A stretch of 64,000 nucleotides of DNA from Candidatus Altimarinota bacterium (lineage in GTDB: Bacteria > Patescibacteriota > Gracilibacteria > UBA4473), in NCBI GenBank assembly GCA_965231215.1, contig OZ246423.1, positions 1 through 64,000 on the forward strand. Direction: 5' to 3'. Within the stretch, counting starts at the first letter, position 1; each line of letters opens with the position of its first letter. The notes under the pieces were generated by a model. It saw only the letters and a list, made by a program, of their open reading frames with translations, was not told the DNA's origin and searched no databases. Both the position numbers and the translations under genes were made by a program. This document shows, piece by piece, positions 1 through 64,000 of the stretch.

Positions 1-3000
1 ACTTTCCAGTCGTAGTAGCAGCAATGTATTTTCTGTAATTGGGGAGACAAATCACACAGTTCCCCGGATCTTTTACAAACTTACCATTTTTCTTTTTTGG
101 TTCAGCAACTCCGTCTCCATCACGTCGGTTTCTTTTATTAACCAGGCCTGGAAGTCCTGGAGCCTCAGATTCAGTCTGAGGATTATGTACATCGTGTCCT
201 TGAAGAAATTTGGCTAAAGGGTTAGAAGCTAAGTTTCTTAGCATAGCCGCTGGACCACCCGTTAATGCCGCATTAGCAGAATTGATTGAAAAGGATTCAT
301 TCAGTGTCGCTAAAAATTGATTTCGTGGTGAATTATGAGCTGAGCTAATAATGGCTCCTGCGCTACTAGAAGAGAGATAAAGCGCCTTATCTATAGCCTC
401 ATTATTTACTTCTGGATAATGATCAAAATCATAAGGGAGGCCATCCCCATCCGTATCTGAGCTAGCTCCAAACATGGATTGGTAAGCTTCATCTAAGTCT
501 GCCTGATCTAAGTTATGAACTTCATCTGCATAAGAGGCCACTCTTCCCACTTCAATCAGCTCTCCATTTGGAAGATAAGGCAAGGTATCTAAAGTTCTGG
601 AGCCGATTTTCTTTTTAGAGCTAAAGGTTAACAGTTTATCTCTTTTGCCGTCTTTCCAGGGTAATACAACATCATCAATATTATCCCCTTCTCCATCATC
701 AAAATCTCCGACAAAATACCCAAGAGGAATGAATTCTCTGAGTTCTTGTTTCCACGTAAAACGAACTTCTTGATTACCAGGAACAGTCCCTACTTCAGCC
801 CAGAAAAGTCCTATACCTCGCCCGCCACTCATACGACTTTCGCCGCTACATTTATCACAACTAAAAGAGCCTGGAACATATTCCAGCTGATTATCTTTTG
901 GGGGCATAAAAATAAAGTCTTTCAGTTCGGTATTTGGGTTTATGGTCACCGTAAAATCAACCACATCTCCTAACTTTGGCTGAGTGAAATCCGCTTCCAC
1001 TTCATAGGTAATACGGCTGAGGAAGGTGCCTGAGGCTTCTCCTGGGAGAAAAAATACCTCGCTGCTCGGCACCGCTTCTGGATCGTAATACGCCCCTAAA
1101 ACATATTGATCTAATTCTGCTGGATCAATCGTAATATCTTTAGAAAAAGGAGAATTAAAACTACTAGCTTCTAATACATTAAAGGTTTCATCCTCCGTTA
1201 TACCATCATAAGAAAAGAAAGTATTTCGAATATTAAGACCTGGCAATAGCCCCTGACCAGATTCAAAAACTTCTTCAGACTCTTGGAAGTTTGGAGCTAG
1301 TGACGCGATTTTTATGGGAGGAGCAAAGGCTTCTCCTTCTATCCCATAAACCGCCCAAAGATTGTGATCCATGTCGGCCACAATGAGATCAGTATAAATA
1401 TCGGTATTGAGCCGAGCCCGTTGGATACTTTCAATTTTCCCGACACCAATATCCACTGGTTTAGGCGCAAAAACCCCATAAGTATTTACCCAATAAGTCA
1501 GGTATCCTTGTGTATTTAATTGCAATAAATGATGATTCTTTGGCGCTCCATCTGTATTGGCATCTAGTTTTATAAGCGTCTGAACCCCGTCAATAAATTC
1601 CAAAATTTTTCCAGCATCTCTAAAATTGTCACGTTTCTCATCTGTTTGGTATAAAGCAAATAGATCCGTATTTACCAAAGCCAAAACATCCAAAGCCCCA
1701 TCAGCATTAATGTCACTGGTAATAATCTGCTGTATATCTCCTTCTGGAGAATGCCAAAAAGTTTTTCCTAAGTCTTGTTCAAACCCATGTCCAGCTCTAT
1801 CATTGTCACCTTTTACTACGATGCTTGGATCTCCCAAAAATAAGAAAGCGTCACTCCCTCCCCATTGTGTAGCTACTCCAGAATGATTATGCGCCGCAAA
1901 AATCATGGCAGGTTTCCAATCGCCTCTCCAAATAAGTTCATTATTACCTAAAGCATTTTCGGCCGACATTTCAGCTGAACCGAGTTTCCTTTCCCCCTCT
2001 TCTTTTTGTAGCGAATCAAAAATTCCAATTCCCTGAACCCCATTCGTATTGTTGCCAGTATAAACTGTATCAAAGAAAACATCAGGATCGATTGCTTTTA
2101 TTTGGAGGCCAGCAAAATCTTTGTCGGCATAAAATCGATCTGTAGTAAGCAACCGCCGACTCTCTGAAACAAAAGTAAGTAACCCTAGTGGTTCGCCGTT
2201 ATATTCCACTTGCCACTCGTACAAGTTAAAATCATCGGAAGGTTTAATTTTAATATTTTTTGAAATTGGTAAAAATCCACCAGCGTCAGTAAATCTCAAC
2301 AAAGGTTCTTGATCAAAGGTTAGTACTTGTGACTTAAATTTAAGGGTGTCTGGAAGTAGTTCTGAATCTAGTCGGAAGTACACGCCTGGAATTTTAGGAA
2401 CCTCATTAACTACCTCAAAATTTGGTTCAGACTTAAAGTGCATCTGAGCTTGAGCCACCTTGGTAAATCCTGAGTTAATCAAGAATTCAGGCATTGCTCC
2501 GAAAACAAATTGAGGCCTAAGCTCATTCCCTAAATCTCCATTAGGGGCTATAGAACCGTATTGATAATAAGGGGTTGGGTTAGATACTAAAGTTCCTACG
2601 CCTTGAGTTTTTCCACGATGTAAAAATTCTGTAGCAAAATTTTTGGTATGTCGTAGGTCGCCAGCTTCAAACCCAAGTATCAAAGTCATCAAAGATTTGG
2701 CACTGAGTCGTGGTACATCCGCAACACGAAAGAAATCTACGATTTCTATTTCCATAGAGTCTGGCACTAAATCCTCATGTTCTGCAATCAGACGAACTGT
2801 GCCTGAAATCCCTTTTGGATAGATTTCGATTATCCCTTGTCCATTAACAAGATTTAGATCGCTCGTTCTAATATCCACTAAGTAGTTAGTAAGTTCTGTA
2901 GCTTTAAGCGAAATAGTGTCATTAAATCGAATGACTCTATTTTTATAATCATCCATAACCTGCATTTCAATTTCAATCGGTTTTTCGGGATCTAATTCTG

Positions 3001-6000
3001 CGGAAAACTTTAAATCCCCTACACGCTTCATTTCTATTTTGGCAGGATCCCCTGGAAGGACGGCATAAGTTACTTTTCCATCAACAAATCCAGGCAGCGT
3101 TAGATAAAGGGTATAATCACCAGCTAAAGACCCTGGAGTAAACTCAAAGGTTCCAACCCCATCTATCAATTTTACCGCCTCTGGAAAAGTTCCTTCCCTT
3201 ACGGGTGCGACAGAAAAATTTAAATCAAAGTCATCATTAATGAGTTCTCCGTTTTGAGTCTCAGCTCTTACAGTGGCTTTAATCTTAGAGGGTTTACCAG
3301 CAAAAACTAAAGATTTATTTAGTTCCACTTTTATAACCGGATCTTCAATAACTTGAAGGTTAATGCTCCGAGGTCTTCCATCATCAAAATAGTCACTCCC
3401 CACCTGAAGATAAGCTCGCTTGCTTGGGTCATCACTACTAATCAAAAGCTCTGAAAAACCATTTGGATTTGAGTATTCTTGTATGCCTTGGGTACGCGGA
3501 TCAATATCTCGCTCTTGTCGCGCTTTTACCGCTACATTATCCCACTGCCAATTCCAGACATGACTTACATCAAACACCTGATTACCGTACCGATCCCTTA
3601 ACTCGGCCTTAACCGGAGTGTTCACCCCATCAGCAATAAGAAACTTTGATTTTTTACTCAAATGTATCGATTCTGGGACATCTGGAACCAGCTCTACATC
3701 AACAGAACTCCCCGCAATGAGTTTAGCTGGATCGGAAATATGTATCTTGTATTCTCCGGCTTTTTTCCCTGGAAAAAATTGAGTCGAAGCCATACCTTCA
3801 ATTATTTCAATCTCAGATTCACCAGCCGTAAAAGTTCCGCCGTCAGTTTGAAGGGTTAATTTTTTACCATCAAATCCTCGTGTTAGGTTGCCCTCTGCAT
3901 CTAATATTTTTACTTCAAGCCGGAGCCCTGCTTCATCTTTAACTACCGTCTGATATTTATCGGTCACCGCAAAGGCTTCAAAACGGCTATAATTTATGGA
4001 GATTGGTGCTGACACTATTTCCACTTCTGGAGAATTCACATGCGTTGCTTTAGCTTTCACTTGCATTTTGGTTCCAACCGAAACTTGTTTTGGATCTAAA
4101 AAGAAATGAGCTTTCCCTGTCGTTACCGGAATTTGTTCGGCTGGAGTCACGGTAAAGAAGTTATCCGTATCAGTAGAATCGAATTCTAATGCAATCTCTG
4201 TAGTGAAATCTCTTTTTTGTATAACCCCATCTTGATCCACTAACTCTACAGTAATTTCTACTGGATTTGGATCTTGACTATGAACCAAAACTTCTTGGGG
4301 GGTTATACGAAGTGCTTTACCCTCTAGGTTTACATTAAAATCTTCAATAACAGGTTCTAGTGGTTTAGTAGTTCCAAGATTAGGTCCAAAATTTACAAAC
4401 TTACTAGTAGCCTTCGTAGTAGCCGCTTGTGAACAAGAAGCCTTACTTGACCAAGAAAGCAAAGTTGAAGGAGTACTATCACATTTAGATTCTTCATCTT
4501 TATTAAAAAACTCTTCTCTAATATCAACCCCTAAAAATTCAAACTTTTGTTCATCAACTTTATACTGGAAATTAGCAATACGCTCTTGCGCTTCAATATA
4601 ATCTTCATCTGTATCTACTTTGGTTGGATAAAAAGCGAGTTCTAACCCATTTTCATGAGTCCCTTTTCCAAGGATCTGAACTACTTCATAACCATCATGA
4701 ATATCGTCTTCAAAAAAGTCCCTATAAGTGCTGGTATCACTCATAGCTTTTTCAAAGGCCACTCTATTTTTTTCATCAATCCCTTTGTCTACCCACTGAA
4801 CCGCTTCAAAGAGTGCTGCTAGGTTTATACGCTCTAAAAAGTCATCAATACTGGAAGTGGGGATTGATTTTGCCGATCCTCCACCCGCTTGTGAAATCAC
4901 ATTAATTTCTTCAATTTTATTTTTAAGCGAGGCACGCAAATCAGCCTCAAACTGAACCTGATCAGCATCATCATAAATTTCTCTATAAGTAAAAATATTT
5001 GGAAAATCTATCCGATGGAAGGTATTAGCATGATTCCAAAAAGAAAACCCACGTGGATCATCCACTGGTAGAGCCTTAGTAGTTCCATTAACATACTGAG
5101 CCATGATGGTCTCTGGGCGAGGTTCATCATGAATCATCAAAGAATTAAAGGTAGTGGCTCCAGTCCCCCAAGTATCGGTAGTTACCAAAGGTCTACAACC
5201 TTCAACCCCTTGCGCGCTGTACCAAAGCTTTCGGCTGCTTGGGTCAATTCCATCTGTCCCAGTTCCAATTCCACTAAAGTAACCGGCAACCGTAGGGGCC
5301 TTATTAACCCCATCCCATTCTTCTGTCCCGGCTAAATTCTGGGTTGTTTTTTCAGCTCCAAAGTGGTGAATCACATCTGGAACCAGCTCTTCAATACATT
5401 GTGGAGTGGCTTTGAACGGGCAGTGGTGATCAGGATTTTCTTCAGGGTCTTTATGGCAGTTATAACAACAATCAAAAATCTCACCCGGCTCTAGTGCATG
5501 AAAACAACCGCTGTCCTGCATTTTTTGAGTAAGCTTAAATTCTGATTGACAGAACATCTGCATAACTCTCGCAACGAGACTTTCACTGATTTCCCATTTA
5601 GAAGTCCTGACGCCATATTCATATCCCAGAGTGCCATCATCAGCCTCTTCCAAATTAGTCGCACAAGTACCTTCATAAATATCATCGCGCCGCGCTAACA
5701 TATCTACATCATGCGGTAAACACTGTCCCCCACTAAGTCTATCAAAGATATTATTGACCTCTATGCGTTGTGCCAAGGGGCTAGACGTACTTCTCTGACT
5801 TCCCCTAATATTAGTACAGTCTTCTACTTCAAAAGATCGGGTCTCCCCTGTGTCATTGCCATCTAAATCATATACAGGTTCTGTCTGGCGATTTACACCA
5901 TTCCAAAAAAGTGGATTAACCTGAATATCTGTATAACAAGCCGCTCCTGGGTGCGGATGAGTAAGATCATCGATCCTTATTTGGCCATGCCCAACGCCAT

Positions 6001-7255
6001 CTTTATGACTATCGGTAAAAGGATATTCAAAAGAAATAGTCTGCGTATTGGTTATAGTTACATCAGCTGGAACGCTATAGTCTTTTAGCAGTTGTATAAT
6101 CTCATCTTCTAATTCATCATTAAAAAATCGCATCCGCAAAATAGAAGCTTCATCCTTGCGCGAAACCAAGAGAGGCGTACTATCAATATCATCGATCTTC
6201 CACCGTCCAGTTTCAAAGACGGTATCGATTATTTCGGTCATCCAGTGCTCATACAAGTCTGAATACCTTCTCACAAAACCATCGATCCCTCCACGAGTGT
6301 TAATGTCGGGGATATCTGCAAAAGGATCATCATCAAGAGTTTTTACTACTTCTTCACGAGTGAGCTCTGGGGCAGACTCTAAAATTTCATTAATAAGTTC
6401 TTGTTTTTCTGTTTCTGACAATTCCCCAAAAGCCCCAAAAGAAAACCCTTCTGCATCTTTATCTTCAGTAAGCTTTTTTAAAAAATGTTTCGTAAACCAC
6501 AAATACTGAATAGGTTCAGCATACTTTAACCATTGTTGGTATCTGAAAAAAGATTCAAAAGTGACGACGTCATATTGCTCTGAAAAATCAGAATAAAAAA
6601 CTCGATTTGTAAAATCTTCCTCCCCTATGTGGACTTTATGGTTTTGGTCAAACCAATTTTTAAGCTGAGAAAATTCAGTATCTATATCCTTATCGGCAGC
6701 TCTTATAACGCCATGCCAAATTTCTGGATGTGCAAAAAATCCATCATCATACACAAATCTATCAGCCTCAAAATCCCACCTATAAACAGGATTCTCAAAA
6801 TCCGTATACGGAAAAATAGTTGGCCAATAGTTTCCCCCTTTCTCCACGACTGGAAGAGGTAAATTCCCAATAAGTATAACCCCTTGTAGTTTTGAATGAC
6901 CATCATTATCAACCCCCGCAAAGTACAACTTAGAGAGATACTCATAAATTTCTAAAACAGAGCTACTTGCTCCGATAGGAACCAGTACCGCTTGATGCTC
7001 TAATGATTTTTGTATGTCATCGACATATCGGTTTATTCGGGTTTTTAAAAGCGCATTATCATAAAGCCTATCTTCTACTAAAACCGCTACTGTCCGAGCA
7101 TTTTTAATGCTTGGAGCTTGTTTTTCAGCTGTCTGAGCCTGCACCATTGACGACGGAAATAGCGGTGCCAGCAGCATCAAAATCATAATAGATGCCACTA
7201 TTTTGCGAGGCTTCGCAAAAAAGTTGGAAAGGCTTTCGGAAAGGCCGAAAAGCAT
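1..7255 (-). CDS. Giant secreted multidomain surface protein (partial, >2,400 aa, 3' end outside window)
   Basis: ATG at 7255 gives MLFGLSESLSNFFAKPRKIVASIMILMLLAPLFPSSMVQAQ (signal peptide). Spot translations at 5.4-5.5 kb and the window edge are open in the same frame, and the ORF track reports no terminated ORF in it. Contains a gingipain/C25-like N-terminal region (GVILIGNLPLP, PEIWHGVIR), Ig-like segments (AELRDRYGNQVFD) and FG-GAP/VCBS-like motifs (SDINADGALDVL). Confidence 0.85.
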   Translation of the reverse strand, partial: MLFGLSESLSNFFAKPRKIVASIMILMLLAPLFPSSMVQAQTAEKQAPSIKNARTVAVLVEDRLYDNALLKTRINRYVDDIQKSLEHQAVLVPIGASSSVLEIYEYLSKLYFAGVDNDGHSKLQGVILIGNLPLPVVEKGGNYWPTIFPYTDFENPVYRWDFEADRFVYDDGFFAHPEIWHGVIRAADKDIDTEFSQLKNWFDQNHKVHIGEEDFTNRVFYSDFSEQYDVVTFESFFRYQQWLKYAEPIQYLWFTKHFLKKLTEDKDAEGFSFGAFGELSETEKQELINEILESAPELTREEVVKTLDDDPFADIPDINTRGGIDGFVRRYSDLYEHWMTEIIDTVFETGRWKIDDIDSTPLLVSRKDEASILRMRFFNDELEDEIIQLLKDYSVPADVTITNTQTISFEYPFTDSHKDGVGHGQIRIDDLTHPHPGAACYTDIQVNPLFWNGVNRQTEPVYDLDGNDTGETRSFEVEDCTNIRGSQRSTSSPLAQRIEVNNIFDRLSGGQCLPHDVDMLARRDDIYEGTCATNLEEADDGTLGYEYGVRTSKWEISESLVARVMQMFCQSEFKLTQKMQDSGCFHALEPGEIFDCCYNCHKDPEENPDHHCPFKATPQCIEELVPDVIHHFGAEKTTQNLAGTEEWDGVNKAPTVAGYFSGIGTGTDGIDPSSRKLWYSAQGVEGCRPLVTTDTWGTGATTFNSLMIHDEPRPETIMAQYVNGTTKALPVDDPRGFSFWNHANTFHRIDFPNIFTYREIYDDADQVQFEADLRASLKNKIEEINVISQAGGGSAKSIPTSSIDDFLERINLAALFEAVQWVDKGIDEKNRVAFEKAMSDTSTYRDFFEDDIHDGYEVVQILGKGTHENGLELAFYPTKVDTDEDYIEAQERIANFQYKVDEQKFEFLGVDIREEFFNKDEESKCDSTPSTLLSWSSKASCSQAATTKATSKFVNFGPNLGTTKPLEPVIEDFNVNLEGKALRITPQEVLVHSQDPNPVEITVELVDQDGVIQKRDFTTEIALEFDSTDTDNFFTVTPAEQIPVTTGKAHFFLDPKQVSVGTKMQVKAKATHVNSPEVEIVSAPISINYSRFEAFAVTDKYQTVVKDEAGLRLEVKILDAEGNLTRGFDGKKLTLQTDGGTFTAGESEIEIIEGMASTQFFPGKKAGEYKIHISDPAKLIAGSSVDVELVPDVPESIHLSKKSKFLIADGVNTPVKAELRDRYGNQVFDVSHVWNWQWDNVAVKARQERDIDPRTQGIQEYSNPNGFSELLISSDDPSKRAYLQVGSDYFDDGRPRSINLQVIEDPVIKVELNKSLVFAGKPSKIKATVRAETQNGELINDDFDLNFSVAPVREGTFPEAVKLIDGVGTFEFTPGSLAGDYTLYLTLPGFVDGKVTYAVLPGDPAKIEMKRVGDLKFSAELDPEKPIEIEMQVMDDYKNRVIRFNDTISLKATELTNYLVDIRTSDLNLVNGQGIIEIYPKGISGTVRLIAEHEDLVPDSMEIEIVDFFRVADVPRLSAKSLMTLILGFEAGDLRHTKNFATEFLHRGKTQGVGTLVSNPTPYYQYGSIAPNGDLGNELRPQFVFGAMPEFLINSGFTKVAQAQMHFKSEPNFEVVNEVPKIPGVYFRLDSELLPDTLKFKSQVLTFDQEPLLRFTDAGGFLPISKNIKIKPSDDFNLYEWQVEYNGEPLGLLTFVSESRRLLTTDRFYADKDFAGLQIKAIDPDVFFDTVYTGNNTNGVQGIGIFDSLQKEEGERKLGSAEMSAENALGNNELIWRGDWKPAMIFAAHNHSGVATQWGGSDAFLFLGDPSIVVKGDNDRAGHGFEQDLGKTFWHSPEGDIQQIITSDINADGALDVLALVNTDLFALYQTDEKRDNFRDAGKILEFIDGVQTLIKLDANTDGAPKNHHLLQLNTQGYLTYWVNTYGVFAPKPVDIGVGKIESIQRARLNTDIYTDLIVADMDHNLWAVYGIEGEAFAPPIKIASLAPNFQESEEVFESGQGLLPGLNIRNTFFSYDGITEDETFNVLEASSFNSPFSKDITIDPAELDQYVLGAYYDPEAVPSSEVFFLPGEASGTFLSRITYEVEADFTQPKLGDVVDFTVTINPNTELKDFIFMPPKDNQLEYVPGSFSCDKCSGESRMSGGRGIGLFWAEVGTVPGNQEVRFTWKQELREFIPLGYFVGDFDDGEGDNIDDVVLPWKDGKRDKLLTFSSKKKIGSRTLDTLPYLPNGELIEVGRVASYADEVHNLDQADLDEAYQSMFGASSDTDGDGLPYDFDHYPEVNNEAIDKALYLSSSSAGAIISSAHNSPRNQFLATLNESFSINSANAALTGGPAAMLRNLASNPLAKFLQGHDVHNPQTESEAPGLPGLVNKRNRRDGDGVAEPKKKNGKFVKDPGNCVICLPNYRKYIAATTTGK

Positions 7256-7347
7256 GAAAATCTTTGTATTTGTGAGTTGGTAAAATTCTAAGGGGTTTAA
7301 GTCTAAAACTCAAAATAATCTTATTGCCAAAAATCCAAATTCAAGCC

Positions 7348-8502
7348 TTATTTAATATTCTTCACATAAACCTGGAAAGTTTCCCGTTCACAACGATGCC
7401 AAGAAAAATTTTGAATCTGATCCAATCCCTTTTTCACTAGTGATTTTTGTAAAGCCCCCTCTGTCACTAATTTGTGAATTTTTTGTGCCATGTCCTTAAT
7501 ATCATACGGATCAAAATAAAGTACCGCGTCCCTACAAACTTCTGGAATAGAAGAAACATTCGATACTACCGCCGGAGTCATGCACTGCATAGCCTCCAAC
7601 GGGGGAAGTCCAAATCCTTCGTAAAAAGAAGGGCAACAATACACTCTAGCCGCTCCAAAAAGGGGAACCAAATCCTCAAAATCAACCAGGCCTAAAAGTT
7701 TCACAGACGCTTCTAGATTTAGTTCTTTTATTGTTGTTTTTACTTCTGGATAAAACGGATCTGCTTTGCCGGTAATCACTAATTGCCAATCTTTTAAGGT
7801 AGGGTCTGACTTGATCATTCCAAAGGCTTTTACCAGCCCTACCAAATTTTTATGCTCTCTCCAGTTACCGGTATAGAGGATAAAATTAGAATCCAGGTTA
7901 AATTTCTTCTTCACTTTTGCTTTTTCCTCTTTCGTACTTGGACGAAATTCTTTGGAAGGAGAAATCCAAATAGGCTGTATCTTACTGGGTTTTACATTAA
8001 AGAGCCGCAGTACATCCTTTTTGGTATTTTGTGAAACTGTAATAATGGACTTCGAAGACTCAACCGCTTTGGTAATAACTTTTTTATATGCCCATTTTCT
8101 CAGCGGTGAATTCATCTTTTTTCCTGGAAAAAAAGAAATAGTTGTATCATGAATCGTTACAATGAAATCCCCTTTATACCCCAAAGGAATATTAAAGTGC
8201 GTAAAGTGAACCAAATCACATTTTTCGCGCCTTAACATCCACAAAAATTTAGTTTGCTCAGACAAACTATAATGGGCGGCATTAACTTTTACTTTCTTTA
8301 CATGTTTGGGAAAATTAAACTGTCTAAACTCTGGATTATTCATAAAGATTACCCACTTCAGAGGTCTTATCTCACCTCCAAATTCAATCTCGGTATGATG
8401 AAAAAGTCTTTTGGTTAACTCATAATTATAACGCCCAATACCCGTGAAGTTGTCCGAAAACATTCGGGCATCAATTCCTATTTTTATAGCTCTACGCATC
8501 AT
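7348..8502 (-). CDS. Glycosyltransferase family 4 (MtfB/WbpY-like)
   Basis: IGIDAR...TGIGRY N-terminus, HKNL, PSFYEGFGLPPLEAM motif. Confidence 0.92.
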   Translation of the reverse strand: MMRRAIKIGIDARMFSDNFTGIGRYNYELTKRLFHHTEIEFGGEIRPLKWVIFMNNPEFRQFNFPKHVKKVKVNAAHYSLSEQTKFLWMLRREKCDLVHFTHFNIPLGYKGDFIVTIHDTTISFFPGKKMNSPLRKWAYKKVITKAVESSKSIITVSQNTKKDVLRLFNVKPSKIQPIWISPSKEFRPSTKEEKAKVKKKFNLDSNFILYTGNWREHKNLVGLVKAFGMIKSDPTLKDWQLVITGKADPFYPEVKTTIKELNLEASVKLLGLVDFEDLVPLFGAARVYCCPSFYEGFGLPPLEAMQCMTPAVVSNVSSIPEVCRDAVLYFDPYDIKDMAQKIHKLVTEGALQKSLVKKGLDQIQNFSWHRCERETFQVYVKNIK

Positions 8503-8595
8503 GGCCTATCATATAGGTAAATAAGAAAATAGGAATTTCAAAATTGAAAAATATATTGATCCTTTTTACGACTCAAATATTTTCCAGTCTCTAAA

Positions 8596-8671
8596 TGGGG
8601 CGAACGATGGGGATCGAACCCACGGCCATCGGAACCACAACCCGATGCTCTACCACTGAGCTACGTTCGCC
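8596..8671 (-). tRNA. tRNA-His(GTG)
   Basis: Cloverleaf with extra G-1, anticodon arm TCGGG-TT-GTG-GT-TCCGA, TTCGA T-loop, encoded CCA. Confidence 0.95.
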
Positions 8672-8851
8672 ATGATGTAAAAGCGGAACCGATATTATTA
8701 TGGATTTTATTTTTAGCAAATTTTATTTCTAGTTTCAAACCCGAGAAGCATAATTTAAAACTACCACAAAAATTATCACAAATTCTTAGTAAAAACGTAT
8801 TTGGGTTTGAAATCAGAAAATTTTTTTTATACTCACACGGAAATAAAGTGA

Positions 8852-10405
8852 ATGAATACAAAAATAATATATATCGGGTTGCTCAGTATCATTATTGGCG
8901 GGATTGGCTGGATTGTCTACCCTTCAGTTTTAGAATTATTAGAATCAAAAAATACGGAGGTTGGTCTTAGTTCAACACAGGCTGAAGGCTCTCTTGAAAA
9001 AACCACAGCTAAAAAAATTCCAAGAAGAATTTCTTACCTTGGCCGTATAGAAGAAGCCAAAAAATTAATGGATCATCAGTATTTTTCACTGGCTACTTCA
9101 GAGATTGCTGAAGCCATAAAAGAAAAACCGGATTTTATTGAACCCTATCTACTCCTTGCAGAAATCTATCTAAGAACTGGAGATGTCTGGAAGCTTGAAA
9201 ACCTTTTAGAAGAAATGCGAGAAAGATTCCCAAATGATCCAGAACTTACCGTTATAAAGACTCGACAATTTATCAATGCACGAAAGTTCGCAGACGTTCT
9301 TAGTCTGTTAAATGAAGTAGAAGAAAACCTGCTCCCAGAATTACAATTTTATAAAGCTGTATTACTCAGTCTTCAGAACGATCATGAAGGCACAAAAGCT
9401 ATCCTCAAAGAACTTCAAAAAATTCCGGTAGATAAAAAGGATTTTGTAGTCACCGAAGACACCATTGAACAAAAGACAGACGAAGAAAAATACGTCTTAG
9501 CGCCAGAGATTGGCAATAAAATTTCTAAATTCGCTATAGCCTACGAAGAGTTTGAAACCCTAAGTGAAGGAAAAAACGCCCACCTATTCGCTACTCTTTC
9601 TAAAATCTTAGCCGAAAACAATGAAGCCGTTTTAGGTCGTGAATTCGCCGATACCGCGATAAAAGAAGATGTCAGCTACATTGATGCGTGGATACTACGT
9701 GGATACACGGAACTCCTTTTAGAAAACACAGACAGTGCCGAAGAAGACCTGCGACACGCTTATGAACTTGACCCGTTGAGGCCAGAAACCCAGTACTTTT
9801 TGGCCTTGGCGCTTTATGAACAAAAAAAATACACCGAAGCCGCCCTCTTTTTTGAAAAAGCCTTAGACTATAACTTTGAATTCTCAGCCGAGGTTCGGTG
9901 GAAGCTTTTGGAAATCTTTTCGATTCAGAAAAAATACGACCAAGTCATTAATCTCTACAAACAACTACTTGACTACGACGCCGACAGTCAAAAATTTGTT
10001 TCCGCAGTTCATACAGCCGTGGATCTGCTTAAAAAACCTGAAGTCGCTCTAGAATTCAGTGAAATTCTTATTGAAAAAAACCCAGACGATGTATTCGCCT
10101 TAAACATTCACGGATGGGCGCTTATTGCCAATACCCAGTACGTACTGGCTTCACAAACCTTAGAAAAAGCCAAAACCCTAGCTCCTTCAAACCCAAGAAC
10201 CTACCTAAATCTAGGGCTACTTTATGAAGAGCAAAGTCTTTTTGATAAAGCTAAAGAAATGTACAAAAGATGTTATGAACTGGGGAAAGAAAATCCAGAA
10301 TATTTGGGGATAGTCAATCTAGCCGTAGAAAAGTATAACCAGCTACTAGAACAAGAACGTCCCGAATCACGTGAAGCGTCAGCCAATCCTCCCAGTTCTC
10401 CGTAA
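8852..10405 (+). CDS. Membrane-anchored tetratricopeptide repeat protein
   Basis: N-terminal TM helix followed by TPR-like repeats (AYELDPLRPETQYFLALALY; NPRTYLNLGLLYEEQ). Confidence 0.8.
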   Translation: MNTKIIYIGLLSIIIGGIGWIVYPSVLELLESKNTEVGLSSTQAEGSLEKTTAKKIPRRISYLGRIEEAKKLMDHQYFSLATSEIAEAIKEKPDFIEPYLLLAEIYLRTGDVWKLENLLEEMRERFPNDPELTVIKTRQFINARKFADVLSLLNEVEENLLPELQFYKAVLLSLQNDHEGTKAILKELQKIPVDKKDFVVTEDTIEQKTDEEKYVLAPEIGNKISKFAIAYEEFETLSEGKNAHLFATLSKILAENNEAVLGREFADTAIKEDVSYIDAWILRGYTELLLENTDSAEEDLRHAYELDPLRPETQYFLALALYEQKKYTEAALFFEKALDYNFEFSAEVRWKLLEIFSIQKKYDQVINLYKQLLDYDADSQKFVSAVHTAVDLLKKPEVALEFSEILIEKNPDDVFALNIHGWALIANTQYVLASQTLEKAKTLAPSNPRTYLNLGLLYEEQSLFDKAKEMYKRCYELGKENPEYLGIVNLAVEKYNQLLEQERPESREASANPPSSP

Positions 10406-10545
10406 AGATTTTTATTGCTAAATATAAAAAATTTTTTAGAATCTCCTCGCCCAAGTAAAGCCATCTAAATGCCTTTAAATCTCTTAGCCGTTACACTCCC
10501 AAAAAGGGCTAAAGGTGTGCTTGAAATTTCTCTAAAATCAAGCCT

Positions 10546-12036
10546 ATGTGTGGGATAATTGGTATACTCAACCAACAAAACGAAGTCTTCCCTGAACTCT
10601 ATGATGGACTACTCATGCTACAACATCGTGGCCAAGACGCTGCGGGGATTGTAAGTTATGATGGTGAATTTTTTCATGAAAGAAAAAGTAATGGTCTAGT
10701 AAAAGATGTATTTTTAGCTCGTCATGCAGATTATCTCAGGGGAAAATCTGGTATTGGACATGTACGCTACCCCACCGCCGGAAGTCTCAGTGCTAGAGAG
10801 GCACAGCCATTTTTTGTCAATGCTCCATTTGGTATTTACCTGATTCATAATGGGAACCTTACCAATACCTGTGAACAGAGAAAAAAGATTCAAGACAAAT
10901 ACAAAAGACACCTCAGAACTAAATCTGATTCTGAAGTTTTACTTAATGTCTTTGCTGATAAAATTCACGATGTTTTAAAAGATGAAGCAGGTTTAAGTGC
11001 CCCTGAAGTACTTTTCAAAGCTACTGAACTCACTATGGATCGAATCAAGGGAGCTTATGCTGTTATTACCCTTATAGATAAAATTGGACTTTTTGCCTTT
11101 CGTGACCCCAATGGAATTAGGCCCCTTTCCCTCGGAAAAAGGTCTAGTCGCCTCGGAGATGAATATGCTTTTGCGTCAGAAGATGTGGCATTTTCAACCC
11201 TTGGATTTGAAAAAATAAAAGATGTAGCCCCCGGAGAAGCTATTTTAGTAGACTTTCAAGGCAACATTCATAAACATCAATGTATAGAAGGTACCCTTAA
11301 TCCTTGTATTTTTGAATATGTATATCTGGCTCGGCCAGACTCAATGATAGATGGTATTTCAGTCTACAAAACTCAACTCAGAATGGGGCAAGCTTTAGCC
11401 AAACAAATACAAGAAGCAAACCTAGAAATTGACACCATTGTTCCTGTGCCAGATTCTGCCAGGCCTGTAGCGCTTGAAATGTCTAAAATTACGGGAATTA
11501 AATACCGAGAAGGTTTAGTAAAAAACCGATACGTTGGAAGAACCTTTATTATGCCAGGGCAAGCCGAAAGACAAAAATCTGTGCGCCGAAAACTCAATGC
11601 TATTCCGCTAGAATTTCGTCGAAGAAATGTACTCCTTGTAGATGATTCTATCGTACGAGGAAATACAATGAAACAGATCATTTCGCTCTGTCGGCAATCG
11701 GGAGCCAGAAATGTATATGTTGCCAGTGCTGCTCCACCTGTAAAATATCCAAATGTATATGGAATAGATATGCCTACCCGAAAAGAATTTATTGCCAATG
11801 GCCTTAAAATAGAAGAAATTAGAAAAGTCTTAGGAGCCGATGCCCTTTTCTACCAAAACCTAGACGACCTTATTTGGGCGGCAAAAGAAGGGAATGAAAA
11901 CATCAAAGAATTTGATTGTTCTTGTTTTGATGGTAAATACGTTACAGGAGATATAGATGAAAAATACCTTGATAACTTAGAGGCTAGTTCTAGAGTTAAT
12001 GAAAAAGTAAATGAACTTCCCCTTATTAATATATAA
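10546..12036 (+). CDS. purF: Amidophosphoribosyltransferase
   Basis: N-terminal MCGIIG nucleophile Cys, LQHRGQDAAG, GHVRYPTAG, PRPP motif VDDSIVRGNT. Confidence 0.98.
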   Translation: MCGIIGILNQQNEVFPELYDGLLMLQHRGQDAAGIVSYDGEFFHERKSNGLVKDVFLARHADYLRGKSGIGHVRYPTAGSLSAREAQPFFVNAPFGIYLIHNGNLTNTCEQRKKIQDKYKRHLRTKSDSEVLLNVFADKIHDVLKDEAGLSAPEVLFKATELTMDRIKGAYAVITLIDKIGLFAFRDPNGIRPLSLGKRSSRLGDEYAFASEDVAFSTLGFEKIKDVAPGEAILVDFQGNIHKHQCIEGTLNPCIFEYVYLARPDSMIDGISVYKTQLRMGQALAKQIQEANLEIDTIVPVPDSARPVALEMSKITGIKYREGLVKNRYVGRTFIMPGQAERQKSVRRKLNAIPLEFRRRNVLLVDDSIVRGNTMKQIISLCRQSGARNVYVASAAPPVKYPNVYGIDMPTRKEFIANGLKIEEIRKVLGADALFYQNLDDLIWAAKEGNENIKEFDCSCFDGKYVTGDIDEKYLDNLEASSRVNEKVNELPLINI

Positions 12037-12041
12037 GCAAT

Positions 12042-12929
12042 ATGAAAATAACCGATAGTCTCTCCCCTATTAAAAGAAATGTTTGGTGGCTTGCCTTTTT
12101 TGGCCTTATTACCACAGGGGTTTTAATGATGTTGCTTTCTCAAGTACCACAGGTACATAAGACTACTATTTATTTTTCTGTAAAACCTCTTGAAATAGAA
12201 AGCCGGAGCACTCAACTAGATCCAGCAGAAAGCACCATGAAAATGGCCGAAGCTATGGCCGGATGGGCTCAAAACCCAAAATTCAGAGAAGAAATTTTAA
12301 CCGAATCTGGAGTCTATATTCCAAACTTCAAACGAAAAATTTCAGCCCGAAAACAGAACTACATGAATGTTTTCTGGACTATAAAACTTTATGATCAAGA
12401 TATTGTACATCAAGAAAAAATTACCCAGGCTACCGTTAAAATGATTCAAAAACACTTTAAAGAATTTAATCGCCAAAATGCTTTCCCCTATGCGATGACT
12501 CCTATGAGCATTGCTCAAACCAACAGCAGTATTCCTCTTTCTTGGCTTTGGATCTTTACAATCGTCCTAGGCGTAGTACTTAGTTTAGTATTTGTGTATG
12601 CCAAGGAAGTTCTCACCGGAAGAGTGAGCTTTGCCGAACAGGTAAAACATATTTTCCCAGAGTCCCCTATTTTGAGCGTTTCCAATAAATTAGGGAACCA
12701 TGACGAAAAGTTGCTCGAACAATATATTTTAACTTTTGATTCACCTCGGCTTGTGGGTACTTTTCCATTAGCCGAAAGATTTTTTTCTCTGGCTCCAAGT
12801 GAAGCTATTGATCCAGAGGTTGATACGCCAATACTTTTGGTCAGAACCGGGAGTACTACGCTGGAAGAACTAGAAAACCTCAAAGCTATATTTGGTACCG
12901 AGTGTGGGATAATTATTTTTAATCAATGA
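12042..12929 (+). CDS. Wzz/CapA-like polysaccharide co-polymerase-type membrane protein
   Basis: Two TM helices flanking an extracytoplasmic domain, plus a cytoplasmic tail resembling the end of BY-kinases; ATGA overlap with purM. Confidence 0.55.
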   Translation: MKITDSLSPIKRNVWWLAFFGLITTGVLMMLLSQVPQVHKTTIYFSVKPLEIESRSTQLDPAESTMKMAEAMAGWAQNPKFREEILTESGVYIPNFKRKISARKQNYMNVFWTIKLYDQDIVHQEKITQATVKMIQKHFKEFNRQNAFPYAMTPMSIAQTNSSIPLSWLWIFTIVLGVVLSLVFVYAKEVLTGRVSFAEQVKHIFPESPILSVSNKLGNHDEKLLEQYILTFDSPRLVGTFPLAERFFSLAPSEAIDPEVDTPILLVRTGSTTLEELENLKAIFGTECGIIIFNQ

Positions 12930-14014
12930 GCAAACCTTTAACTTATGCCGATTCAGGAGTTGATACAACCAAAGGTGATATAGCCTCAAAGGCCGCCTAT
13001 AATAATGCCAAGAAAACATTTAGCAGTCGAAAAGGACGCATAGGTGAACCTTTTGAATTTGATGGTGGTTTTGCTGGAGCCCTGGATATGGGCCATTATC
13101 TGCTCATTCAAAACGATGATGGCACCGGCTCTAAGTCAGAAGTAGCCGAATTAACTGGCCAATTTGATAACATTGGTGAAGATCTGTGTGCTATGGTAGC
13201 TGATGATGCTATCTGTGTGGGAGCGGAAATGATTAGTCTTACCAATACCTTTGACCTCCCAGCCATTGACCCTGAAGTGATAGAGTCTATGACCGCAAGC
13301 TTAGCCAAAGCCTGTGCAGCTCAACGTATTGTTATTCCTGGTGGAGAAATTGCAGAAGTACCTGGTGCTACCAAGAAGATTGTTTGGAATGCCACAGGGG
13401 TAGGGATTGTAAAAAAAGAAAAATTCATCACCGGCAAAACGATCCAATCTGGTCAATCTGTTATAGGGCTCAAAGACCCGATGCTTCGATCAAACGGATT
13501 TTCACTTGCTCGGAAAGTGCTTGAAAATGAATTGGGTGAAAACTGGCATAACACCTCCTATGACCAAACCCACACCTGGGGCCAAATACTACTCACCCCT
13601 TCAAAAGTATTTCACAGGCTCCTGCTGGATGCTGTTTTAGGGGACTTTGATTCTGAGAGAAAATTCACCGTTCATGGCATAGCTCATATAACCGGTGGAG
13701 GTATCCCTGGAAATATAAACCGAATCCTACCCCCTAGTGTAGGAGTTGAATTAAACAACCTGCATGAACCGCATCCCGCCATTAAAAAGATATATGAAAT
13801 CGGTAACTTAGAAGAAACAGAATGTTATCGTACTTGGCATAGTGGTACAGCCATGATGCTCATAGTCGAAAAAACAGACGCCCAAACCATTTGTGATGTC
13901 CTAAATCAAGCCGATAGTGACGTTGAGGCCCAAATTGTGGGGGAAACTAATACGACTCAACAGATTAAACTTCAGGGCAAATTTTCTGGAAAGACCCACA
14001 CATTTCCTCTATAA
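12926..14014 (+). CDS. purM: Phosphoribosylformylglycinamidine cyclo-ligase (AIR synthase)
   Basis: LTYADSGVD, DGTGSK, GGEIAEVPG, RSNGFSLARK, AHITGGG. Confidence 0.95.
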   Translation: MSKPLTYADSGVDTTKGDIASKAAYNNAKKTFSSRKGRIGEPFEFDGGFAGALDMGHYLLIQNDDGTGSKSEVAELTGQFDNIGEDLCAMVADDAICVGAEMISLTNTFDLPAIDPEVIESMTASLAKACAAQRIVIPGGEIAEVPGATKKIVWNATGVGIVKKEKFITGKTIQSGQSVIGLKDPMLRSNGFSLARKVLENELGENWHNTSYDQTHTWGQILLTPSKVFHRLLLDAVLGDFDSERKFTVHGIAHITGGGIPGNINRILPPSVGVELNNLHEPHPAIKKIYEIGNLEETECYRTWHSGTAMMLIVEKTDAQTICDVLNQADSDVEAQIVGETNTTQQIKLQGKFSGKTHTFPL

Positions 14015-14047
14015 TATGTTTCCAATCAAACTTAACCAAAACAAATC

Positions 14048-14365
14048 ATGATAATCCAATTCCAAACGCGCGATGTAACCTTCTTTGACGAAGATAGGGC
14101 TTACTTTGAACAAAAACTACAGGATACTGTGAAATTTTTAGGCAACAAAGCTGGAGATGAAGATTCTGTGCACGCACACATCAAGATTGAAAAAGATAAA
14201 CATCATTCTGGTGAAAAATTCCATTCTACGGCTCATATAACTTCACCTCATGGCGGAGATTTTTATGCTGAAGCTGACAGTGAAAATATACAAGCTTTGG
14301 CCGACTTGTTAAAAGATAGTCTAGAAAGACAAATGCGGAAATTTCATACCAAACATATGAAATAA
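14048..14365 (+). CDS. hpf: Ribosome hibernation factor (RaiA/HPF family, short form)
   Basis: MIIQFQTRDV...YFEQKL...AEADSENIQALADLLKDSLERQMRK pattern, 105 aa. Confidence 0.85.
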   Translation: MIIQFQTRDVTFFDEDRAYFEQKLQDTVKFLGNKAGDEDSVHAHIKIEKDKHHSGEKFHSTAHITSPHGGDFYAEADSENIQALADLLKDSLERQMRKFHTKHMK

Positions 14366-14380
14366 TTTTTAACGATACCT

Positions 14381-14422
14381 AAACAAAAAAAAAGATCCGC
14401 AATACGGATCTTTTTTTTGTTT
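14381..14422. terminator. Bidirectional intrinsic terminator
   Basis: A-tract-GATCCG-CAATA-CGGATC-T-tract between convergent genes. Confidence 0.85.
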
Positions 14423-14440
14423 TAGTATGTTGTAACAAAT

Positions 14441-15241
14441 CTAGCGCATCTGGTTTTTTGGTTTAAATACAAACCCAAACATGACCCCAAAGATAAGGAT
14501 TAACAATCCAGTCATAAACAACCACCGTTCTGTTGGTCCAGTATGAGCCAACTCGCAGCTAAGATTTACCATTGTAGCTTGTCCTTCTGCATCAACTCGC
14601 ATTACTTTAATGTCTCCACAATCTGGTTTTACTTGAACAAAAAACGTAAAGATTTGTTCACATGGGGCTTTATGAGAATAGCTAGGAAAGGAAACTCTCC
14701 CACCAGCTAAAACCCCTAATCCCGTATCCGTAAAGTCCACTGCATTAATGATGCTAGACACGTCTACACTCGCTACATAATCTACTACATCTTCCACATC
14801 AGACCGAAGAGCTAACTCGTAACGAAGCACATCTCCAGGTCTAGCCCCTACTGCTTGGGCATCCTGGTTGTTTTGAGAAATATTAATCACAGAGAAAGCA
14901 ATTTGAGCTGAAGATGGAAGCGCTCCAGGCTGTCCAAAGGCACTACTATGAACATCTCCACCATCGTCACTTATAATAGTCTCAGAACTTTCATCAAATG
15001 AAGTGGTAATAGTTTCGCTCTCAGCGAAGTCTGCTACCGGGTCATCAAATTCTGGGAGTTCTGAAAGCAAATCACTTATAAGATCATCAGCACTCTCTCC
15101 TCCAGCTGCAGCCGTATCGGTCTCCGCTGGGAGTAAATCTTCTAAAAAGTTATCCTCAAAGATCAAATCTTCTTCTTGGGCCTGAACCGGAATAGAAATG
15201 AAAGAAAAAAGGAATATGAATGCGATAAATTTAGTTTTCAT
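14441..15241 (-). CDS. Secreted surface protein with DUF11-like domain and LAxTG sorting signal
   Basis: Signal peptide (PVQA), acidic linker, ARPGDVLRYEL motif, C-terminal LAHTG + TM + basic tail. Confidence 0.6.
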   Translation of the reverse strand: MKTKFIAFIFLFSFISIPVQAQEEDLIFEDNFLEDLLPAETDTAAAGGESADDLISDLLSELPEFDDPVADFAESETITTSFDESSETIISDDGGDVHSSAFGQPGALPSSAQIAFSVINISQNNQDAQAVGARPGDVLRYELALRSDVEDVVDYVASVDVSSIINAVDFTDTGLGVLAGGRVSFPSYSHKAPCEQIFTFFVQVKPDCGDIKVMRVDAEGQATMVNLSCELAHTGPTERWLFMTGLLILIFGVMFGFVFKPKNQMR

Positions 15242-15302
15242 GGCGAAAAAATTTGAACAAGATTATCCCTATTTTTTCAGAAGGAACTAACCTCGTCAAG
15301 AA

Positions 15303-15956
15303 CTAATGATGTTTTTCTATGGTTTTTAAGTAGTTATCTATTGCGAACCAGTCACTTTTATTGAATTTATCCATTTTTTCTAAAAATTCAGGAAGATGAA
15401 CCCGGCGAACCCACTCTAATATTTGACGGTGATGATTTTCAATGAATATATAGTGCGGGTGCGCTTCCACCGAAAAGTCCAGAGTTTCGGGATTCAGATA
15501 AACATCACCACGCAGTACATCAAACCGAGGCAAAAAGCCTCCATAAACCAAACACTTAACCCTTAAAAAACAAAAAACTTCTTCTATCTCAGCCACACTT
15601 AGTCCCTGTATAAGCAATTCAAAAAAAACGGTATCACACTTTTGTTCTGCAAAAAATGTATGAACTTTTTCTAAAACCTCAAACCCAGATTCCATTGTTT
15701 TGAAGTTATTTCCAAAAGCCGCAAAGACTCTCAACGTTCTACAACTACCTAGTTTGAAGTGTTCTTTCTGACTTCTCAATTCTAATTCTATAAGACGGAA
15801 AAAATCTACTTCCAATATCTTTTTCTTAGAGCGAGCTAATTTACTCGCAAAAACAGAAACCGTACCTAAGTCTTTAGTAAAAAAGACCAACAATACATCA
15901 TCGTTGGCCAGCATCGTCTTTTTCAAAAGTATTCCTTCGGTCTTTATGATTTTCAT
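15303..15956 (-). CDS. recO: DNA repair protein RecO
   Basis: KTEGILLKK...DVLLVFFTKDLGTV OB-fold N-terminus; GFLPRFD motif. Confidence 0.85.
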   Translation of the reverse strand: MKIIKTEGILLKKTMLANDDVLLVFFTKDLGTVSVFASKLARSKKKILEVDFFRLIELELRSQKEHFKLGSCRTLRVFAAFGNNFKTMESGFEVLEKVHTFFAEQKCDTVFFELLIQGLSVAEIEEVFCFLRVKCLVYGGFLPRFDVLRGDVYLNPETLDFSVEAHPHYIFIENHHRQILEWVRRVHLPEFLEKMDKFNKSDWFAIDNYLKTIEKHH

Positions 15957-16050
15957 TTTTACTAAATCATAATACCTCTTTTATTTATAAATTTCAGAAA
16001 AAACAGGAAGACATTCCTCACAAAGAAAGCGGTTTGAACGTTCTGAATTT

Positions 16051-16896
16051 TTAAGATAATTCCCCAGTAAGGTAACGCTTAATAGCCAACCATGCCCCCA
16101 GCACTCCGACCATCCCGGCAATCAAAACTTCATAAGAAAAGAGATTATTCCAAAGGTGTAAAAATATATCGCCTCCTGGTAAAAAATCTATTTCACGCAA
16201 TACAAAAGTAAAAGTCAGAATTGCTAGCAATCCAGAAAGAAAGCCCAGCAATATACCCTCCCACAAAAAAGGCCCCGCTATGAACCAAGTATCGGCTCCC
16301 ACCAAACGAGAAATAAATATCTCATTACGGCGTGAGAAAAGCACAATCCTAAAGGCATTTACCGCCAACATTATACCTCCTCCTATAAAGAGAATAGACA
16401 GCCAAAAACTAGCGGTCTCTACCCCATTTCTTACACGCAGTAGTTTGTCTACCAGTACTACAAAATCTCGCTCCGCCAGACCATCCCATTGCCCCACAAC
16501 CTCATCATATCGAATCCCTTTTAGTAGCTGAAATATGGGAGCTACTTCACGCAGGTCACTGAACTTTACATGTAGTCTAGGAGGTACAGAAAAGTCTGTA
16601 TAATTCTCTGCCTCAAGCAACTTTATATCTACCGAAAAATTATTATTAAGGTCGTTTTTCAAAGCATCAAACTCAAACACATCATAATCGGCTCTAAGGG
16701 GAATAGAAAAATCCGCTCGAGACTCCAGATTCTTTAAGGAATAATCCGTAAAATACTGCACCGCAAAAACAAAGTTTAATAAAAACAAAATCAAAGCCCC
16801 TAAAAGCACCGTTGTTCCGGACAAAAACTTATTTCTCCACATCTGCAGAGTCCCCTCTCTGACACTTCGCAAAATTAACGTTCTCCAATATTCCAT
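16051..16896 (-). CDS. ftsX: FtsX-like permease
   Basis: WRNKFLS TM1, NAFRIVLFSRRNEIFISRLVGADTWFIAGPFLWEG signature, 4 TM. Confidence 0.85.
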   Translation of the reverse strand: MEYWRTLILRSVREGTLQMWRNKFLSGTTVLLGALILFLLNFVFAVQYFTDYSLKNLESRADFSIPLRADYDVFEFDALKNDLNNNFSVDIKLLEAENYTDFSVPPRLHVKFSDLREVAPIFQLLKGIRYDEVVGQWDGLAERDFVVLVDKLLRVRNGVETASFWLSILFIGGGIMLAVNAFRIVLFSRRNEIFISRLVGADTWFIAGPFLWEGILLGFLSGLLAILTFTFVLREIDFLPGGDIFLHLWNNLFSYEVLIAGMVGVLGAWLAIKRYLTGELS

Positions 16897-17181
16897 TTGT
16901 TTTTCTAATTCTAGAAAAAAACCAATCAGATTAAAACTGAAAAATAAGCAAATCTATCCTTAAAATGCAACACAGAGTCGCTTTTTGCAAGACGTACAAC
17001 ACTCAACACTTCTCAATCAGTCCTAATCATAGGAGAAAACAAAAGGCCTTTAAATTCATCTCTTAAAGCCCTCAAATGAAAGGCGACAGGTTCTTACAAT
17101 CGCTCGTCATAATCTTCAATATTTTTAAAAAATAAATTTGACGATTGAATCGATTCTCATAAAATCGTTCGGCTAGAACAA

Positions 17182-17256
17182 GTCGCCATCGTCTAGTGGT
17201 TAGGACGCCGGATTTTCATTCCGGTAACGGGGGTTCGATTCCCCCTGGCGATGCCA
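17182..17256 (+). tRNA. tRNA-Glu(TTC)
   Basis: Cloverleaf, anticodon arm CCGGA-TT-TTC-AT-TCCGG, encoded CCA; TTGACG-16-TAAAAT promoter at 17138-17165. Confidence 0.95.
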
Positions 17257-17258
17257 TT

Positions 17259-17297
17259 AAAAAATAGATATCACACAAAGTGAGATGTCTGTTTTTT
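17259..17297. terminator. Bidirectional terminator downstream of tRNA-Glu
   Basis: AAAAAATAGATATCAC...GTGAGATGTCTGTTTTTT imperfect hairpin with A/T tracts. Confidence 0.65.
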
Positions 17298-17331
17298 GAC
17301 CTAACGATAGTCATAGAGCATCACCTCCAAG

Positions 17332-18555
17332 TTAGGTCGTTAAATTCTTTTTGTATAAAATAATTTTAACCAATATCGGCATAGCCAGGGTACTCAGAAA
17401 AGAAAGCGCAATTAAACTGGCAAACATTTCTTGCGTAATAAGCGGTTGCCCCGTTGTATACACAATAGTAGAAAACCCAATTTGAGCCACTACAATCTCT
17501 GTACTCCCTCGTCCAGAAAGTATCGTACTCACAATCAGCGCTTTTGTAGCATTGAATTTCCCAACCATATACGCCATAAGTCCAGATCCAACCCACTGTC
17601 CCACAAAGACAATCGCCAGTAGTACAAACACCAACTGTGGTTTTTCTTTAAGAATGCCGAAAGAAATAGTCATTCCCACTGAGGCAAAAAATATGGGTCC
17701 CAAAAATGAATGAGACAAAGCATAAAACCGATCCTCAATTTTACGCATTAGCTCATTATTAGTGATTTCTTCACGCACAAACATTCCAGCCAAATACGCT
17801 CCTAAAATCATATGAAGTCCAATCCATTCAGCCATAAGCCCAAAGAGCAGCGCAATAATCAAAGCAAACGTAAATCCTTTAGAGCCTGAGCGATTTAGAA
17901 TATACGGAGAAATAAGTGGTAAAAGCAATTTCCCCAAAAACAAAGTACACCCAAAGAAAACCAACACCTTTCCGCTAACAAACAGAATCGTCGACAGGTC
18001 AAATATACCCGTTTCTGCTAAAGAGATAATCACTGAAAGTATCACAAATAAAAGAATTTCGTTAGCGACCGTCGCCCCCAAAACAGTGTGCCCAACTTTG
18101 GTGTTTTTGAGCTTATAGGTTTTAAGCACCGATATAATCACTGGAATTGAATTCAACGCTAATACCGTCCCCATGAAACTCGCCGTAATAGGCGCAGCCC
18201 CCCACCAGAGCATAAATACAATTCCCATTGTCATAATCGGTACCATACCTCCAATCGCTACCAGCACCGAGATTTTAGCTCGTCCCAAAAATTCTCTTAC
18301 ATCTGTATCTAACCCCGAATGAAACATAAGAAAAAACACCCCTAATTCCGCCAAAATTCTGATAGTTTCTTCAATCTCTAAAATCCCCAAAACCTGTGGG
18401 CCAAGAAGCACCCCTGCTAAAATTTCTCCTAACATCGGCGGCAATCCAAACCCTTTAAAAATTCTTCCCGCTCCCCACACCATCACCATTAAAATCAACA
18501 AGATTTCAAAGTGGTTGTGGCTCTCAGGAATCAAAAACGAAAAAAATTCAGTCAT
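17332..18555 (-). CDS. Cation:proton antiporter (CPA2 family)
   Basis: About 12 TM; LPPMLGEILAGVLLGP, LAELGVFFLMF.SGLD, PIFFASVG, RG motif. Confidence 0.9.
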   Translation of the reverse strand: MTEFFSFLIPESHNHFEILLILMVMVWGAGRIFKGFGLPPMLGEILAGVLLGPQVLGILEIEETIRILAELGVFFLMFHSGLDTDVREFLGRAKISVLVAIGGMVPIMTMGIVFMLWWGAAPITASFMGTVLALNSIPVIISVLKTYKLKNTKVGHTVLGATVANEILLFVILSVIISLAETGIFDLSTILFVSGKVLVFFGCTLFLGKLLLPLISPYILNRSGSKGFTFALIIALLFGLMAEWIGLHMILGAYLAGMFVREEITNNELMRKIEDRFYALSHSFLGPIFFASVGMTISFGILKEKPQLVFVLLAIVFVGQWVGSGLMAYMVGKFNATKALIVSTILSGRGSTEIVVAQIGFSTIVYTTGQPLITQEMFASLIALSFLSTLAMPILVKIILYKKNLTT

Positions 18556-18707
18556 CTGTAACTATTCTTATCATGAGAAAGAAATTTAAACAAAACAAAA
18601 CATTTCTTTGAACTTGACTCCCCGGGGCTACTCCGGGGTCTAACCAAAATCAAAACTAAGATAATTTTTAATTCTTAATTCTTAATTTTTAATTACAATA
18701 TTTTGGC

Positions 18708-20129
18708 ATGGCCACAAACCAGAAAGTTCTCTTTAATGCCTTTTCACAATTTGCGGGAAAAATTGGAACCGTCCTCGCCAGCTTTATTGTGGTGAAGATC
18801 GTTTCAGGGTACGGAACCCAATTCTATGGAGACTATGTGACTGCCTACGAATTTTTGGCCTTTTTTGGAATCATGGCTGATGCAGGACTTTTTGCTATAG
18901 CCGTAAGAGATATCTCACAAAACCCAAAAAAAGCTTCCTTTTTTATGGGCAATTTACTGGCTATGAGATTAATCCTCATACTCGGCGCCACGCTGTTAGC
19001 AGGCATTATCGCCCAAATGGTACCCACGTACTCTGAGTGGGTAAAAGTGGGAATTTGGCTCACCGGTATCTCTATGGGCCTTACTATTGTGGCGGGAACT
19101 TTAAGCGCTATCTTGCAAGCGCGGATGAAGATTCAGTATTTTTCGGGAAGCTTAGTTTTTGGAAAAATACTTTTGGCGGCTCTTATATTTGGTATCGCTA
19201 CCTATGGAAAACTACAGCAACTCTCACCAGAAACTTTATTTTTTTATTTCCTTGGAGCGGGCGTGATCTCAAACATTATTTTTTGTAGCTGTGTCTATTA
19301 CTTTGCCCAAAAGGAAATCTCTATCACCCTCAAATGTGATTGGAATTATTGGAAAAAAACCCTCCGCATCTCACTCCCCTACGGACTTGCGCTGATCCTG
19401 CAAACCCTCTACCTCCGAGTAGATCTGATACTTATCTCTCTGCTACTTAGTGCCAGCGCTGTTGGACTGTATGGAGTTTCGGCTAGGATTTTGGAAAGCT
19501 TTTTGATCTTAGGGGTCTTCTTTGGTCAAGCCATATTGCCAAAAATCAGCCAGGAACAATCCTCTCAAAAAAAGGTGGAAAAAACGCTTTGTTGGGGCGC
19601 CGAAAAATTACTCATCTTTGCTCTCCCTATAGTGGTTGGTGGTTTTATTTTTGCTCAAGATATTATTCATCTACTCAGTTCGCCTGAATACACGGCTCCG
19701 CTCATAGGCTCTGATATGGTGTTGCAGATAGTGATACCAAGTGTGTTTTTTGCCTTCTTTAACCAGCTTTTCAGCTTTGGATTAGTAGCTAAAAATGCAC
19801 AAAATTTTCTGTTAATTTCCAACAGTGTGGCCCTCGGGTTAAATGTCATACTTAACCTTATTTTTCTTCCAAAATACGGCATCATTGCAGCCGCCTACTC
19901 TACTCTCCTCTGCGAAATTTTAGTGTGGTTAATTCTGTTCCAACGAATTATGCAGTATTATAAATTTAGGTTTGATGCAAAAAACCTCATTATCATATTT
20001 GGACTCAACACAATTTTGGCGGCTAGTTTTTGGTTTACTCCCCTCAGAGAAAACTTTTTCGCGGCTATTGGATTTGGAGCTATCGCCTACCTTCTGGTAT
20101 TTGGAATTTGGCGAAAACGATTTTTTTAA
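18708..20129 (+). CDS. Polysaccharide flippase (Wzx-like, MOP superfamily)
   Basis: Multi-TM; ADAGL..IAVRDIS, LYLRVDLILIS...VGLYGVSAR, LNLIFLPKYGIIAAAYST. Confidence 0.9.
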   Translation: MATNQKVLFNAFSQFAGKIGTVLASFIVVKIVSGYGTQFYGDYVTAYEFLAFFGIMADAGLFAIAVRDISQNPKKASFFMGNLLAMRLILILGATLLAGIIAQMVPTYSEWVKVGIWLTGISMGLTIVAGTLSAILQARMKIQYFSGSLVFGKILLAALIFGIATYGKLQQLSPETLFFYFLGAGVISNIIFCSCVYYFAQKEISITLKCDWNYWKKTLRISLPYGLALILQTLYLRVDLILISLLLSASAVGLYGVSARILESFLILGVFFGQAILPKISQEQSSQKKVEKTLCWGAEKLLIFALPIVVGGFIFAQDIIHLLSSPEYTAPLIGSDMVLQIVIPSVFFAFFNQLFSFGLVAKNAQNFLLISNSVALGLNVILNLIFLPKYGIIAAAYSTLLCEILVWLILFQRIMQYYKFRFDAKNLIIIFGLNTILAASFWFTPLRENFFAAIGFGAIAYLLVFGIWRKRFF

Positions 20130-20262
20130 TTTTACTACCCCGAAAGCATTGGATTACTCAATTAAACACTGGATTGATTTAGCCGTGGCCTTCGACATCG
20201 AACCCCTCTTACAGATACCGGTTCTCATACTTTCTAAATATTTTAAAAAACCAGACATAAAA

Positions 20263-20273
20263 TGGCGGAGAGG
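20263..20273 (+). repeat. att-like 11-bp direct repeat (copy of tRNA-Ser 3' end)
   Basis: Identical to 29970-29980. Confidence 0.7.
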
Positions 20274-20351
20274 CTCGTATTTTTGATATACATAAATAAA
20301 ACCTTCCTGCTTTTGCCTTATCTACTAAAAACATTATCATGCTGGTATCTT

Positions 20352-20567
20352 ATGGAAGAAAAAAATATGGAAATAACTGTCGGAGAAAAGATTAAAACTT
20401 GGAGAAAAAAAAAGGATTTAACCCAAGAAGGTTTATCTCGAAAAGCGGATGTTCCATATACCACCCTAGCAAAGATCGAGAGTGGTGTGATAAAAAATCC
20501 TTCTATCGGGACTATGCAGAAAATTTCTGAAGGGCTTGAGATAACTATTGATGAATTAGTTTCTTAA
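20352..20567 (+). CDS. XRE-family HTH regulator (controller-like)
   Basis: GEKIKTWRKKKDLTQEGLSRKADVPYTTLAKIESG..NPSIGTMQKI; true start probably ATG 20352 or 20367, not 20262. Confidence 0.88.
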   Translation: MEEKNMEITVGEKIKTWRKKKDLTQEGLSRKADVPYTTLAKIESGVIKNPSIGTMQKISEGLEITIDELVS

Positions 20568-20572
20568 AAAAT

Positions 20573-22243
20573 ATGGCAAAAAAAGATTATACAAATTGGT
20601 CACGAAACGATCTTGTAAAAGAGATAGAAAAGCTCAGAAAAAGAAAAAAATATGGGCTTGTTTGGGAAGACAAACCAGAAGATGTGGTAGAACAATGTAA
20701 AAATGAACTACCAGTTCTGGAAGAAATAAAGAACAAAGCAATTCTTACAGATCCAGATAAACCTATGAATTTATTAATTGAAGGGGATAATTACCATGCC
20801 CTTTCTGTTTTAAATTACACTCATAAAAGAAAAATTGACGTTATCTATATAGATCCGCCTTACAACACAGGAGCAAAAGATTGGAAATATAATAACGATT
20901 ATGTGGATATAAATGATGTTTATCGACATAGTAAATGGCTATCAATGATGAATAACCGCCTTAAACAGGCTAAAAAGTTACTTACAAAAGAAGGAGTTCT
21001 GGTTTGTGCAATTGATGAAAATGAGCAAGCCCATTTAGGGGTTCTTTTGGAAGAACTATTCCATGGGTATGAAATTCATTGCATAACCATAATTCATAAC
21101 CCAGGGGGGGTGCAAGGAAAAAACTTTTCATACAATCATGAATATGCATATTTTATTTTTCCCAAAGGACTAAAGAAAATTGGATTGCAAAACAGGAAAG
21201 AAAATCCAGATATCAGATCACTAAGAGATGTTTCTACTGGGAATCACCTTAGAGTAGATGCGAAAAACTGTTTTTATCCAATTCTAGTTAAAGGGGAAAA
21301 GATTATTGGATTTGGAGATGTTTGTCCTGATGATTTTCATCCAAAATCAGCCAATCTTCTTAGAGAAGATGGTGTTATGGAGATATATCCAATAGATACA
21401 AATGGCAATGAAAGAAAATGGGTATTTGCAAGACAATCTGTTGATTCAATTAAAAATGAATTAAGTGTTAAATACAATAAGCAAAGAAAAATTTATGATG
21501 TTATTCGAGAAAAAACTCACTTCACTTATAAAACTGTATGGGATCACAAGTTATACAATGCAAATCTATTCGGAACTCAGTTGCTCTCTAAGATAATATC
21601 TCAAAAATTCCCATTTCCTAAGTCTTTATTTACTGTTAAAGAATGTATTAGTGCAATTCTTCACAAAAAAGATGCTACAATTCTAGATTTTTTTGCTGGG
21701 TCCGGAACAACTGGTCATGCGGTGCTGGAACTCAATAGAGAAGATACCGGTAAGCGGAATTTTATACTATGCACTAATAATGAAAATAACATTTCAACAG
21801 ATGTTACTCATCCTCGAATTGCAAATGTTATAAAAGGGTATACAAATCCTAAAGGAGAAAAAACTGGTGGATTAGGTGGAAATTTAAAATATTTTAAAAC
21901 AAAATTTGTTCCCGCTGACCCAACCGATAAAAATAAAATTGAACTCACTAAGAAGGTAACTGAGATGCTCTGCATTAAAGAAGATACCTTTGAAGAAGTT
22001 CTTGTTAACGATTCATTTAAAATTTTTAGAAGCAAGAAAAAATATACTGGAATAATTTTTGATCATCACGCTATAGAAGATTTTAAGAAAGCTATTCAAG
22101 AGATTGATGGTCGGTTTAGTGTATATATTTTCTCCCTTGGAGATGATACTTTTGAAGAAGAATTTGAAGACATTAAACAGAAAATTAAACTTTCTCCAAT
22201 CCCAGAAGCGATCCTTCGAGTGTATCGAAGGATTTTTAAATAA
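20573..22243 (+). CDS. mod: Type III R-M DNA methyltransferase (beta class, probably m6A)
   Basis: KYGLVWE, LLIEGDN, IYIDPPYNTG (motif IV) before DFFAGSGTTG (motif I). Confidence 0.9.
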   Translation: MAKKDYTNWSRNDLVKEIEKLRKRKKYGLVWEDKPEDVVEQCKNELPVLEEIKNKAILTDPDKPMNLLIEGDNYHALSVLNYTHKRKIDVIYIDPPYNTGAKDWKYNNDYVDINDVYRHSKWLSMMNNRLKQAKKLLTKEGVLVCAIDENEQAHLGVLLEELFHGYEIHCITIIHNPGGVQGKNFSYNHEYAYFIFPKGLKKIGLQNRKENPDIRSLRDVSTGNHLRVDAKNCFYPILVKGEKIIGFGDVCPDDFHPKSANLLREDGVMEIYPIDTNGNERKWVFARQSVDSIKNELSVKYNKQRKIYDVIREKTHFTYKTVWDHKLYNANLFGTQLLSKIISQKFPFPKSLFTVKECISAILHKKDATILDFFAGSGTTGHAVLELNREDTGKRNFILCTNNENNISTDVTHPRIANVIKGYTNPKGEKTGGLGGNLKYFKTKFVPADPTDKNKIELTKKVTEMLCIKEDTFEEVLVNDSFKIFRSKKKYTGIIFDHHAIEDFKKAIQEIDGRFSVYIFSLGDDTFEEEFEDIKQKIKLSPIPEAILRVYRRIFK

Positions 22244-22258
22244 TTTTTATTATTAAGT

Positions 22259-24472
22259 ATGCAATTAAAAGACTACCAAAATACAGCCGTAAAAAAACTT
22301 CTCACTAGAACAAAAGAACTTTTGGAACAAAATGGGGAGAAAAAAGTTGTTTTCAAATCTCCAACTGGTTCAGGAAAAACCATAATGACAGCAGAATTTC
22401 TTAAAAAACTGGTAGATGATAAGGAGGTAAAGCAACCTTTAGCTTTTATATGGACTGCCCCTCGTCAATTGCATACACAGAGTAAAGAGAAATTAGAAAG
22501 ATATTTTGAAGATTCAAGGGCTTTAGAATGTTCTGATTTTGAAGACTTAACAGATAAACAAATTGGAGAAAATGAAATCCTTTTTTTGAATTGGGAAAGT
22601 ATTAATAAGAAAAATAAAAATACCATCGTAAAGGAGAACGAAAAAGAATTTTATTTGAGTAAAATCATTGAGAACACAAAAGATGAAGGACGAGAAGTTA
22701 TCTTGATTATTGATGAAAGCCATCATCACGCTACGAGTGATATATCTCAGGAGCTGATAGCGGACATTAACCCAAAGGTGACTTTGGAAGTTTCAGCTAC
22801 TCCAATTTTAAATGACCCAGACGAAATCGCGACCGTTCCATTAGAGGATGTGAAAATGGAAGGAATGATTAAGAAGTCAGTTATCCTAAATCCGGATTTT
22901 GATAATGTTTTAGATGGAGCAAATTTAAAAACAGCCTTAGCAGATGGGACGGATGCAATGGTTCTAGAACAAGCACTTAAAAAACGAGAAGAGTTAGCTA
23001 ATGCTTATCAAGAAGCTGGAATAGACATAAATCCACTTCTCCTTATTCAACTCCCGGATAGAAAAACTCAACAAGAAGATCGTATAAAGGAAGAAATCAC
23101 CCGATTGCTTAAGGATAAATATGGGATGACTACTGAAAATGGAAGGCTTGGGATTTATCTTTCTGAAGAAAAAGAAAATCTGGAGAATATTTCTAAAAAT
23201 AATCATGAAACGGATGTTTTAATTTTCAAACAAGCCATTGCATTAGGATGGGACTGCCCACGAGCACAAATACTGGTGCTTTTTCGTGATTGGAAAAGTC
23301 TTTCCTTTTCTGTTCAAACAGTTGGACGAATTATGCGTATGCCAGAACCAGAAAAAGGGCATTACGAAGAAGAGGCACTTAACCATGGATATGTTTTTAC
23401 AAATTTAGCAGATATAGAAATTCGAGAAGATATGGCTCGAAGCTATGTAACCATTTACACGAGTAAAAGGCTTGAAAATTACAAACCAATAAAGCTTTCA
23501 TCGGTGTATCGTCTACGTCAACGAGAAAAAACTCGTTTAAGTCCTTTGTTTATTCGAATTTTCCTAGAAGAAGCTAAAAAATATGATTTGGAGAAAAGAC
23601 TAAATCTTACTGATCCAAAGGTAGAACAATCTTTTATATCGAATTTTGAAGCAGAAGGAGTTGATCAACTCGTAAAAACTGAGATAAAGGGAGCTACAAA
23701 AATTAAGATTGAAGATGAAGTTGATTTACAAAAGCTTTATGATTTTTTTGTTCGCAATAATTTATCGCCTTTTTATCCAGAAGATAGATCTATTGGGAGA
23801 GTAAAAGAAGCTATTTACTATTTTTTCAGAATGAGACTCGGTATGGAATATACTGATAAATTCTCTGAAATTATTCATGCAGTACTATCTCCAGAAAATA
23901 CCAAGCATTTTGTTAGTGTTTTAGATTCTACAAAAGAGCAATACATTGAACAAACAACCCAAAAGGAAAGTAAATTACAAGTTGTTGATAATTGGGAAAT
24001 CCCTCAATTATTAAACTTCAACGGAGAGTACTCATTACTAGCCACACAAAAATCTGTTTTACAACCTTTTTATTATGATAACCGTTGGAAAACAGAGGAG
24101 GCTTTTATTCATTTTTTAGAAGACTCTGAAAATGTTGAATGGTGGTTTAAAAATGGAGATAGGGATTCCACTTTTTTTGCTGTGCCATATAAAGAAAATG
24201 ATCAAAACCAACCTTTCTATGTAGATTTCATTGTGAAATTTAAAGACGGCAAAATTGGACTTTTCGACACCAAAAGTGGTCGGACCATCAAAGATGGAAA
24301 AGAAAAAAGTGATGGATTACAAACACATTTAAAATCTCAAAAAAATATCTGGGGAGGCTTAGTTACTAATACAGATCCTAAACAATTCAAAGGACGATGG
24401 ATGTATTATAAAAATAAGGGAGCTAATTTATCTTCTGAAGATTTTTCGAATTGGGATTTATTAGATATTTAA
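22259..24472 (+). CDS. res: Type III restriction subunit (SF2 helicase + PD-(D/E)xK nuclease)
   Basis: SPTGSGKT, IIDESHH, GWDCPRA, QTVGRIMR; C-terminal FYVDFIV...FDTKS. Confidence 0.88.
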   Translation: MQLKDYQNTAVKKLLTRTKELLEQNGEKKVVFKSPTGSGKTIMTAEFLKKLVDDKEVKQPLAFIWTAPRQLHTQSKEKLERYFEDSRALECSDFEDLTDKQIGENEILFLNWESINKKNKNTIVKENEKEFYLSKIIENTKDEGREVILIIDESHHHATSDISQELIADINPKVTLEVSATPILNDPDEIATVPLEDVKMEGMIKKSVILNPDFDNVLDGANLKTALADGTDAMVLEQALKKREELANAYQEAGIDINPLLLIQLPDRKTQQEDRIKEEITRLLKDKYGMTTENGRLGIYLSEEKENLENISKNNHETDVLIFKQAIALGWDCPRAQILVLFRDWKSLSFSVQTVGRIMRMPEPEKGHYEEEALNHGYVFTNLADIEIREDMARSYVTIYTSKRLENYKPIKLSSVYRLRQREKTRLSPLFIRIFLEEAKKYDLEKRLNLTDPKVEQSFISNFEAEGVDQLVKTEIKGATKIKIEDEVDLQKLYDFFVRNNLSPFYPEDRSIGRVKEAIYYFFRMRLGMEYTDKFSEIIHAVLSPENTKHFVSVLDSTKEQYIEQTTQKESKLQVVDNWEIPQLLNFNGEYSLLATQKSVLQPFYYDNRWKTEEAFIHFLEDSENVEWWFKNGDRDSTFFAVPYKENDQNQPFYVDFIVKFKDGKIGLFDTKSGRTIKDGKEKSDGLQTHLKSQKNIWGGLVTNTDPKQFKGRWMYYKNKGANLSSEDFSNWDLLDI

Positions 24473-24481
24473 TGATTAAAA

Positions 24482-26329
24482 ATGACAGACGAAACTAACA
24501 CAACATCAACCATTTTAGTAAAAACTGTAAGAGTTTATGGTCTTAGAGGATTAGAAAATATTCAAGTTTCTCTGGAGCCTACAACTGTATTAACTGGAAT
24601 GAATAATACTGGAAAAACTTCATTTCTAAAAGCTTTGCAAATAACTTTTGGGACTAAAAATTTTCTAACACATGATGATTTTCATATATGCAATGATACT
24701 GCTGTTGATAAAATCATAGTTGATGTAAATATTATTGCTGTAGATGGTGATGGAAAGCGGTTGGATTCATTTTCTAGTGATTGGGAAACTGTTTTTACTG
24801 AAAGTAGATTTAAATTTGATACTTCTGGCAAAGCTCATGTGCCAATTAGAACAGTTATGAAATATGATCCGCTTACAGGTAATTTTAAAAGCAAACAATT
24901 TGTTTTAAAAGAATGGAGTGAGTTCAAAAATAAGACAGGAGAATTCTGGTATCAACTTGATGATGGAGATAAAACTACTTTTAATCTGGAAGAGTTATTC
25001 TTTGTTTACACTGATGCCCAGAGAGATTTATTAGAGGATTTGAAAGTCAGAAACTCCTCTTTAGGTAAAATGTTATCGAAAATTAGTTATTCAGAAGCTG
25101 ATATTAAAGTCATAGAAACAGCGATTGATGATTTGAACAAAAAAGCGGTTAATTCAAGTGATATACTCTCTGATATTGAGACTACATTAAAGGGACTTGA
25201 CTCAGCAATGGACAATACAGCAAGTGGTGTTCAGATATCACCATTTGCAAAAAAAATAAGAGATTTGAATAAAGGAGTTTCAATCCAATACTCGGATTTT
25301 TCTATGGAGTATCACGGCATGGGAACTCGTAGTTGGTCTTCACTATTAACTCTTAAATCATTTGTAGAACTATTAGGGAAAAACGCAGTTAAAGAATCAA
25401 AATCTTTTTTCCCAATTATAGCCATCGAAGAGCCTGAAGCACATTTGCACCCTAACGCTCAAAAGAAAATCTATAGCCAAATGACTTCAATTTCGGGGCA
25501 AAAAATAATATCTACGCACTCTCCTTATATAGCAGCGTCTGCGAGACTAAATCAAGTAAGAAGTTTCTACAAAAGTGGTACAAATGTTATATCAGGAGAA
25601 ATTGATACGGCGACTTTATCGAATGAAGATATTAGAAAAATTAATCGTCAGGTAGTAAACACAAGGGGTGAACTCTTTTTTTCTAAAGCAATAGTATTCT
25701 TTGAAGGTGAAACTGAAGAGCAAGCATTACCAATATTTGCTAAAAAATATTTTGATGTAGATTTGCTAGAGATGGGAATAGATTTTGTCGGCGTTGGAGG
25801 TTGTGGAAATTACTATCCATTCATTAATTTAGCCAGATCACTTAATATCCCATGGTTTATTTTCAGTGATGGAGAAGTAAAGGTAATTAAAAAAATAAAA
25901 AAAGATCTTCAAAAACTATACGAAATTGACGATGTAAATATTGAAGAACAAGAAAATATAATCATATTGCCCGATGCTCTAGATTTTGAAAAATACCTAA
26001 TAGAGTCAGATTACACGGATGAAATCGTTAGTGCTTTAGAGTTATTACATACAAATGGTTATGTTGCTTCAGAAATCGCTAAAAGAGATGGAACGAATGG
26101 TAAGCGCATCAAAACACAGGAAATTTGTCACACCTGTCAACAATCAATATATCAAAATTTAATCAAAGATTACTCTGGAGACGAAGGATTTAAATGCGCT
26201 CTTTATGATCTGACAACTTCTCAAAAAACACAGTTTGGCTCAGTTATTGCAGATGTCATAATTAATTCAAATAAAGATCTACCACCGCTAGTTACAACTC
26301 TTTTTAGCAAATTAAAAAGTGCCTTATAA
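24482..26329 (+). CDS. gajA: OLD-family ABC-ATPase/TOPRIM nuclease (Gabija GajA-like)
   Basis: Walker A GMNNTGKT, EEPEAHLHP, STHSPY, TOPRIM FFEGETEE and FSDGE; adjacent to a UvrD helicase. Confidence 0.82.
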   Translation: MTDETNTTSTILVKTVRVYGLRGLENIQVSLEPTTVLTGMNNTGKTSFLKALQITFGTKNFLTHDDFHICNDTAVDKIIVDVNIIAVDGDGKRLDSFSSDWETVFTESRFKFDTSGKAHVPIRTVMKYDPLTGNFKSKQFVLKEWSEFKNKTGEFWYQLDDGDKTTFNLEELFFVYTDAQRDLLEDLKVRNSSLGKMLSKISYSEADIKVIETAIDDLNKKAVNSSDILSDIETTLKGLDSAMDNTASGVQISPFAKKIRDLNKGVSIQYSDFSMEYHGMGTRSWSSLLTLKSFVELLGKNAVKESKSFFPIIAIEEPEAHLHPNAQKKIYSQMTSISGQKIISTHSPYIAASARLNQVRSFYKSGTNVISGEIDTATLSNEDIRKINRQVVNTRGELFFSKAIVFFEGETEEQALPIFAKKYFDVDLLEMGIDFVGVGGCGNYYPFINLARSLNIPWFIFSDGEVKVIKKIKKDLQKLYEIDDVNIEEQENIIILPDALDFEKYLIESDYTDEIVSALELLHTNGYVASEIAKRDGTNGKRIKTQEICHTCQQSIYQNLIKDYSGDEGFKCALYDLTTSQKTQFGSVIADVIINSNKDLPPLVTTLFSKLKSAL

Positions 26330-26340
26330 AAAATATAACC

Positions 26341-28185
26341 ATGAAAATAAAATTATCAGAAACCCAGAAGAAAATAGTAGATCATGAAAATGGTTCTTTG
26401 CTCGTAATGGCTAGTGCTGGCACAGGGAAAACACGGGTTTTGACTGAAAGAATTAAAAAATTACTGAAGATTTCCACTAAAAAGATTTTAGCCATAACTT
26501 TTACAAATAAGGCTGGACAAGAGATGAAGGAGCGTTTAGGAACTGATGAGGAAGTGTTAAAAAGAGTTTTTATAGGAACTTTCCATAGCTTTTGCCAGAA
26601 AATACTTGAACAACGGTGCAATTTGCTTGGTTATTCTAAAATGCCTCAAATATTTGAAAGTATTAGTGATAGACTTGAACTAATAGAAGAGGCTATAAAT
26701 AATGTTCCAAGTTTCTCTGATCGTTATAAAAGTCTCGAAAATAAAGGTAAAAAAGATTTTAAATATAATGCTTTAGATTTCATTTCTAAAGCGAAAAGAG
26801 AATTGTGGTCTGATGACCAAATTTTAGAAAATGAAAATGCAGATTATGTGCTTTTATACAACGAATATAATGACATTTTGCTATCACAAAATGCCATCGA
26901 CTTTGATGATTTAATCAAACTAACTTTTGAATTATTTATAAATAATCCTGCTATTTCAGGACTATACAGAAGGTCTTATGAGTATATTTGTGTAGATGAA
27001 GCTCAAGATTTAAATAAGGCACAATATTACCTACTAAAAGCAATAACTGGAGATGAACACAAAAATGTAATGATGATTGGAGATGTGAATCAATCAATAT
27101 ATGCCTTTAATGGTTCTTCTTCTGAATATATGAGTAAGTATTTTAAGAGCGACTTTAATCCAACTGAAATAAGTCTCATAGAAAATTACAGGTCTTCTCA
27201 AAAAGTAATTGAAGCTGCAGAGAAAATTATGGAAAACTCTGGGGAAGTTATGAATATGGCTATAACAGGGAAATTTGAAATACAAAAAGCCAGTGATGAA
27301 AATACTGAAATTGACTGGATAATAGGGAAAATCGAAGAGTTGATTATACAGAAAACACATGAAGATATTGAGGGAGAAATAACTTATGAAAAGATAGCAA
27401 TTCTTGTTAGAAACAAATATGTATTGGGGAATCTGCCAGAAAAGTTAGATGAATTAAATATCCCTTATTATTTTAAAACAAGTCCAGGGGCTATTGAGTT
27501 TGAATCAGATACTATGAATGTTTTTGATTTGGCGTTAAAGGTAAAATTAAACCCAAAAGATAAACTTCATTTAGATAAATTACTACAAATATTAGCCATT
27601 AATAAATACACCGGGATCAGTGATCTAATAAGAAGTGTAGAGGAAATACCTTTTAGAGAAGTATTGACTCTAGTGAATGATTTAAAAGAAGATGGTAGTA
27701 ATTTTACAGGTCTTTTAGACAGTTTTTCAGAATACGTATCTACATCTAATGACTTTGGAGATGATAATGAAAGAAGTATGACATTTAATGATATTAATGA
27801 GTTGAAATTACATTGGTATGCATATGCAAAAACTGTAGATACTAAATCGATTGATCAATTTAAAAGTGCGATGGCTCTTGGGCAAACCCACTCGAACACA
27901 AATCAAAAAGGAATCACATTAAGCACTGTGCACACCATGAAAGGTTTAGAGTACGATATAGTTTTTCTTATGGGGGCAGACGATGGGACATTTCCTGATT
28001 ATAGGGCAACTCAAAAAAGAGGTGTAGAGTTGCTTCAAGAAAAAAATAATATGTATGTTGCTTTTACAAGATCCAGACGGTTCTTGTATGTTTCTTATCC
28101 CGAGAAAAGACGAATGCCATGGGGAGATGTGAACAGAAGATCTATCTCTCGTTTTTTAAAAGAATTTCCAATTAATGAGGAATAA
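26341..28185 (+). CDS. gajB: UvrD/PcrA-like SF1 helicase (Gabija GajB-like)
   Basis: ASAGTGKT, ITFTNKA, VDEAQD, GDVNQSIY, ENYRS, STVHTMKGLEYD, YVAFTR. Confidence 0.85.
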   Translation: MKIKLSETQKKIVDHENGSLLVMASAGTGKTRVLTERIKKLLKISTKKILAITFTNKAGQEMKERLGTDEEVLKRVFIGTFHSFCQKILEQRCNLLGYSKMPQIFESISDRLELIEEAINNVPSFSDRYKSLENKGKKDFKYNALDFISKAKRELWSDDQILENENADYVLLYNEYNDILLSQNAIDFDDLIKLTFELFINNPAISGLYRRSYEYICVDEAQDLNKAQYYLLKAITGDEHKNVMMIGDVNQSIYAFNGSSSEYMSKYFKSDFNPTEISLIENYRSSQKVIEAAEKIMENSGEVMNMAITGKFEIQKASDENTEIDWIIGKIEELIIQKTHEDIEGEITYEKIAILVRNKYVLGNLPEKLDELNIPYYFKTSPGAIEFESDTMNVFDLALKVKLNPKDKLHLDKLLQILAINKYTGISDLIRSVEEIPFREVLTLVNDLKEDGSNFTGLLDSFSEYVSTSNDFGDDNERSMTFNDINELKLHWYAYAKTVDTKSIDQFKSAMALGQTHSNTNQKGITLSTVHTMKGLEYDIVFLMGADDGTFPDYRATQKRGVELLQEKNNMYVAFTRSRRFLYVSYPEKRRMPWGDVNRRSISRFLKEFPINEE

Positions 28186-28621
28186 AATTAACCCTCAAAT
28201 GTTGGTTAATATTTATAAAAAACTAACTAAAAAAGAGCTTCTTAAAATCAAACCAATATGGGCATTTGATAACAATTTATTTCGTGACTTCGATGGATAT
28301 ATTTTTGCTTGGGCTAACGTTTTTGAATTGGTAAAAAAGTCAGAATTTGGGGCAATGGGGGGTGATATAAATCCCTATGTCCTTTTTTCCGAGAGAGAAA
28401 ACGGAAATCAAAGAATAGCAGAAGTTCTTTACCGATGGGAGAATGGAATGTTAATTGATCCGCCAACAATTCACTGTGATAGATTTGGAACTATTAAAAT
28501 GTCTGATGGTCGGCATAGGCTAATAACAGCTTTTCATCTGGGCGAAAAACAAATTCCAGTGGCTATAGATACATCTAATAAAGAAACTATCTCGAAATTT
28601 CTAGATTTAAAATTTATTTAA
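28175..28621 (+). CDS. Small ParB/sulfiredoxin-like domain protein
   Basis: DPPTI...MSDGRHRLITAFHLGEKQIPVAI matches the ParB-N DGxHR core. Confidence 0.7.
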   Translation: MRNKINPQMLVNIYKKLTKKELLKIKPIWAFDNNLFRDFDGYIFAWANVFELVKKSEFGAMGGDINPYVLFSERENGNQRIAEVLYRWENGMLIDPPTIHCDRFGTIKMSDGRHRLITAFHLGEKQIPVAIDTSNKETISKFLDLKFI

Positions 28622-28624
28622 AAT

Positions 28625-29791
28625 ATGAGTTACTTCAAACACCTTAAACCAAGAGAGTACTACGAAAATCTTTACGATGAGATGACGGTAAGAGAGTGTC
28701 ATTTTTTTGAGCAAAGCTTTCTAGATGATTACCCTCAGGTTGAAATGATTGAATTTCGATCTACGGAAGAAGAAAGAACTATGGAGGTAGATTTAAATAA
28801 GAAAGAAAAAGAAAAGAAGGAAGAGGTAGAACTGTCAGATGAGGAAAAAGAGTTTCGGACAAGATATGCCATAACAAGGCTTGCTCTCTACTATAAATCA
28901 GCACATCGAGCTGCTAATAGAAGAGAAAAAATCGATGAGTGGATACAGAGAGACACCTTAAAAGACGAAAAACGAGCTAATCTCTGGGAAGTACATCTAG
29001 AAAACTCTAGAAAACGGTGTCGCCAATGTGGGGACTTAATGAAGTGTTTCAATAAAGACTTCCACGACATTGGCGACCAAGAAGACCGTATTTTGTTTAT
29101 GTACGAGTGTGTGGACTCTAATTGTAAGTACAGGGAAGCTGAATTTGAAAATGGAGAATTATGGAAACCAGAAAAGTCAAAGTGTCCTGAATGTGGAAGT
29201 TGTCTAGAAGAATCAAGTAAACGGCTTAAAACCAAAATAAAGCACTATTCCAAGTGCCCTAATTGTGATTTTAAGGATGTATGGGAGATTGATTTGAACA
29301 AGAAACCAAAAAAGAAAACCAAAGAAGAGTTAGAGTCAGAAAAACTAATGGAGAGAGATAAGCTTCGTTTTTGCCTCTCGGAGAAAGAAGGAGCAGAATT
29401 CAAAGAGTCTTACGAACGAATTAAGCGATTTAATGAATCCGTGAATCGAGAAAAAGAGCTAGAAAAAACTGGTGAATCATACCAACAGATCAAACAACTA
29501 GAAAAATTAACACTATTAGAAGCTCAGAAGCAAATTAAAGAAGGAATTAAAGGTAAAAAGTTCTTAAAACTTAAATTTGGGGAGCCTGATATGGGGCGTG
29601 ATGTCGTTTTTGAATTTAAACTTTATGAAGGAAATCCAGAAAGAAGTGAGAGTAAAGCAACAAAAGAGCTTAAAAAGCTTATTATAAAAGCCTTGGATCA
29701 AACCAATTGGAAGCTTATGAGTGATGGTATTAGCTCTCGATTAGGTATCTACTCTGGGCGTATCAGGAGCATAGAATACAAAAGGTTTTAA
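28625..29791 (+). CDS. Hypothetical protein with tandem Zn-ribbon motifs
   Basis: CRQC...CVDSNC and CPEC...CPNC; otherwise charged and helical. Confidence 0.75.
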   Translation: MSYFKHLKPREYYENLYDEMTVRECHFFEQSFLDDYPQVEMIEFRSTEEERTMEVDLNKKEKEKKEEVELSDEEKEFRTRYAITRLALYYKSAHRAANRREKIDEWIQRDTLKDEKRANLWEVHLENSRKRCRQCGDLMKCFNKDFHDIGDQEDRILFMYECVDSNCKYREAEFENGELWKPEKSKCPECGSCLEESSKRLKTKIKHYSKCPNCDFKDVWEIDLNKKPKKKTKEELESEKLMERDKLRFCLSEKEGAEFKESYERIKRFNESVNREKELEKTGESYQQIKQLEKLTLLEAQKQIKEGIKGKKFLKLKFGEPDMGRDVVFEFKLYEGNPERSESKATKELKKLIIKALDQTNWKLMSDGISSRLGIYSGRIRSIEYKRF

Positions 29792-29969
29792 GAGATTTTG
29801 AAGGTATTTAAAACTGCCCTTAGTGCTCACTCTAGGTACGGTTATAGGTCTACTACCCTTGAAACACTAGAACCAATCCTAGAAAGGGTTTAAATTCTTT
29901 AAATACACAAAAGCTCCTCATTACTGCCCGCTAGAGTGGAAAGGAATCAGGTGCCATTAGTGTATGTTC

Positions 29970-30059
29970 TGGCGGAGAGGATGGGATTCGAACCCACGAT
30001 ACCATTGCTGGTATACTCCCTTAGCAGGGGAGCGCTTTCGACCACTCAGCCACCTCTCC
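29970..30059 (-). tRNA. tRNA-Ser(GCT)
   Basis: Long variable arm, anticodon arm CTCCC-CT-GCT-AA-GGGAG, ends GCCA. Confidence 0.95.
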
Positions 30060-30172
30060 GTCTGAGCTGACAGAGTATAAAATTTTCAGAAAGAAGGTCA
30101 AAATAATTTATAGGCGCTCACTTATTTATCTGAACTTCAAAAAGAAATTTTAAAATCTACACAAAACCTTAA

Positions 30173-30844
30173 TTATTCCCCCCAGTGTTTTTTGATAAAC
30201 GCATCTCTACCAGATCCAGTTCGGTAGTATTTATAACGAACCGGGTTTTTTAAATAGTAATCTTGGTGATATTCCTCTGCCGGATGAAATTTTGGGAGCG
30301 GCTCAATAGCTGTCACAATGGGGGTTTCAAATACGCCCAAAGCTTCTACCGCTTTTTTAGATTTTTCAGCTATAGCCTTTTCTGCTTCATTAGCGTAATA
30401 CACCGCTGAGGTATAAGAATGTCCCCGATCATAAAAAGAACCCTCCGCATCTGTTGGGTCTATATGCCGCCACAGGTAATCAACCAAATATTCATAACTC
30501 ACCTTATTTGGATCATACACCACTTGGATTACCTCTCGATGGCCTTTATGATTTTGGTACACGGGATTTGGGTTTTCAGCGTCTCCTCCTGCATACCCAG
30601 AAATCACATCTATAACCCCATCGATCTTTTCATAGTCACTCTCTGTACACCAAAAACATCCACCAGCAAATAGAGCCGTTTTAGTTCCCTCGGGCGCCTC
30701 CTGTGCAATTTTAGAAAGAGTTTTAGATTCTTGATATGGGGTTTGGAGTTCAACTTTTTTGGTATAATACTCTGCCCCAATAAACATAAAAACCCCTATC
30801 CCTAAAAGCATAAAAACAAGACCGAATAATTTCTTTTTTTTCAT
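30173..30844 (-). CDS. msrA: Peptide methionine sulfoxide reductase A, N-terminal membrane anchor
   Basis: FAGGCFWC, SGYAGG, DRG..Y.SAVY, AEEYHQDYY. Confidence 0.95.
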   Translation of the reverse strand: MKKKKLFGLVFMLLGIGVFMFIGAEYYTKKVELQTPYQESKTLSKIAQEAPEGTKTALFAGGCFWCTESDYEKIDGVIDVISGYAGGDAENPNPVYQNHKGHREVIQVVYDPNKVSYEYLVDYLWRHIDPTDAEGSFYDRGHSYTSAVYYANEAEKAIAEKSKKAVEALGVFETPIVTAIEPLPKFHPAEEYHQDYYLKNPVRYKYYRTGSGRDAFIKKHWGE

Positions 30845-30910
30845 ACGTCCATTCTAGGTGAACCTTGCAAATTAAATCAACCACCAATAGTCATCTAAAC
30901 TACATTACCC

Positions 30911-30949
30911 TTGTCATTGCGAACGTAACGTAGTGAAGTGCAGCAATCT
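30911..30949 (+). repeat. REP-like palindromic repeat, left arm
   Basis: TTGTCATTGCGA...GCAATCT; first 12 bp are a perfect inverted repeat of 31253-31264. Confidence 0.75.
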
Positions 30950-31010
30950 CTTAAGATTATTATTAATTTGGCCTATCACTAATCTAGTAATTAAAACTTA
31001 GTCTAACGCC

Positions 31011-31226
31011 ATACCAAGAAAGTATTTTGTTTATATCCTTACAAATAAATTTAACAAAGTTCTATACACTGGTGTAACTGGCAATTTAGATCAACATAAA
31101 CAAAAAACAGTAAAAGGTTTCACACAAAAATATAATTGCACAAAGTTAGTCTATTTTGATCAAACAAGTGACGTAAAAGAAGCTATAAATCCAAAATGGA
31201 AGGATTTAGCGGAAAACTGGTATTAA
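31011..31226 (+). pseudogene. Degenerate GIY-YIG (UPF0213-like) endonuclease
   Basis: Frame reads KYFVYILTNKFNKVLYTGVTGNLD-QHK...GFTQKYNCTKLVYFDQTSDVKEAI-NPKWKDLAENWY*; no ATG (ATA), lacks the LxRR arginine and the REKQIK helix. Confidence 0.85.
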
Positions 31227-31264
31227 GATTGCCACGCTCCGTTTTACTACGCTCGCAATGACAA
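31226..31264 (-). repeat. REP-like palindromic repeat, right arm
   Basis: AGATTGCCACGCT...CTCGCAATGACAA, inverted relative to 30911-30949. Confidence 0.75.
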
Positions 31265-31270
31265 AGCCTT

Positions 31271-32944
31271 CTACTTATTCAAAAACAAAAAGGCCTTCAA
31301 AAACACTTCTCCCTCATACACGACTCTCGCAAAAGTCATATTTCTGAGATTTATACCAGGGCTCCCCAAGCCAGTGAGCCAAGACGTTTTGGATTTTTCA
31401 CTATCCCCTACCTGTAAGCTTTCCCAAAACTGAGTCATTTGATTAAATTTCCCAAAGTTCAAGTATCCATAGCTTTCAGCTGCACTAAAGTTAAAGAGCA
31501 CGCTTTCTCTAAAGTCTGCATTTTCAGAAAGGTTTGGCTGAACTTTGGCTTTGGTTTCAATAATGTTCTGTAAAATATTTTCTTGATTAGCAATCACAAA
31601 ATGAGGTTCCAGCACCGCATAAGAAAATTTTTGGTCTCCTGTAGAAGTTTCGGCTACAAAGTATTCTTGGTCTTCAATTAATTTTTTCACAATGGGCACA
31701 CTAGCCGGATCCACCGCCACTAACTCTTCACGCGTGCTTCCGTCTGGTAACTCTACCGCCTCAACCACTGGAGCAAACCGGGATTGAGCTGACTGAATCA
31801 CCGATTTAATCTTTTCAAGTCGTTCCCCTTTTTCTCTAAAGTTTACGCCGGAAATGAACGCCACTTCCAACACCGTATTAAAATCTATCACAAACGCATA
31901 CGGCCCTTCCATCAGGGCTAAAAAATCCGCCTCATAATCAAAATTTTCTCCAAAGATTCTATTAGATTGGGCCCTTAACACCCCTTCAAATACCACCCTA
32001 AGTTGCGGATCAATGGAACCTAAAAAGTTTTTGGTATGTAAATATTTTTTATAAAGCTCCGAACCATTCACAAAAAACAATGCATTCTTAGGCACAAAAT
32101 ACGCTAGATCCGGAATAGTTTTATTGGCTGATTTTAATACCGTATGATTTTCGTCATAGGCTTTTTCATGTATCAAGAATTTACTTTCCCACTGTAGCGC
32201 CTCCCCTTCTAGCGCCAGGGTTCCTGCTAATTGAGGAATGGTTTCTCCTAACGCCTTAAACAGTGGTTTATAAACCTGCCAAGCATCAGAAGTGCCTATT
32301 GGATCATCCCAGTCTTGCAAATTAGCGTATACAAACCCAAAAGTTTTTGTGGGTAAATCTTTGCGTAAATCTCTATACGGCTCAAAGTGTTTAAGCCTAT
32401 TTTCTTGAGTCAGACTAGTCAGCAGCGTTTTTGGTGAATCAGCCCACAACAACCACCCTTTGTAAAACAAAAACGCTCTTTGAGAAGAAAACGCCGGTGT
32501 ATAGATTTCACCTAAATCTGAATTTTGCACCTTCAGATCTTCTCCTTCCAGCGTGAAGGTTTCTAAAAAAGTTTTAGCCTTGGATTTACTTCGATATTTA
32601 GCCGCAATAATGTACCGATTTTCCGGTAACATGATTAACGCCCCTTTTTTCCCAATCCAGGGTTTCAAATCTTTTAACGCAATAGACGCTCCCCCAAACA
32701 TATTATTAGACAGGGACTCAATATGAGTTTGTCCCAATCGAGATTCTAAAAAATTCGCATTAGATCGACTTATATTAAGTTCTATATAAGCCAAAGCCTC
32801 TTGCCCTATTAATCCTGGTAGTTGCGAATTGGTCGTACTCCACCACTGCCACATCGCCCCCAAAGCTCCAATTACAAATAACCCAAAACCCGCTAAAAAT
32901 AAACGGTCATTTGGTATAGTTTCGTGGGTTTGGCGCGCCTTCAT
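31271..32944 (-). CDS. DUF3352-like membrane-anchored protein
   Basis: N-terminal TM, DLKPWIG, VPKNALFFV, DFLALMEGPYA pattern; start taken at ATG 32944. Confidence 0.65.
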   Translation of the reverse strand: MKARQTHETIPNDRLFLAGFGLFVIGALGAMWQWWSTTNSQLPGLIGQEALAYIELNISRSNANFLESRLGQTHIESLSNNMFGGASIALKDLKPWIGKKGALIMLPENRYIIAAKYRSKSKAKTFLETFTLEGEDLKVQNSDLGEIYTPAFSSQRAFLFYKGWLLWADSPKTLLTSLTQENRLKHFEPYRDLRKDLPTKTFGFVYANLQDWDDPIGTSDAWQVYKPLFKALGETIPQLAGTLALEGEALQWESKFLIHEKAYDENHTVLKSANKTIPDLAYFVPKNALFFVNGSELYKKYLHTKNFLGSIDPQLRVVFEGVLRAQSNRIFGENFDYEADFLALMEGPYAFVIDFNTVLEVAFISGVNFREKGERLEKIKSVIQSAQSRFAPVVEAVELPDGSTREELVAVDPASVPIVKKLIEDQEYFVAETSTGDQKFSYAVLEPHFVIANQENILQNIIETKAKVQPNLSENADFRESVLFNFSAAESYGYLNFGKFNQMTQFWESLQVGDSEKSKTSWLTGLGSPGINLRNMTFARVVYEGEVFLKAFLFLNK

Positions 32945-33044
32945 AAGTGCGGCGATCTTGGCAAAAATTAATGCAAAATGCAACTCAAATTTATATTTCT
33001 TAGGCATTTGGGTCTCCTTAAAATATTGTCCTAAAATCCCCTTT

Positions 33045-33222
33045 TGAAATAATTTTCTAAAAGTAGAGATGAGCTATACGTTAAAAAGGCCATATATCAT
33101 CGAGCGCAGCGAGTTTGGCTTTTTTAGAATGTGAATCGGGTGCTTTTAAAATTCTTTCAGTAGGAGGCCCTTTTTTGATTCGTTTTTTGGGCAAACAAAA
33201 AATGAATAAACCTAAGAGGCCT
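33045..33222. repeat. Long imperfect intergenic palindromic element
   Basis: Nested pairings TGAAATAATTTTCTAAAAGTA/TGCTTTTAAAATTCTTTCA and AAAAAGGCCA/TGGCTTTTTT around CGAGCGCAGCGAG, then ATTCGTTTTTTG/CAAAAAATGAAT hairpin. Confidence 0.55.
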
Positions 33223-33229
33223 ACAACAA

Positions 33230-33258
33230 AAAAGGCCAATCTGCACGATTGGCCTTTT
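33230..33258. terminator. Intrinsic terminator
   Basis: AAAAGGCCAATC-TGCAC-GATTGGCCTTTT perfect hairpin just downstream of the pilin-like fragment. Confidence 0.8.
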
Positions 33259-33280
33259 AATAGATTTTATTAATTGAAAC

Positions 33281-33397
33281 TTATGCTCCAGATTCTCCAC
33301 TTCCACTGCTAGTAGCACCACTTAAACTATCAACAATACTTTGGAACACGGCTTGAATTTGCTCTCCCATAAGAGTCATAACCGCTACTACAAAGAG
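33281..33397 (-). pseudogene. Flp/type IVb pilin-like C-terminal fragment
   Basis: LFVVAVMTLMGEQIQAVFQSIVDSLSGATSSGSGESGA*; in-frame TAA four codons upstream, so no G/xxxxEY leader. Confidence 0.55.
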
Positions 33398-33644
33398 TTG
33401 AATTTTTTAAGCACTTCATAAATAACTTTGACCTTACTCCTGGAAGAGAACCCAATAAACTAATACTCAAAAGCACTTTCCATATTATGGTAATAGCTGA
33501 GGTAAAAGTTGGGCCATCAAAAAAACTAGAACTTTTAAGTTTTTATCCACTCTAAAAAAAAGAAATCCCCCCTGTATAGAGTTTTTCATCTACATTGAAC
33601 GGGAGGTTTCTATGGGTTCTAACAAGAACAAGATCATACTATAG

Positions 33645-33681
33645 AATCTAAGCCCAAAAGTCAATTTCTGGGCTTCAGATT
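33645..33681 (-). terminator. Hairpin downstream of SLH gene
   Basis: AATCTAAGCCCA...TGGGCTTCAGATT inverted repeat 8 nt after the stop codon. Confidence 0.55.
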
Positions 33682-33689
33682 AACTTCAT

Positions 33690-35990
33690 TTATTCAAACC
33701 TATTCTGTTTTTGTTCTCGCATCCAAAGCAGTCGATACAGGTTTTCTGAAACTCCAGCACGTAAGTGCTCTGCCCCTGGTGAGAAACTTGAGCCAGTTTC
33801 CTCAAGTAATCCTTTTTCTTTAGCGAGTTTCACGTACGGAGCAAACCAATGGGCTTTATCCACATCACTGTAAGGGTTTTGATCCACTTGGCTGGTATCA
33901 TAACCATATGATTCAAGAAGCATCTTTAAACTCTCAACTTTAGAAACTGACTTAGCTGGGCCAAATGTTCCATCTGGATATCCCTTTACCCAACCTTGAG
34001 CCTTGGCATAACATACAAACGGGGCAAACCACTCTGTACCCACATCAGGAAAGCAGTTAGAATACTGCGAACTATCTGGATTTAAGCCTTTCCCGGCTAC
34101 TAGTATTTTGAGCATTTCAGCTCTATTAACTGTTTTAGTTGGTTTAAAACTCCCATCTTCATATCCTTGGATAATTTTTTTTGTTTTGAGGTATTCTACG
34201 GCTTTATGGTTTTTATGAGATGTGTCTAAATCAGAAAAGATTTTTACTTTATTGGTTCGGCCATCCTGTAAGGCTCTATATCTTTCTTCTTTTTCTTTTT
34301 GAGCTTCTTGTGCGGCTTCTTTAGCATCTGGGTCACCTATGATCGTATTCTCTACACTAGACACTGGCTTAGGTGATTTAATCGAAGTATTACCTCTAAA
34401 GTTTGGTCGTTTATTTATTAAAACCGCACTATCGGGAACCGGTTTTTCAGGGGTACTGTAAAGTATTTCACCTCCCTTATTATGATAAACTTGATACTGG
34501 TGCTCATTTATAAATGCTTTATCAGTAGATTCAATCACTTCACCATTAACGATACCTTTATCGGCACTGCTTTTTATATGAAACACCTTCCAAATATCAT
34601 CTACGTTTGGGTCTCTGAAAGAATTTTGGAAGTTTGCCGTAACCTCTACTGTAACATCCTGTCCAGGTTTAACATCAATATGACTTGGGAACTTTAAACG
34701 ATACGTATGCCCAAATAGTCCGTCTGCACTTTTTGATGAACGAAGATATTTGGTTCCACTTTTGTAAAGTCCGGTAACACTTACATACTCTAGTGGAGCT
34801 GGAGTGTCTACCGCCAACCAAATTTCTTCAACCTTAACTGGTGCAGTTACAGCACTTAAGTTAATTTCCATAACCTGTGTAAAGTCAGCACCTTTAGCAA
34901 TTTTCTGTGGAATTTTTATAGCAGTAGATTCAACCTCTAGCACGTTCCCTCCACCTAAATGTGAAGACGCTCCACTAGCACCAGGTTCAAATTGGTATGC
35001 CTTAAGATAAAATCCGTTATCCGCTACAGTGTTCACACCAAAAGATGTACCAATTTCTGATCCAATAATGTCGTTAGAACTTTCCACTCTAAAGTTAATA
35101 GTTTTTCCATCTGTAGCAGGGGCTGTATCCCCTTTTAAAGAAAAAGTAATACTTTTACCATCTTCAATAATATAACCACCAGTTATACCATTATCTACAA
35201 CAAATGTAACTGTATCACCACTAACAATAGTATTGGCAGAAACCTGAAATCCTCCTGCATGAAGGGCTAGGTTTTTAAGATCTGTACCAAGTTTAGCCGT
35301 ACCCATACTTTTAAATTTTATAGATCTAAGTTCTACGTCTTTATTCGTACTAGATGCATTAGATAGACTAAACTGTCCAATCTCTACACCCTCTTGGCCT
35401 ACCCCTACATTAGTGTCTGCTCCAAGCGTTGCGAATCGAAGTTTAGTTGTTTGGTAATCTGCAATTTCCATTTCTTCTCCCTCAATAGGAAAATTACCAT
35501 TAACAGAAGCTGAAGTTCCAATATCGCTATTAGAAGCCAAAACAAACCGATTATGACTTCCAATGTTCTTATTCCCAGAAAGTTGAGCTACTAAATCTGC
35601 TAAAACAGTTTGTCCAGACGGAATGACAATAGGCGGATTAAAAGAGAGCTTTACCTCTTCTTGAGCATTATTTATTGAGCTACTTATTCCAGCCTTAAAT
35701 CCATTAACTTCAAGCCAGGCACTACTGAAGTCAGTTTTCTCACCTAAGCCTAATCTGGTAAATATCAAAGATGAAATTTTCACATCTGATCCGTTTCCCG
35801 CAGTTAGCTCAATAGTAGTAAAAGGTATGGCCGGAGAATCATAAGGAATATTAGTACCACGTGGAGTATCATTAGAAAGTGAGACATCTAAACTTGCAGC
35901 TGATACAATACTGGCACTTAGACCAACAAAGAGCATAAGTGCTAATGTAAATATTTTGTACCGGAAGTGGGTTTTTGTTTTTGATTTCAT
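33690..35990 (-). CDS. S-layer homology (SLH) domain surface protein
   Basis: Signal peptide (VSA), beta-rich Ig-like body, three C-terminal SLH repeats (FSDL...IQGYEDGSFKPTKTVNRAE; FPDV..WF..GYPDGTFGP; YSDV..WFAPYV). Confidence 0.9.
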   Translation of the reverse strand: MKSKTKTHFRYKIFTLALMLFVGLSASIVSAASLDVSLSNDTPRGTNIPYDSPAIPFTTIELTAGNGSDVKISSLIFTRLGLGEKTDFSSAWLEVNGFKAGISSSINNAQEEVKLSFNPPIVIPSGQTVLADLVAQLSGNKNIGSHNRFVLASNSDIGTSASVNGNFPIEGEEMEIADYQTTKLRFATLGADTNVGVGQEGVEIGQFSLSNASSTNKDVELRSIKFKSMGTAKLGTDLKNLALHAGGFQVSANTIVSGDTVTFVVDNGITGGYIIEDGKSITFSLKGDTAPATDGKTINFRVESSNDIIGSEIGTSFGVNTVADNGFYLKAYQFEPGASGASSHLGGGNVLEVESTAIKIPQKIAKGADFTQVMEINLSAVTAPVKVEEIWLAVDTPAPLEYVSVTGLYKSGTKYLRSSKSADGLFGHTYRLKFPSHIDVKPGQDVTVEVTANFQNSFRDPNVDDIWKVFHIKSSADKGIVNGEVIESTDKAFINEHQYQVYHNKGGEILYSTPEKPVPDSAVLINKRPNFRGNTSIKSPKPVSSVENTIIGDPDAKEAAQEAQKEKEERYRALQDGRTNKVKIFSDLDTSHKNHKAVEYLKTKKIIQGYEDGSFKPTKTVNRAEMLKILVAGKGLNPDSSQYSNCFPDVGTEWFAPFVCYAKAQGWVKGYPDGTFGPAKSVSKVESLKMLLESYGYDTSQVDQNPYSDVDKAHWFAPYVKLAKEKGLLEETGSSFSPGAEHLRAGVSENLYRLLWMREQKQNRFE

Positions 35991-36052
35991 AGGAAATTAT
36001 GAGGGTTAAGAAAAATAATTATTGAAATGATAAAATTTAGAATAAATTTGAA

Positions 36053-36889
36053 TTATTGAGAAAGCGCTTTTCCCTTGGCCTCTTTCTCTGGAGTCCAAGG
36101 ATCAAGTTCAACACCCTCCTTTTCTCGAAGGAAATCTATAACCTTTTGTCTCCAATCAGTTCCATATTGTTCTACTGCAACTTCAGGCCAATATCTATTA
36201 TTTTCAATTTTCCAAATAAGCATGGGTTGCTCATCCACTTTTCCATTTACTAAGTTGACTGGCCCACCTCTATAATCAGCACCATTTTGCAATAAAATGT
36301 AAGCTTCATCCCAACTTGCCATATCAATGGGAGTATCACCTCGATTGTTCCTTTGCTCTTTATCTGCCCCGTGATCTAACAGGATTTGCAAGTTCTCAGT
36401 ACGATTCGAATTTAGCGCTTGGTATACCGGTGTCGGCCAAGAGGAATCATTATTAACTTCAAGTTCTAAATCTATGTTTGATTTATTTTCTAATATCATC
36501 TTTAAGTAACCTGAATCTATATACCTAGAGGCAAGATGTATTATAGCCCATCCATATTTACTATCATGCTGTGACACACTAGCCCCATTCTCAAGTAAAT
36601 ATTTAAAACTTTTTTTCTTTTCAGGCGTCTCTTTATTGGCTACAAAAAGCCAAAATAAAGGAGTCAAACCATCCTCACCTACAGTATTAACATCAACTCC
36701 AGAAGTTAGTAATTGTTCCATCTTTTCAGTATCTCCATTCGAAGCAGCATTACATAACTCTATTACTTTGGGGTCTTTAAAATATCTTTGAGCTTCTTGG
36801 TATTTAAAAACTGATTTATTACCACCACAAGCAGCTAAAACAAAACAAAAACTGAAAACAAAAATTACTTTAGTAAAACTTTTAAACAT
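36053..36889 (-). CDS. Ankyrin-repeat lipoprotein, putative lipase-toxin immunity protein (PhlB-like)
   Basis: Lipobox LAAC; YFKDPKVIELCNAASNGD...GVDVNTVGEDGLTPLFW and further ankyrin repeats; starts 4 nt after the lipase gene. Confidence 0.8.
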   Translation of the reverse strand: MFKSFTKVIFVFSFCFVLAACGGNKSVFKYQEAQRYFKDPKVIELCNAASNGDTEKMEQLLTSGVDVNTVGEDGLTPLFWLFVANKETPEKKKSFKYLLENGASVSQHDSKYGWAIIHLASRYIDSGYLKMILENKSNIDLELEVNNDSSWPTPVYQALNSNRTENLQILLDHGADKEQRNNRGDTPIDMASWDEAYILLQNGADYRGGPVNLVNGKVDEQPMLIWKIENNRYWPEVAVEQYGTDWRQKVIDFLREKEGVELDPWTPEKEAKGKALSQ

Positions 36890-36893
36890 ACTT

Positions 36894-39800
36894 TTAGTAG
36901 GTTATATGGTCAATGGTTCCTTTTAGTGCACTCAGTTTATCAGGAAGAAAGGCATAAGACCAATCTCCTCCATCGTAAACTTGCCTACCCAAAGCATCTG
37001 GAGCTAAGTCAAATTTAAGCTGAAAACGAGTTAAGATATCACCTCGAGTAATATAGTTAGTTATGTTACTAAAATCATTTGTAGTTAACTGTGCATTGGC
37101 AAGTGTATTCGCATGAACTCCAGCCGCATTAAACGTATAAGTCGGAGCCCCTGTTATAGCTCCAGCGGTAGCTGCTAATCCACCCCCTAGAGAGTGCCCC
37201 GTAATAATTAACTCTTGATTACCTATATTGTTGTTTATAGAATCCAATATATTTACAAGGCCTTCATACTGTCCTGTCTTAAAACCAAATCCTTGCCCCA
37301 TATTAGTAACCCAATCTTCAATATTTAACCCTGATCCAGAAAAAGCTAAAACTGTCTTTTGGCCATCAGAGTAAATACCAGCTTTTAACCCTGTCTGAGG
37401 ATCAACTAAATTAAACTCTTTTAATCCATAAAGACTAGCTTCCTGACGCTCAAATCCTTCTACCAAAAGTTGTTCTGGATTGCCAACTGCATGCGCAATT
37501 GCAGATGCCGTTTGTTTAGAAATATTATTACCAGATACTTCCGAAACAGGTATGGCTTCTGCTATTTGAACTAATTTTAGTTCTGCAGAATCAACAAAGT
37601 CAGTAAGATTAGAAATCGATTGTCCTAAATCATTCAAACTAGCCAACCAAAGAGACTCTTCTGATCTATTATCTAAAAGCTCTTTAGCTAAGTTTTTTAG
37701 TTCGGTAATTTCTCCTTCATCAGAAAAGTCACTAATTGTATAACTTCCTTCAATAATGCTTTTCATGGTGTCACCATACTTCAAACTATTTTCCATCATC
37801 CAAATTTCATTTCTTGCACCAAATTCCTGCATTTGCTTCACACTTAAAATTCCTCCGCCTACTCCAATATCAGCCACCAAAACACTATATGGAGCACGTC
37901 CAGCTTTCAAGTTAGCAATAATGTCTGATTTTATTTGTTCTTTTTCTGAAAGTTGATCTTGAGCCCAGTGATCAAATTCACTTTGTTCTAATTCTTTTTG
38001 ACTCTTTAATGCACTATTCTCTACAAGATTTTGATTATTCTGCACTAACACATCTTGTGCTTCTCTCCTTTCTCGCTCCGCCACCATCGCCTCTTCCAAA
38101 GTCTCCACATGCACGACTTGGGCCCGATGTTCATTGAGTTCCTGGATCAGTTCAGCTTCACGTTGTTCACTTCGCTGAGCTACAAGTTCTTTGGCTTTGG
38201 CAAAGTAGGTTGGGATAGCCGAGGCTATCTGTGCATATTCATCACTTAACCTTTTGTCTATAGCAGCAATACTAGCGGCATGCTTTTGGTTAAAGGCTAA
38301 TAAGTCCGCTTGGTATTGCACCACCTCTTGTTGACCATTAGTGATGTAACGCTCTAGTGCAGCTATTTTAGCTTCAGCATTTTTAATCTGAGTAGCTAAG
38401 AAACCTGGACGATCAGCATACAGTTCTTGGAGTTTTGGAATACCTTTACGTATTTTGGCAATTTCTCTTTGTTTAGCGGCGATAGTCCCATCTTGGTCTT
38501 CCAAGAAATTTCTGACTGTAGCCGTCATAACCGGTTCTTTGATGCCACTATCTGTAAAAAGATTACGTCTATCATTTTCTTTTTGCTGAGCGAGGAGTCT
38601 TTGTGCCTCTGCGGCAAAGGCGCTCTCGTTTCCGTAAGCACTTCGGTACGCCTCTTCTATAACGCGTCTTTGGTTGCGAGTAAGGCTGACTTGTAGTTCA
38701 GTTGAACCACTAGATGGTATGTAAGCGATTTGCTGTAGCTCAGAAAAATTTATGACCTGAATAGTTTCTTGGTTGGCTTGGGCTTTGATAGCTTCAGGCG
38801 TACCGTTAGTTACAAATTCATTCCGAGTCTGTGTCGCTTCTTTTTGTGCATTAGCCACCAAGGTTTCGGCCTCTTGCAGTACTTTTAGTTTTTGGTCGGC
38901 ATTTTCATAAGCCGCTTTAATTTTTTCATAACGAGCAATTTGTTCAGCAGTAAAGTTATCTTCTAAACTTTGCCCAAATTGTGCTTCCCATTCTGCTTCA
39001 CGAGCTGCAAAAAGGGTGGCTTCTTTTTCATTAATTTTGCGAATATACTCAGCTTTTGATTCACTATTATATAAAGTTCTAGAAAGCTTATACCATTCGT
39101 GGAGCTCAGCATCGTTTCGGTTTGGAACCGCTATTCGACGTTTGTAGGGATTTGTAGTTGGATACCATGATGATGCTTTGACATAAGCTGGAGGCAGTTC
39201 TCCCCTCATAACAGCATTATAGTTCGAAATTATTTGGCTTTGATAAGGATCTCGAGTCGGTAATTCCATAACACTATTCATCTCATCGATAGCTTTTTGT
39301 CTTATAGCTTCAAAGCCTATTTGTTCGTTTGTCTGCCCGTAAAGTTTGTAAAATTCTTTAGCTTTAGTTTGAGCCTCAACAAATTTATAAACCGGATCGC
39401 AACAGTATTGATCTCGATAATAAATAAGCCCAATATCAGCACCAACATCACTTTGAGTTACCTGAGACTCTGGGTCTGAGACAAAAAACTGGTGATAGTG
39501 CGCTAATTTTTCTAATCCTTTAGCTATATTATTTTCAAGTGATTGAATATTTGATTTGAGTTGTTCCTCTTCTCCCCATGTGCGATTACTCGACTGGTTT
39601 TGTATTTGTAAGTTTGCAAGTTCTGATTTCCAATTATGGAGCTGAGCAAAGGTGAATCTAGCATTTCGAGCATAAGGATGGTCACTATATTTTTCTATAA
39701 TCTTTAGAAAGTCTTTAATCTGGTGAATAGAAGATGTATATCGCTGTTTATAACTTTGCTTACGCTCATATAAATAGCTTTCGTTTTTGAGATCATCAAT

Positions 39801-41906
39801 CTGTTTTTTTAAATCGTTCAACGGGGCTCTTAACCGGGCCCGAGAAGCTTCAGCACTAAAATATCTATAAATGGAAAGCGTAGTACTACTTCTATTAACG
39901 GCTAAAGGACGGCCCCGCCTATCAGTAAAATGTCTATTCCAGTAACTCCAAAAAGCATTCCAATCTCCAGTTTTGGCTGCTTTAACAATAGGATCCGGAG
40001 ATGTCCCTACTCTAATAGTTGGGATAGATCTATAAGCTGTACTAGAAGTTATAACACTCAATTTTTTCTCATATTCATTTGTTAAAGTTTTAATAGTGTT
40101 TTCTCGCTGAATATGATCTGAATCAAGCGATAATTTAGTGAGGTTACTCTGGTATAGATGTTTTGCATTTTGTTCTTCTAAAAACTCAATCTGAGAATTT
40201 AGTTCACTTATCTGATCCGCATATTTTTTATCATAATTTTTTTGAATTTTTTGATTATCTAAATAACGAGTATCAAAAGGATATGGTACCCAACGACCAT
40301 AACGATCGTGCCTATACTTTATGTATCTCCCCCTAGAATCTTTCAAAACACCTTGAGCCGCATAAGCCTTATCTCTAAATACTTTAAAGTTAACAATATC
40401 TTTTTTTGCCTCTTTAAGTGTTTCTATTTGAGACTCCAGTTGTTGGATTTTAGCAAAGCCTTCTATTATTTTTGATTCAGCTAGATTTGCATCTGTATTT
40501 TTAGATTCTTGATTAATGAATGATTCCAACTCAGAGGCCGAAATCCTTGAAATAAGTTTTTCCAAAATCGCACCAAAATTCTCATTTTTCCGCTCTGATT
40601 GTTCTTTTAAATTTGATTGAACTTTTCCAGAAAGAGTGCCTAAATTTTTGAGCCAGTTGGTATTAGTTTGAACCACTTCATTTAACTTTTCCCATTGATT
40701 ATAAGCCGCATTCCAATAAGAAGAATAGTGGCTAACAACTTCACTTTGGGCTTTCCTATATTCAGTTCTGTATTGAGCAAGCCTTTTACCCGCATCAACA
40801 TAAGGCTGCCTCACTTTCTGATCCAAGCCTGGAAAACTTCCAAGGCGCCACTGTCTTTCCCATTGGTATTTAAGAGCTATTTGCATTCTCCAAATCGCAT
40901 AAGCATACCGCCGGCGTTGCCCTGAACTGGACACATAAGCATTAACTTTACTAAGCTTCAGTCTTTCGTTTTCTAGATAAGTCTGAACCTGAGCTCGAGA
41001 CATACTTCTAGCAGCTGTGAAAAGTTTATCTCTATATTTCCACTCTGACATAAACTCAGTCCTAAAATCAATATGCAGTGAAGGATCCAAAAAGTCATTA
41101 TAGACTTTTGGCCTTCCATCTGATCTTAACAAGTTTCTTGTTTCTAGAATTTCTTGATGCTTTTGATTCTCCAATTTTCTTAAAGGTTGATAATAAGCTC
41201 TTCTAAACTGAGACCAACTCTTATATTGAAGCCCATCCCAAATATTTCGAAAAAACCCTTCCATTTGTTTTTGAGAGTCATCCACTTGGTTTGCAGATCC
41301 ATATTTTTCTTGAATTTCTTTTCTCTTTCTCCAGAGCAAATATAGCCCAGCAATCGTCGCTCCTGCTCCAGGTAACCCTTTTTTCTTCGCCCAGTTTTCC
41401 CATTCGTCATTAGTAGACGGGACACTAGTAGTACCATTGGCAATATCAGTATCATTAAAAGTGGTTTCAAAAAGCGCTTCAACCGCTACCGAGTCCCCAC
41501 TGCGAAGTGAAGAAAGCTCTGCCTTCCGGCGTCTTCTCCAAACAGCATAAGCTCCAGCTAAAGCCGCACCAGTAGTTCCAAGCGTTTTAGCTAAAGCTTC
41601 CCAATCATCAACCAGCCTTCCATCTTTTAATTGTCCATAAGCCCCATCTATATCAAAGTTCTGACTAAAGTAATTTTGTACTATTTTATCTTCACTCAAC
41701 CGTTGAATCTCTGCCTGTTGCAGCGCCTGAAATTGAGCCAGAGTGGCCCCCCCTACCGATACTTCATAAGTAGTTCTTTCTCCAATCGTAGGATCATCAA
41801 AATCCTGCGCCCAAGCCTGGCTGACCGTTAGTGATAGAGGATTGATGGTAAACGCCAAAAAACACCAGATGAGCCAGTAACAATACCGAGATTCTTTTCT
41901 AGACAT
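36894..41906 (-). CDS. Large secreted coiled-coil protein with C-terminal lipase (DUF2974/PhlA/Tle4-like) domain
   Basis: Signal peptide (AWA-Q), long helical body, C-terminal VLAFSGS..DWVTN, ITGHSLGGGLA, TFNAAG, GDILT and terminal His. Confidence 0.85.
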   Translation of the reverse strand: MSRKESRYCYWLIWCFLAFTINPLSLTVSQAWAQDFDDPTIGERTTYEVSVGGATLAQFQALQQAEIQRLSEDKIVQNYFSQNFDIDGAYGQLKDGRLVDDWEALAKTLGTTGAALAGAYAVWRRRRKAELSSLRSGDSVAVEALFETTFNDTDIANGTTSVPSTNDEWENWAKKKGLPGAGATIAGLYLLWRKRKEIQEKYGSANQVDDSQKQMEGFFRNIWDGLQYKSWSQFRRAYYQPLRKLENQKHQEILETRNLLRSDGRPKVYNDFLDPSLHIDFRTEFMSEWKYRDKLFTAARSMSRAQVQTYLENERLKLSKVNAYVSSSGQRRRYAYAIWRMQIALKYQWERQWRLGSFPGLDQKVRQPYVDAGKRLAQYRTEYRKAQSEVVSHYSSYWNAAYNQWEKLNEVVQTNTNWLKNLGTLSGKVQSNLKEQSERKNENFGAILEKLISRISASELESFINQESKNTDANLAESKIIEGFAKIQQLESQIETLKEAKKDIVNFKVFRDKAYAAQGVLKDSRGRYIKYRHDRYGRWVPYPFDTRYLDNQKIQKNYDKKYADQISELNSQIEFLEEQNAKHLYQSNLTKLSLDSDHIQRENTIKTLTNEYEKKLSVITSSTAYRSIPTIRVGTSPDPIVKAAKTGDWNAFWSYWNRHFTDRRGRPLAVNRSSTTLSIYRYFSAEASRARLRAPLNDLKKQIDDLKNESYLYERKQSYKQRYTSSIHQIKDFLKIIEKYSDHPYARNARFTFAQLHNWKSELANLQIQNQSSNRTWGEEEQLKSNIQSLENNIAKGLEKLAHYHQFFVSDPESQVTQSDVGADIGLIYYRDQYCCDPVYKFVEAQTKAKEFYKLYGQTNEQIGFEAIRQKAIDEMNSVMELPTRDPYQSQIISNYNAVMRGELPPAYVKASSWYPTTNPYKRRIAVPNRNDAELHEWYKLSRTLYNSESKAEYIRKINEKEATLFAAREAEWEAQFGQSLEDNFTAEQIARYEKIKAAYENADQKLKVLQEAETLVANAQKEATQTRNEFVTNGTPEAIKAQANQETIQVINFSELQQIAYIPSSGSTELQVSLTRNQRRVIEEAYRSAYGNESAFAAEAQRLLAQQKENDRRNLFTDSGIKEPVMTATVRNFLEDQDGTIAAKQREIAKIRKGIPKLQELYADRPGFLATQIKNAEAKIAALERYITNGQQEVVQYQADLLAFNQKHAASIAAIDKRLSDEYAQIASAIPTYFAKAKELVAQRSEQREAELIQELNEHRAQVVHVETLEEAMVAERERREAQDVLVQNNQNLVENSALKSQKELEQSEFDHWAQDQLSEKEQIKSDIIANLKAGRAPYSVLVADIGVGGGILSVKQMQEFGARNEIWMMENSLKYGDTMKSIIEGSYTISDFSDEGEITELKNLAKELLDNRSEESLWLASLNDLGQSISNLTDFVDSAELKLVQIAEAIPVSEVSGNNISKQTASAIAHAVGNPEQLLVEGFERQEASLYGLKEFNLVDPQTGLKAGIYSDGQKTVLAFSGSGLNIEDWVTNMGQGFGFKTGQYEGLVNILDSINNNIGNQELIITGHSLGGGLAATAGAITGAPTYTFNAAGVHANTLANAQLTTNDFSNITNYITRGDILTRFQLKFDLAPDALGRQVYDGGDWSYAFLPDKLSALKGTIDHITY

Positions 41907-42284
41907 TATAGAGAGGGTTACAAAAATAGTGGACTGACTGTGGAGTCAGAAATTGGATTTTATTTTTGTTTTTGTGGACTATTGTTATGCATTTTGAATC
42001 ATTTTTGATCCATCTGCAAAACTTTTTTGATTTTGAAACTTTATTTTGATAATAAAGCTACTTTGAAATGTAAAATATTATTTGGATTACGCAAACCTGC
42101 TTTTTCATAAAAAATTAATTTTCAGAAATATTTACAAAAAATAATATAATGAGTTTATGCTCCCAAAGAAACTCCAATCCCTCACACAAAAACACTTAGA
42201 AATTATAAAGAATTTTCAAGCTACCCAAAGCACGCTAGAAGCCGAATTCAAGCACAAAACCAAACCTAACGACACTTCACAATA

Positions 42285-43466
42285 ATGGTAAAGAAACCAG
42301 AAAAAAAGCTAGATAAATTACCAGACCGGTTAGCGGAAACTGGGAAAAGCCCTGAAACACTCAAAGATGATGTAGGGCGAGAAACCATAAAACAGATGTC
42401 GCGAATGGAACGAGTAGAAACTTTGGATATTCCACATGCAGCTCCCTTAGCTGCCTCATACCAATTACTAAATCAAATAGAATCTAGGCCACTCAACCAT
42501 ATGGCTCTACTTGCCCAATTAAACAAAATTGAAGATCCAAAAAAACGTGAAGTAATGACCTATATCTACATTCAGATGATAGGAAACCAACAAAATATTC
42601 AACAGATATTTCATGATGGAGTCAAAGATATTGCGGCTTTTGGTGAAGTGCCACAAGACATCATCTTTGCCGCCATGGATGCCGGAGAATTTGATGATAT
42701 GGAAAGTCTAGAAGAAATATTATCGGATGAATTCCGTGATCAAGAAAAGGCTTGGCAAACCTACATATACGATCAAAGAAAACCCCAAAACCTTCTCTGG
42801 ATGGATGCGGCCATGAGTGTTGAAGAAATGAAACGTCGTAAAAATTTACTCTGGAAAATACATCAGGAATATGCCACAGCGTCGGCCTCAGATAGAAAAG
42901 CCATGAAAGAAATGTTGATGAAGACTTTTGGTATAACCCATATTCCTACAGGCGCTACTGAATTTATAGATAAAATCTTTACCACCCAAACCAGTATGCA
43001 GCTAGAAGGTGCCGAGAGTGCCCTAGCTAGCATTATCCATCATGAGCAAGCGCCACGATTTGTAGAGGTTCAGGGAAAGGGAGAACAACCAGATGATTTT
43101 GAAGCGTTGCTCAAACTCATGGCACTGATGCACCACCTGCAACTAGAACTTGGGGATGAAGAATTCCAAGCCCTCACCGGGCAAATAGATGCGGTACTGG
43201 ACAAAGACAATGCCCTGAAACTCATGCAGAAACCTGAATTTCAGTCGGGAATGCAAATCAATCAGTTACCTGAAGCTATTAAAAAAAATCCAACTTTCAT
43301 GAAAGCGTTCCAAAAATTTCTTAAAAAATTACAACAATTTGCTCAAAAACAGGGGGTTTCTATAAAACCCCCTAATACCAATAGCGAAGGGGTAAAAGTA
43401 AAACTCCCCGCTACCCCGAACGACAGCTATAAATTTATCATTACCGATCCTGGGCTTTTGGTTTAA
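42285..43466 (+). CDS. Hypothetical helical protein
   Basis: 393-aa ORF filling the gap, no motif recognised. Confidence 0.7.
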   Translation: MVKKPEKKLDKLPDRLAETGKSPETLKDDVGRETIKQMSRMERVETLDIPHAAPLAASYQLLNQIESRPLNHMALLAQLNKIEDPKKREVMTYIYIQMIGNQQNIQQIFHDGVKDIAAFGEVPQDIIFAAMDAGEFDDMESLEEILSDEFRDQEKAWQTYIYDQRKPQNLLWMDAAMSVEEMKRRKNLLWKIHQEYATASASDRKAMKEMLMKTFGITHIPTGATEFIDKIFTTQTSMQLEGAESALASIIHHEQAPRFVEVQGKGEQPDDFEALLKLMALMHHLQLELGDEEFQALTGQIDAVLDKDNALKLMQKPEFQSGMQINQLPEAIKKNPTFMKAFQKFLKKLQQFAQKQGVSIKPPNTNSEGVKVKLPATPNDSYKFIITDPGLLV

Positions 43467-43647
43467 AAAATATTCTGAATAAAGTTGAAATTTCCCAGTA
43501 AATGCTTATTTTTCCTTAGCTCTTAGTATATTTAGGGCTCCCATTAAAGCGGAGAGCGAAAGCGCGCTTTCATGGGAAGAGGAGATGATATGAAGCAAAC
43601 GCAGTTTTTATCCAGAAAAACGAAGTAAGCGAAGTCATCATCGACGA

Positions 43648-43724
43648 CGGGGTGTAGCTCAGTTGGCTAGAGTGCACGGTTTGGGACCGTGAGGCCGCAG
43701 GTTCGAGTCCTGTCTCCCCGACCA
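43648..43724 (+). tRNA. tRNA-Pro(TGG)
   Basis: C1, anticodon arm CACGG-TT-TGG-GA-CCGTG, ACCA end; one U-U mismatch in acceptor stem. Confidence 0.95.
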
Positions 43725-43765
43725 GAAAAAGTTTGGTATCCTTAGGATGGCAGACTTTTTCTTTT
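43724..43765 (+). terminator. Terminator after tRNA-Pro
   Basis: AGAAAAAGTTTGGTATCC...GGATGGCAGACTTTTTCTTTT hairpin plus T tract. Confidence 0.65.
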
Positions 43766-43933
43766 GGGTAAGACAAGCGAGCCCTAGAGGTCCCACACAA
43801 GCAAATCCAGTATTTGAGTGCGGTATCCTGGATTCAAACAAAAAGCCTCAGATTCCTCTCCAAAAAACAGAACATTAAAATCGTGAACCCAAATTTAAAA
43901 GGGGTAACTTAGGCATTTTCCCTAAACAAAATT

Positions 43934-44251
43934 TTACTTATTGCGTTCAACCATAGCTACAAGATCTTCTTTGGACTTTACCCCTACGGCTTCATCCACC
44001 ACTTCTCCATCACGGAAAACTTTAAGCGCTGGAATAGACATAACACCATATTCTGCGGCAAGTTCAGCCTCTTCATCTACATTAACTTTCATAATTTTGG
44101 CGCCTTCCCCTATCTCTTCAGCCAATTCATCAATGATAGGTGTGAGCATCTGGCAAGGTCCACACCAAGGAGCCCAAAAATCTATCAATACTACCTCTTG
44201 TGTGTTAAGAACTTCTGCTTCGAAATTGTCTTTTGTTGCGGCTTGAGCCAT
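43934..44251 (-). CDS. trxA: Thioredoxin
   Basis: DFWAPWCGPC, GVMSIP. Confidence 0.97.
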   Translation of the reverse strand: MAQAATKDNFEAEVLNTQEVVLIDFWAPWCGPCQMLTPIIDELAEEIGEGAKIMKVNVDEEAELAAEYGVMSIPALKVFRDGEVVDEAVGVKSKEDLVAMVERNK

Positions 44252-44336
44252 GGTTTTAAAATTTAAGAAATATTATTTTGTAATCTGAAGTTTTTGAACC
44301 GCTCTTACAGTTTCTATTCTAATCCTATTCCTAGGA

Positions 44337-44963
44337 TTAGATCAAGCCAGTAGTGTTGTCTGTACTACCATTTTCTGGGCTCATAGAACTTTTAAGTGCC
44401 TCTAGCACCTTCAAACACTCTCGAGCTTGATCTGAATTTGGATCAATTTTAAGAGCCATTTTGAGGACTTCTTCCGCTTTTTCATACTGAATGGAATTCA
44501 TATAACAAACTCCGAGATCACACAGAATGTTTGGATCAAATGGGCTGAGATTTCTAGATCGTTCTAGGATAGAAATACCCTGTCCACGTCTATTAGAGTT
44601 GTAGACCGCCCAACCAAGACACCTTAGGATTTCTGGATGATTTGGAGCGATCTCATCAGCCTGCTTGAGTTCTTCTACAGAATTTTTCCAGTCTTCTTTA
44701 ATAGAAAACAGGAATCCCAATAAATAATGTGCGTTTGAAGACTTTGAATTAAGTTCAATAGCCCGGAGAAGGGCTTTTTGTGCCTTCAGGCTTTCACGCA
44801 TACTGAGATAGTTATCTCCTAGTTCTTCATAAGCTTCTGTACATCCTGGTTCTTCTAAAATAATAGTCTGTAAAAGTTTAATGGCTTCTTCACAGTTGCC
44901 TTCATTTTTGAGCTCTTCAGCTTTTTGAAGCATAGCAATAATTCCTTCTTCGTATGGGAGCAT
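44337..44963 (-). CDS. TPR protein
   Basis: Five TPR-like repeats (EAYEELGDNY, NAHYLLGFLF, ILCDLGVCY). Confidence 0.85.
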   Translation of the reverse strand: MLPYEEGIIAMLQKAEELKNEGNCEEAIKLLQTIILEEPGCTEAYEELGDNYLSMRESLKAQKALLRAIELNSKSSNAHYLLGFLFSIKEDWKNSVEELKQADEIAPNHPEILRCLGWAVYNSNRRGQGISILERSRNLSPFDPNILCDLGVCYMNSIQYEKAEEVLKMALKIDPNSDQARECLKVLEALKSSMSPENGSTDNTTGLI

Positions 44964-45032
44964 GTTTTTTAAGATTATTAGTCACTTATTATAAGTAAAA
45001 ACGACGAATTTACAACTTCCGGAAACCCAGAA

Positions 45033-45911
45033 TTATTGTAAAGATACAAAATCTAAAAGGGCTTCTTTTACAGGCTTACTTTCCTTTTTTAGGGCAAAGT
45101 GAATAGTCGCCTTAAGAAAACCAAGTTTATCACCAGTATCAAACCGCTCACCCTCTAAAATTCGCCCCATAATTTCACCCCCAGATTCTAGGTGAGATTC
45201 AAACGCATTGGCCAAGCGGATCTCTCCGTCAGGGCTTGGTTTACAGGTTTTTAGCTTTTTCCAGATGTCTGGGGTTAGGATGTATTTCCCAATTACCCCC
45301 AAATCTGAAGGCGCTTCTGCTGGTTTTGGTTTTTCTACAAATCGACTGACTAATCCATAAGCGTCAGATTTAGTCTTATAATCTACAACTCCGTATTGAC
45401 TGATTCGTTCTTCTGGAACTTGTTCAAGCAGTACCACTGAATCCCCCGTTTCTTCATAGACTTCCATCATCTGCTGTACGGCGTTTTTCCCTCCTTGATT
45501 ATCTACTAAATCATCTCCAAACAGCACTACTACAGGTTCATCTTCGGCTACTAAGCTTTCGGCGCAGAGCAGAGCATGCCCATCCCCTTTTGGTTTTGGC
45601 TGACGTACATAAATGAAATTAGCCATATCAGATATCTTTTGTACCATTTCTAATTCCTTGGTTTTCCCTTTTTGTTCTAAGCTATGTTCTAGCTCAAAGT
45701 TGGCATCAAAATGGTCTTCAATCGCTCTTTTCGTCCGTCCTGTTACAATAATAATATCCTCAATCCCAGCGTCTATAGCTTCCTCTACAATATACTGAAT
45801 TGCTGGGGTATCAAAAACCGGCAACATTTCCTTTGGTTGAGCCTTGGTCGCTGGAAGAAAACGAGTACCAAATCCGGCCACTGGAAGAATTGCTTTTTTA
45901 ATTTTTTTCAT
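45033..45911 (-). CDS. galU: UTP--glucose-1-phosphate uridylyltransferase
   Basis: KAILPVAGFGTRFLPATKAQPKEMLP, VRQ, VEKP. Confidence 0.96.
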   Translation of the reverse strand: MKKIKKAILPVAGFGTRFLPATKAQPKEMLPVFDTPAIQYIVEEAIDAGIEDIIIVTGRTKRAIEDHFDANFELEHSLEQKGKTKELEMVQKISDMANFIYVRQPKPKGDGHALLCAESLVAEDEPVVVLFGDDLVDNQGGKNAVQQMMEVYEETGDSVVLLEQVPEERISQYGVVDYKTKSDAYGLVSRFVEKPKPAEAPSDLGVIGKYILTPDIWKKLKTCKPSPDGEIRLANAFESHLESGGEIMGRILEGERFDTGDKLGFLKATIHFALKKESKPVKEALLDFVSLQ

Positions 45912-46098
45912 GTGTTTTGAGTGTAAAGGTTAGAGGTTTATAAGGCTAATATTATTTTAATACTAACTTAATATTTATAAAAAAGATCAGAAATCAATAT
46001 TTCGAGGAAGCTAAAAAATTTTGAAAGGAGTGTACTAATCTATGTACACATTTGAAAAATTTTTGTTGCTGAAAAAGAAATTTAAAGTTTTTCATTTT

Positions 46099-46485
46099 TT
46101 AGAGAAAGCCTGTTACCTGGCTTTGTAAATCAATAAGTTTTGGAGCAATAAACACCAAAACCATCGCTACAAAAGTTAACATAAAGGCCATAACCGAAAA
46201 GATTTTACGTTTATCAAAAATAATCCCCAAAAAGCTCACCGCCAAATTAAACAAAATTAAAAGTAAGATCGAAAAGAAAAGCAGCTTCGCCAAAAGGATC
46301 AAAAATGAATTATCGCTTAATGCTGGAATATCATCATTAGCCTGAGATTTCAGCGCTAATAAAAACAAAAACAACAACACCCCTTGAAACAAAATCAGAG
46401 GCGAAAGCAAGAAAGAAAAAACCCCAAAAGAGAATCCTAACCGAAAAGTCTTTTTGACCACTGGAACTGAAGTAGTTTCTGTCAT
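46099..46485 (-). CDS. Small integral membrane protein
   Basis: Three hydrophobic helices, starts 3 nt after the eno stop. Confidence 0.7.
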   Translation of the reverse strand: MTETTSVPVVKKTFRLGFSFGVFSFLLSPLILFQGVLLFLFLLALKSQANDDIPALSDNSFLILLAKLLFFSILLLILFNLAVSFLGIIFDKRKIFSVMAFMLTFVAMVLVFIAPKLIDLQSQVTGFL

Positions 46486-46488
46486 ATT

Positions 46489-47718
46489 TTAGAGTTGTTC
46501 CGAAATTCTAAGAAGTTGGTTGTATTTACAGATTCGTTCTGACCGACTGAGGGAGCCGGTTTTGATCTGTCCAGCGTTGGTCCCTACGGCTAGGTCAGCA
46601 ATAAAGCTATCTTCTGTTTCGCCTGAACGGTGTGAGATAACAGTGGTAAACCCATTTTCTTTGGCCAGCCGGATGGTCTCAAAGGTTTCTGTCAGAGATC
46701 CAATTTGGTTCACCTTAATCAGAATAGAGTTACATAGTTTTTGATCTATTCCCATTTGGAGGCGTTTTTTATTCGTTACCAACAAGTCATCTCCAACAAG
46801 TTGAATCTCCTCACCAAAGACCTCTTGCATTTTTTGGAAGCCTTCAAAGTCATCTTCCCCGTGTGAGTCTTCTAGTGATTCAATAGGGAAATCTGCAAAC
46901 ATTTTTCCGTAATAATCCACCAATTCCTGACTGGTAAGTGCATCGCCATCAATCTCGTATTTTCCGTCTTTAAAAAATTCAGAAGCCGCTGCATCCATCG
47001 CAATTCGTACTTCATTCCCACACCCGTAACCCGCTTTTTCTATCGCTTCACAGATAACAGAAAGTGCGCCCTTAACCCGGGCTAGATGCGGAGCAAATCC
47101 GCCTTCGTCTCCCACACTAGTAACCTGGCCTTGTTCAGACAAAATCTTTTTGAGTACATGAAAAATTTCAGAACCCGCTCTGAGGTTGTCTTCAAATTTC
47201 CCCAAATCGGGAAAGACCATAAACTCTTGAATCGCTAACCCTGAATCAGCATGTGATCCTCCGTTAATAATATTCATCATTGGGCGAGGGAGACTCGCCT
47301 CATCTGATCCAAAAATATTTTGGATATGTTTCCATAAAGGAATCCCCTGCTGTACAGCCGCAAGTCTACAAGCGGCCAGCGAAACTCCTAAAATAGCATT
47401 AGCTCCAAGTTCAGTTTTATTCTCCGTTCCATCTAGTTCTAACATTTTTGTGTCCAAGGCCGTCTGATCTTTTGGGTTCATGCCTATTACCGCTGGAGCG
47501 ATTTTATCATTCACATTAGCAATGGCTTTAAGCACGCCTTTTCCATGATACCGAGATTTATCACCATCTCTAAGTTCGAGCGCCTCATGCACCCCCGTAG
47601 AGGCGCCACTTGGAACACAGGCCTGAACGGTATTCTCACCATCTGAAATTTCTACCTCCACGGTAGGATTCCCTCTGGAATCAAGAATCTCACGAGCTTT
47701 AACGGATTTGATTGTCAT
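46489..47718 (-). CDS. eno: Enolase
   Basis: [42 protein letters not shown]. Confidence 0.99.
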
Positions 47719-47730
47719 AATATAAATAGA

Positions 47731-48360
47731 TTAATTATTAGAACTAAGCGCCAATTTTAGACCAAAGGCTACTAAAATAGCGCCAAATACTTTGTCTAAA
47801 AGAGGGGTTATAGAAATGAACCGCGTTTGAATTCGAGGAATAGTCAACACTAAAGCCACTAAACTGAACCATACAAAAGTTACCAAAAATATTAGTAGAG
47901 CCGCCACCATCAATACCCACGCTGGAGTTTCTGGAGTAATAACTAAAGTAAAGACTCCTAAGAAATATAAGGTCGCCTTTGGATTTAAAAGATTGGTAAT
48001 GACCCCCACCTTCCAGGCATTAAAATTAGACAGGGCTTTATATCTCTGCTTTGTATCAGCCATTTCAAACTTACGGTTATTTATAAGCGCCATCGCCCCT
48101 AAATACATGAGATATCCAGCCCCTAATAGTTTTACCATAGTAAAGAGGAGTACTGATTGGCTAATAATTACCGCTAATCCCAACAAGCAATAGGCAATGT
48201 GCACTAAACAGCCACTCGCAAAACCTAGAGCCGTAAAAATTCCGGCCTTTCTGCCTGATTGCATGGTATTTTTCACCGACACTACAAAATCTGGTCCAGG
48301 ACTCATTACAGCCAATGCGTGAATTACTATCAGCCCGGCCAAAAAGAGTAATATTTCCAT
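47731..48360 (-). CDS. LysE/RhtB family exporter
   Basis: SPGPDF, LLGAGYLMYLG, TNLLNPKA. Confidence 0.93.
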   Translation of the reverse strand: MEILLFLAGLIVIHALAVMSPGPDFVVSVKNTMQSGRKAGIFTALGFASGCLVHIAYCLLGLAVIISQSVLLFTMVKLLGAGYLMYLGAMALINNRKFEMADTKQRYKALSNFNAWKVGVITNLLNPKATLYFLGVFTLVITPETPAWVLMVAALLIFLVTFVWFSLVALVLTIPRIQTRFISITPLLDKVFGAILVAFGLKLALSSNN

Positions 48361-48401
48361 ATTTTTTTGTAATTGGTCTGATTTTAACCGAAAATGACCC
48401 T

Positions 48402-49763
48402 GTGAAAAAATATTTTATCGTGGTTTTGGTACTTCTTTTTTCTGGGAGCATACTACAGGCTCAGGAAGATGTTTTACGATCCAGAGAAAGTGTGGAAGTC
48501 AAAAACGGAAAAATAGTTAGAACCGGGGTTTTGGCCGATAACGATGGAGTGCTATTTGTGGAGTTTATTGCAGGAGATTTTGTGGTTAAAAGAGCCGACA
48601 CAGAGCGATGTCTTAAACTTACTCGCAAAGATTTTCAACGCAGAAGCTGTATCAACACCCTCGCTCTAGAAGAGTATGAAGGTGAAGTTCTTGCTCCTGT
48701 CATATTAGACAAACCAGACAAGGCCCCTCGAGCTAGAATGCGAGAAATCATTACCTTTGAAATGATCGTAGACACTAATGATGAAGTCTTCTTTGTCGAT
48801 AGGTACACCATCATGCATCCATCAGAAAGACTCCGACAAGGAATCCGATTTGGTGACCTAGAACCGGGCAATAGCGGCGCTCAAGTCCTAATGCGAATCT
48901 TTAACGAGGATGAAATTGGCCAGCCTTCACTTTGGTTTTATAACACCGATGAAAACCGATGGCGAGAAATCGGAGGCATCCTCACCGATAGTGCTGAACC
49001 AGATGTAAAGATTTTTTCAGCCATTATTGCCCGAACCGGTCTCTACACCATTTGGGACGCCAATCCTCCGCCGACCTTTTCCCCAAACTTCCCGATTGAT
49101 GAGATTGAGCTAGCCGAGGAATCGCCTTTCCCAAGTGTAGAAATACCAACTCAAGAAGGGAACTTTATTGAGGAAGACATAGATGGGAGTACTATCCCAG
49201 GAGTAGACGAATTCAAAAGCAGTGCTAACACGCCTCCCGAAACCGAAACCGAAGAACTTGGAACTTTTGGAGAACGAACCAATAACCATTTAGAGCTCCC
49301 AGATTTTGTAAAAGAAAACTTCTTAAACCCAGACGGAACCCCTGTGGGAAGTGAACAAGAAATTGTCGTACCATCACTTGATGGCGGCGCTTCTACCACC
49401 CCAGAAACTGGAACCGATCAACCCGTCAACCCAAACCAAATAACCCCAAACACCTTCACTCCCCCAAATACCGAAGAAACTGGTAACAATCCTAATATTC
49501 CAGTTATTACCACTGAAAATACACCACAAAATACAGGGGAATCCAATACTAATGCTCTTCCCTCTGGGAATTTAATTGAATCACAAATCTCAGACAGCCT
49601 CCAAAGTGCGGCTCCGCTACTCCAGGCAAACTCTTTTTCTAACTTTGGAGAAACCCTTCCTGTAACTGGCCGCAAAGAAGACTTCAAATTTCCGTGGCTA
49701 ATTGTAGTGGTTTTAGCCCTTATTGGAGGGAGTTTAATGATTGCTTTCCAAAAGAAATATTAG
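48402..49763 (+). CDS. Secreted surface protein with P/T/N/E-rich stalk and LPxTG sorting signal
   Basis: GTG 48402 gives signal peptide MKKYFIVVLVLLFSGSILQA; C-terminal LPVTG + TM + KK. Confidence 0.72.
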   Translation: MKKYFIVVLVLLFSGSILQAQEDVLRSRESVEVKNGKIVRTGVLADNDGVLFVEFIAGDFVVKRADTERCLKLTRKDFQRRSCINTLALEEYEGEVLAPVILDKPDKAPRARMREIITFEMIVDTNDEVFFVDRYTIMHPSERLRQGIRFGDLEPGNSGAQVLMRIFNEDEIGQPSLWFYNTDENRWREIGGILTDSAEPDVKIFSAIIARTGLYTIWDANPPPTFSPNFPIDEIELAEESPFPSVEIPTQEGNFIEEDIDGSTIPGVDEFKSSANTPPETETEELGTFGERTNNHLELPDFVKENFLNPDGTPVGSEQEIVVPSLDGGASTTPETGTDQPVNPNQITPNTFTPPNTEETGNNPNIPVITTENTPQNTGESNTNALPSGNLIESQISDSLQSAAPLLQANSFSNFGETLPVTGRKEDFKFPWLIVVVLALIGGSLMIAFQKKY

Positions 49764-49766
49764 TGT

Positions 49767-49881
49767 TTGTCATTGCAGGCGAACTCAATCCCTATTTCAA
49801 TAGGAAGCGTGGCAATCTAATTCCAATTTCCAAAAAGGGCTTTGTGATTAAACAAAAAGTGACTTCTGCCTCGCATTGACA
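49767..49881. repeat. Second, empty copy of the GTCATTGC/GCAATCT repeat
   Basis: TTGTCATTGC...AGCGTGGCAATCT (13-bp match to the reverse complement of 31226-31238) and degenerate arm TCGCATTGACA. Confidence 0.55.
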
Positions 49882-49904
49882 TAGAATTTTTAACATAAAA
49901 AGTA

Positions 49905-49933
49905 TTGACTGACATCTTAATAAAATGTATAAT
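49905..49933 (+). promoter_or_regulatory. Sigma70-type promoter
   Basis: TTGACT-17-TATAAT upstream of ATG 49961. Confidence 0.7.
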
Positions 49934-49960
49934 AAATACTATTTAAAATTTTTGTCAAAA

Positions 49961-50947
49961 ATGTCGAGAACAAATACTGAAATACTAGATCAAGCAGAAG
50001 TAAAAAAACTGGCTCGGTACCTCAATGAAAAACCTAAAATGGTGATCCTCCCACATGCTAATCCTGATGGAGACGCCCTAGGGGCCGCACTAGGACTCTA
50101 TGCGGGGCTCAAACAAGCTGGATACGACGTGGATGTTGCGTGCCTAGATGGATGCCCAGAACCCTTTCAGTTTCTGACCCATGCTGAGGAAGTCCAAACT
50201 GATTTTGAGGAAGAGGCCTATGATGCTGTTATCTTTGTAGATTGTGGGAATAAAAAAATGACTAAATTTCATGAGTCAAAACCACGAATCCATTCTAATG
50301 ATATGGTAAAGATTAATATTGATCATCACCCATCAAACGATGCCTTTGGTGAAATTAATTTTGTCATTACCAATGTGGCTTCATCAACTATGATTATTTA
50401 CAAAATACTAGAAGCTCTGGAACATAAAATTACCCCCAATGTAGCCACCGCCCTCATTACCGGGATCTACACAGATACCGGAGGGTTTATGCATCAAAAC
50501 ACCACTCCCCTTACCTACAAGTTTGCCAGTGAGCTGATTCGGTTAGGAGCCAACCCTCAAGCTATTGCTCAGAATATCTTTCACAAATATGAGTTCCGAA
50601 CCCTAAAACTCTGGGGAAAAGTACTCCAGAATCTACACGTCACCAAAGAAGGAGCGGCTATTGTAGGCGTAGAAAAGAAAGACTACGAAGCTCTAGGATG
50701 TGATAGGTCAGACCTAGCTGGAGTTATAGACTTTATTAATTCCATGCCCGAAGCGCAATACTCGGTGATGCTTTCTGAAGACGACAAAGGCAATGTAAAA
50801 GCTTCACTCCGAACTCGTAAAGATGATGTAGACGTAAAAGCTCTCGCTGAACAGTTTGGCGGAGGAGGTCATATTAAAGCTTCTGGATTTACCATCCCAG
50901 GTGGACGACTAGAAAAAGAAGTAAAATGGAAAATAGTCCAAGACTAA
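49961..50947 (+). CDS. nrnA: DHH family phosphoesterase (NrnA-like oligoribonuclease/PAP phosphatase)
   Basis: HANPDGDALG, VDC, IDHH, TDTG, SLR, GGGGH; start placed at 49961 by promoter position. Confidence 0.88.
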   Translation: MSRTNTEILDQAEVKKLARYLNEKPKMVILPHANPDGDALGAALGLYAGLKQAGYDVDVACLDGCPEPFQFLTHAEEVQTDFEEEAYDAVIFVDCGNKKMTKFHESKPRIHSNDMVKINIDHHPSNDAFGEINFVITNVASSTMIIYKILEALEHKITPNVATALITGIYTDTGGFMHQNTTPLTYKFASELIRLGANPQAIAQNIFHKYEFRTLKLWGKVLQNLHVTKEGAAIVGVEKKDYEALGCDRSDLAGVIDFINSMPEAQYSVMLSEDDKGNVKASLRTRKDDVDVKALAEQFGGGGHIKASGFTIPGGRLEKEVKWKIVQD

Positions 50948-50948
50948 G

Positions 50949-51296
50949 ATGGAACCCAAAATCACTAAAGCTTCTCTCCTCAAAACGATTCAAGTCATCT
51001 TAAATCAGAGTGATTTTTTGCCCCAGAAAGAAATCTTTGAAAAAGCTAAAAAATGCAATAAAGCAACCCTCCAGAACCTCACTATCATTCTCTATCGAGC
51101 ACTTCAACAAGAGCGAAATATGGAGGATAAAGATAAAATCGATATGGCCAAAGCCATCATTAAATTTTTTGGAGAAAAAAAACGTATTTTTCAAAAAGCC
51201 CAAAAAGAATGGATTTCAATTCAAGAACAAAAAACAGAAGCATCAGAAAGTTTAGCCGAGGCCAAACTCCTTAATGAAATTAATCAGCAAGACTAA
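50949..51296 (+). CDS. Hypothetical protein
   Basis: 115 aa, 1 nt after the DHH stop, TAATG coupling to next gene. Confidence 0.7.
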   Translation: MEPKITKASLLKTIQVILNQSDFLPQKEIFEKAKKCNKATLQNLTIILYRALQQERNMEDKDKIDMAKAIIKFFGEKKRIFQKAQKEWISIQEQKTEASESLAEAKLLNEINQQD

Positions 51297-51856
51297 TGCA
51301 TAAACATCCTTACGGTACCGCTGATTATTACACTCATAAATTAGAAAATCCCAACACTCCAAAAGGCGAAGTTTTGAGCATCATTGGACGCATGGAACGA
51401 ACCGCCAAAGCCAAAGGAAGAGTAGCATTAAAAAAAGTTTTTGATGCCACCCCAGGCGTAAAAATAGAAGGCAACAAGGAAGCTAAAGCGTTTTTGGAAG
51501 AATGGGACAGCGCCATAGATGAGGCCGCACAAAAAGCGATTGAAGCCTATGTAAATGGCCGAAACCCAAAGGTATATGGTCAACAGAAAACGACCCTTAA
51601 TCGCAAGGTTCCAACCTCAATCGCACTCTTTGGGCTCTGCGCTACCACTGATAAAGTATTTAGTATGGCCTTAGATGTCAGTACCGCCAAACTCAGTAAA
51701 CCAGGAACCTGGGTCAAAAGTCTAGCTGATAATACTGGACGTGATATTGATGACCCTACGGCTAGAGACGTAGCTATAAAAGAAATTATGCACTGGGCAG
51801 CCCAAAATGATAGAACCAGTAAAGGGTTTGATCCACGAGTACAGATGAATGCCTAA
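51296..51856 (+). CDS. Hypothetical protein
   Basis: 186 aa, translationally coupled, no motif recognised. Confidence 0.7.
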   Translation: MHKHPYGTADYYTHKLENPNTPKGEVLSIIGRMERTAKAKGRVALKKVFDATPGVKIEGNKEAKAFLEEWDSAIDEAAQKAIEAYVNGRNPKVYGQQKTTLNRKVPTSIALFGLCATTDKVFSMALDVSTAKLSKPGTWVKSLADNTGRDIDDPTARDVAIKEIMHWAAQNDRTSKGFDPRVQMNA

Positions 51857-52659
51857 GCCGTCGTTCTTGTCTTATTAGAACACGATTCTATCATACTTTT
51901 TACACCATCTACAATGACCTCAGGTGGTACAAAAACTTTGCTTCCTAATGGATTAGCAGACTCTTTTCCCTCTAACTTTTTCCGAGAATCAAATCCATCA
52001 CTAACCATGATAATCTCAGCATCAGTAAACTTCGCCTTTCTCATACACCGATAATCAGAAATTTCATCCCCTAAAGCCACTATTTGTTGTACTCGCCTTA
52101 ATACCTTCGCTCTAATTATTTTGAATTTTTCAGTCTTCTTTTCCCTAGGCTCTACCGTTTCAATTTTTATCTTCTTCATTTCACAAGAGGTAAGATCACT
52201 TCGCAAAAGCACCTTTCTAATAGTGGATTTGGGATTTGGCAAAGCACTTCGACTCAAGATAATGATTTCATGGTTTTCGGCTAAAAGTGATTTCCAAAAC
52301 TCAGCTAACTCCGGTTTAAGTTTCCCTTCACTAAGGTACACCTCCTCAACAGCACGGCGTAAGTTTTCTCTCTGATCAACAATTTTTTTTACGTGTCGAG
52401 CAAAAGCTAAAGGCCTTCTACTTTTTTTCTTATTTCTAAACCCCAAGTATTTAAATAACTTCCAAGCTGTACAAAATCTTTCTTTATCTCCAATTTCTAT
52501 TCCAAGAGCCTTGTACCCTTTTGCAATAAGCGGAAAGCTATCAACTGAAGTTCCATCAAAGTCAAAAATGAAAGCTGTTGGGGTCACTTCTAGGGGTTCT
52601 TGCGCAGAAAGATTGGGCACCTCTTTATTGCTTCCAGGATCTTCATTCAAATCGTTCAT
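51853..52659 (-). CDS. HAD-superfamily hydrolase
   Basis: FDFDGTSVDS motif I, ILSR motif II, LGDEISD motif IV. Confidence 0.82.
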   Translation of the reverse strand: MNDLNEDPGSNKEVPNLSAQEPLEVTPTAFIFDFDGTSVDSFPLIAKGYKALGIEIGDKERFCTAWKLFKYLGFRNKKKSRRPLAFARHVKKIVDQRENLRRAVEEVYLSEGKLKPELAEFWKSLLAENHEIIILSRSALPNPKSTIRKVLLRSDLTSCEMKKIKIETVEPREKKTEKFKIIRAKVLRRVQQIVALGDEISDYRCMRKAKFTDAEIIMVSDGFDSRKKLEGKESANPLGSKVFVPPEVIVDGVKSMIESCSNKTRTTA

Positions 52660-52800
52660 ATAATTGTAATAACAAGCTCCTCACTTGAAAGGAAATTTTA
52701 TAGTTTTTTACAACAAAAATAAGTAAAATTTGTTATATTTTCATCGCTTTACAAAAACCTCTGAATCTCCATACTAGTAGAGATTTTTTTTATCAATTTT

Positions 52801-53412
52801 ATGCAAAACCTCATTACCGATATCTTAAAAAAACAACTCACCGAAAAATTTTACCAGCAAGCTAGTTCTAGCCTAAAAACTGATAACAAAGGGGCTAAAA
52901 GTTTAGTAGATTCAGCCCTTCCAGTGCTTCTAAAAGGAATAGCCAAAAACAATAGTAAAAAAGGTGGCGCCGAAGCTCTACTTGCAGCTGTAAGTAAAAA
53001 ACACGACGGAGGTATCTTTGATCACCTAGAAACCCTCACTAAAAATCCAGAAAAAGGAGAAGGAAAAGGCATCTTAAAACATGTTTTAGGCACTACAGAA
53101 AAAGAGGTAGAACAAGTTTTGGCCGAAAGCACCGGCACCTCTAAAACCGATAGTAAAAAAATTATGATGATGCTGGCTCCAATGGTGATGGGCGCTATCG
53201 GAAAAGCCCAAAAATCAGGCAAACTAGATGCTAAAAAAATTACAACTCTGATTCAAGATCTCAGCCAAGACCAAAAAATGGGCAATCTGTCTACCAATAA
53301 TTTAGCTCTTAAATTTTTGGATAAAGACCGTGATGGAGATTACAAAGATGATCTAATGCAGATGTTTATTGCCTGGATCATTAAGCTCTTCACTGGAGGC
53401 AGCAAAAGGTAA
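52801..53412 (+). CDS. DUF937 family protein
   Basis: ALPVLL, GAEALLAA..KHDG, G.GILKHVLG, LAPMVMG, LDKDRDG. Confidence 0.85.
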   Translation: MQNLITDILKKQLTEKFYQQASSSLKTDNKGAKSLVDSALPVLLKGIAKNNSKKGGAEALLAAVSKKHDGGIFDHLETLTKNPEKGEGKGILKHVLGTTEKEVEQVLAESTGTSKTDSKKIMMMLAPMVMGAIGKAQKSGKLDAKKITTLIQDLSQDQKMGNLSTNNLALKFLDKDRDGDYKDDLMQMFIAWIIKLFTGGSKR

Positions 53413-53583
53413 AACTAATACCCAATATCAAGAGGCTTTGTGCCATCTCTCGCCGTGATAAGGCCTGCATTACACAACACAAACTTGTACAAGTAGCACA
53501 CTCAGTCTGACCGGTAAAGAGCGTTTCTTTAGGTTTTATAAAGCAATTAAATAACCTTTTCTATTATTAGAAAATCAACTTAT

Positions 53584-54240
53584 CTATTGAGGGATCAACA
53601 TCACACTTCCACTAATCCGCTGATCAAAAGATTGACCCGTATTAGTATCAAAAAAAGTGGGGCCTTGACCCAAGTTCCATGTAATTAATTTACCAGCAGA
53701 TTTATCATAAATAGATCGCCATTCATAGTTAATCCAACAGGAGCCAGGCTCGTCCCCTTTCCAGGCTGGTTGGCCCACTTTAAGTGTGTAAATTTCTTTA
53801 TTTTTTTTAATCGGATCTAACCCCTCAAGCCAGCAATCTTCACCAAATTTTTGGTCAATGACCTCTTCGAGTTGTGCCATGTCTATATTTTCCTGAACGA
53901 CGAAATGAAAGGTTTTGTCCCTAACTATTTCAAAAATATTTACATCATCTTTAATCCTTAAATACGGTTCCATATTAGTTTCTGGCCAGTGTAGAACAAC
54001 CAGTGGACCAAAATCACTCACTCGTAATTCTCCCCCCATTACGGTTTTAGGAAACTCAAAAGCGATCCCTAAACGATTATTAACATAGGCACTCCAGATT
54101 TCATCTTGAGGTTCAGTATTAGAGGCTTGACGCTCTGTTTGTCTTTCAGATTCATCTCCCTCTTTTTCAATATCAATGCCTGAATTCACACTCCCACAAC
54201 CAACCAAAACAAAGATCAGAAGCAGTAATAATTTTTGCAT
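53584..54240 (-). CDS. Putative lipoprotein
   Basis: Lipobox LVGC; WSAYVNNRLGIAFEFPK motif (PsbP-like start). Confidence 0.7.
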   Translation of the reverse strand: MQKLLLLLIFVLVGCGSVNSGIDIEKEGDESERQTERQASNTEPQDEIWSAYVNNRLGIAFEFPKTVMGGELRVSDFGPLVVLHWPETNMEPYLRIKDDVNIFEIVRDKTFHFVVQENIDMAQLEEVIDQKFGEDCWLEGLDPIKKNKEIYTLKVGQPAWKGDEPGSCWINYEWRSIYDKSAGKLITWNLGQGPTFFDTNTGQSFDQRISGSVMLIPQ

Positions 54241-54252
54241 CCAAAAATATAT

Positions 54253-55470
54253 CTATTGAGTCAGTTTCCCAATATCCAACAGCGGTATCCCGCTATCTGG
54301 TAGCACACCCCATTTAATTTGCGGAGACATTTTCTCTACAAATTGAAGCTGAATTACCTCTGGACTATCGGCTAAAGCCTCTCCTTTTAGGCGAATAGAC
54401 TCAGCTTCAGCTTCGGCTTCAATAATGGTTTTTTCTTTTCGGATTTCAGCTTCTTGTTTTTCAAACTCAGCTTTTTCAATTTTTTGCTGAGCGATTTGTT
54501 TTTCCTCAATCGCACTCAGATAGGACTGACTAAACCCAATATGTCGAATCAAAACATCCCCCAAAACAATATTTTTATTGCCAAAGTTTTGCTCTAATGT
54601 CGTTTCAATTTCTTGTTCCATTTTTTGTCGAGTGGCTTCGTTATACAATTCTTTAGAGGTAAATCCTGTTACTTTTTCACGGGTAATAGATCGCGCCGCA
54701 GGTCGTACAACTTTGTCTACATATCCAAGACCAATGGATTTATAAATCACACTCGCACTATCACCATCTATTTGAAATTGCACGGTAAGATCAACCGTCA
54801 CTCTTTGACCATCTTTTGTCAGAGCATCAATAGAATTGTTTCGACCTCCCTGTTGTATAGCGTACTGACGAATGGCCGATTCACTACTATTAACCAAGCT
54901 TTGAAGCTGGAGCGTTTTAGTGTTATTTACCATGTCGGCTTCACTCAAATGAGTAGACATCGTGTAAGTTTGCAGACGTGTATTCATCATAATCACACTC
55001 TGCCAAAAAGGAATTTTTAGGTGAATCCCTTCATCTAGTTCTTGTTCTATCACCCCTCTTCCCCTATCAAATAGAACCCCTACATGTCCAGCTGGAACAT
55101 TTACAAAACCATCCATAATAACCAGTATTATAGCGGTAACTAAAACAAATATTGGAAGTAGTTTAGTGGTGAAAAAGTGTTTCATAGGGATAGGGGGTAA
55201 AGAAAAATTTTGAGGTTTTTGTTTAGCTCCAAAGACTGAAGCTTTCTTCTTTTCAACATTAATAACATTGGAACTAGTGTCAAACAAGGCGTTAAAGAGC
55301 CCTTCTAGATCTTCATTTCTAAAGGCTTTCAAAACCCCCTGCAAATATTTTGGATTTTTAAATAGATAAAACCCAAATCCCAATACCACAAAAATAAAAA
55401 AGTTTTGAGTAAAAGCCATCACAAGAATGACAAGCAGAATAACAGGTGCCCAGAACTGTATTTTTTTCAT
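54253..55470 (-). CDS. SPFH/prohibitin family membrane protein
   Basis: VPAGHVGV, EGIHLKIP, TKDGQ.V.VD, AIEEKQIAQQ, AEAEAE. Confidence 0.92.
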   Translation of the reverse strand: MKKIQFWAPVILLVILVMAFTQNFFIFVVLGFGFYLFKNPKYLQGVLKAFRNEDLEGLFNALFDTSSNVINVEKKKASVFGAKQKPQNFSLPPIPMKHFFTTKLLPIFVLVTAIILVIMDGFVNVPAGHVGVLFDRGRGVIEQELDEGIHLKIPFWQSVIMMNTRLQTYTMSTHLSEADMVNNTKTLQLQSLVNSSESAIRQYAIQQGGRNNSIDALTKDGQRVTVDLTVQFQIDGDSASVIYKSIGLGYVDKVVRPAARSITREKVTGFTSKELYNEATRQKMEQEIETTLEQNFGNKNIVLGDVLIRHIGFSQSYLSAIEEKQIAQQKIEKAEFEKQEAEIRKEKTIIEAEAEAESIRLKGEALADSPEVIQLQFVEKMSPQIKWGVLPDSGIPLLDIGKLTQ

Positions 55471-55572
55471 GTCTTAAAAAATAGGGAAAATAAATTTTTT
55501 GTCACACCAACTTTACAGCCGCATTCTAAAAACTTTCAAGAAAAATTAAAAGAAACCATTCAATTTTAAAAA

Positions 55573-58110
55573 TTACTGAAACTCCAATCCTCCTTTACCC
55601 GCTTTAACTTCAATCTTTTTAGCCGACAATGTGGCCTCTAACAATTTTAGAGCGAGTGGGTTCAGTAGTTCTCTTTCAATCGCACGTTTGAGTGGACGAG
55701 CGCCAAAGGCTGGATCAAAGCCCTCTGTAACCAAGTATTCCTTAGCTGATTTATCAAAGGTGATTGTTATATCTTGATTTTCTTTGAGACGAGCCATGAC
55801 TTGATTGAGCTGAAGTTCTAAAATTTCTTGAATGTGTTTTTTACCCAACGCATGAAACCCAATTATTTCATCTAACCGGTTCAAAAACTCTGGACGAAAA
55901 AATGAAGTAAGCTCCTCGCGCATTTTTTTCTCCGGGGGCAAAGCTTCACCGGTGAACATTTCGGCCAAAAGGTTTGAGGTAAAAATAATGATTGTATTTT
56001 TGAAGTTTACTTTTCGCCCTTTGCTATCGGTTACATGACCATCATCCAAAATTTGTAAGAAAATATTAAAGACATCTCTATGAGCCTTTTCTATTTCATC
56101 AAAAAGCAAAACTGAATACGGACGACGACGAACTTTGTCTGTGAGTTGCCCTCCTTCATCATGTCCAATATATCCTGGAGGCGCTCCAATGAGTTTAGCC
56201 ACGGAGTGAGATTCCATGTACTCAGACATATCAAACCGTAGCATAGCCTCTTCTGAATCAAATAAAATTTCGGATACACTTTTAGCCATCTCCGTCTTGC
56301 CTACGCCGGTCGGCCCCAAAAACAGGAACGAACCAATAGGTCTGTTTTCTGCCGCTAATCCGGCTCTATTTCTACGGATAGCATTAGATACAGCACTAAT
56401 GGCTTTTTCTTGTCCTATCAATCTTTGTCCTAAACTTTGCTCTAGATGTCCCAAGCGTTCTGATTCTTTTTCCGTTAGTTTAGTCGCAGGAATACCGGTC
56501 CACTTGGCAATAATTTCAGCAATGTCATTCTCGGTGATTTCTTCACGAAGGAGTTTATGTTCGCCTTTAGAGTGAAGAGATTCTAAAGCCGTTTCAAGGT
56601 TTGGGATTTCACCATGACGCAGCTCTGCAGCTCGGGCAAAATTAGCATTTTTCTCAGCCGTTTCAGCTTCAAATTTAAGGACATCTAGACGCTCTTTGAT
56701 CTCAGAAATTTTATCAACAGATTCTTTTTCTAATCGCCATTCAGCCTCAAATTTTTTAAGGTCTTCTTTAAGATCAGCAATCTGTTTCTCTACTTCATTG
56801 AGTCGTTCCGGTTTAGTATTTTCTTTTTTGAGGGCGGCCTTTTCAATCTCTAAAGTAAGCACTTGTTTTTTGAGATCGGCAATTGATTCTGGCTCTGATT
56901 CTATTTCCAGTTTCAGTTTACTCATAGACTCATCAATCAGATCAATCGCTTTATCTGGCAACTTTCTATCTGGGAGATACCGCATCGATAAATTCACCGC
57001 CGCGATTAAAGCATCATCGGTAATGCGTACTCCATGATGAAGCTCATATTTTTCACGAATTCCGCGTAAGATGGCTAGGGCTTCTTCAAAGTTGGGTTCT
57101 TCTACTGGAACCGGTTGAAACCTCCGTTCAAGCGCCGCGTCTTTTTCAATATATTTTCGGTATTCATTTAGAGTTGTAGCTCCAACGCAGTGTAAAGCGC
57201 CTCGAGCAAGGGCTGGTTTCAAGATATTACCAGCATCCATAGCTCCTTCAGCGCTTCCGGCTCCAACGATAGTATGGAGTTCATCTATAAAAAGAATAAT
57301 TTTTCCTTCGGCTTTTTCGATCGCTTTGAGAACATTCTTTAATCGATCTTCAAACTCCCCTCGATACTTGGCTCCGGCTACCATTGACGCTAAGTCTAAG
57401 GAAAGCACTCTTTTCTTTTTGAGTGATTCTGGTACTTCTCCCTGAAAAATTTTCACAGCTAAGCCTTCAGCAATAGCGGTTTTACCGACTCCAGGATCTC
57501 CGACCAGGCACGGGTTATTTTTGGTTCGACGAGATAAAATCTGAATCGTTCGACGGATTTCTTCGTCCCGTCCAATAATAGGATCAATTTTTCCTTTCTC
57601 GGCTAAGGCGGTGTAATCAATACAGTATTTTTCAAGCGCTTTGAGTTTTTCATGGCCGTCCGAAGAATCTATTTTTTCTCCCTGACGAAGATCTTCAATA
57701 GTTTTCTTCAAATCTTTTTGATTTATACCGGCCGCTTGTAACACAGCCTTAGCGGTAGAATTCACATCAAATACTGCCAGCAAAATATGATCAATTGCTA
57801 AGTATTCATCTTTAAATTTAGTCTGCCATCTTTCGGCCCCTCTTATAGTTTGGCTAAAATCAGATGAAGGCTGACGAACGCCCCCTTCTACTTTGGCTAA
57901 ATTTTGAACTTTTTGAGCAATTTCTGATTTGATGTTATTTGAATCAACTCCAAGTTTGGCCAGGATTTGATGTACAAACGAATTTTCATCACTCAACACA
58001 GCCAGTAACCAGTGCTCTACTTCAATATTAGCAGCCCCAAAATCGTCTGCTAGTTTTTGAGTATTAACGATACTTTCTGCGGCAGCCGTAGTCCATTTAT
58101 CAAAGTTCAT
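55573..58110 (-). CDS. clpB: ClpB disaggregase
   Basis: Two AAA+ modules ([16 protein letters not shown]), long M-domain coiled coil, GARPLKR. Confidence 0.96.
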
Positions 58111-58121
58111 CTTAAAGAAAT

Positions 58122-58373
58122 TTATTTATATTGAGCTAAAAAAACATTTCCCTCCTTAGTGAATGGTCTATCTCTTAATGCATTTTCTTTTAAGTGACGG
58201 ATTTCAGAAGCCCTCTTTTTTGGATTATTAACAAACAAAAGCTTAATATTATTTTTCGAAAAAGGATTCTCGACTTCCATATGACCAAAGTTAAAAATGA
58301 AACCCCAAAAAGTCTGCCTAATCTCAAAACTTTCGACGAAATCTGCATGCACAACTGGCTTAGTAAATACCAT
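58122..58373 (-). CDS. Small bacterial PH-domain-like protein
   Basis: [21 protein letters not shown]...FVNNP pattern (bPH_2-like); lies between the heat-shock promoter and clpB. Confidence 0.6.
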
Positions 58374-58388
58374 GTTAATTTTTCATTT

Positions 58389-58415
58389 TTAGCAGTCTTA
58401 TTATATGAGTGCTAA
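58389..58415. promoter_or_regulatory. CIRCE (HrcA operator)
   Basis: TTAGCAGTC-N9-GAGTGCTAA, one mismatch to the TTAGCACTC-N9-GAGTGCTAA consensus. Confidence 0.9.
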
Positions 58416-58428
58416 ATTATTTTGTCAA
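58400..58428 (-). promoter_or_regulatory. Consensus sigma70 promoter of the clpB operon
   Basis: TTGACA-17-TATAAT on minus strand, -10 inside CIRCE. Confidence 0.88.
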
Positions 58429-58497
58429 AATTAGTCATTCATAAATTTTTAATTTTGAGTCTACATAGATAGAATGTTAATAGAATAAAAAACAAAC

Positions 58498-59586
58498 ATG
58501 CCACCAGCTAAACCTTACATGTCATCGGGAGCCGTACACAGCATCTTCCTCTTTGGAGTGATTGGGATTTTATTAATTTTGACCTTCCTTCTGCTCTCCC
58601 CTTTTCTGACTACCGTTTTTATGGCCGCCATTGTGGCAACTGGAGTCATGCCATTAGTAGATTTTTTAATAGAAAAACGAAAGTGGAATAGGATAGTAGC
58701 CGTTCTAGGGAGTTTTGTAGGAATTATTTTACTCATTTTGGTTCCTGTAACACTACTCGTAGCCTCTTTAGTGGGAGAATCTCTAGTTGTTTCACAAAAA
58801 TTGTTGCAAATGTCGACTGGCTTCCAGGGAAAATTTGAAGCCTTCTTAATGCAGAACGAACTTATTCAAAAAAGATTTCCATTTATCATAGACAAAATAA
58901 ATTTTGAAAATTTTGCTATCGTTACCGGTGATGTAGCGGGAAAACTCAGTGGAACGCTTATTAAATCCGTAGCCGGACTTATTAAGCATATTTCTATTAT
59001 TGTATTACATGCCGTCATATTTTTATTCGCCCTTTGTTATTTCCTCCTCGATGGGAAAAAAATTGTAAAATATATAAAAAAACTGCTTCCCCTTTCCACA
59101 AATCAAAAAACAGAACTTTTCAGAAAAATAAAAGACCTTATGCATGCCATTATTTTTGGGATGTTTGGAGCGGCATTAGCCCAAGGTATAGTATTGGGAA
59201 TAGGGCTAGCCATAGCCGGCATTGAGAATGCTATCTTCTGGGCAGCCGTAGCCACACTACTCGCCCCTATCCCCTATATTGGAATTGGAATTGTGTGGAT
59301 TCCAACTGTCGCCTGGTTATTTATGAATGGAACTTACGGAACCGCTATTTTCTTACTCGCCTGGTGTCTTATTTTTGTAGTCAATATCGATAATATTGTG
59401 AAGCCCCTTATCATTGGGTCACGAAGTATGCTCCATCCATTTGCAATCATGCTGGTAATTTTTGGAGGGATTCTGTCTTTTGGATTTAAAGGACTCATTT
59501 TTGGTCCGCTTATTCTAACTCTACTATTTGCCTTCCTTCATATATACGAATTGGAATACGTGGATAAAAAAGCTCCAAAAATATAA
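58498..59586 (+). CDS. AI-2E family transporter
   Basis: YFLLDG, APIPYIG, DNIVKPLIIG, GLIFGP. Confidence 0.92.
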   Translation: MPPAKPYMSSGAVHSIFLFGVIGILLILTFLLLSPFLTTVFMAAIVATGVMPLVDFLIEKRKWNRIVAVLGSFVGIILLILVPVTLLVASLVGESLVVSQKLLQMSTGFQGKFEAFLMQNELIQKRFPFIIDKINFENFAIVTGDVAGKLSGTLIKSVAGLIKHISIIVLHAVIFLFALCYFLLDGKKIVKYIKKLLPLSTNQKTELFRKIKDLMHAIIFGMFGAALAQGIVLGIGLAIAGIENAIFWAAVATLLAPIPYIGIGIVWIPTVAWLFMNGTYGTAIFLLAWCLIFVVNIDNIVKPLIIGSRSMLHPFAIMLVIFGGILSFGFKGLIFGPLILTLLFAFLHIYELEYVDKKAPKI

Positions 59587-59660
59587 TCTCAAGCCTCTTA
59601 TTTTCCCTTCATCAAATTAGGAGGTTAAACCAATTCAACTTTTGGTTAGCACAGAAAATA

Positions 59661-60542
59661 CTAAGAGTCCAAAGTATAGAGTTTACCTTTAAATCCCTTA
59701 GACTGCCAAATTTGGCCCTGAGGACTCACTAACAGAGCTTCTAAATCATCTGTTTTTTTGGTAAAAGCCTGAGCTTCTTCAAACCCCATAACAAAAAGGG
59801 CGGTACTCATAGCATCACAAAAAGCCCCAGAGTGATTCGATTGGACATAGACTGATTTCATTCGATCAGCCGGCTTTTGGTTTTTGATGTCTATAAGGTG
59901 ATGAAACTGTCTCCAAGCTCTACGACTAGGAGAAGAACTACAGGCAAAAAAATTATCAAGCACTGTTTCGCCTATAACTTTTTCATTCGTACGAGGATCT
60001 TCAAAATAAATTTTCCAAGGCCCAGTTGCATCTTCACCTTTAGCATAGATATCGCCGCCTCCATTAATGAAGTAATTTTTCACCCCAGCCTCATGCAATA
60101 TTGTTCGGGTCTGATCTAAAAAATAACCTTTCCCAAAACAACCAAAATCTATAGGGGCACTAATCTTAACCTCACAACTCTCTGGATGTAGTGCTATATC
60201 GCCTAAAGCTCCAAAGTCCTTCTTAGGCCTAAGACTATAATGTTCATCATAACCCCAAGCATCTAAAGTAGACTTAACGGTGCAGTCTATAATTCCACCT
60301 GTCTGAATTTTAAAATTTTGCGCCATTTGGCAGAGTTCAAAAAACTCAGGATCAATATGAGTCCAGGTATCTAAATTTTGATTTAGCTGTGAGAGTTTTG
60401 AAGTTGCAATAAACCGAGAATAATCCTGTTCAATACGATCGGCCTCCCTAAACACTAGGTCTAACATCGCTTTTGACTCAGCTTCAAATCTTACATAAAT
60501 CTGAGTCCCCAAATATTCGGCTTGATGGAAAAAATAAGGCAT
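59661..60542 (-). CDS. apbE: FAD:protein FMN transferase
   Basis: SRFIATSKLSQLN, IDFGCFGKGY, INGGGDI, HHLID, DAMSTALF. Confidence 0.92.
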   Translation of the reverse strand: MPYFFHQAEYLGTQIYVRFEAESKAMLDLVFREADRIEQDYSRFIATSKLSQLNQNLDTWTHIDPEFFELCQMAQNFKIQTGGIIDCTVKSTLDAWGYDEHYSLRPKKDFGALGDIALHPESCEVKISAPIDFGCFGKGYFLDQTRTILHEAGVKNYFINGGGDIYAKGEDATGPWKIYFEDPRTNEKVIGETVLDNFFACSSSPSRRAWRQFHHLIDIKNQKPADRMKSVYVQSNHSGAFCDAMSTALFVMGFEEAQAFTKKTDDLEALLVSPQGQIWQSKGFKGKLYTLDS

Positions 60543-60654
60543 AGCTATTCCTTTTCCCTAAAAACTCTCCAAATCAGTTCAGGCCCCCATTCCACTCCGG
60601 CCTCATAAGGAACTATTAGTAAAAGGGGGAAACTTTTTGATCTCATAGTAATAT

Positions 60655-61131
60655 TTAAGCTTCAACCCTAAGTTGAGATAGAGCGTCATTAAATCCAGTT
60701 GAAGTTAGGGAAGATCCATTGACCACACTTGGGAGGTCTTGTATTTCTGAAATATTTTTCCCAATAACAAAATCACCGGCTTTCCCTTCATAAAGTACTT
60801 GGTACTCTCGACTCGTTTTATGCTGAGGATTACCCTGGAGGCTAAAGGCACTAATAACGCCCTCTTGAACTGTAAAACTAACCGTCATTTCAGTCTCTCC
60901 TTTTGGAGTGCCATAATTCGTAGCATAGGAAAATGTGCCAGAAACTCCGGTTGATTCTGTTGTAACTTCCACAGGAGGTTCTTGACTGACAGGTAATTCA
61001 GTTTCTTCAGTTGCAGTAGTTTCTGTTTCTCCTGTTGTTGAAGATGGAGTTGGTAGTGTTGTTCCCTCTTTATCACAACCAGCCACCACTAAAAGCCCTA
61101 CAAACAGAAGCCAGTTTCGTGTTTTTCTCAT
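60655..61131 (-). CDS. Lipoprotein with FMN-binding-like domain (putative ApbE substrate)
   Basis: Lipobox VAGC, T/E-rich linker, Y.TP.G..MTVSFTV..GVI, VVNGSSLTSTGF resembling the SGA(S/T) flavinylation site. Confidence 0.7.
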   Translation of the reverse strand: MRKTRNWLLFVGLLVVAGCDKEGTTLPTPSSTTGETETTATEETELPVSQEPPVEVTTESTGVSGTFSYATNYGTPKGETEMTVSFTVQEGVISAFSLQGNPQHKTSREYQVLYEGKAGDFVIGKNISEIQDLPSVVNGSSLTSTGFNDALSQLRVEA

Positions 61132-61356
61132 TGATTAAAATATAAAAATTTCAACCCGCATACTAGATGAACCTAGGCTAAAAGTAAAACGAAAACTTGC
61201 TCCAAAAACAATGACCGCTAAAATCTCTTGGCGCTCTTAACCAAATTCAAAGCCGAGAACATAAGCGCACTTTTAATCTGGAAGGCAAGCGTTCATAGAG
61301 CCAGGTAATACCTGGACAGAGTAAAGGCCTATGATGCGCCAAATCAATAACTACAA

Positions 61357-61441
61357 GCCCAGGTGGCGGAACTGGTAGACGCGCACGACTCAAAATCGTG
61401 TTCCGCAAGGAGTGAGGGTTCGATTCCCTCCCTGGGCACCA
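61357..61441 (+). tRNA. tRNA-Leu(CAA)
   Basis: Anticodon arm CACGA-CT-CAA-AA-TCGTG, long variable arm, ACCA end. Confidence 0.95.
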
Positions 61442-61534
61442 TCACCAATACAATCCTCCTTTATGAAGGTTTTTATTTGTGATTTTTTCACGACAGTGAA
61501 AACAAGCAAGGCAAGTATTCCCCCCTAAAATACC

Positions 61535-62623
61535 TTATTTTTTTTCTATTTTTGGTTGTGCTTTTTTAGTCTCTACTGTTTGAGCTTCAGATTTTGGTGG
61601 ATTAGCCGCATAAGCTAGGTTCTCAGGTTTCAAATCTTCAGCTGAATATCCGGCATAAGCTGGGTTAAAATCTGGTTTAACATTAGCAGCTTCAAGCAAG
61701 TTTCGATCATACGGATCAAGAGAGAGCGTTCTGATAGGGAATGGAATAGTAATTCCCGCATCATCAAACCCTTGTTTGATGTATTGAATTACTTCTGACT
61801 GGATACTCCACCATCTTACGGTTGATTCAATCCAGAACCGCACCTCGATCAAAATAGCTGAATCACCAAACTCTAAGGTCAAAGCCTCTGGATGAGGTTC
61901 TGGCACAACTTGAGGATGTTTTTTGACAGCGGCTAAGGCCGTTTCAATAGCATAAGGCAAAGGCGTTGAGTAATGCACTCCCACTTGGACTGAAATACGA
62001 CGGAAACTATTGGCCGTAAGGTTTTGTACCACTTCGGTTAGCATATCCGCATTAGGGATAATCAAACTTGTACCATCAAAGGCTTGAACTTCAGTTACCC
62101 GCATTTCCATATTGGTAATACGGCCAAGCTTTCCGTTTATATTAATAATATCATCAATCTTAAACTTCTTTTGGGTCAAGATTACCATTCCCCCAATAAT
62201 ATTGGCGAGAAGGTCTCTAAAAGCAAAACCCAGTCCCAAAGAAAGGGGCCCCATAACCCAGGTCAGGTCAATTCCTACAATACTAAAAGCAATAACGCCT
62301 CCTAAAATAATAATCGTAAAGAAAACCGCCCGTTCGATAAGCAGAATTACCTCTTTATGCATTTCGTACTTTCGACGTTTCATAATACGCCCGGCCACAA
62401 TTTTAGCGGCAAAGAAAGCAATAAAGATAAAGATCAAAAAGAGAAAAATAGCAATCCCCCATTTCACAATCTCACCCCAAACTCCAAATCCACTAAGCCA
62501 ACCATCATCATTATTGTTGTTATTGGCTAGTACGGTCCCTAGCGGCAAAAAAACCGCTCCCAAAGCCAGGTTTAACTGTACTCTAAGCCATTTAATTTGG
62601 GTTTGAAGGGTATTTTTCAACAT
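61535..62623 (-). CDS. mscS: Small-conductance mechanosensitive channel
   Basis: LGLGFAFRDLLANIIGG, IIPNA, GITIPFP. Confidence 0.93.
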   Translation of the reverse strand: MLKNTLQTQIKWLRVQLNLALGAVFLPLGTVLANNNNNDDGWLSGFGVWGEIVKWGIAIFLFLIFIFIAFFAAKIVAGRIMKRRKYEMHKEVILLIERAVFFTIIILGGVIAFSIVGIDLTWVMGPLSLGLGFAFRDLLANIIGGMVILTQKKFKIDDIININGKLGRITNMEMRVTEVQAFDGTSLIIPNADMLTEVVQNLTANSFRRISVQVGVHYSTPLPYAIETALAAVKKHPQVVPEPHPEALTLEFGDSAILIEVRFWIESTVRWWSIQSEVIQYIKQGFDDAGITIPFPIRTLSLDPYDRNLLEAANVKPDFNPAYAGYSAEDLKPENLAYAANPPKSEAQTVETKKAQPKIEKK

Positions 62624-62748
62624 TAAAATTCGAAAAAAATCCCCTAATTATACCAAAAAATAAAGGGCTTTACAATACTTAGTTAGCCAAAAAGTCTTAA
62701 AAACGAGAAGCACGAACAAAGCAAAAACCCACAGTTTTCCAAGTATCT

Positions 62749-64000
62749 TTAATATTTCTGGGCTCTTTCAGCATAAGATAAAATTTCTAATTCAGAAATA
62801 TCAGAAATTTGAGTCATACTTCGTGCCAAAAGCTTTGATAATTGGAGGTTTGTAAGCAGTGGAATATTTCTATCGACAGCTTTACGACGGATTAAATATC
62901 CATCAGAGATTTCTTCATGAGAAAACCTATTTGAGGTGTTTATAACCAGTCCTACCTCTTTATCCTCAATCATGTCTACCACGTTGGGATGGGCTCCAGA
63001 AGAAACTTTATGAACCATCTCACATTCATATCCATTGTCTTGTAAAAATTTGGCAGTGTTCTCAGTCCCTACAAAGCCAAACCCAAGACGGTAGAATTTT
63101 TTGGCAATAGGCAAAAAATTCGCTTTGTCTTTAATGGTTCCAAGCGTTACCAAAATCTTGGTTCCTTTCTCTGGCAGAGAAAATCCAATTGAGATCATAC
63201 TTTTTAAAAATGCTTCTTCCATCGTATCTCCAAAACAAGCCACTTCTCCAGTAGAGCTCATCTCTACGCCTAGGTTTGGATCAGCATTTTTGAGTCGAGA
63301 AAAAGAAAACTGTGCCGCTTTAAGCCCTACCGATTGAACTTCCAATGGGTTTTTTTCCTGTGGCTTGAGGGTTTCTCCCATCCAAATTCGTGTCGCAATA
63401 TCAATGAAATTTTGACTTAAAACTTTAGAAGCAAAAGGAAAACTCCGGCTGGCTCTTAGGTTGCATTCAATCACTTTAATTTCATTTTCTCGCGCCAAAA
63501 ACTGGATATTGAATGGTCCCGAAATATTTAGCCTTTTAGCTAATTTATTAGCAATTTGCCGAACTCTTCGCACCGTTTCTAAGTAGAGGTTTTGAGGAGG
63601 CAAAACAATCGTAGCATCTCCTGAGTGTACTCCAGCATTTTCAATATGTTCAGCAATAGCGGAGACAATAATTTCACCGTTTTGAGCCACTCCATCAAAT
63701 TCAATTTCCTTAGCGTTATCCAAAAATTTACTAATCACTACAGAACTTTTAGTCGTTCCTACCGCTGACTTTAGGTAACTTTCTAACATATCATGATCCA
63801 TCGCCACCGCCATAGCCGCTCCTGAAAGGACAAAACTTGGCCGGACTAAAACAGGGTAACCCACTTCATCAGCAAAACGGTAAGCCTCTTTTAGGTTTTC
63901 AAAGCTGGCCCAAGCTGGCTGATCAATTCCTAACTCATCACAAAGTGCTGAAAATTTTTCTCTGTCTTCACAAGCTTCCACAGACTCGACCGGGGTTCCT
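62749..64000 (-). CDS. carB: Carbamoyl-phosphate synthase large subunit (C-terminal part; 5' end outside window)
   Basis: EDREKF, GYPVLVRPSFVLSG, EHIENAGVHSGD, IECNLRASRS, EMSSTGEV, MGS domain; frame open to the window edge. Confidence 0.97.
   Translation of the reverse strand, partial: GTPVESVEACEDREKFSALCDELGIDQPAWASFENLKEAYRFADEVGYPVLVRPSFVLSGAAMAVAMDHDMLESYLKSAVGTTKSSVVISKFLDNAKEIEFDGVAQNGEIIVSAIAEHIENAGVHSGDATIVLPPQNLYLETVRRVRQIANKLAKRLNISGPFNIQFLARENEIKVIECNLRASRSFPFASKVLSQNFIDIATRIWMGETLKPQEKNPLEVQSVGLKAAQFSFSRLKNADPNLGVEMSSTGEVACFGDTMEEAFLKSMISIGFSLPEKGTKILVTLGTIKDKANFLPIAKKFYRLGFGFVGTENTAKFLQDNGYECEMVHKVSSGAHPNVVDMIEDKEVGLVINTSNRFSHEEISDGYLIRRKAVDRNIPLLTNLQLSKLLARSMTQISDISELEILSYAERAQKY

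Follow-up and report, generated by a model that had tools for sequence, protein, structure and literature searches.

The window (the whole stretch of 64,000 nt that was analysed) carries three co-oriented open reading frames on the minus strand. As the original prediction had stated, they are separated by gaps of 4 nt and 62 nt, which follow from their coordinates. The first encodes a candidate toxin, the second its putative immunity protein and the third a protein with SLH domains. The features are as follows:

33008..43544, no strand: variable island with the candidate toxin-immunity cassette, the SLH gene and a 393-aa open reading frame, flanked by a DUF3352 gene and tRNA-Pro
33230..33258, minus strand: terminator-like hairpin (12-bp stem, then a T run), the first strong one 3' of the three genes
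33690..35990, minus strand: SLH neighbour gene P0003, 766 aa, secreted, three C-terminal SLH domains (Pfam)
36053..36889, minus strand: putative immunity gene P0002, a 278-aa ankyrin-repeat lipoprotein (Pfam ankyrin, orthologues, position)
36827-36829, minus strand: Cys21 of P0002, in the lipobox L-A-A-C21 (sequence)
36894..41906, minus strand: candidate toxin gene P0001, 1,670 aa (open reading frame, Pfam Lipase_3, homologues)
36897..37748, minus strand: Tle6-type lipase tip of P0001, codons 1387-1670 (phmmer against PDB, Pfam)
37191-37193, 37038-37040 and 36906-36908, minus strand: catalytic codons of the lipase tip, Ser1572, Asp1623 and His1667 (alignment, invariance)
37749..41306, minus strand: body of P0001, codons 201-1386 (AlphaFold2, about 78% helix; BLASTP)
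37836..37892, minus strand: hydrophobic Gly-rich pre-tip segment (PYSVLVADIGVGGGILSVK), codons 1339-1357 (hydropathy scan)
41307..41807, minus strand: conserved leader module of P0001, codons 34-200 (BLASTP and profile)
41808..41906, minus strand: predicted Sec signal peptide, codons 1-33 (MSRKESRY..., a hydrophobic core, AWA then Q; sequence reading)
42285..43466, plus strand: 393-aa open reading frame inside the variable island
43648-43724: tRNA-Pro, at the island border

The source genome is a single contig of 1.33 Mb that is 99% complete. Among the 120 enolase matches listed, seven name an organism: Candidatus Gracilibacteria at 70-77% identity, and one at 68% that is labelled 'bacterium'. 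The small genome and these labels agree with the earlier suspicion that the organism belongs to the CPR.

The island is not a fixed part of the genome. In G004, a complete genome of the same genus, trx, tRNA-Pro, DUF3352 and MsrA are contiguous, and the syntenic site lacks the cassette. In G002 the cassette lies in the same neighbourhood in inverted orientation. The 393-aa open reading frame is present in the source genome alone (of five genomes searched). As an integration scar we sought a repeat of the tRNA-Pro region at the opposite island border and found none there.

The C-terminus of P0001 is a lipase. Pfam assigns residues 1547-1633 to Lipase_3 (E 2.2e-5; 24.8 bits, with a cut-off of 22). 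A phmmer search of the tip against the PDB finds 7ubz_B, a 'T6SS lipase effector' (E 1.1e-13), which is the solved structure of an Enterobacter cloacae Tle. The alignment with Tle spans the GHSLGG motif and the acid residue, with Ser1572 and Asp1623 aligned, and Ser1572, Asp1623 and His1667 are all invariant in four relatives. Hence, the Pfam match, the Tle alignment and the invariance of His1667 bear out the predicted GHSLG lipase with a Ser-Asp-His triad.

The same tip also occurs on quite different proteins. It corresponds to a precomputed family (PF26363) and forms the C-terminus of all 12 RHS proteins found. Of 417 shorter relatives, 120 were listed; about 20 of these carry WXG100 and about 27 carry PF20410, and there are a few fusions with PAAR, DUF4280 or VgrG. 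One of the PF20410 proteins is named 'XVIPCD domain-containing' by NCBI. Judging from these fusions, the same lipase tip rides T4SS, T6SS, T7SS and Rhs carriers elsewhere.

The second gene encodes the ankyrin-repeat lipoprotein that had been predicted: P0002 matches Pfam ankyrin families (Ank_2, E 2.5e-16), and Cys21 of its lipobox is invariant across four orthologues. Because it is a lipoprotein with a conserved lipobox, the immunity protein would act outside the membrane. Orthologues (33-48% identity) lie directly downstream of a lipase-tipped toxin at three other loci, so that an ankyrin gene directly follows the lipase tip at four of four loci. Among the non-lipase loci examined, none has an ankyrin gene downstream. 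When five genomes of the genus are searched with the ankyrin profile, it is present in three, exactly those that have the lipase tip. The ankyrin repeats themselves match 338 PDB sequences, many of them unrelated ankyrin proteins. Because hundreds of unrelated ankyrin proteins match, the link between P0002 and the immunity protein Tli rests on gene position and co-occurrence rather than on a similarity peculiar to the two. The sequence evidence identifies the first two genes as a putative toxin-immunity pair.

Such a pair has a precise counterpart: Tle6/Tli of E. cloacae (PDB 7UBZ; PMC11470151). Because of this match, the analogy to PhlA/PhlB that the original prediction had drawn is unnecessary. 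Tle6-Tli is described as a T6SS lipase effector with an ankyrin-repeat lipoprotein as its immunity protein (PDB 7UBZ, 9CYS; PMC11470151). The 'Tle6' lipase group as a whole reportedly always has ankyrin-repeat immunity proteins as partners. The lipases of both systems are homologous: each has GHSLGG as its nucleophile elbow, followed some 51 residues later by an acid residue and at the C-terminus by a His. In both, the gene for the ankyrin-repeat lipoprotein lies directly downstream of the lipase gene. Activation of Tle is reported to involve an Arg-Lys methylglyoxal crosslink (glycation) formed on the immunity protein (PMC11470151); the helices that hold the crosslink residues fall outside the stretch aligned here. 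The main difference is the carrier. Instead of being a T6SS effector, the lipase at our locus forms the end of a protein of 1,670 aa that bears a Sec signal, and it is encoded in a genome (99% complete) with no match to Hcp, VipB/TssC or WXG100.

The N-terminus of P0001 reads as a Sec signal peptide, as had been predicted: a basic n-region, then a hydrophobic core, then A-W-A before Q. Ala33, at position -1 of the predicted cleavage site, is invariant in nine aligned relatives. The leader that follows consists of an acidic part of about 70 aa with the motif F..DGAYG, followed by a pair of hydrophobic units that resemble each other (residues 107-128 and 177-196); both are rich in Gly and Ala and are closed by a W and a basic cluster. 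This leader is the only part common to the whole family. BLASTP finds it in 18 of the 19 large members, a profile in the 19th. AlphaFold2 models the leader as all-helical, with a pLDDT of 68-89 per 10-residue block over residues ~51-200. Neither a sequence search of the PDB nor Foldseek finds a relative of the leader.

The hydrophobicity of the two units is not conserved across members. By a crude rule applied to 20 members, both units are present in 13, one in 6 and none in 1 (P0040, which has a signal peptide). With a cleaved signal, the body would end up inside the cell behind one unit and outside behind two.

Behind the leader, the body accounts for most of the protein. It is basic beside the leader, and Pro and Gly are scarce in it. 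Conservation of residues ~370-1250 is limited to one subclade, and the body is common to 5 of the 19 members. The original prediction had described it as helical or coiled-coil. The helical part is supported: for residues 200-1390, AlphaFold2 places 926 of 1,191 residues (about 78%) in helices, at low confidence (mean pLDDT 54.9, pTM 0.35). The coiled coil gains no such support, with no power at a period of 3.5 residues, no heptad periodicity and no internal repeats. Because of the same low pLDDT and pTM, the model gives no support to an extended stalk.

Searches with the body return little. It has no sequence matches in Pfam, PHROGs or the PDB, and Foldseek with the leader and body models finds nothing at E <= 0.001. 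For the low-confidence body model, Foldseek lists AhlB at E 0.088, and VIA-align lists XaxB at Z 8.4 amid many unrelated helical proteins at Z 8-9. These two proteins point towards the ClyA/Xax/Yax alpha-pore-forming toxins, but they do not amount to a fold assignment for the body, since VIA-align returns generic helical hairpins at Z <= 9.3 and the ClyA-family toxins are among these. Besides the pre-tip segment of P0001, the hydropathy scan found hydrophobic segments in 11 other members, 170-370 residues from the C-terminus.

Which delivery class does such a protein belong to? Across P0001 and 21 relatives, Pfam and NCBIfam contain no match to RHS, TPS, LXG/WXG, PAAR/VgrG, MafB-N or MuF at E values up to 0.1-1, which confirms the claim that no known delivery domain is present. 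The original prediction of a Sec-exported long-stalk toxin on an unfamiliar scaffold survives in part. The Sec signal, the adjacent immunity gene and a scaffold outside known families all hold; the long stalk and the breaching of host membranes stay conjectural.

The leader is rare and confined to one lineage. The leader profile finds 31 representatives among 1,835,955,588 proteins. Of 40 genomes sampled from the GTDB family to which the organism belongs, 11 have the leader; across 35 other families of the class, none of 260 genomes does. A search with a full-length alignment of six rows found one genome locus and four metagenome loci.

Homologues of the leader end in very different tips. The 18 complete members fall into at least 10 tip classes unrelated to one another by BLAST. 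They include the lipase, an endolysin-type peptidase together with the lipase, barnase (P0004, against 1a2p, E 5e-27), an RNase Sa-like microbial RNase (P0040, against 1py3, E 1.4e-5), a CdiA-type RNase A (P0034, CdiA-CT RNAse_A_bac, E 7e-15), DUF6973 (E 1e-16) and unknowns. Three of the unknown tips gave nothing informative against the PDB by sequence. Where the peptidase precedes the lipase in relatives, it is of the L-Ala-D-Glu endolysin type (2vo9, E 8e-15); the peptidase of P0020 also matches a PHROGs endolysin (E 2e-15). The window itself contains no peptidase domain. The leaders closest to that of P0001, those of P0007 (51% identity) and P0004 (47% identity), both carry other tips.

The downstream genes follow the tips. 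Besides the ankyrin genes, a gene for a protein of about 80 aa lies directly 3' of the 'HVHFE' tip at three of three loci. This comparison covers loci with contigs and leaves out the four RNase-tipped members P0004, P0030, P0034 and P0040. The check that the original prediction had proposed, whether homologues carry different tips and different downstream genes, thus comes out positive on both counts: there are at least 10 tip classes, and the downstream genes co-vary with them.

A relative also shows how tips might be exchanged. At L022 a 552-aa open reading frame lies downstream of the main gene and shares 749 bp with it at 100% identity. The identity ends at the tip boundary, and beyond it the open reading frame has a different tip of its own and its own downstream genes. 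It is thus an orphan tip cassette. No orphan cassette was found in the window, and in the source genome P0001 and the ankyrin profile yield a single match each.

We consider it probable that P0001 and P0002 together constitute a polymorphic toxin-immunity module, made up of a Sec signal, a leader, a helical body, a Tle6-type tip and a blocking ankyrin lipoprotein, and diversified by cassette exchange. The family has what is expected of polymorphic toxins: a shared N-terminal part with unrelated tips, a downstream gene matched to the tip, and an orphan cassette (in relative L022 only). It would be a new Sec-signal-bearing carrier for a known type of bacterial weapon, in which tips are swapped on a constant front end.

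The module could work as follows. The toxin would be synthesized with a Sec signal peptide, a lineage-specific leader of about 200 aa, a long and mostly helical body and a phospholipase tip. The body may be located outside the cell, held by the hydrophobic units of the leader, and may present the tip to neighbours, be they competitors, siblings or the host. On the outer face of the membrane, the ankyrin lipoprotein would bind and block the lipase, whether its own or one derived from a sibling, as Tli does for Tle. In the relatives with two enzymes, the endolysin-type peptidase before the lipase might first open the wall of the target. Within the bacterial family the leader would be the constant carrier, and the tip and its immunity gene would be swapped as a cassette via recombination just upstream of the tip.

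Most of these traits are familiar from other systems. In MafB and WapA, a constant front part behind a signal peptide is joined to C-terminal toxins that vary; each toxin has its matched immunity gene, and orphan cassettes lie downstream. Our family has the same signal peptide, constant front, variable toxin tips, matched immunity gene and orphan cassettes (these in relative L022). Neisseria MafB (MAFB-N/DUF1020) and Bacillus WapA are examples of Sec-dependent polymorphic toxins with lineage-specific N-terminal domains (compare Table 1 of PMC3482391), and the family described here would be another. What sets it apart is a leader and body that belong to no Pfam or NCBIfam family, the lack of RHS repeats, the pair of Gly/Ala-rich hydrophobic units in the leader and an occurrence limited to a single GTDB family of the class Gracilibacteria.

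With CdiA/CdiI and Rhs systems the family has in common that tips are exchanged as modules at a fixed boundary, that orphan pairs of tip and immunity gene occur and that some tip families recur: the CdiA-CT RNase A is found in P0034, and the lipase tip of P0001 is found on RHS proteins. In contrast to them, the family lacks a TPS domain, filamentous haemagglutinin repeats, a CdiB partner and an RHS shell, and the body is helical in the predicted model instead of a beta-helix.

The probable module leaves room for a more specific proposal. Leader and helical body could together be a Sec-dependent contact weapon of CPR bacteria, anchored in the membrane and crossing an SLH-anchored surface layer, which carries interchangeable wall peptidases, lipases and RNases into the host or rival cells. 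The hydrophobic units of the leader or the pre-tip segment would then be the membrane-crossing device. We regard this as possible but doubtful. If true, it would be the first identified attack apparatus of CPR bacteria of the Gracilibacteria class, with a delivery that needs no type IV, VI or VII machine.

Alternatively, the target may not be a relative at all. The locus could encode a host-attack or predation weapon of an epibiotic CPR cell, where the lipase (in relatives, the peptidase and RNases) digests the host and the ankyrin protein serves for self-protection only. The reduced genome and the Gracilibacteria labels of the enolase relatives fit this lifestyle, and a peptidase combined with a lipase, as in relatives, fits the breaching of an envelope. 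Vampirococcus, a related CPR bacterium, is described as a predator with a secreted phospholipase and peptidoglycan hydrolases (PMC8080830). In the predator Bdellovibrio, the ankyrin protein Bd3460 is established as protection against the predator's own wall hydrolases (PMC4686830). Like P0002 in our proposal, Bd3460 is an ankyrin-repeat protein that shields a bacterium from its own envelope-attacking enzyme; unlike the target proposed for P0002, its own is a DD-endopeptidase and not a lipase, and the enzymes there are not polymorphic (PMC4686830). Polymorphism speaks against the host reading here, as variable tips, matched immunity genes and an orphan cassette are the signature of conflict among relatives. 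Furthermore, the leader is found in just 11 of 40 family genomes and is absent from G004, so it is not needed for the lifestyle. As a replacement for competition among relatives, host attack is thus rather unlikely in our estimate. The two readings are not mutually exclusive.

The topology of the leader allows for an inside-out arrangement as well. Body and tip could be cytoplasmic, such that P0001 is a type I membrane protein with a small sensor outside, and the lipase a self-killing (abortive-infection-like) or stress effector that the downstream protein restrains. In 6 of 20 members a single hydrophobic unit with its following basic cluster would indeed put the body inside by the positive-inside rule, and a defence island (type III restriction-modification and Gabija) lies 4-13 kb away from the locus. 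Yet a restraining protein with a conserved lipobox is a lipoprotein and hence sits outside the membrane, and a peptidoglycan peptidase occurs in relatives. The tip families belong to interbacterial toxins that are exported on T4SS, T6SS, T7SS and Rhs carriers. In P0040 no hydrophobic unit follows the signal peptide, and PADLOC returns no match for P0001. We therefore hold a cytoplasmic effector to be very unlikely.

The third gene raises the question of a housekeeping function: a membrane-anchored lipase or autolysin that works with the SLH protein in remodelling the wall or S-layer. P0003 does contain three SLH stretches (Pfam, E 5.7e-27), as had been claimed, it is co-oriented with and tightly spaced behind the first two genes, and L018 also has an SLH gene beside the toxin gene. 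That one is a different SLH gene and lies upstream of the toxin. None of the nine other loci that have sequence past the 3' end of the toxin gene has an SLH gene downstream, SLH genes are abundant (21 matches to P0003 within the source genome) and the best relatives of P0003 in sister genomes are on other contigs, away from the toxin. Hence, the SLH gene adjoins the pair but is no conserved partner and lies outside the system, contrary to the original prediction. Homologous scaffolds that end in barnase and other RNases, and the absence of the gene from most relatives, also speak against envelope maintenance, which makes this reading most improbable.

An origin as the relic of a phage tape-measure or tail-lysin protein carrying lytic domains is scarcely credible: a long helical protein with hydrophobic segments and the endolysin-like peptidase of relatives such as P0020 would suit it, but PHROGs yields no tape-measure match for P0001, P0004, P0020, P0023 or P0024 and a single weak tail-category row (phrog_17481, minor tail protein, E 0.0015, for P0004), the genes around the locus are cellular with no phage genes among them, and P0001 has an N-terminal signal peptide and an immunity gene that co-varies with the tip.

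To our knowledge, ultra-small CPR bacteria do without classical injection machines, and their ways of harming or exploiting other cells are largely unknown. The locus is a concrete and testable candidate for a weapon of these bacteria. The probable module would place a well-understood lipase-immunity pair, usually fired by a T6SS, on a new carrier restricted to one lineage, and so add Sec-dependent carriers to the T4SS, T6SS, T7SS and Rhs carriers among which the Tle6 lipase module appears to move. It would also bring polymorphic toxin systems into a CPR lineage where we found no earlier description of them, and add a new leader family to their carriers. Literature searches on toxins of Patescibacteria (CPR), Gracilibacteria, Peregrinibacteria and Vampirococcus, and on PF26363, brought up no description of the leader family, though supplementary tables (of PMC11470151 and of CPR genome papers) may list relatives. 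New toxin activities may lie among the several tips whose fold is unknown.

A few minor observations concern the region as a whole. The three genes had been said to end at a hairpin. A terminator-like hairpin does lie downstream, and it is the sole strong one (33230-33258), but it is found about 430 nt beyond the SLH stop codon, and terminator-like sites are no more common in the region (5) than in shuffled sequence (mean 6.4). The motif TAACCCTC, which precedes the toxin and SLH start codons, has 3 copies in the window where 2 are expected, which is not significant. For the homologue P0020, the Protein Atlas gave no usable match. TGA is the stop codon in 1 of 36 open reading frames of at least 200 aa. 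An alternative genetic code was nevertheless rejected, since in-frame TGA is absent from real genes and reading TGA as Gly lengthens spurious frames alone; we kept table 11. Finally, Logan contigs from one study, which is probably the source sample, span the locus without differences.

The predicted lipase toxin encoded here joins a known type of effector and immunity pair to a carrier that matches no recognised delivery family. Its gene heads a row of three co-oriented genes, with gaps of 4 and 62 nt, as the original prediction described. Coordinates come from the open reading frames and their translations:

36894..41906, minus strand: open reading frame of P0001, the toxin (1,670 aa)
36053..36889, minus strand: open reading frame of P0002, the ankyrin lipoprotein (278 aa)
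33690..35990, minus strand: open reading frame of P0003, the SLH protein (766 aa)
33230-33258: terminator-like hairpin, the sole strong one, about 430 nt past the SLH gene

The domain calls hold. Pfam places Lipase_3 (E 2.2e-5) at P0001 residues 1547-1633, assigns P0002 to ankyrin families (E 2.5e-16 for Ank_2) and finds three SLH stretches at the C-terminal end of P0003 (E 5.7e-27); NCBIfam gives no further family for P0001. The row was also thought to end at a hairpin. A strong one is present, yet it does not directly follow the SLH gene. P0002 begins with a lipoprotein signal (L-A-A-C21). P0001 begins with what reads as the proposed Sec-type signal, ending in A-W-A|Q, and all nine relatives aligned keep the Ala.

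The last 284 residues of P0001 have one clear solved match, 7ubz_B, a "T6SS lipase effector" (E 1.1e-13). The alignment takes in GHSLGG and the acidic residue after it, and the predicted catalytic triad is Ser1572, Asp1623 and His1667, in line with the C-terminal triad lipase first proposed. For Enterobacter cloacae, passages of PMC11470151 describe a Ser-Glu-His triad in the lipase Tle and an immunity lipoprotein, Tli, whose six ankyrin repeats cup the lipase; they also propose the name Tle6 for the 7UBZ-type group, whose members are reported always to come with ankyrin-repeat immunity proteins. Our lipase is homologous and its adjoining downstream gene encodes an ankyrin lipoprotein; the triad acid here is Asp1623. 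Because a triad lipase precedes an ankyrin lipoprotein gene, Tle6/Tli is the precise precedent and replaces the earlier PhlA/PhlB analogy. As far as sequence goes, the P0001 tip (1387-1670) and P0002 are a pair of this known type.

The lipase tip corresponds to the precomputed family PF26363 and sits at the C-terminus of all 12 RHS proteins found. It has 417 shorter relatives. Among the 120 listed, about 20 are WXG100 fusions, about 27 carry PF20410 (one is named XVIPCD domain-containing by NCBI), four PF05488 and three PF14107. One of the 120 carries VgrG-type domains. Given these fusions, the tip is a travelling interbacterial toxin module. Hcp, VipB/TssC and WXG100 have no match anywhere in this genome (99% complete). 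Since the T6SS features looked for, Hcp and VipB/TssC, gave no match, the locus does not belong with the T6SS effectors.

What carries the lipase is unfamiliar, as had been suspected. The leader (the N-terminal ~200 residues) and the body (201-1386) match no family in Pfam, NCBIfam, PHROGs or PADLOC and no PDB sequence. An AlphaFold2 model of the leader (9-row alignment, mean pLDDT 69.5) suggests an all-helical domain at residues ~51-200, where 10-residue blocks score 68-89; Foldseek finds no match (best E 0.34). The body was proposed to be helical. Its model (residues 200-1390, 7-row alignment) agrees, with about 78% helix, a small beta element and individual helices as long as ~90 residues, though at low confidence (mean pLDDT 54.9, pTM 0.35). 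Structure searches with it return generic helical matches only.

The leader holds two similar units, W..K..G..G.A..AG.Y..W followed by a basic cluster, both moderately hydrophobic in P0001. By a crude rule, 13 of 20 members have two hydrophobic units, six have one and one has none. Hence the units are not all obligatory transmembrane anchors. The units (41319-41588, and the N-terminus of the toxin at locus L009) resemble C-terminal sorting signals in their order of motif, Gly/Ala-rich hydrophobic stretch and basic cluster. The second unit of the homologue in genome G002 reads LPATG, a motif unconserved across the family. The genome studied here has one sortase gene (C1:1294347-1294766). Ahead of the tip, P0001 has a hydrophobic Gly-rich segment (1339-1357); in 11 other members, hydrophobic segments lie 170-370 residues before the C-terminus.

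A whole-protein search with P0001 returns four relatives of front and body (P0004-P0007), and 9 of 41 related genomes, this one included, contain matches. We then searched 1.84 billion representative proteins with a leader profile built from alignment A1, which covers the first ~270 residues. Just 31 reach E <= 0.001, 23 of these at E <= 1e-30. BLASTP matches residues ~1-200 of P0001 in 18 of 19 large members, and the remaining one is recovered by the leader profile; just five of the 19 have a match to the body (~370-1250). The leader occurs in 11 of 40 genomes sampled from the organism's own GTDB family and in none of 260 sampled from 35 other families of the class.

Comparing the C-terminal 300 residues all against all, with Pfam and PDB searches added, distinguishes ten or more unrelated tip types in 18 complete members:

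Tle6-type lipase
VanY/M15 peptidase followed by lipase; the peptidase matches 2vo9, a Listeria phage endolysin (L-Ala-D-Glu peptidase; E 8e-15)
barnase, P0004 against 1a2p (E 5e-27); the P0030 tip is of identical type
a further type of microbial RNase, P0040 against 1py3 (E 1.4e-5)
CdiA-CT RNase A domain, P0034 (E 7e-15)
DUF6973, P0023 (E 1e-16)
tips without a match: "HVHFE", "CTTTV" and others

The leaders closest to that of P0001 belong to P0007 (51% identity) and P0004 (47%), both with non-lipase tips, whereas the lipase-tipped members have more distant leaders (40-44%). Therefore front and tip differ in history.

The original prediction had raised the question whether different tips and different downstream genes occur among homologues. 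Both do, and the downstream gene tracks the tip. All four lipase-tip loci (the window, G002, G001 and G011) have an orthologous ankyrin gene next (33-48% identity, lipobox Cys invariant), and in all three HVHFE loci (L012, L022, L039) a protein of ~80 aa comes next. DUF6973 and CTTTV tips precede other small proteins with signal-like starts. The ankyrin gene is absent from every non-lipase locus examined. Within the genus the ankyrin profile matches just the three lipase-tip genomes, with no match in G003 or G004.

Metagenome locus L022 contains a 552-aa open reading frame beyond the toxin and its small downstream genes. Over 749 bp (residues ~1219-1468) it is 100% identical in nucleotides to the main gene. 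The two part exactly at a Gly-rich joint, beyond which the frame continues into another tip that has downstream genes of its own. Such an orphan cassette is a classical substrate for tip replacement; the window has none. The L022 array (14729-18627 of Ga0210041_1000532) runs from a small immunity-like gene through an 81-aa gene, a 163-aa gene and the orphan fragment with its new tip to a 204-aa gene and diverged second copies of the 81-aa (64% identity) and 163-aa (46%) genes. At L040 (1089-4331, genome G286) a 1,080-aa member stops directly after the hydrophobic pre-tip motif, and the gene that follows is convergent; this copy may have lost its tip.

The SLH protein drops out of the proposed system. 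P0003 has 21 matches within this genome, and in sister genomes the contigs that hold its best relatives are not those of the toxin. Nine other loci have sequence past the 3' end of the toxin gene, and in none of them does an SLH gene follow. A different SLH gene lies immediately upstream of the toxin at L018, a weak hint at most because such genes are so common here. P0003 is a neighbour of the toxin, not its partner.

All three genes lie on an island. In the complete congener G004 enolase, nucleotidyl transferase, TPR protein, thioredoxin, tRNA-Pro, DUF3352 and MsrA form a row with no insertion. In the window about 10.5 kb separate tRNA-Pro from DUF3352, filled by the three genes of the row and a 393-aa open reading frame. 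At the island border the tRNA-Pro segment (43544-43765) is inverted against its flanking genes relative to G004 (~90% identity over 138 bp). The G002 cassette occupies the same neighbourhood in opposite orientation. The 393-aa frame (42285-43466, plus strand) is divergent, upstream of the toxin, found in this genome only among five of the genus, and without a Pfam, PHROGs or PADLOC family.

Judged by its matches, the locus belongs to no named carrier family. It works like the Sec-dependent polymorphic toxins, whose entry in Table 1 of PMC3482391 combines a signal peptide with lineage-specific N-terminal domains, MAFB-N among them; the cargo here is the Tle6/Tli pair. In literature on polymorphic toxins in CPR/Gracilibacteria and on PF26363 we found no description of the leader family; for a Saccharibacterium, an RHS-type toxin is mentioned in PMC6031116. 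The polymorphic toxin kind and the Tle6/Tli pair are already known. What we rate as new is a carrier confined to one lineage, and a CPR bacterium that deploys a Tle6 lipase independently of T6SS.

Export by Sec is well supported. The tip is probably extracytoplasmic, because the immunity protein is a lipoprotein, relatives carry a peptidoglycan peptidase and one member has a signal peptide only. Once exported through Sec, the toxin would stay associated with the producer surface by its leader. The lipase would then be exposed, harmless to the producer and immune siblings through the ankyrin lipoprotein, and would hydrolyse from outside the phospholipids of cells without a matching immunity protein. 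In relatives, the endolysin-type peptidase preceding the lipase would cut the wall first. RNase tips would need an extra membrane crossing, for which the hydrophobic segments are speculative candidates.

The main targets may be rival relatives: the tip polymorphism, matched immunity and orphan cassettes speak for conflict among relatives. We keep alive the alternative that the toxin mainly attacks a host cell. The CPR lifestyle speaks for it, as does ankyrin self-protection in Bdellovibrio, a precedent described in PMC4686830.

The genome is a single contig of 1,326,059 bp, and the window is its start. Of the 120 enolase relatives listed, seven are named by organism: the label is "Candidatus Gracilibacteria bacterium" for six (70-77% identity) and only "bacterium" for the seventh (68%). 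TGA does not occur in frame in the real genes of the window, so that translation with table 11 is correct for them. The 36 open reading frames of at least 200 aa stop with TAA (27), TAG (8) or TGA (1), and out-of-frame TGA is common (1,096 copies); TGA looks avoided, not reassigned.

A giant frame without a Pfam match (2-7255, minus strand, at least 2,418 aa) continues past the window end. PurF-like (amidotransferase and phosphoribosyltransferase) and PurM-like (AIR synthase) domain genes for purine synthesis lie at 10546-14014; such genes are said to be missing from many CPR genomes. A low-GC (0.31-0.34) defence island at 20573-28185 has a type III restriction-modification pair (MTase_III E 7e-71, REase_III E 7e-19), then Gabija (GajA E 2e-216, GajB E 6e-229). 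Two unassigned frames follow (28175-29791), and tRNA-Ser (29970-30059) adjoins the island.
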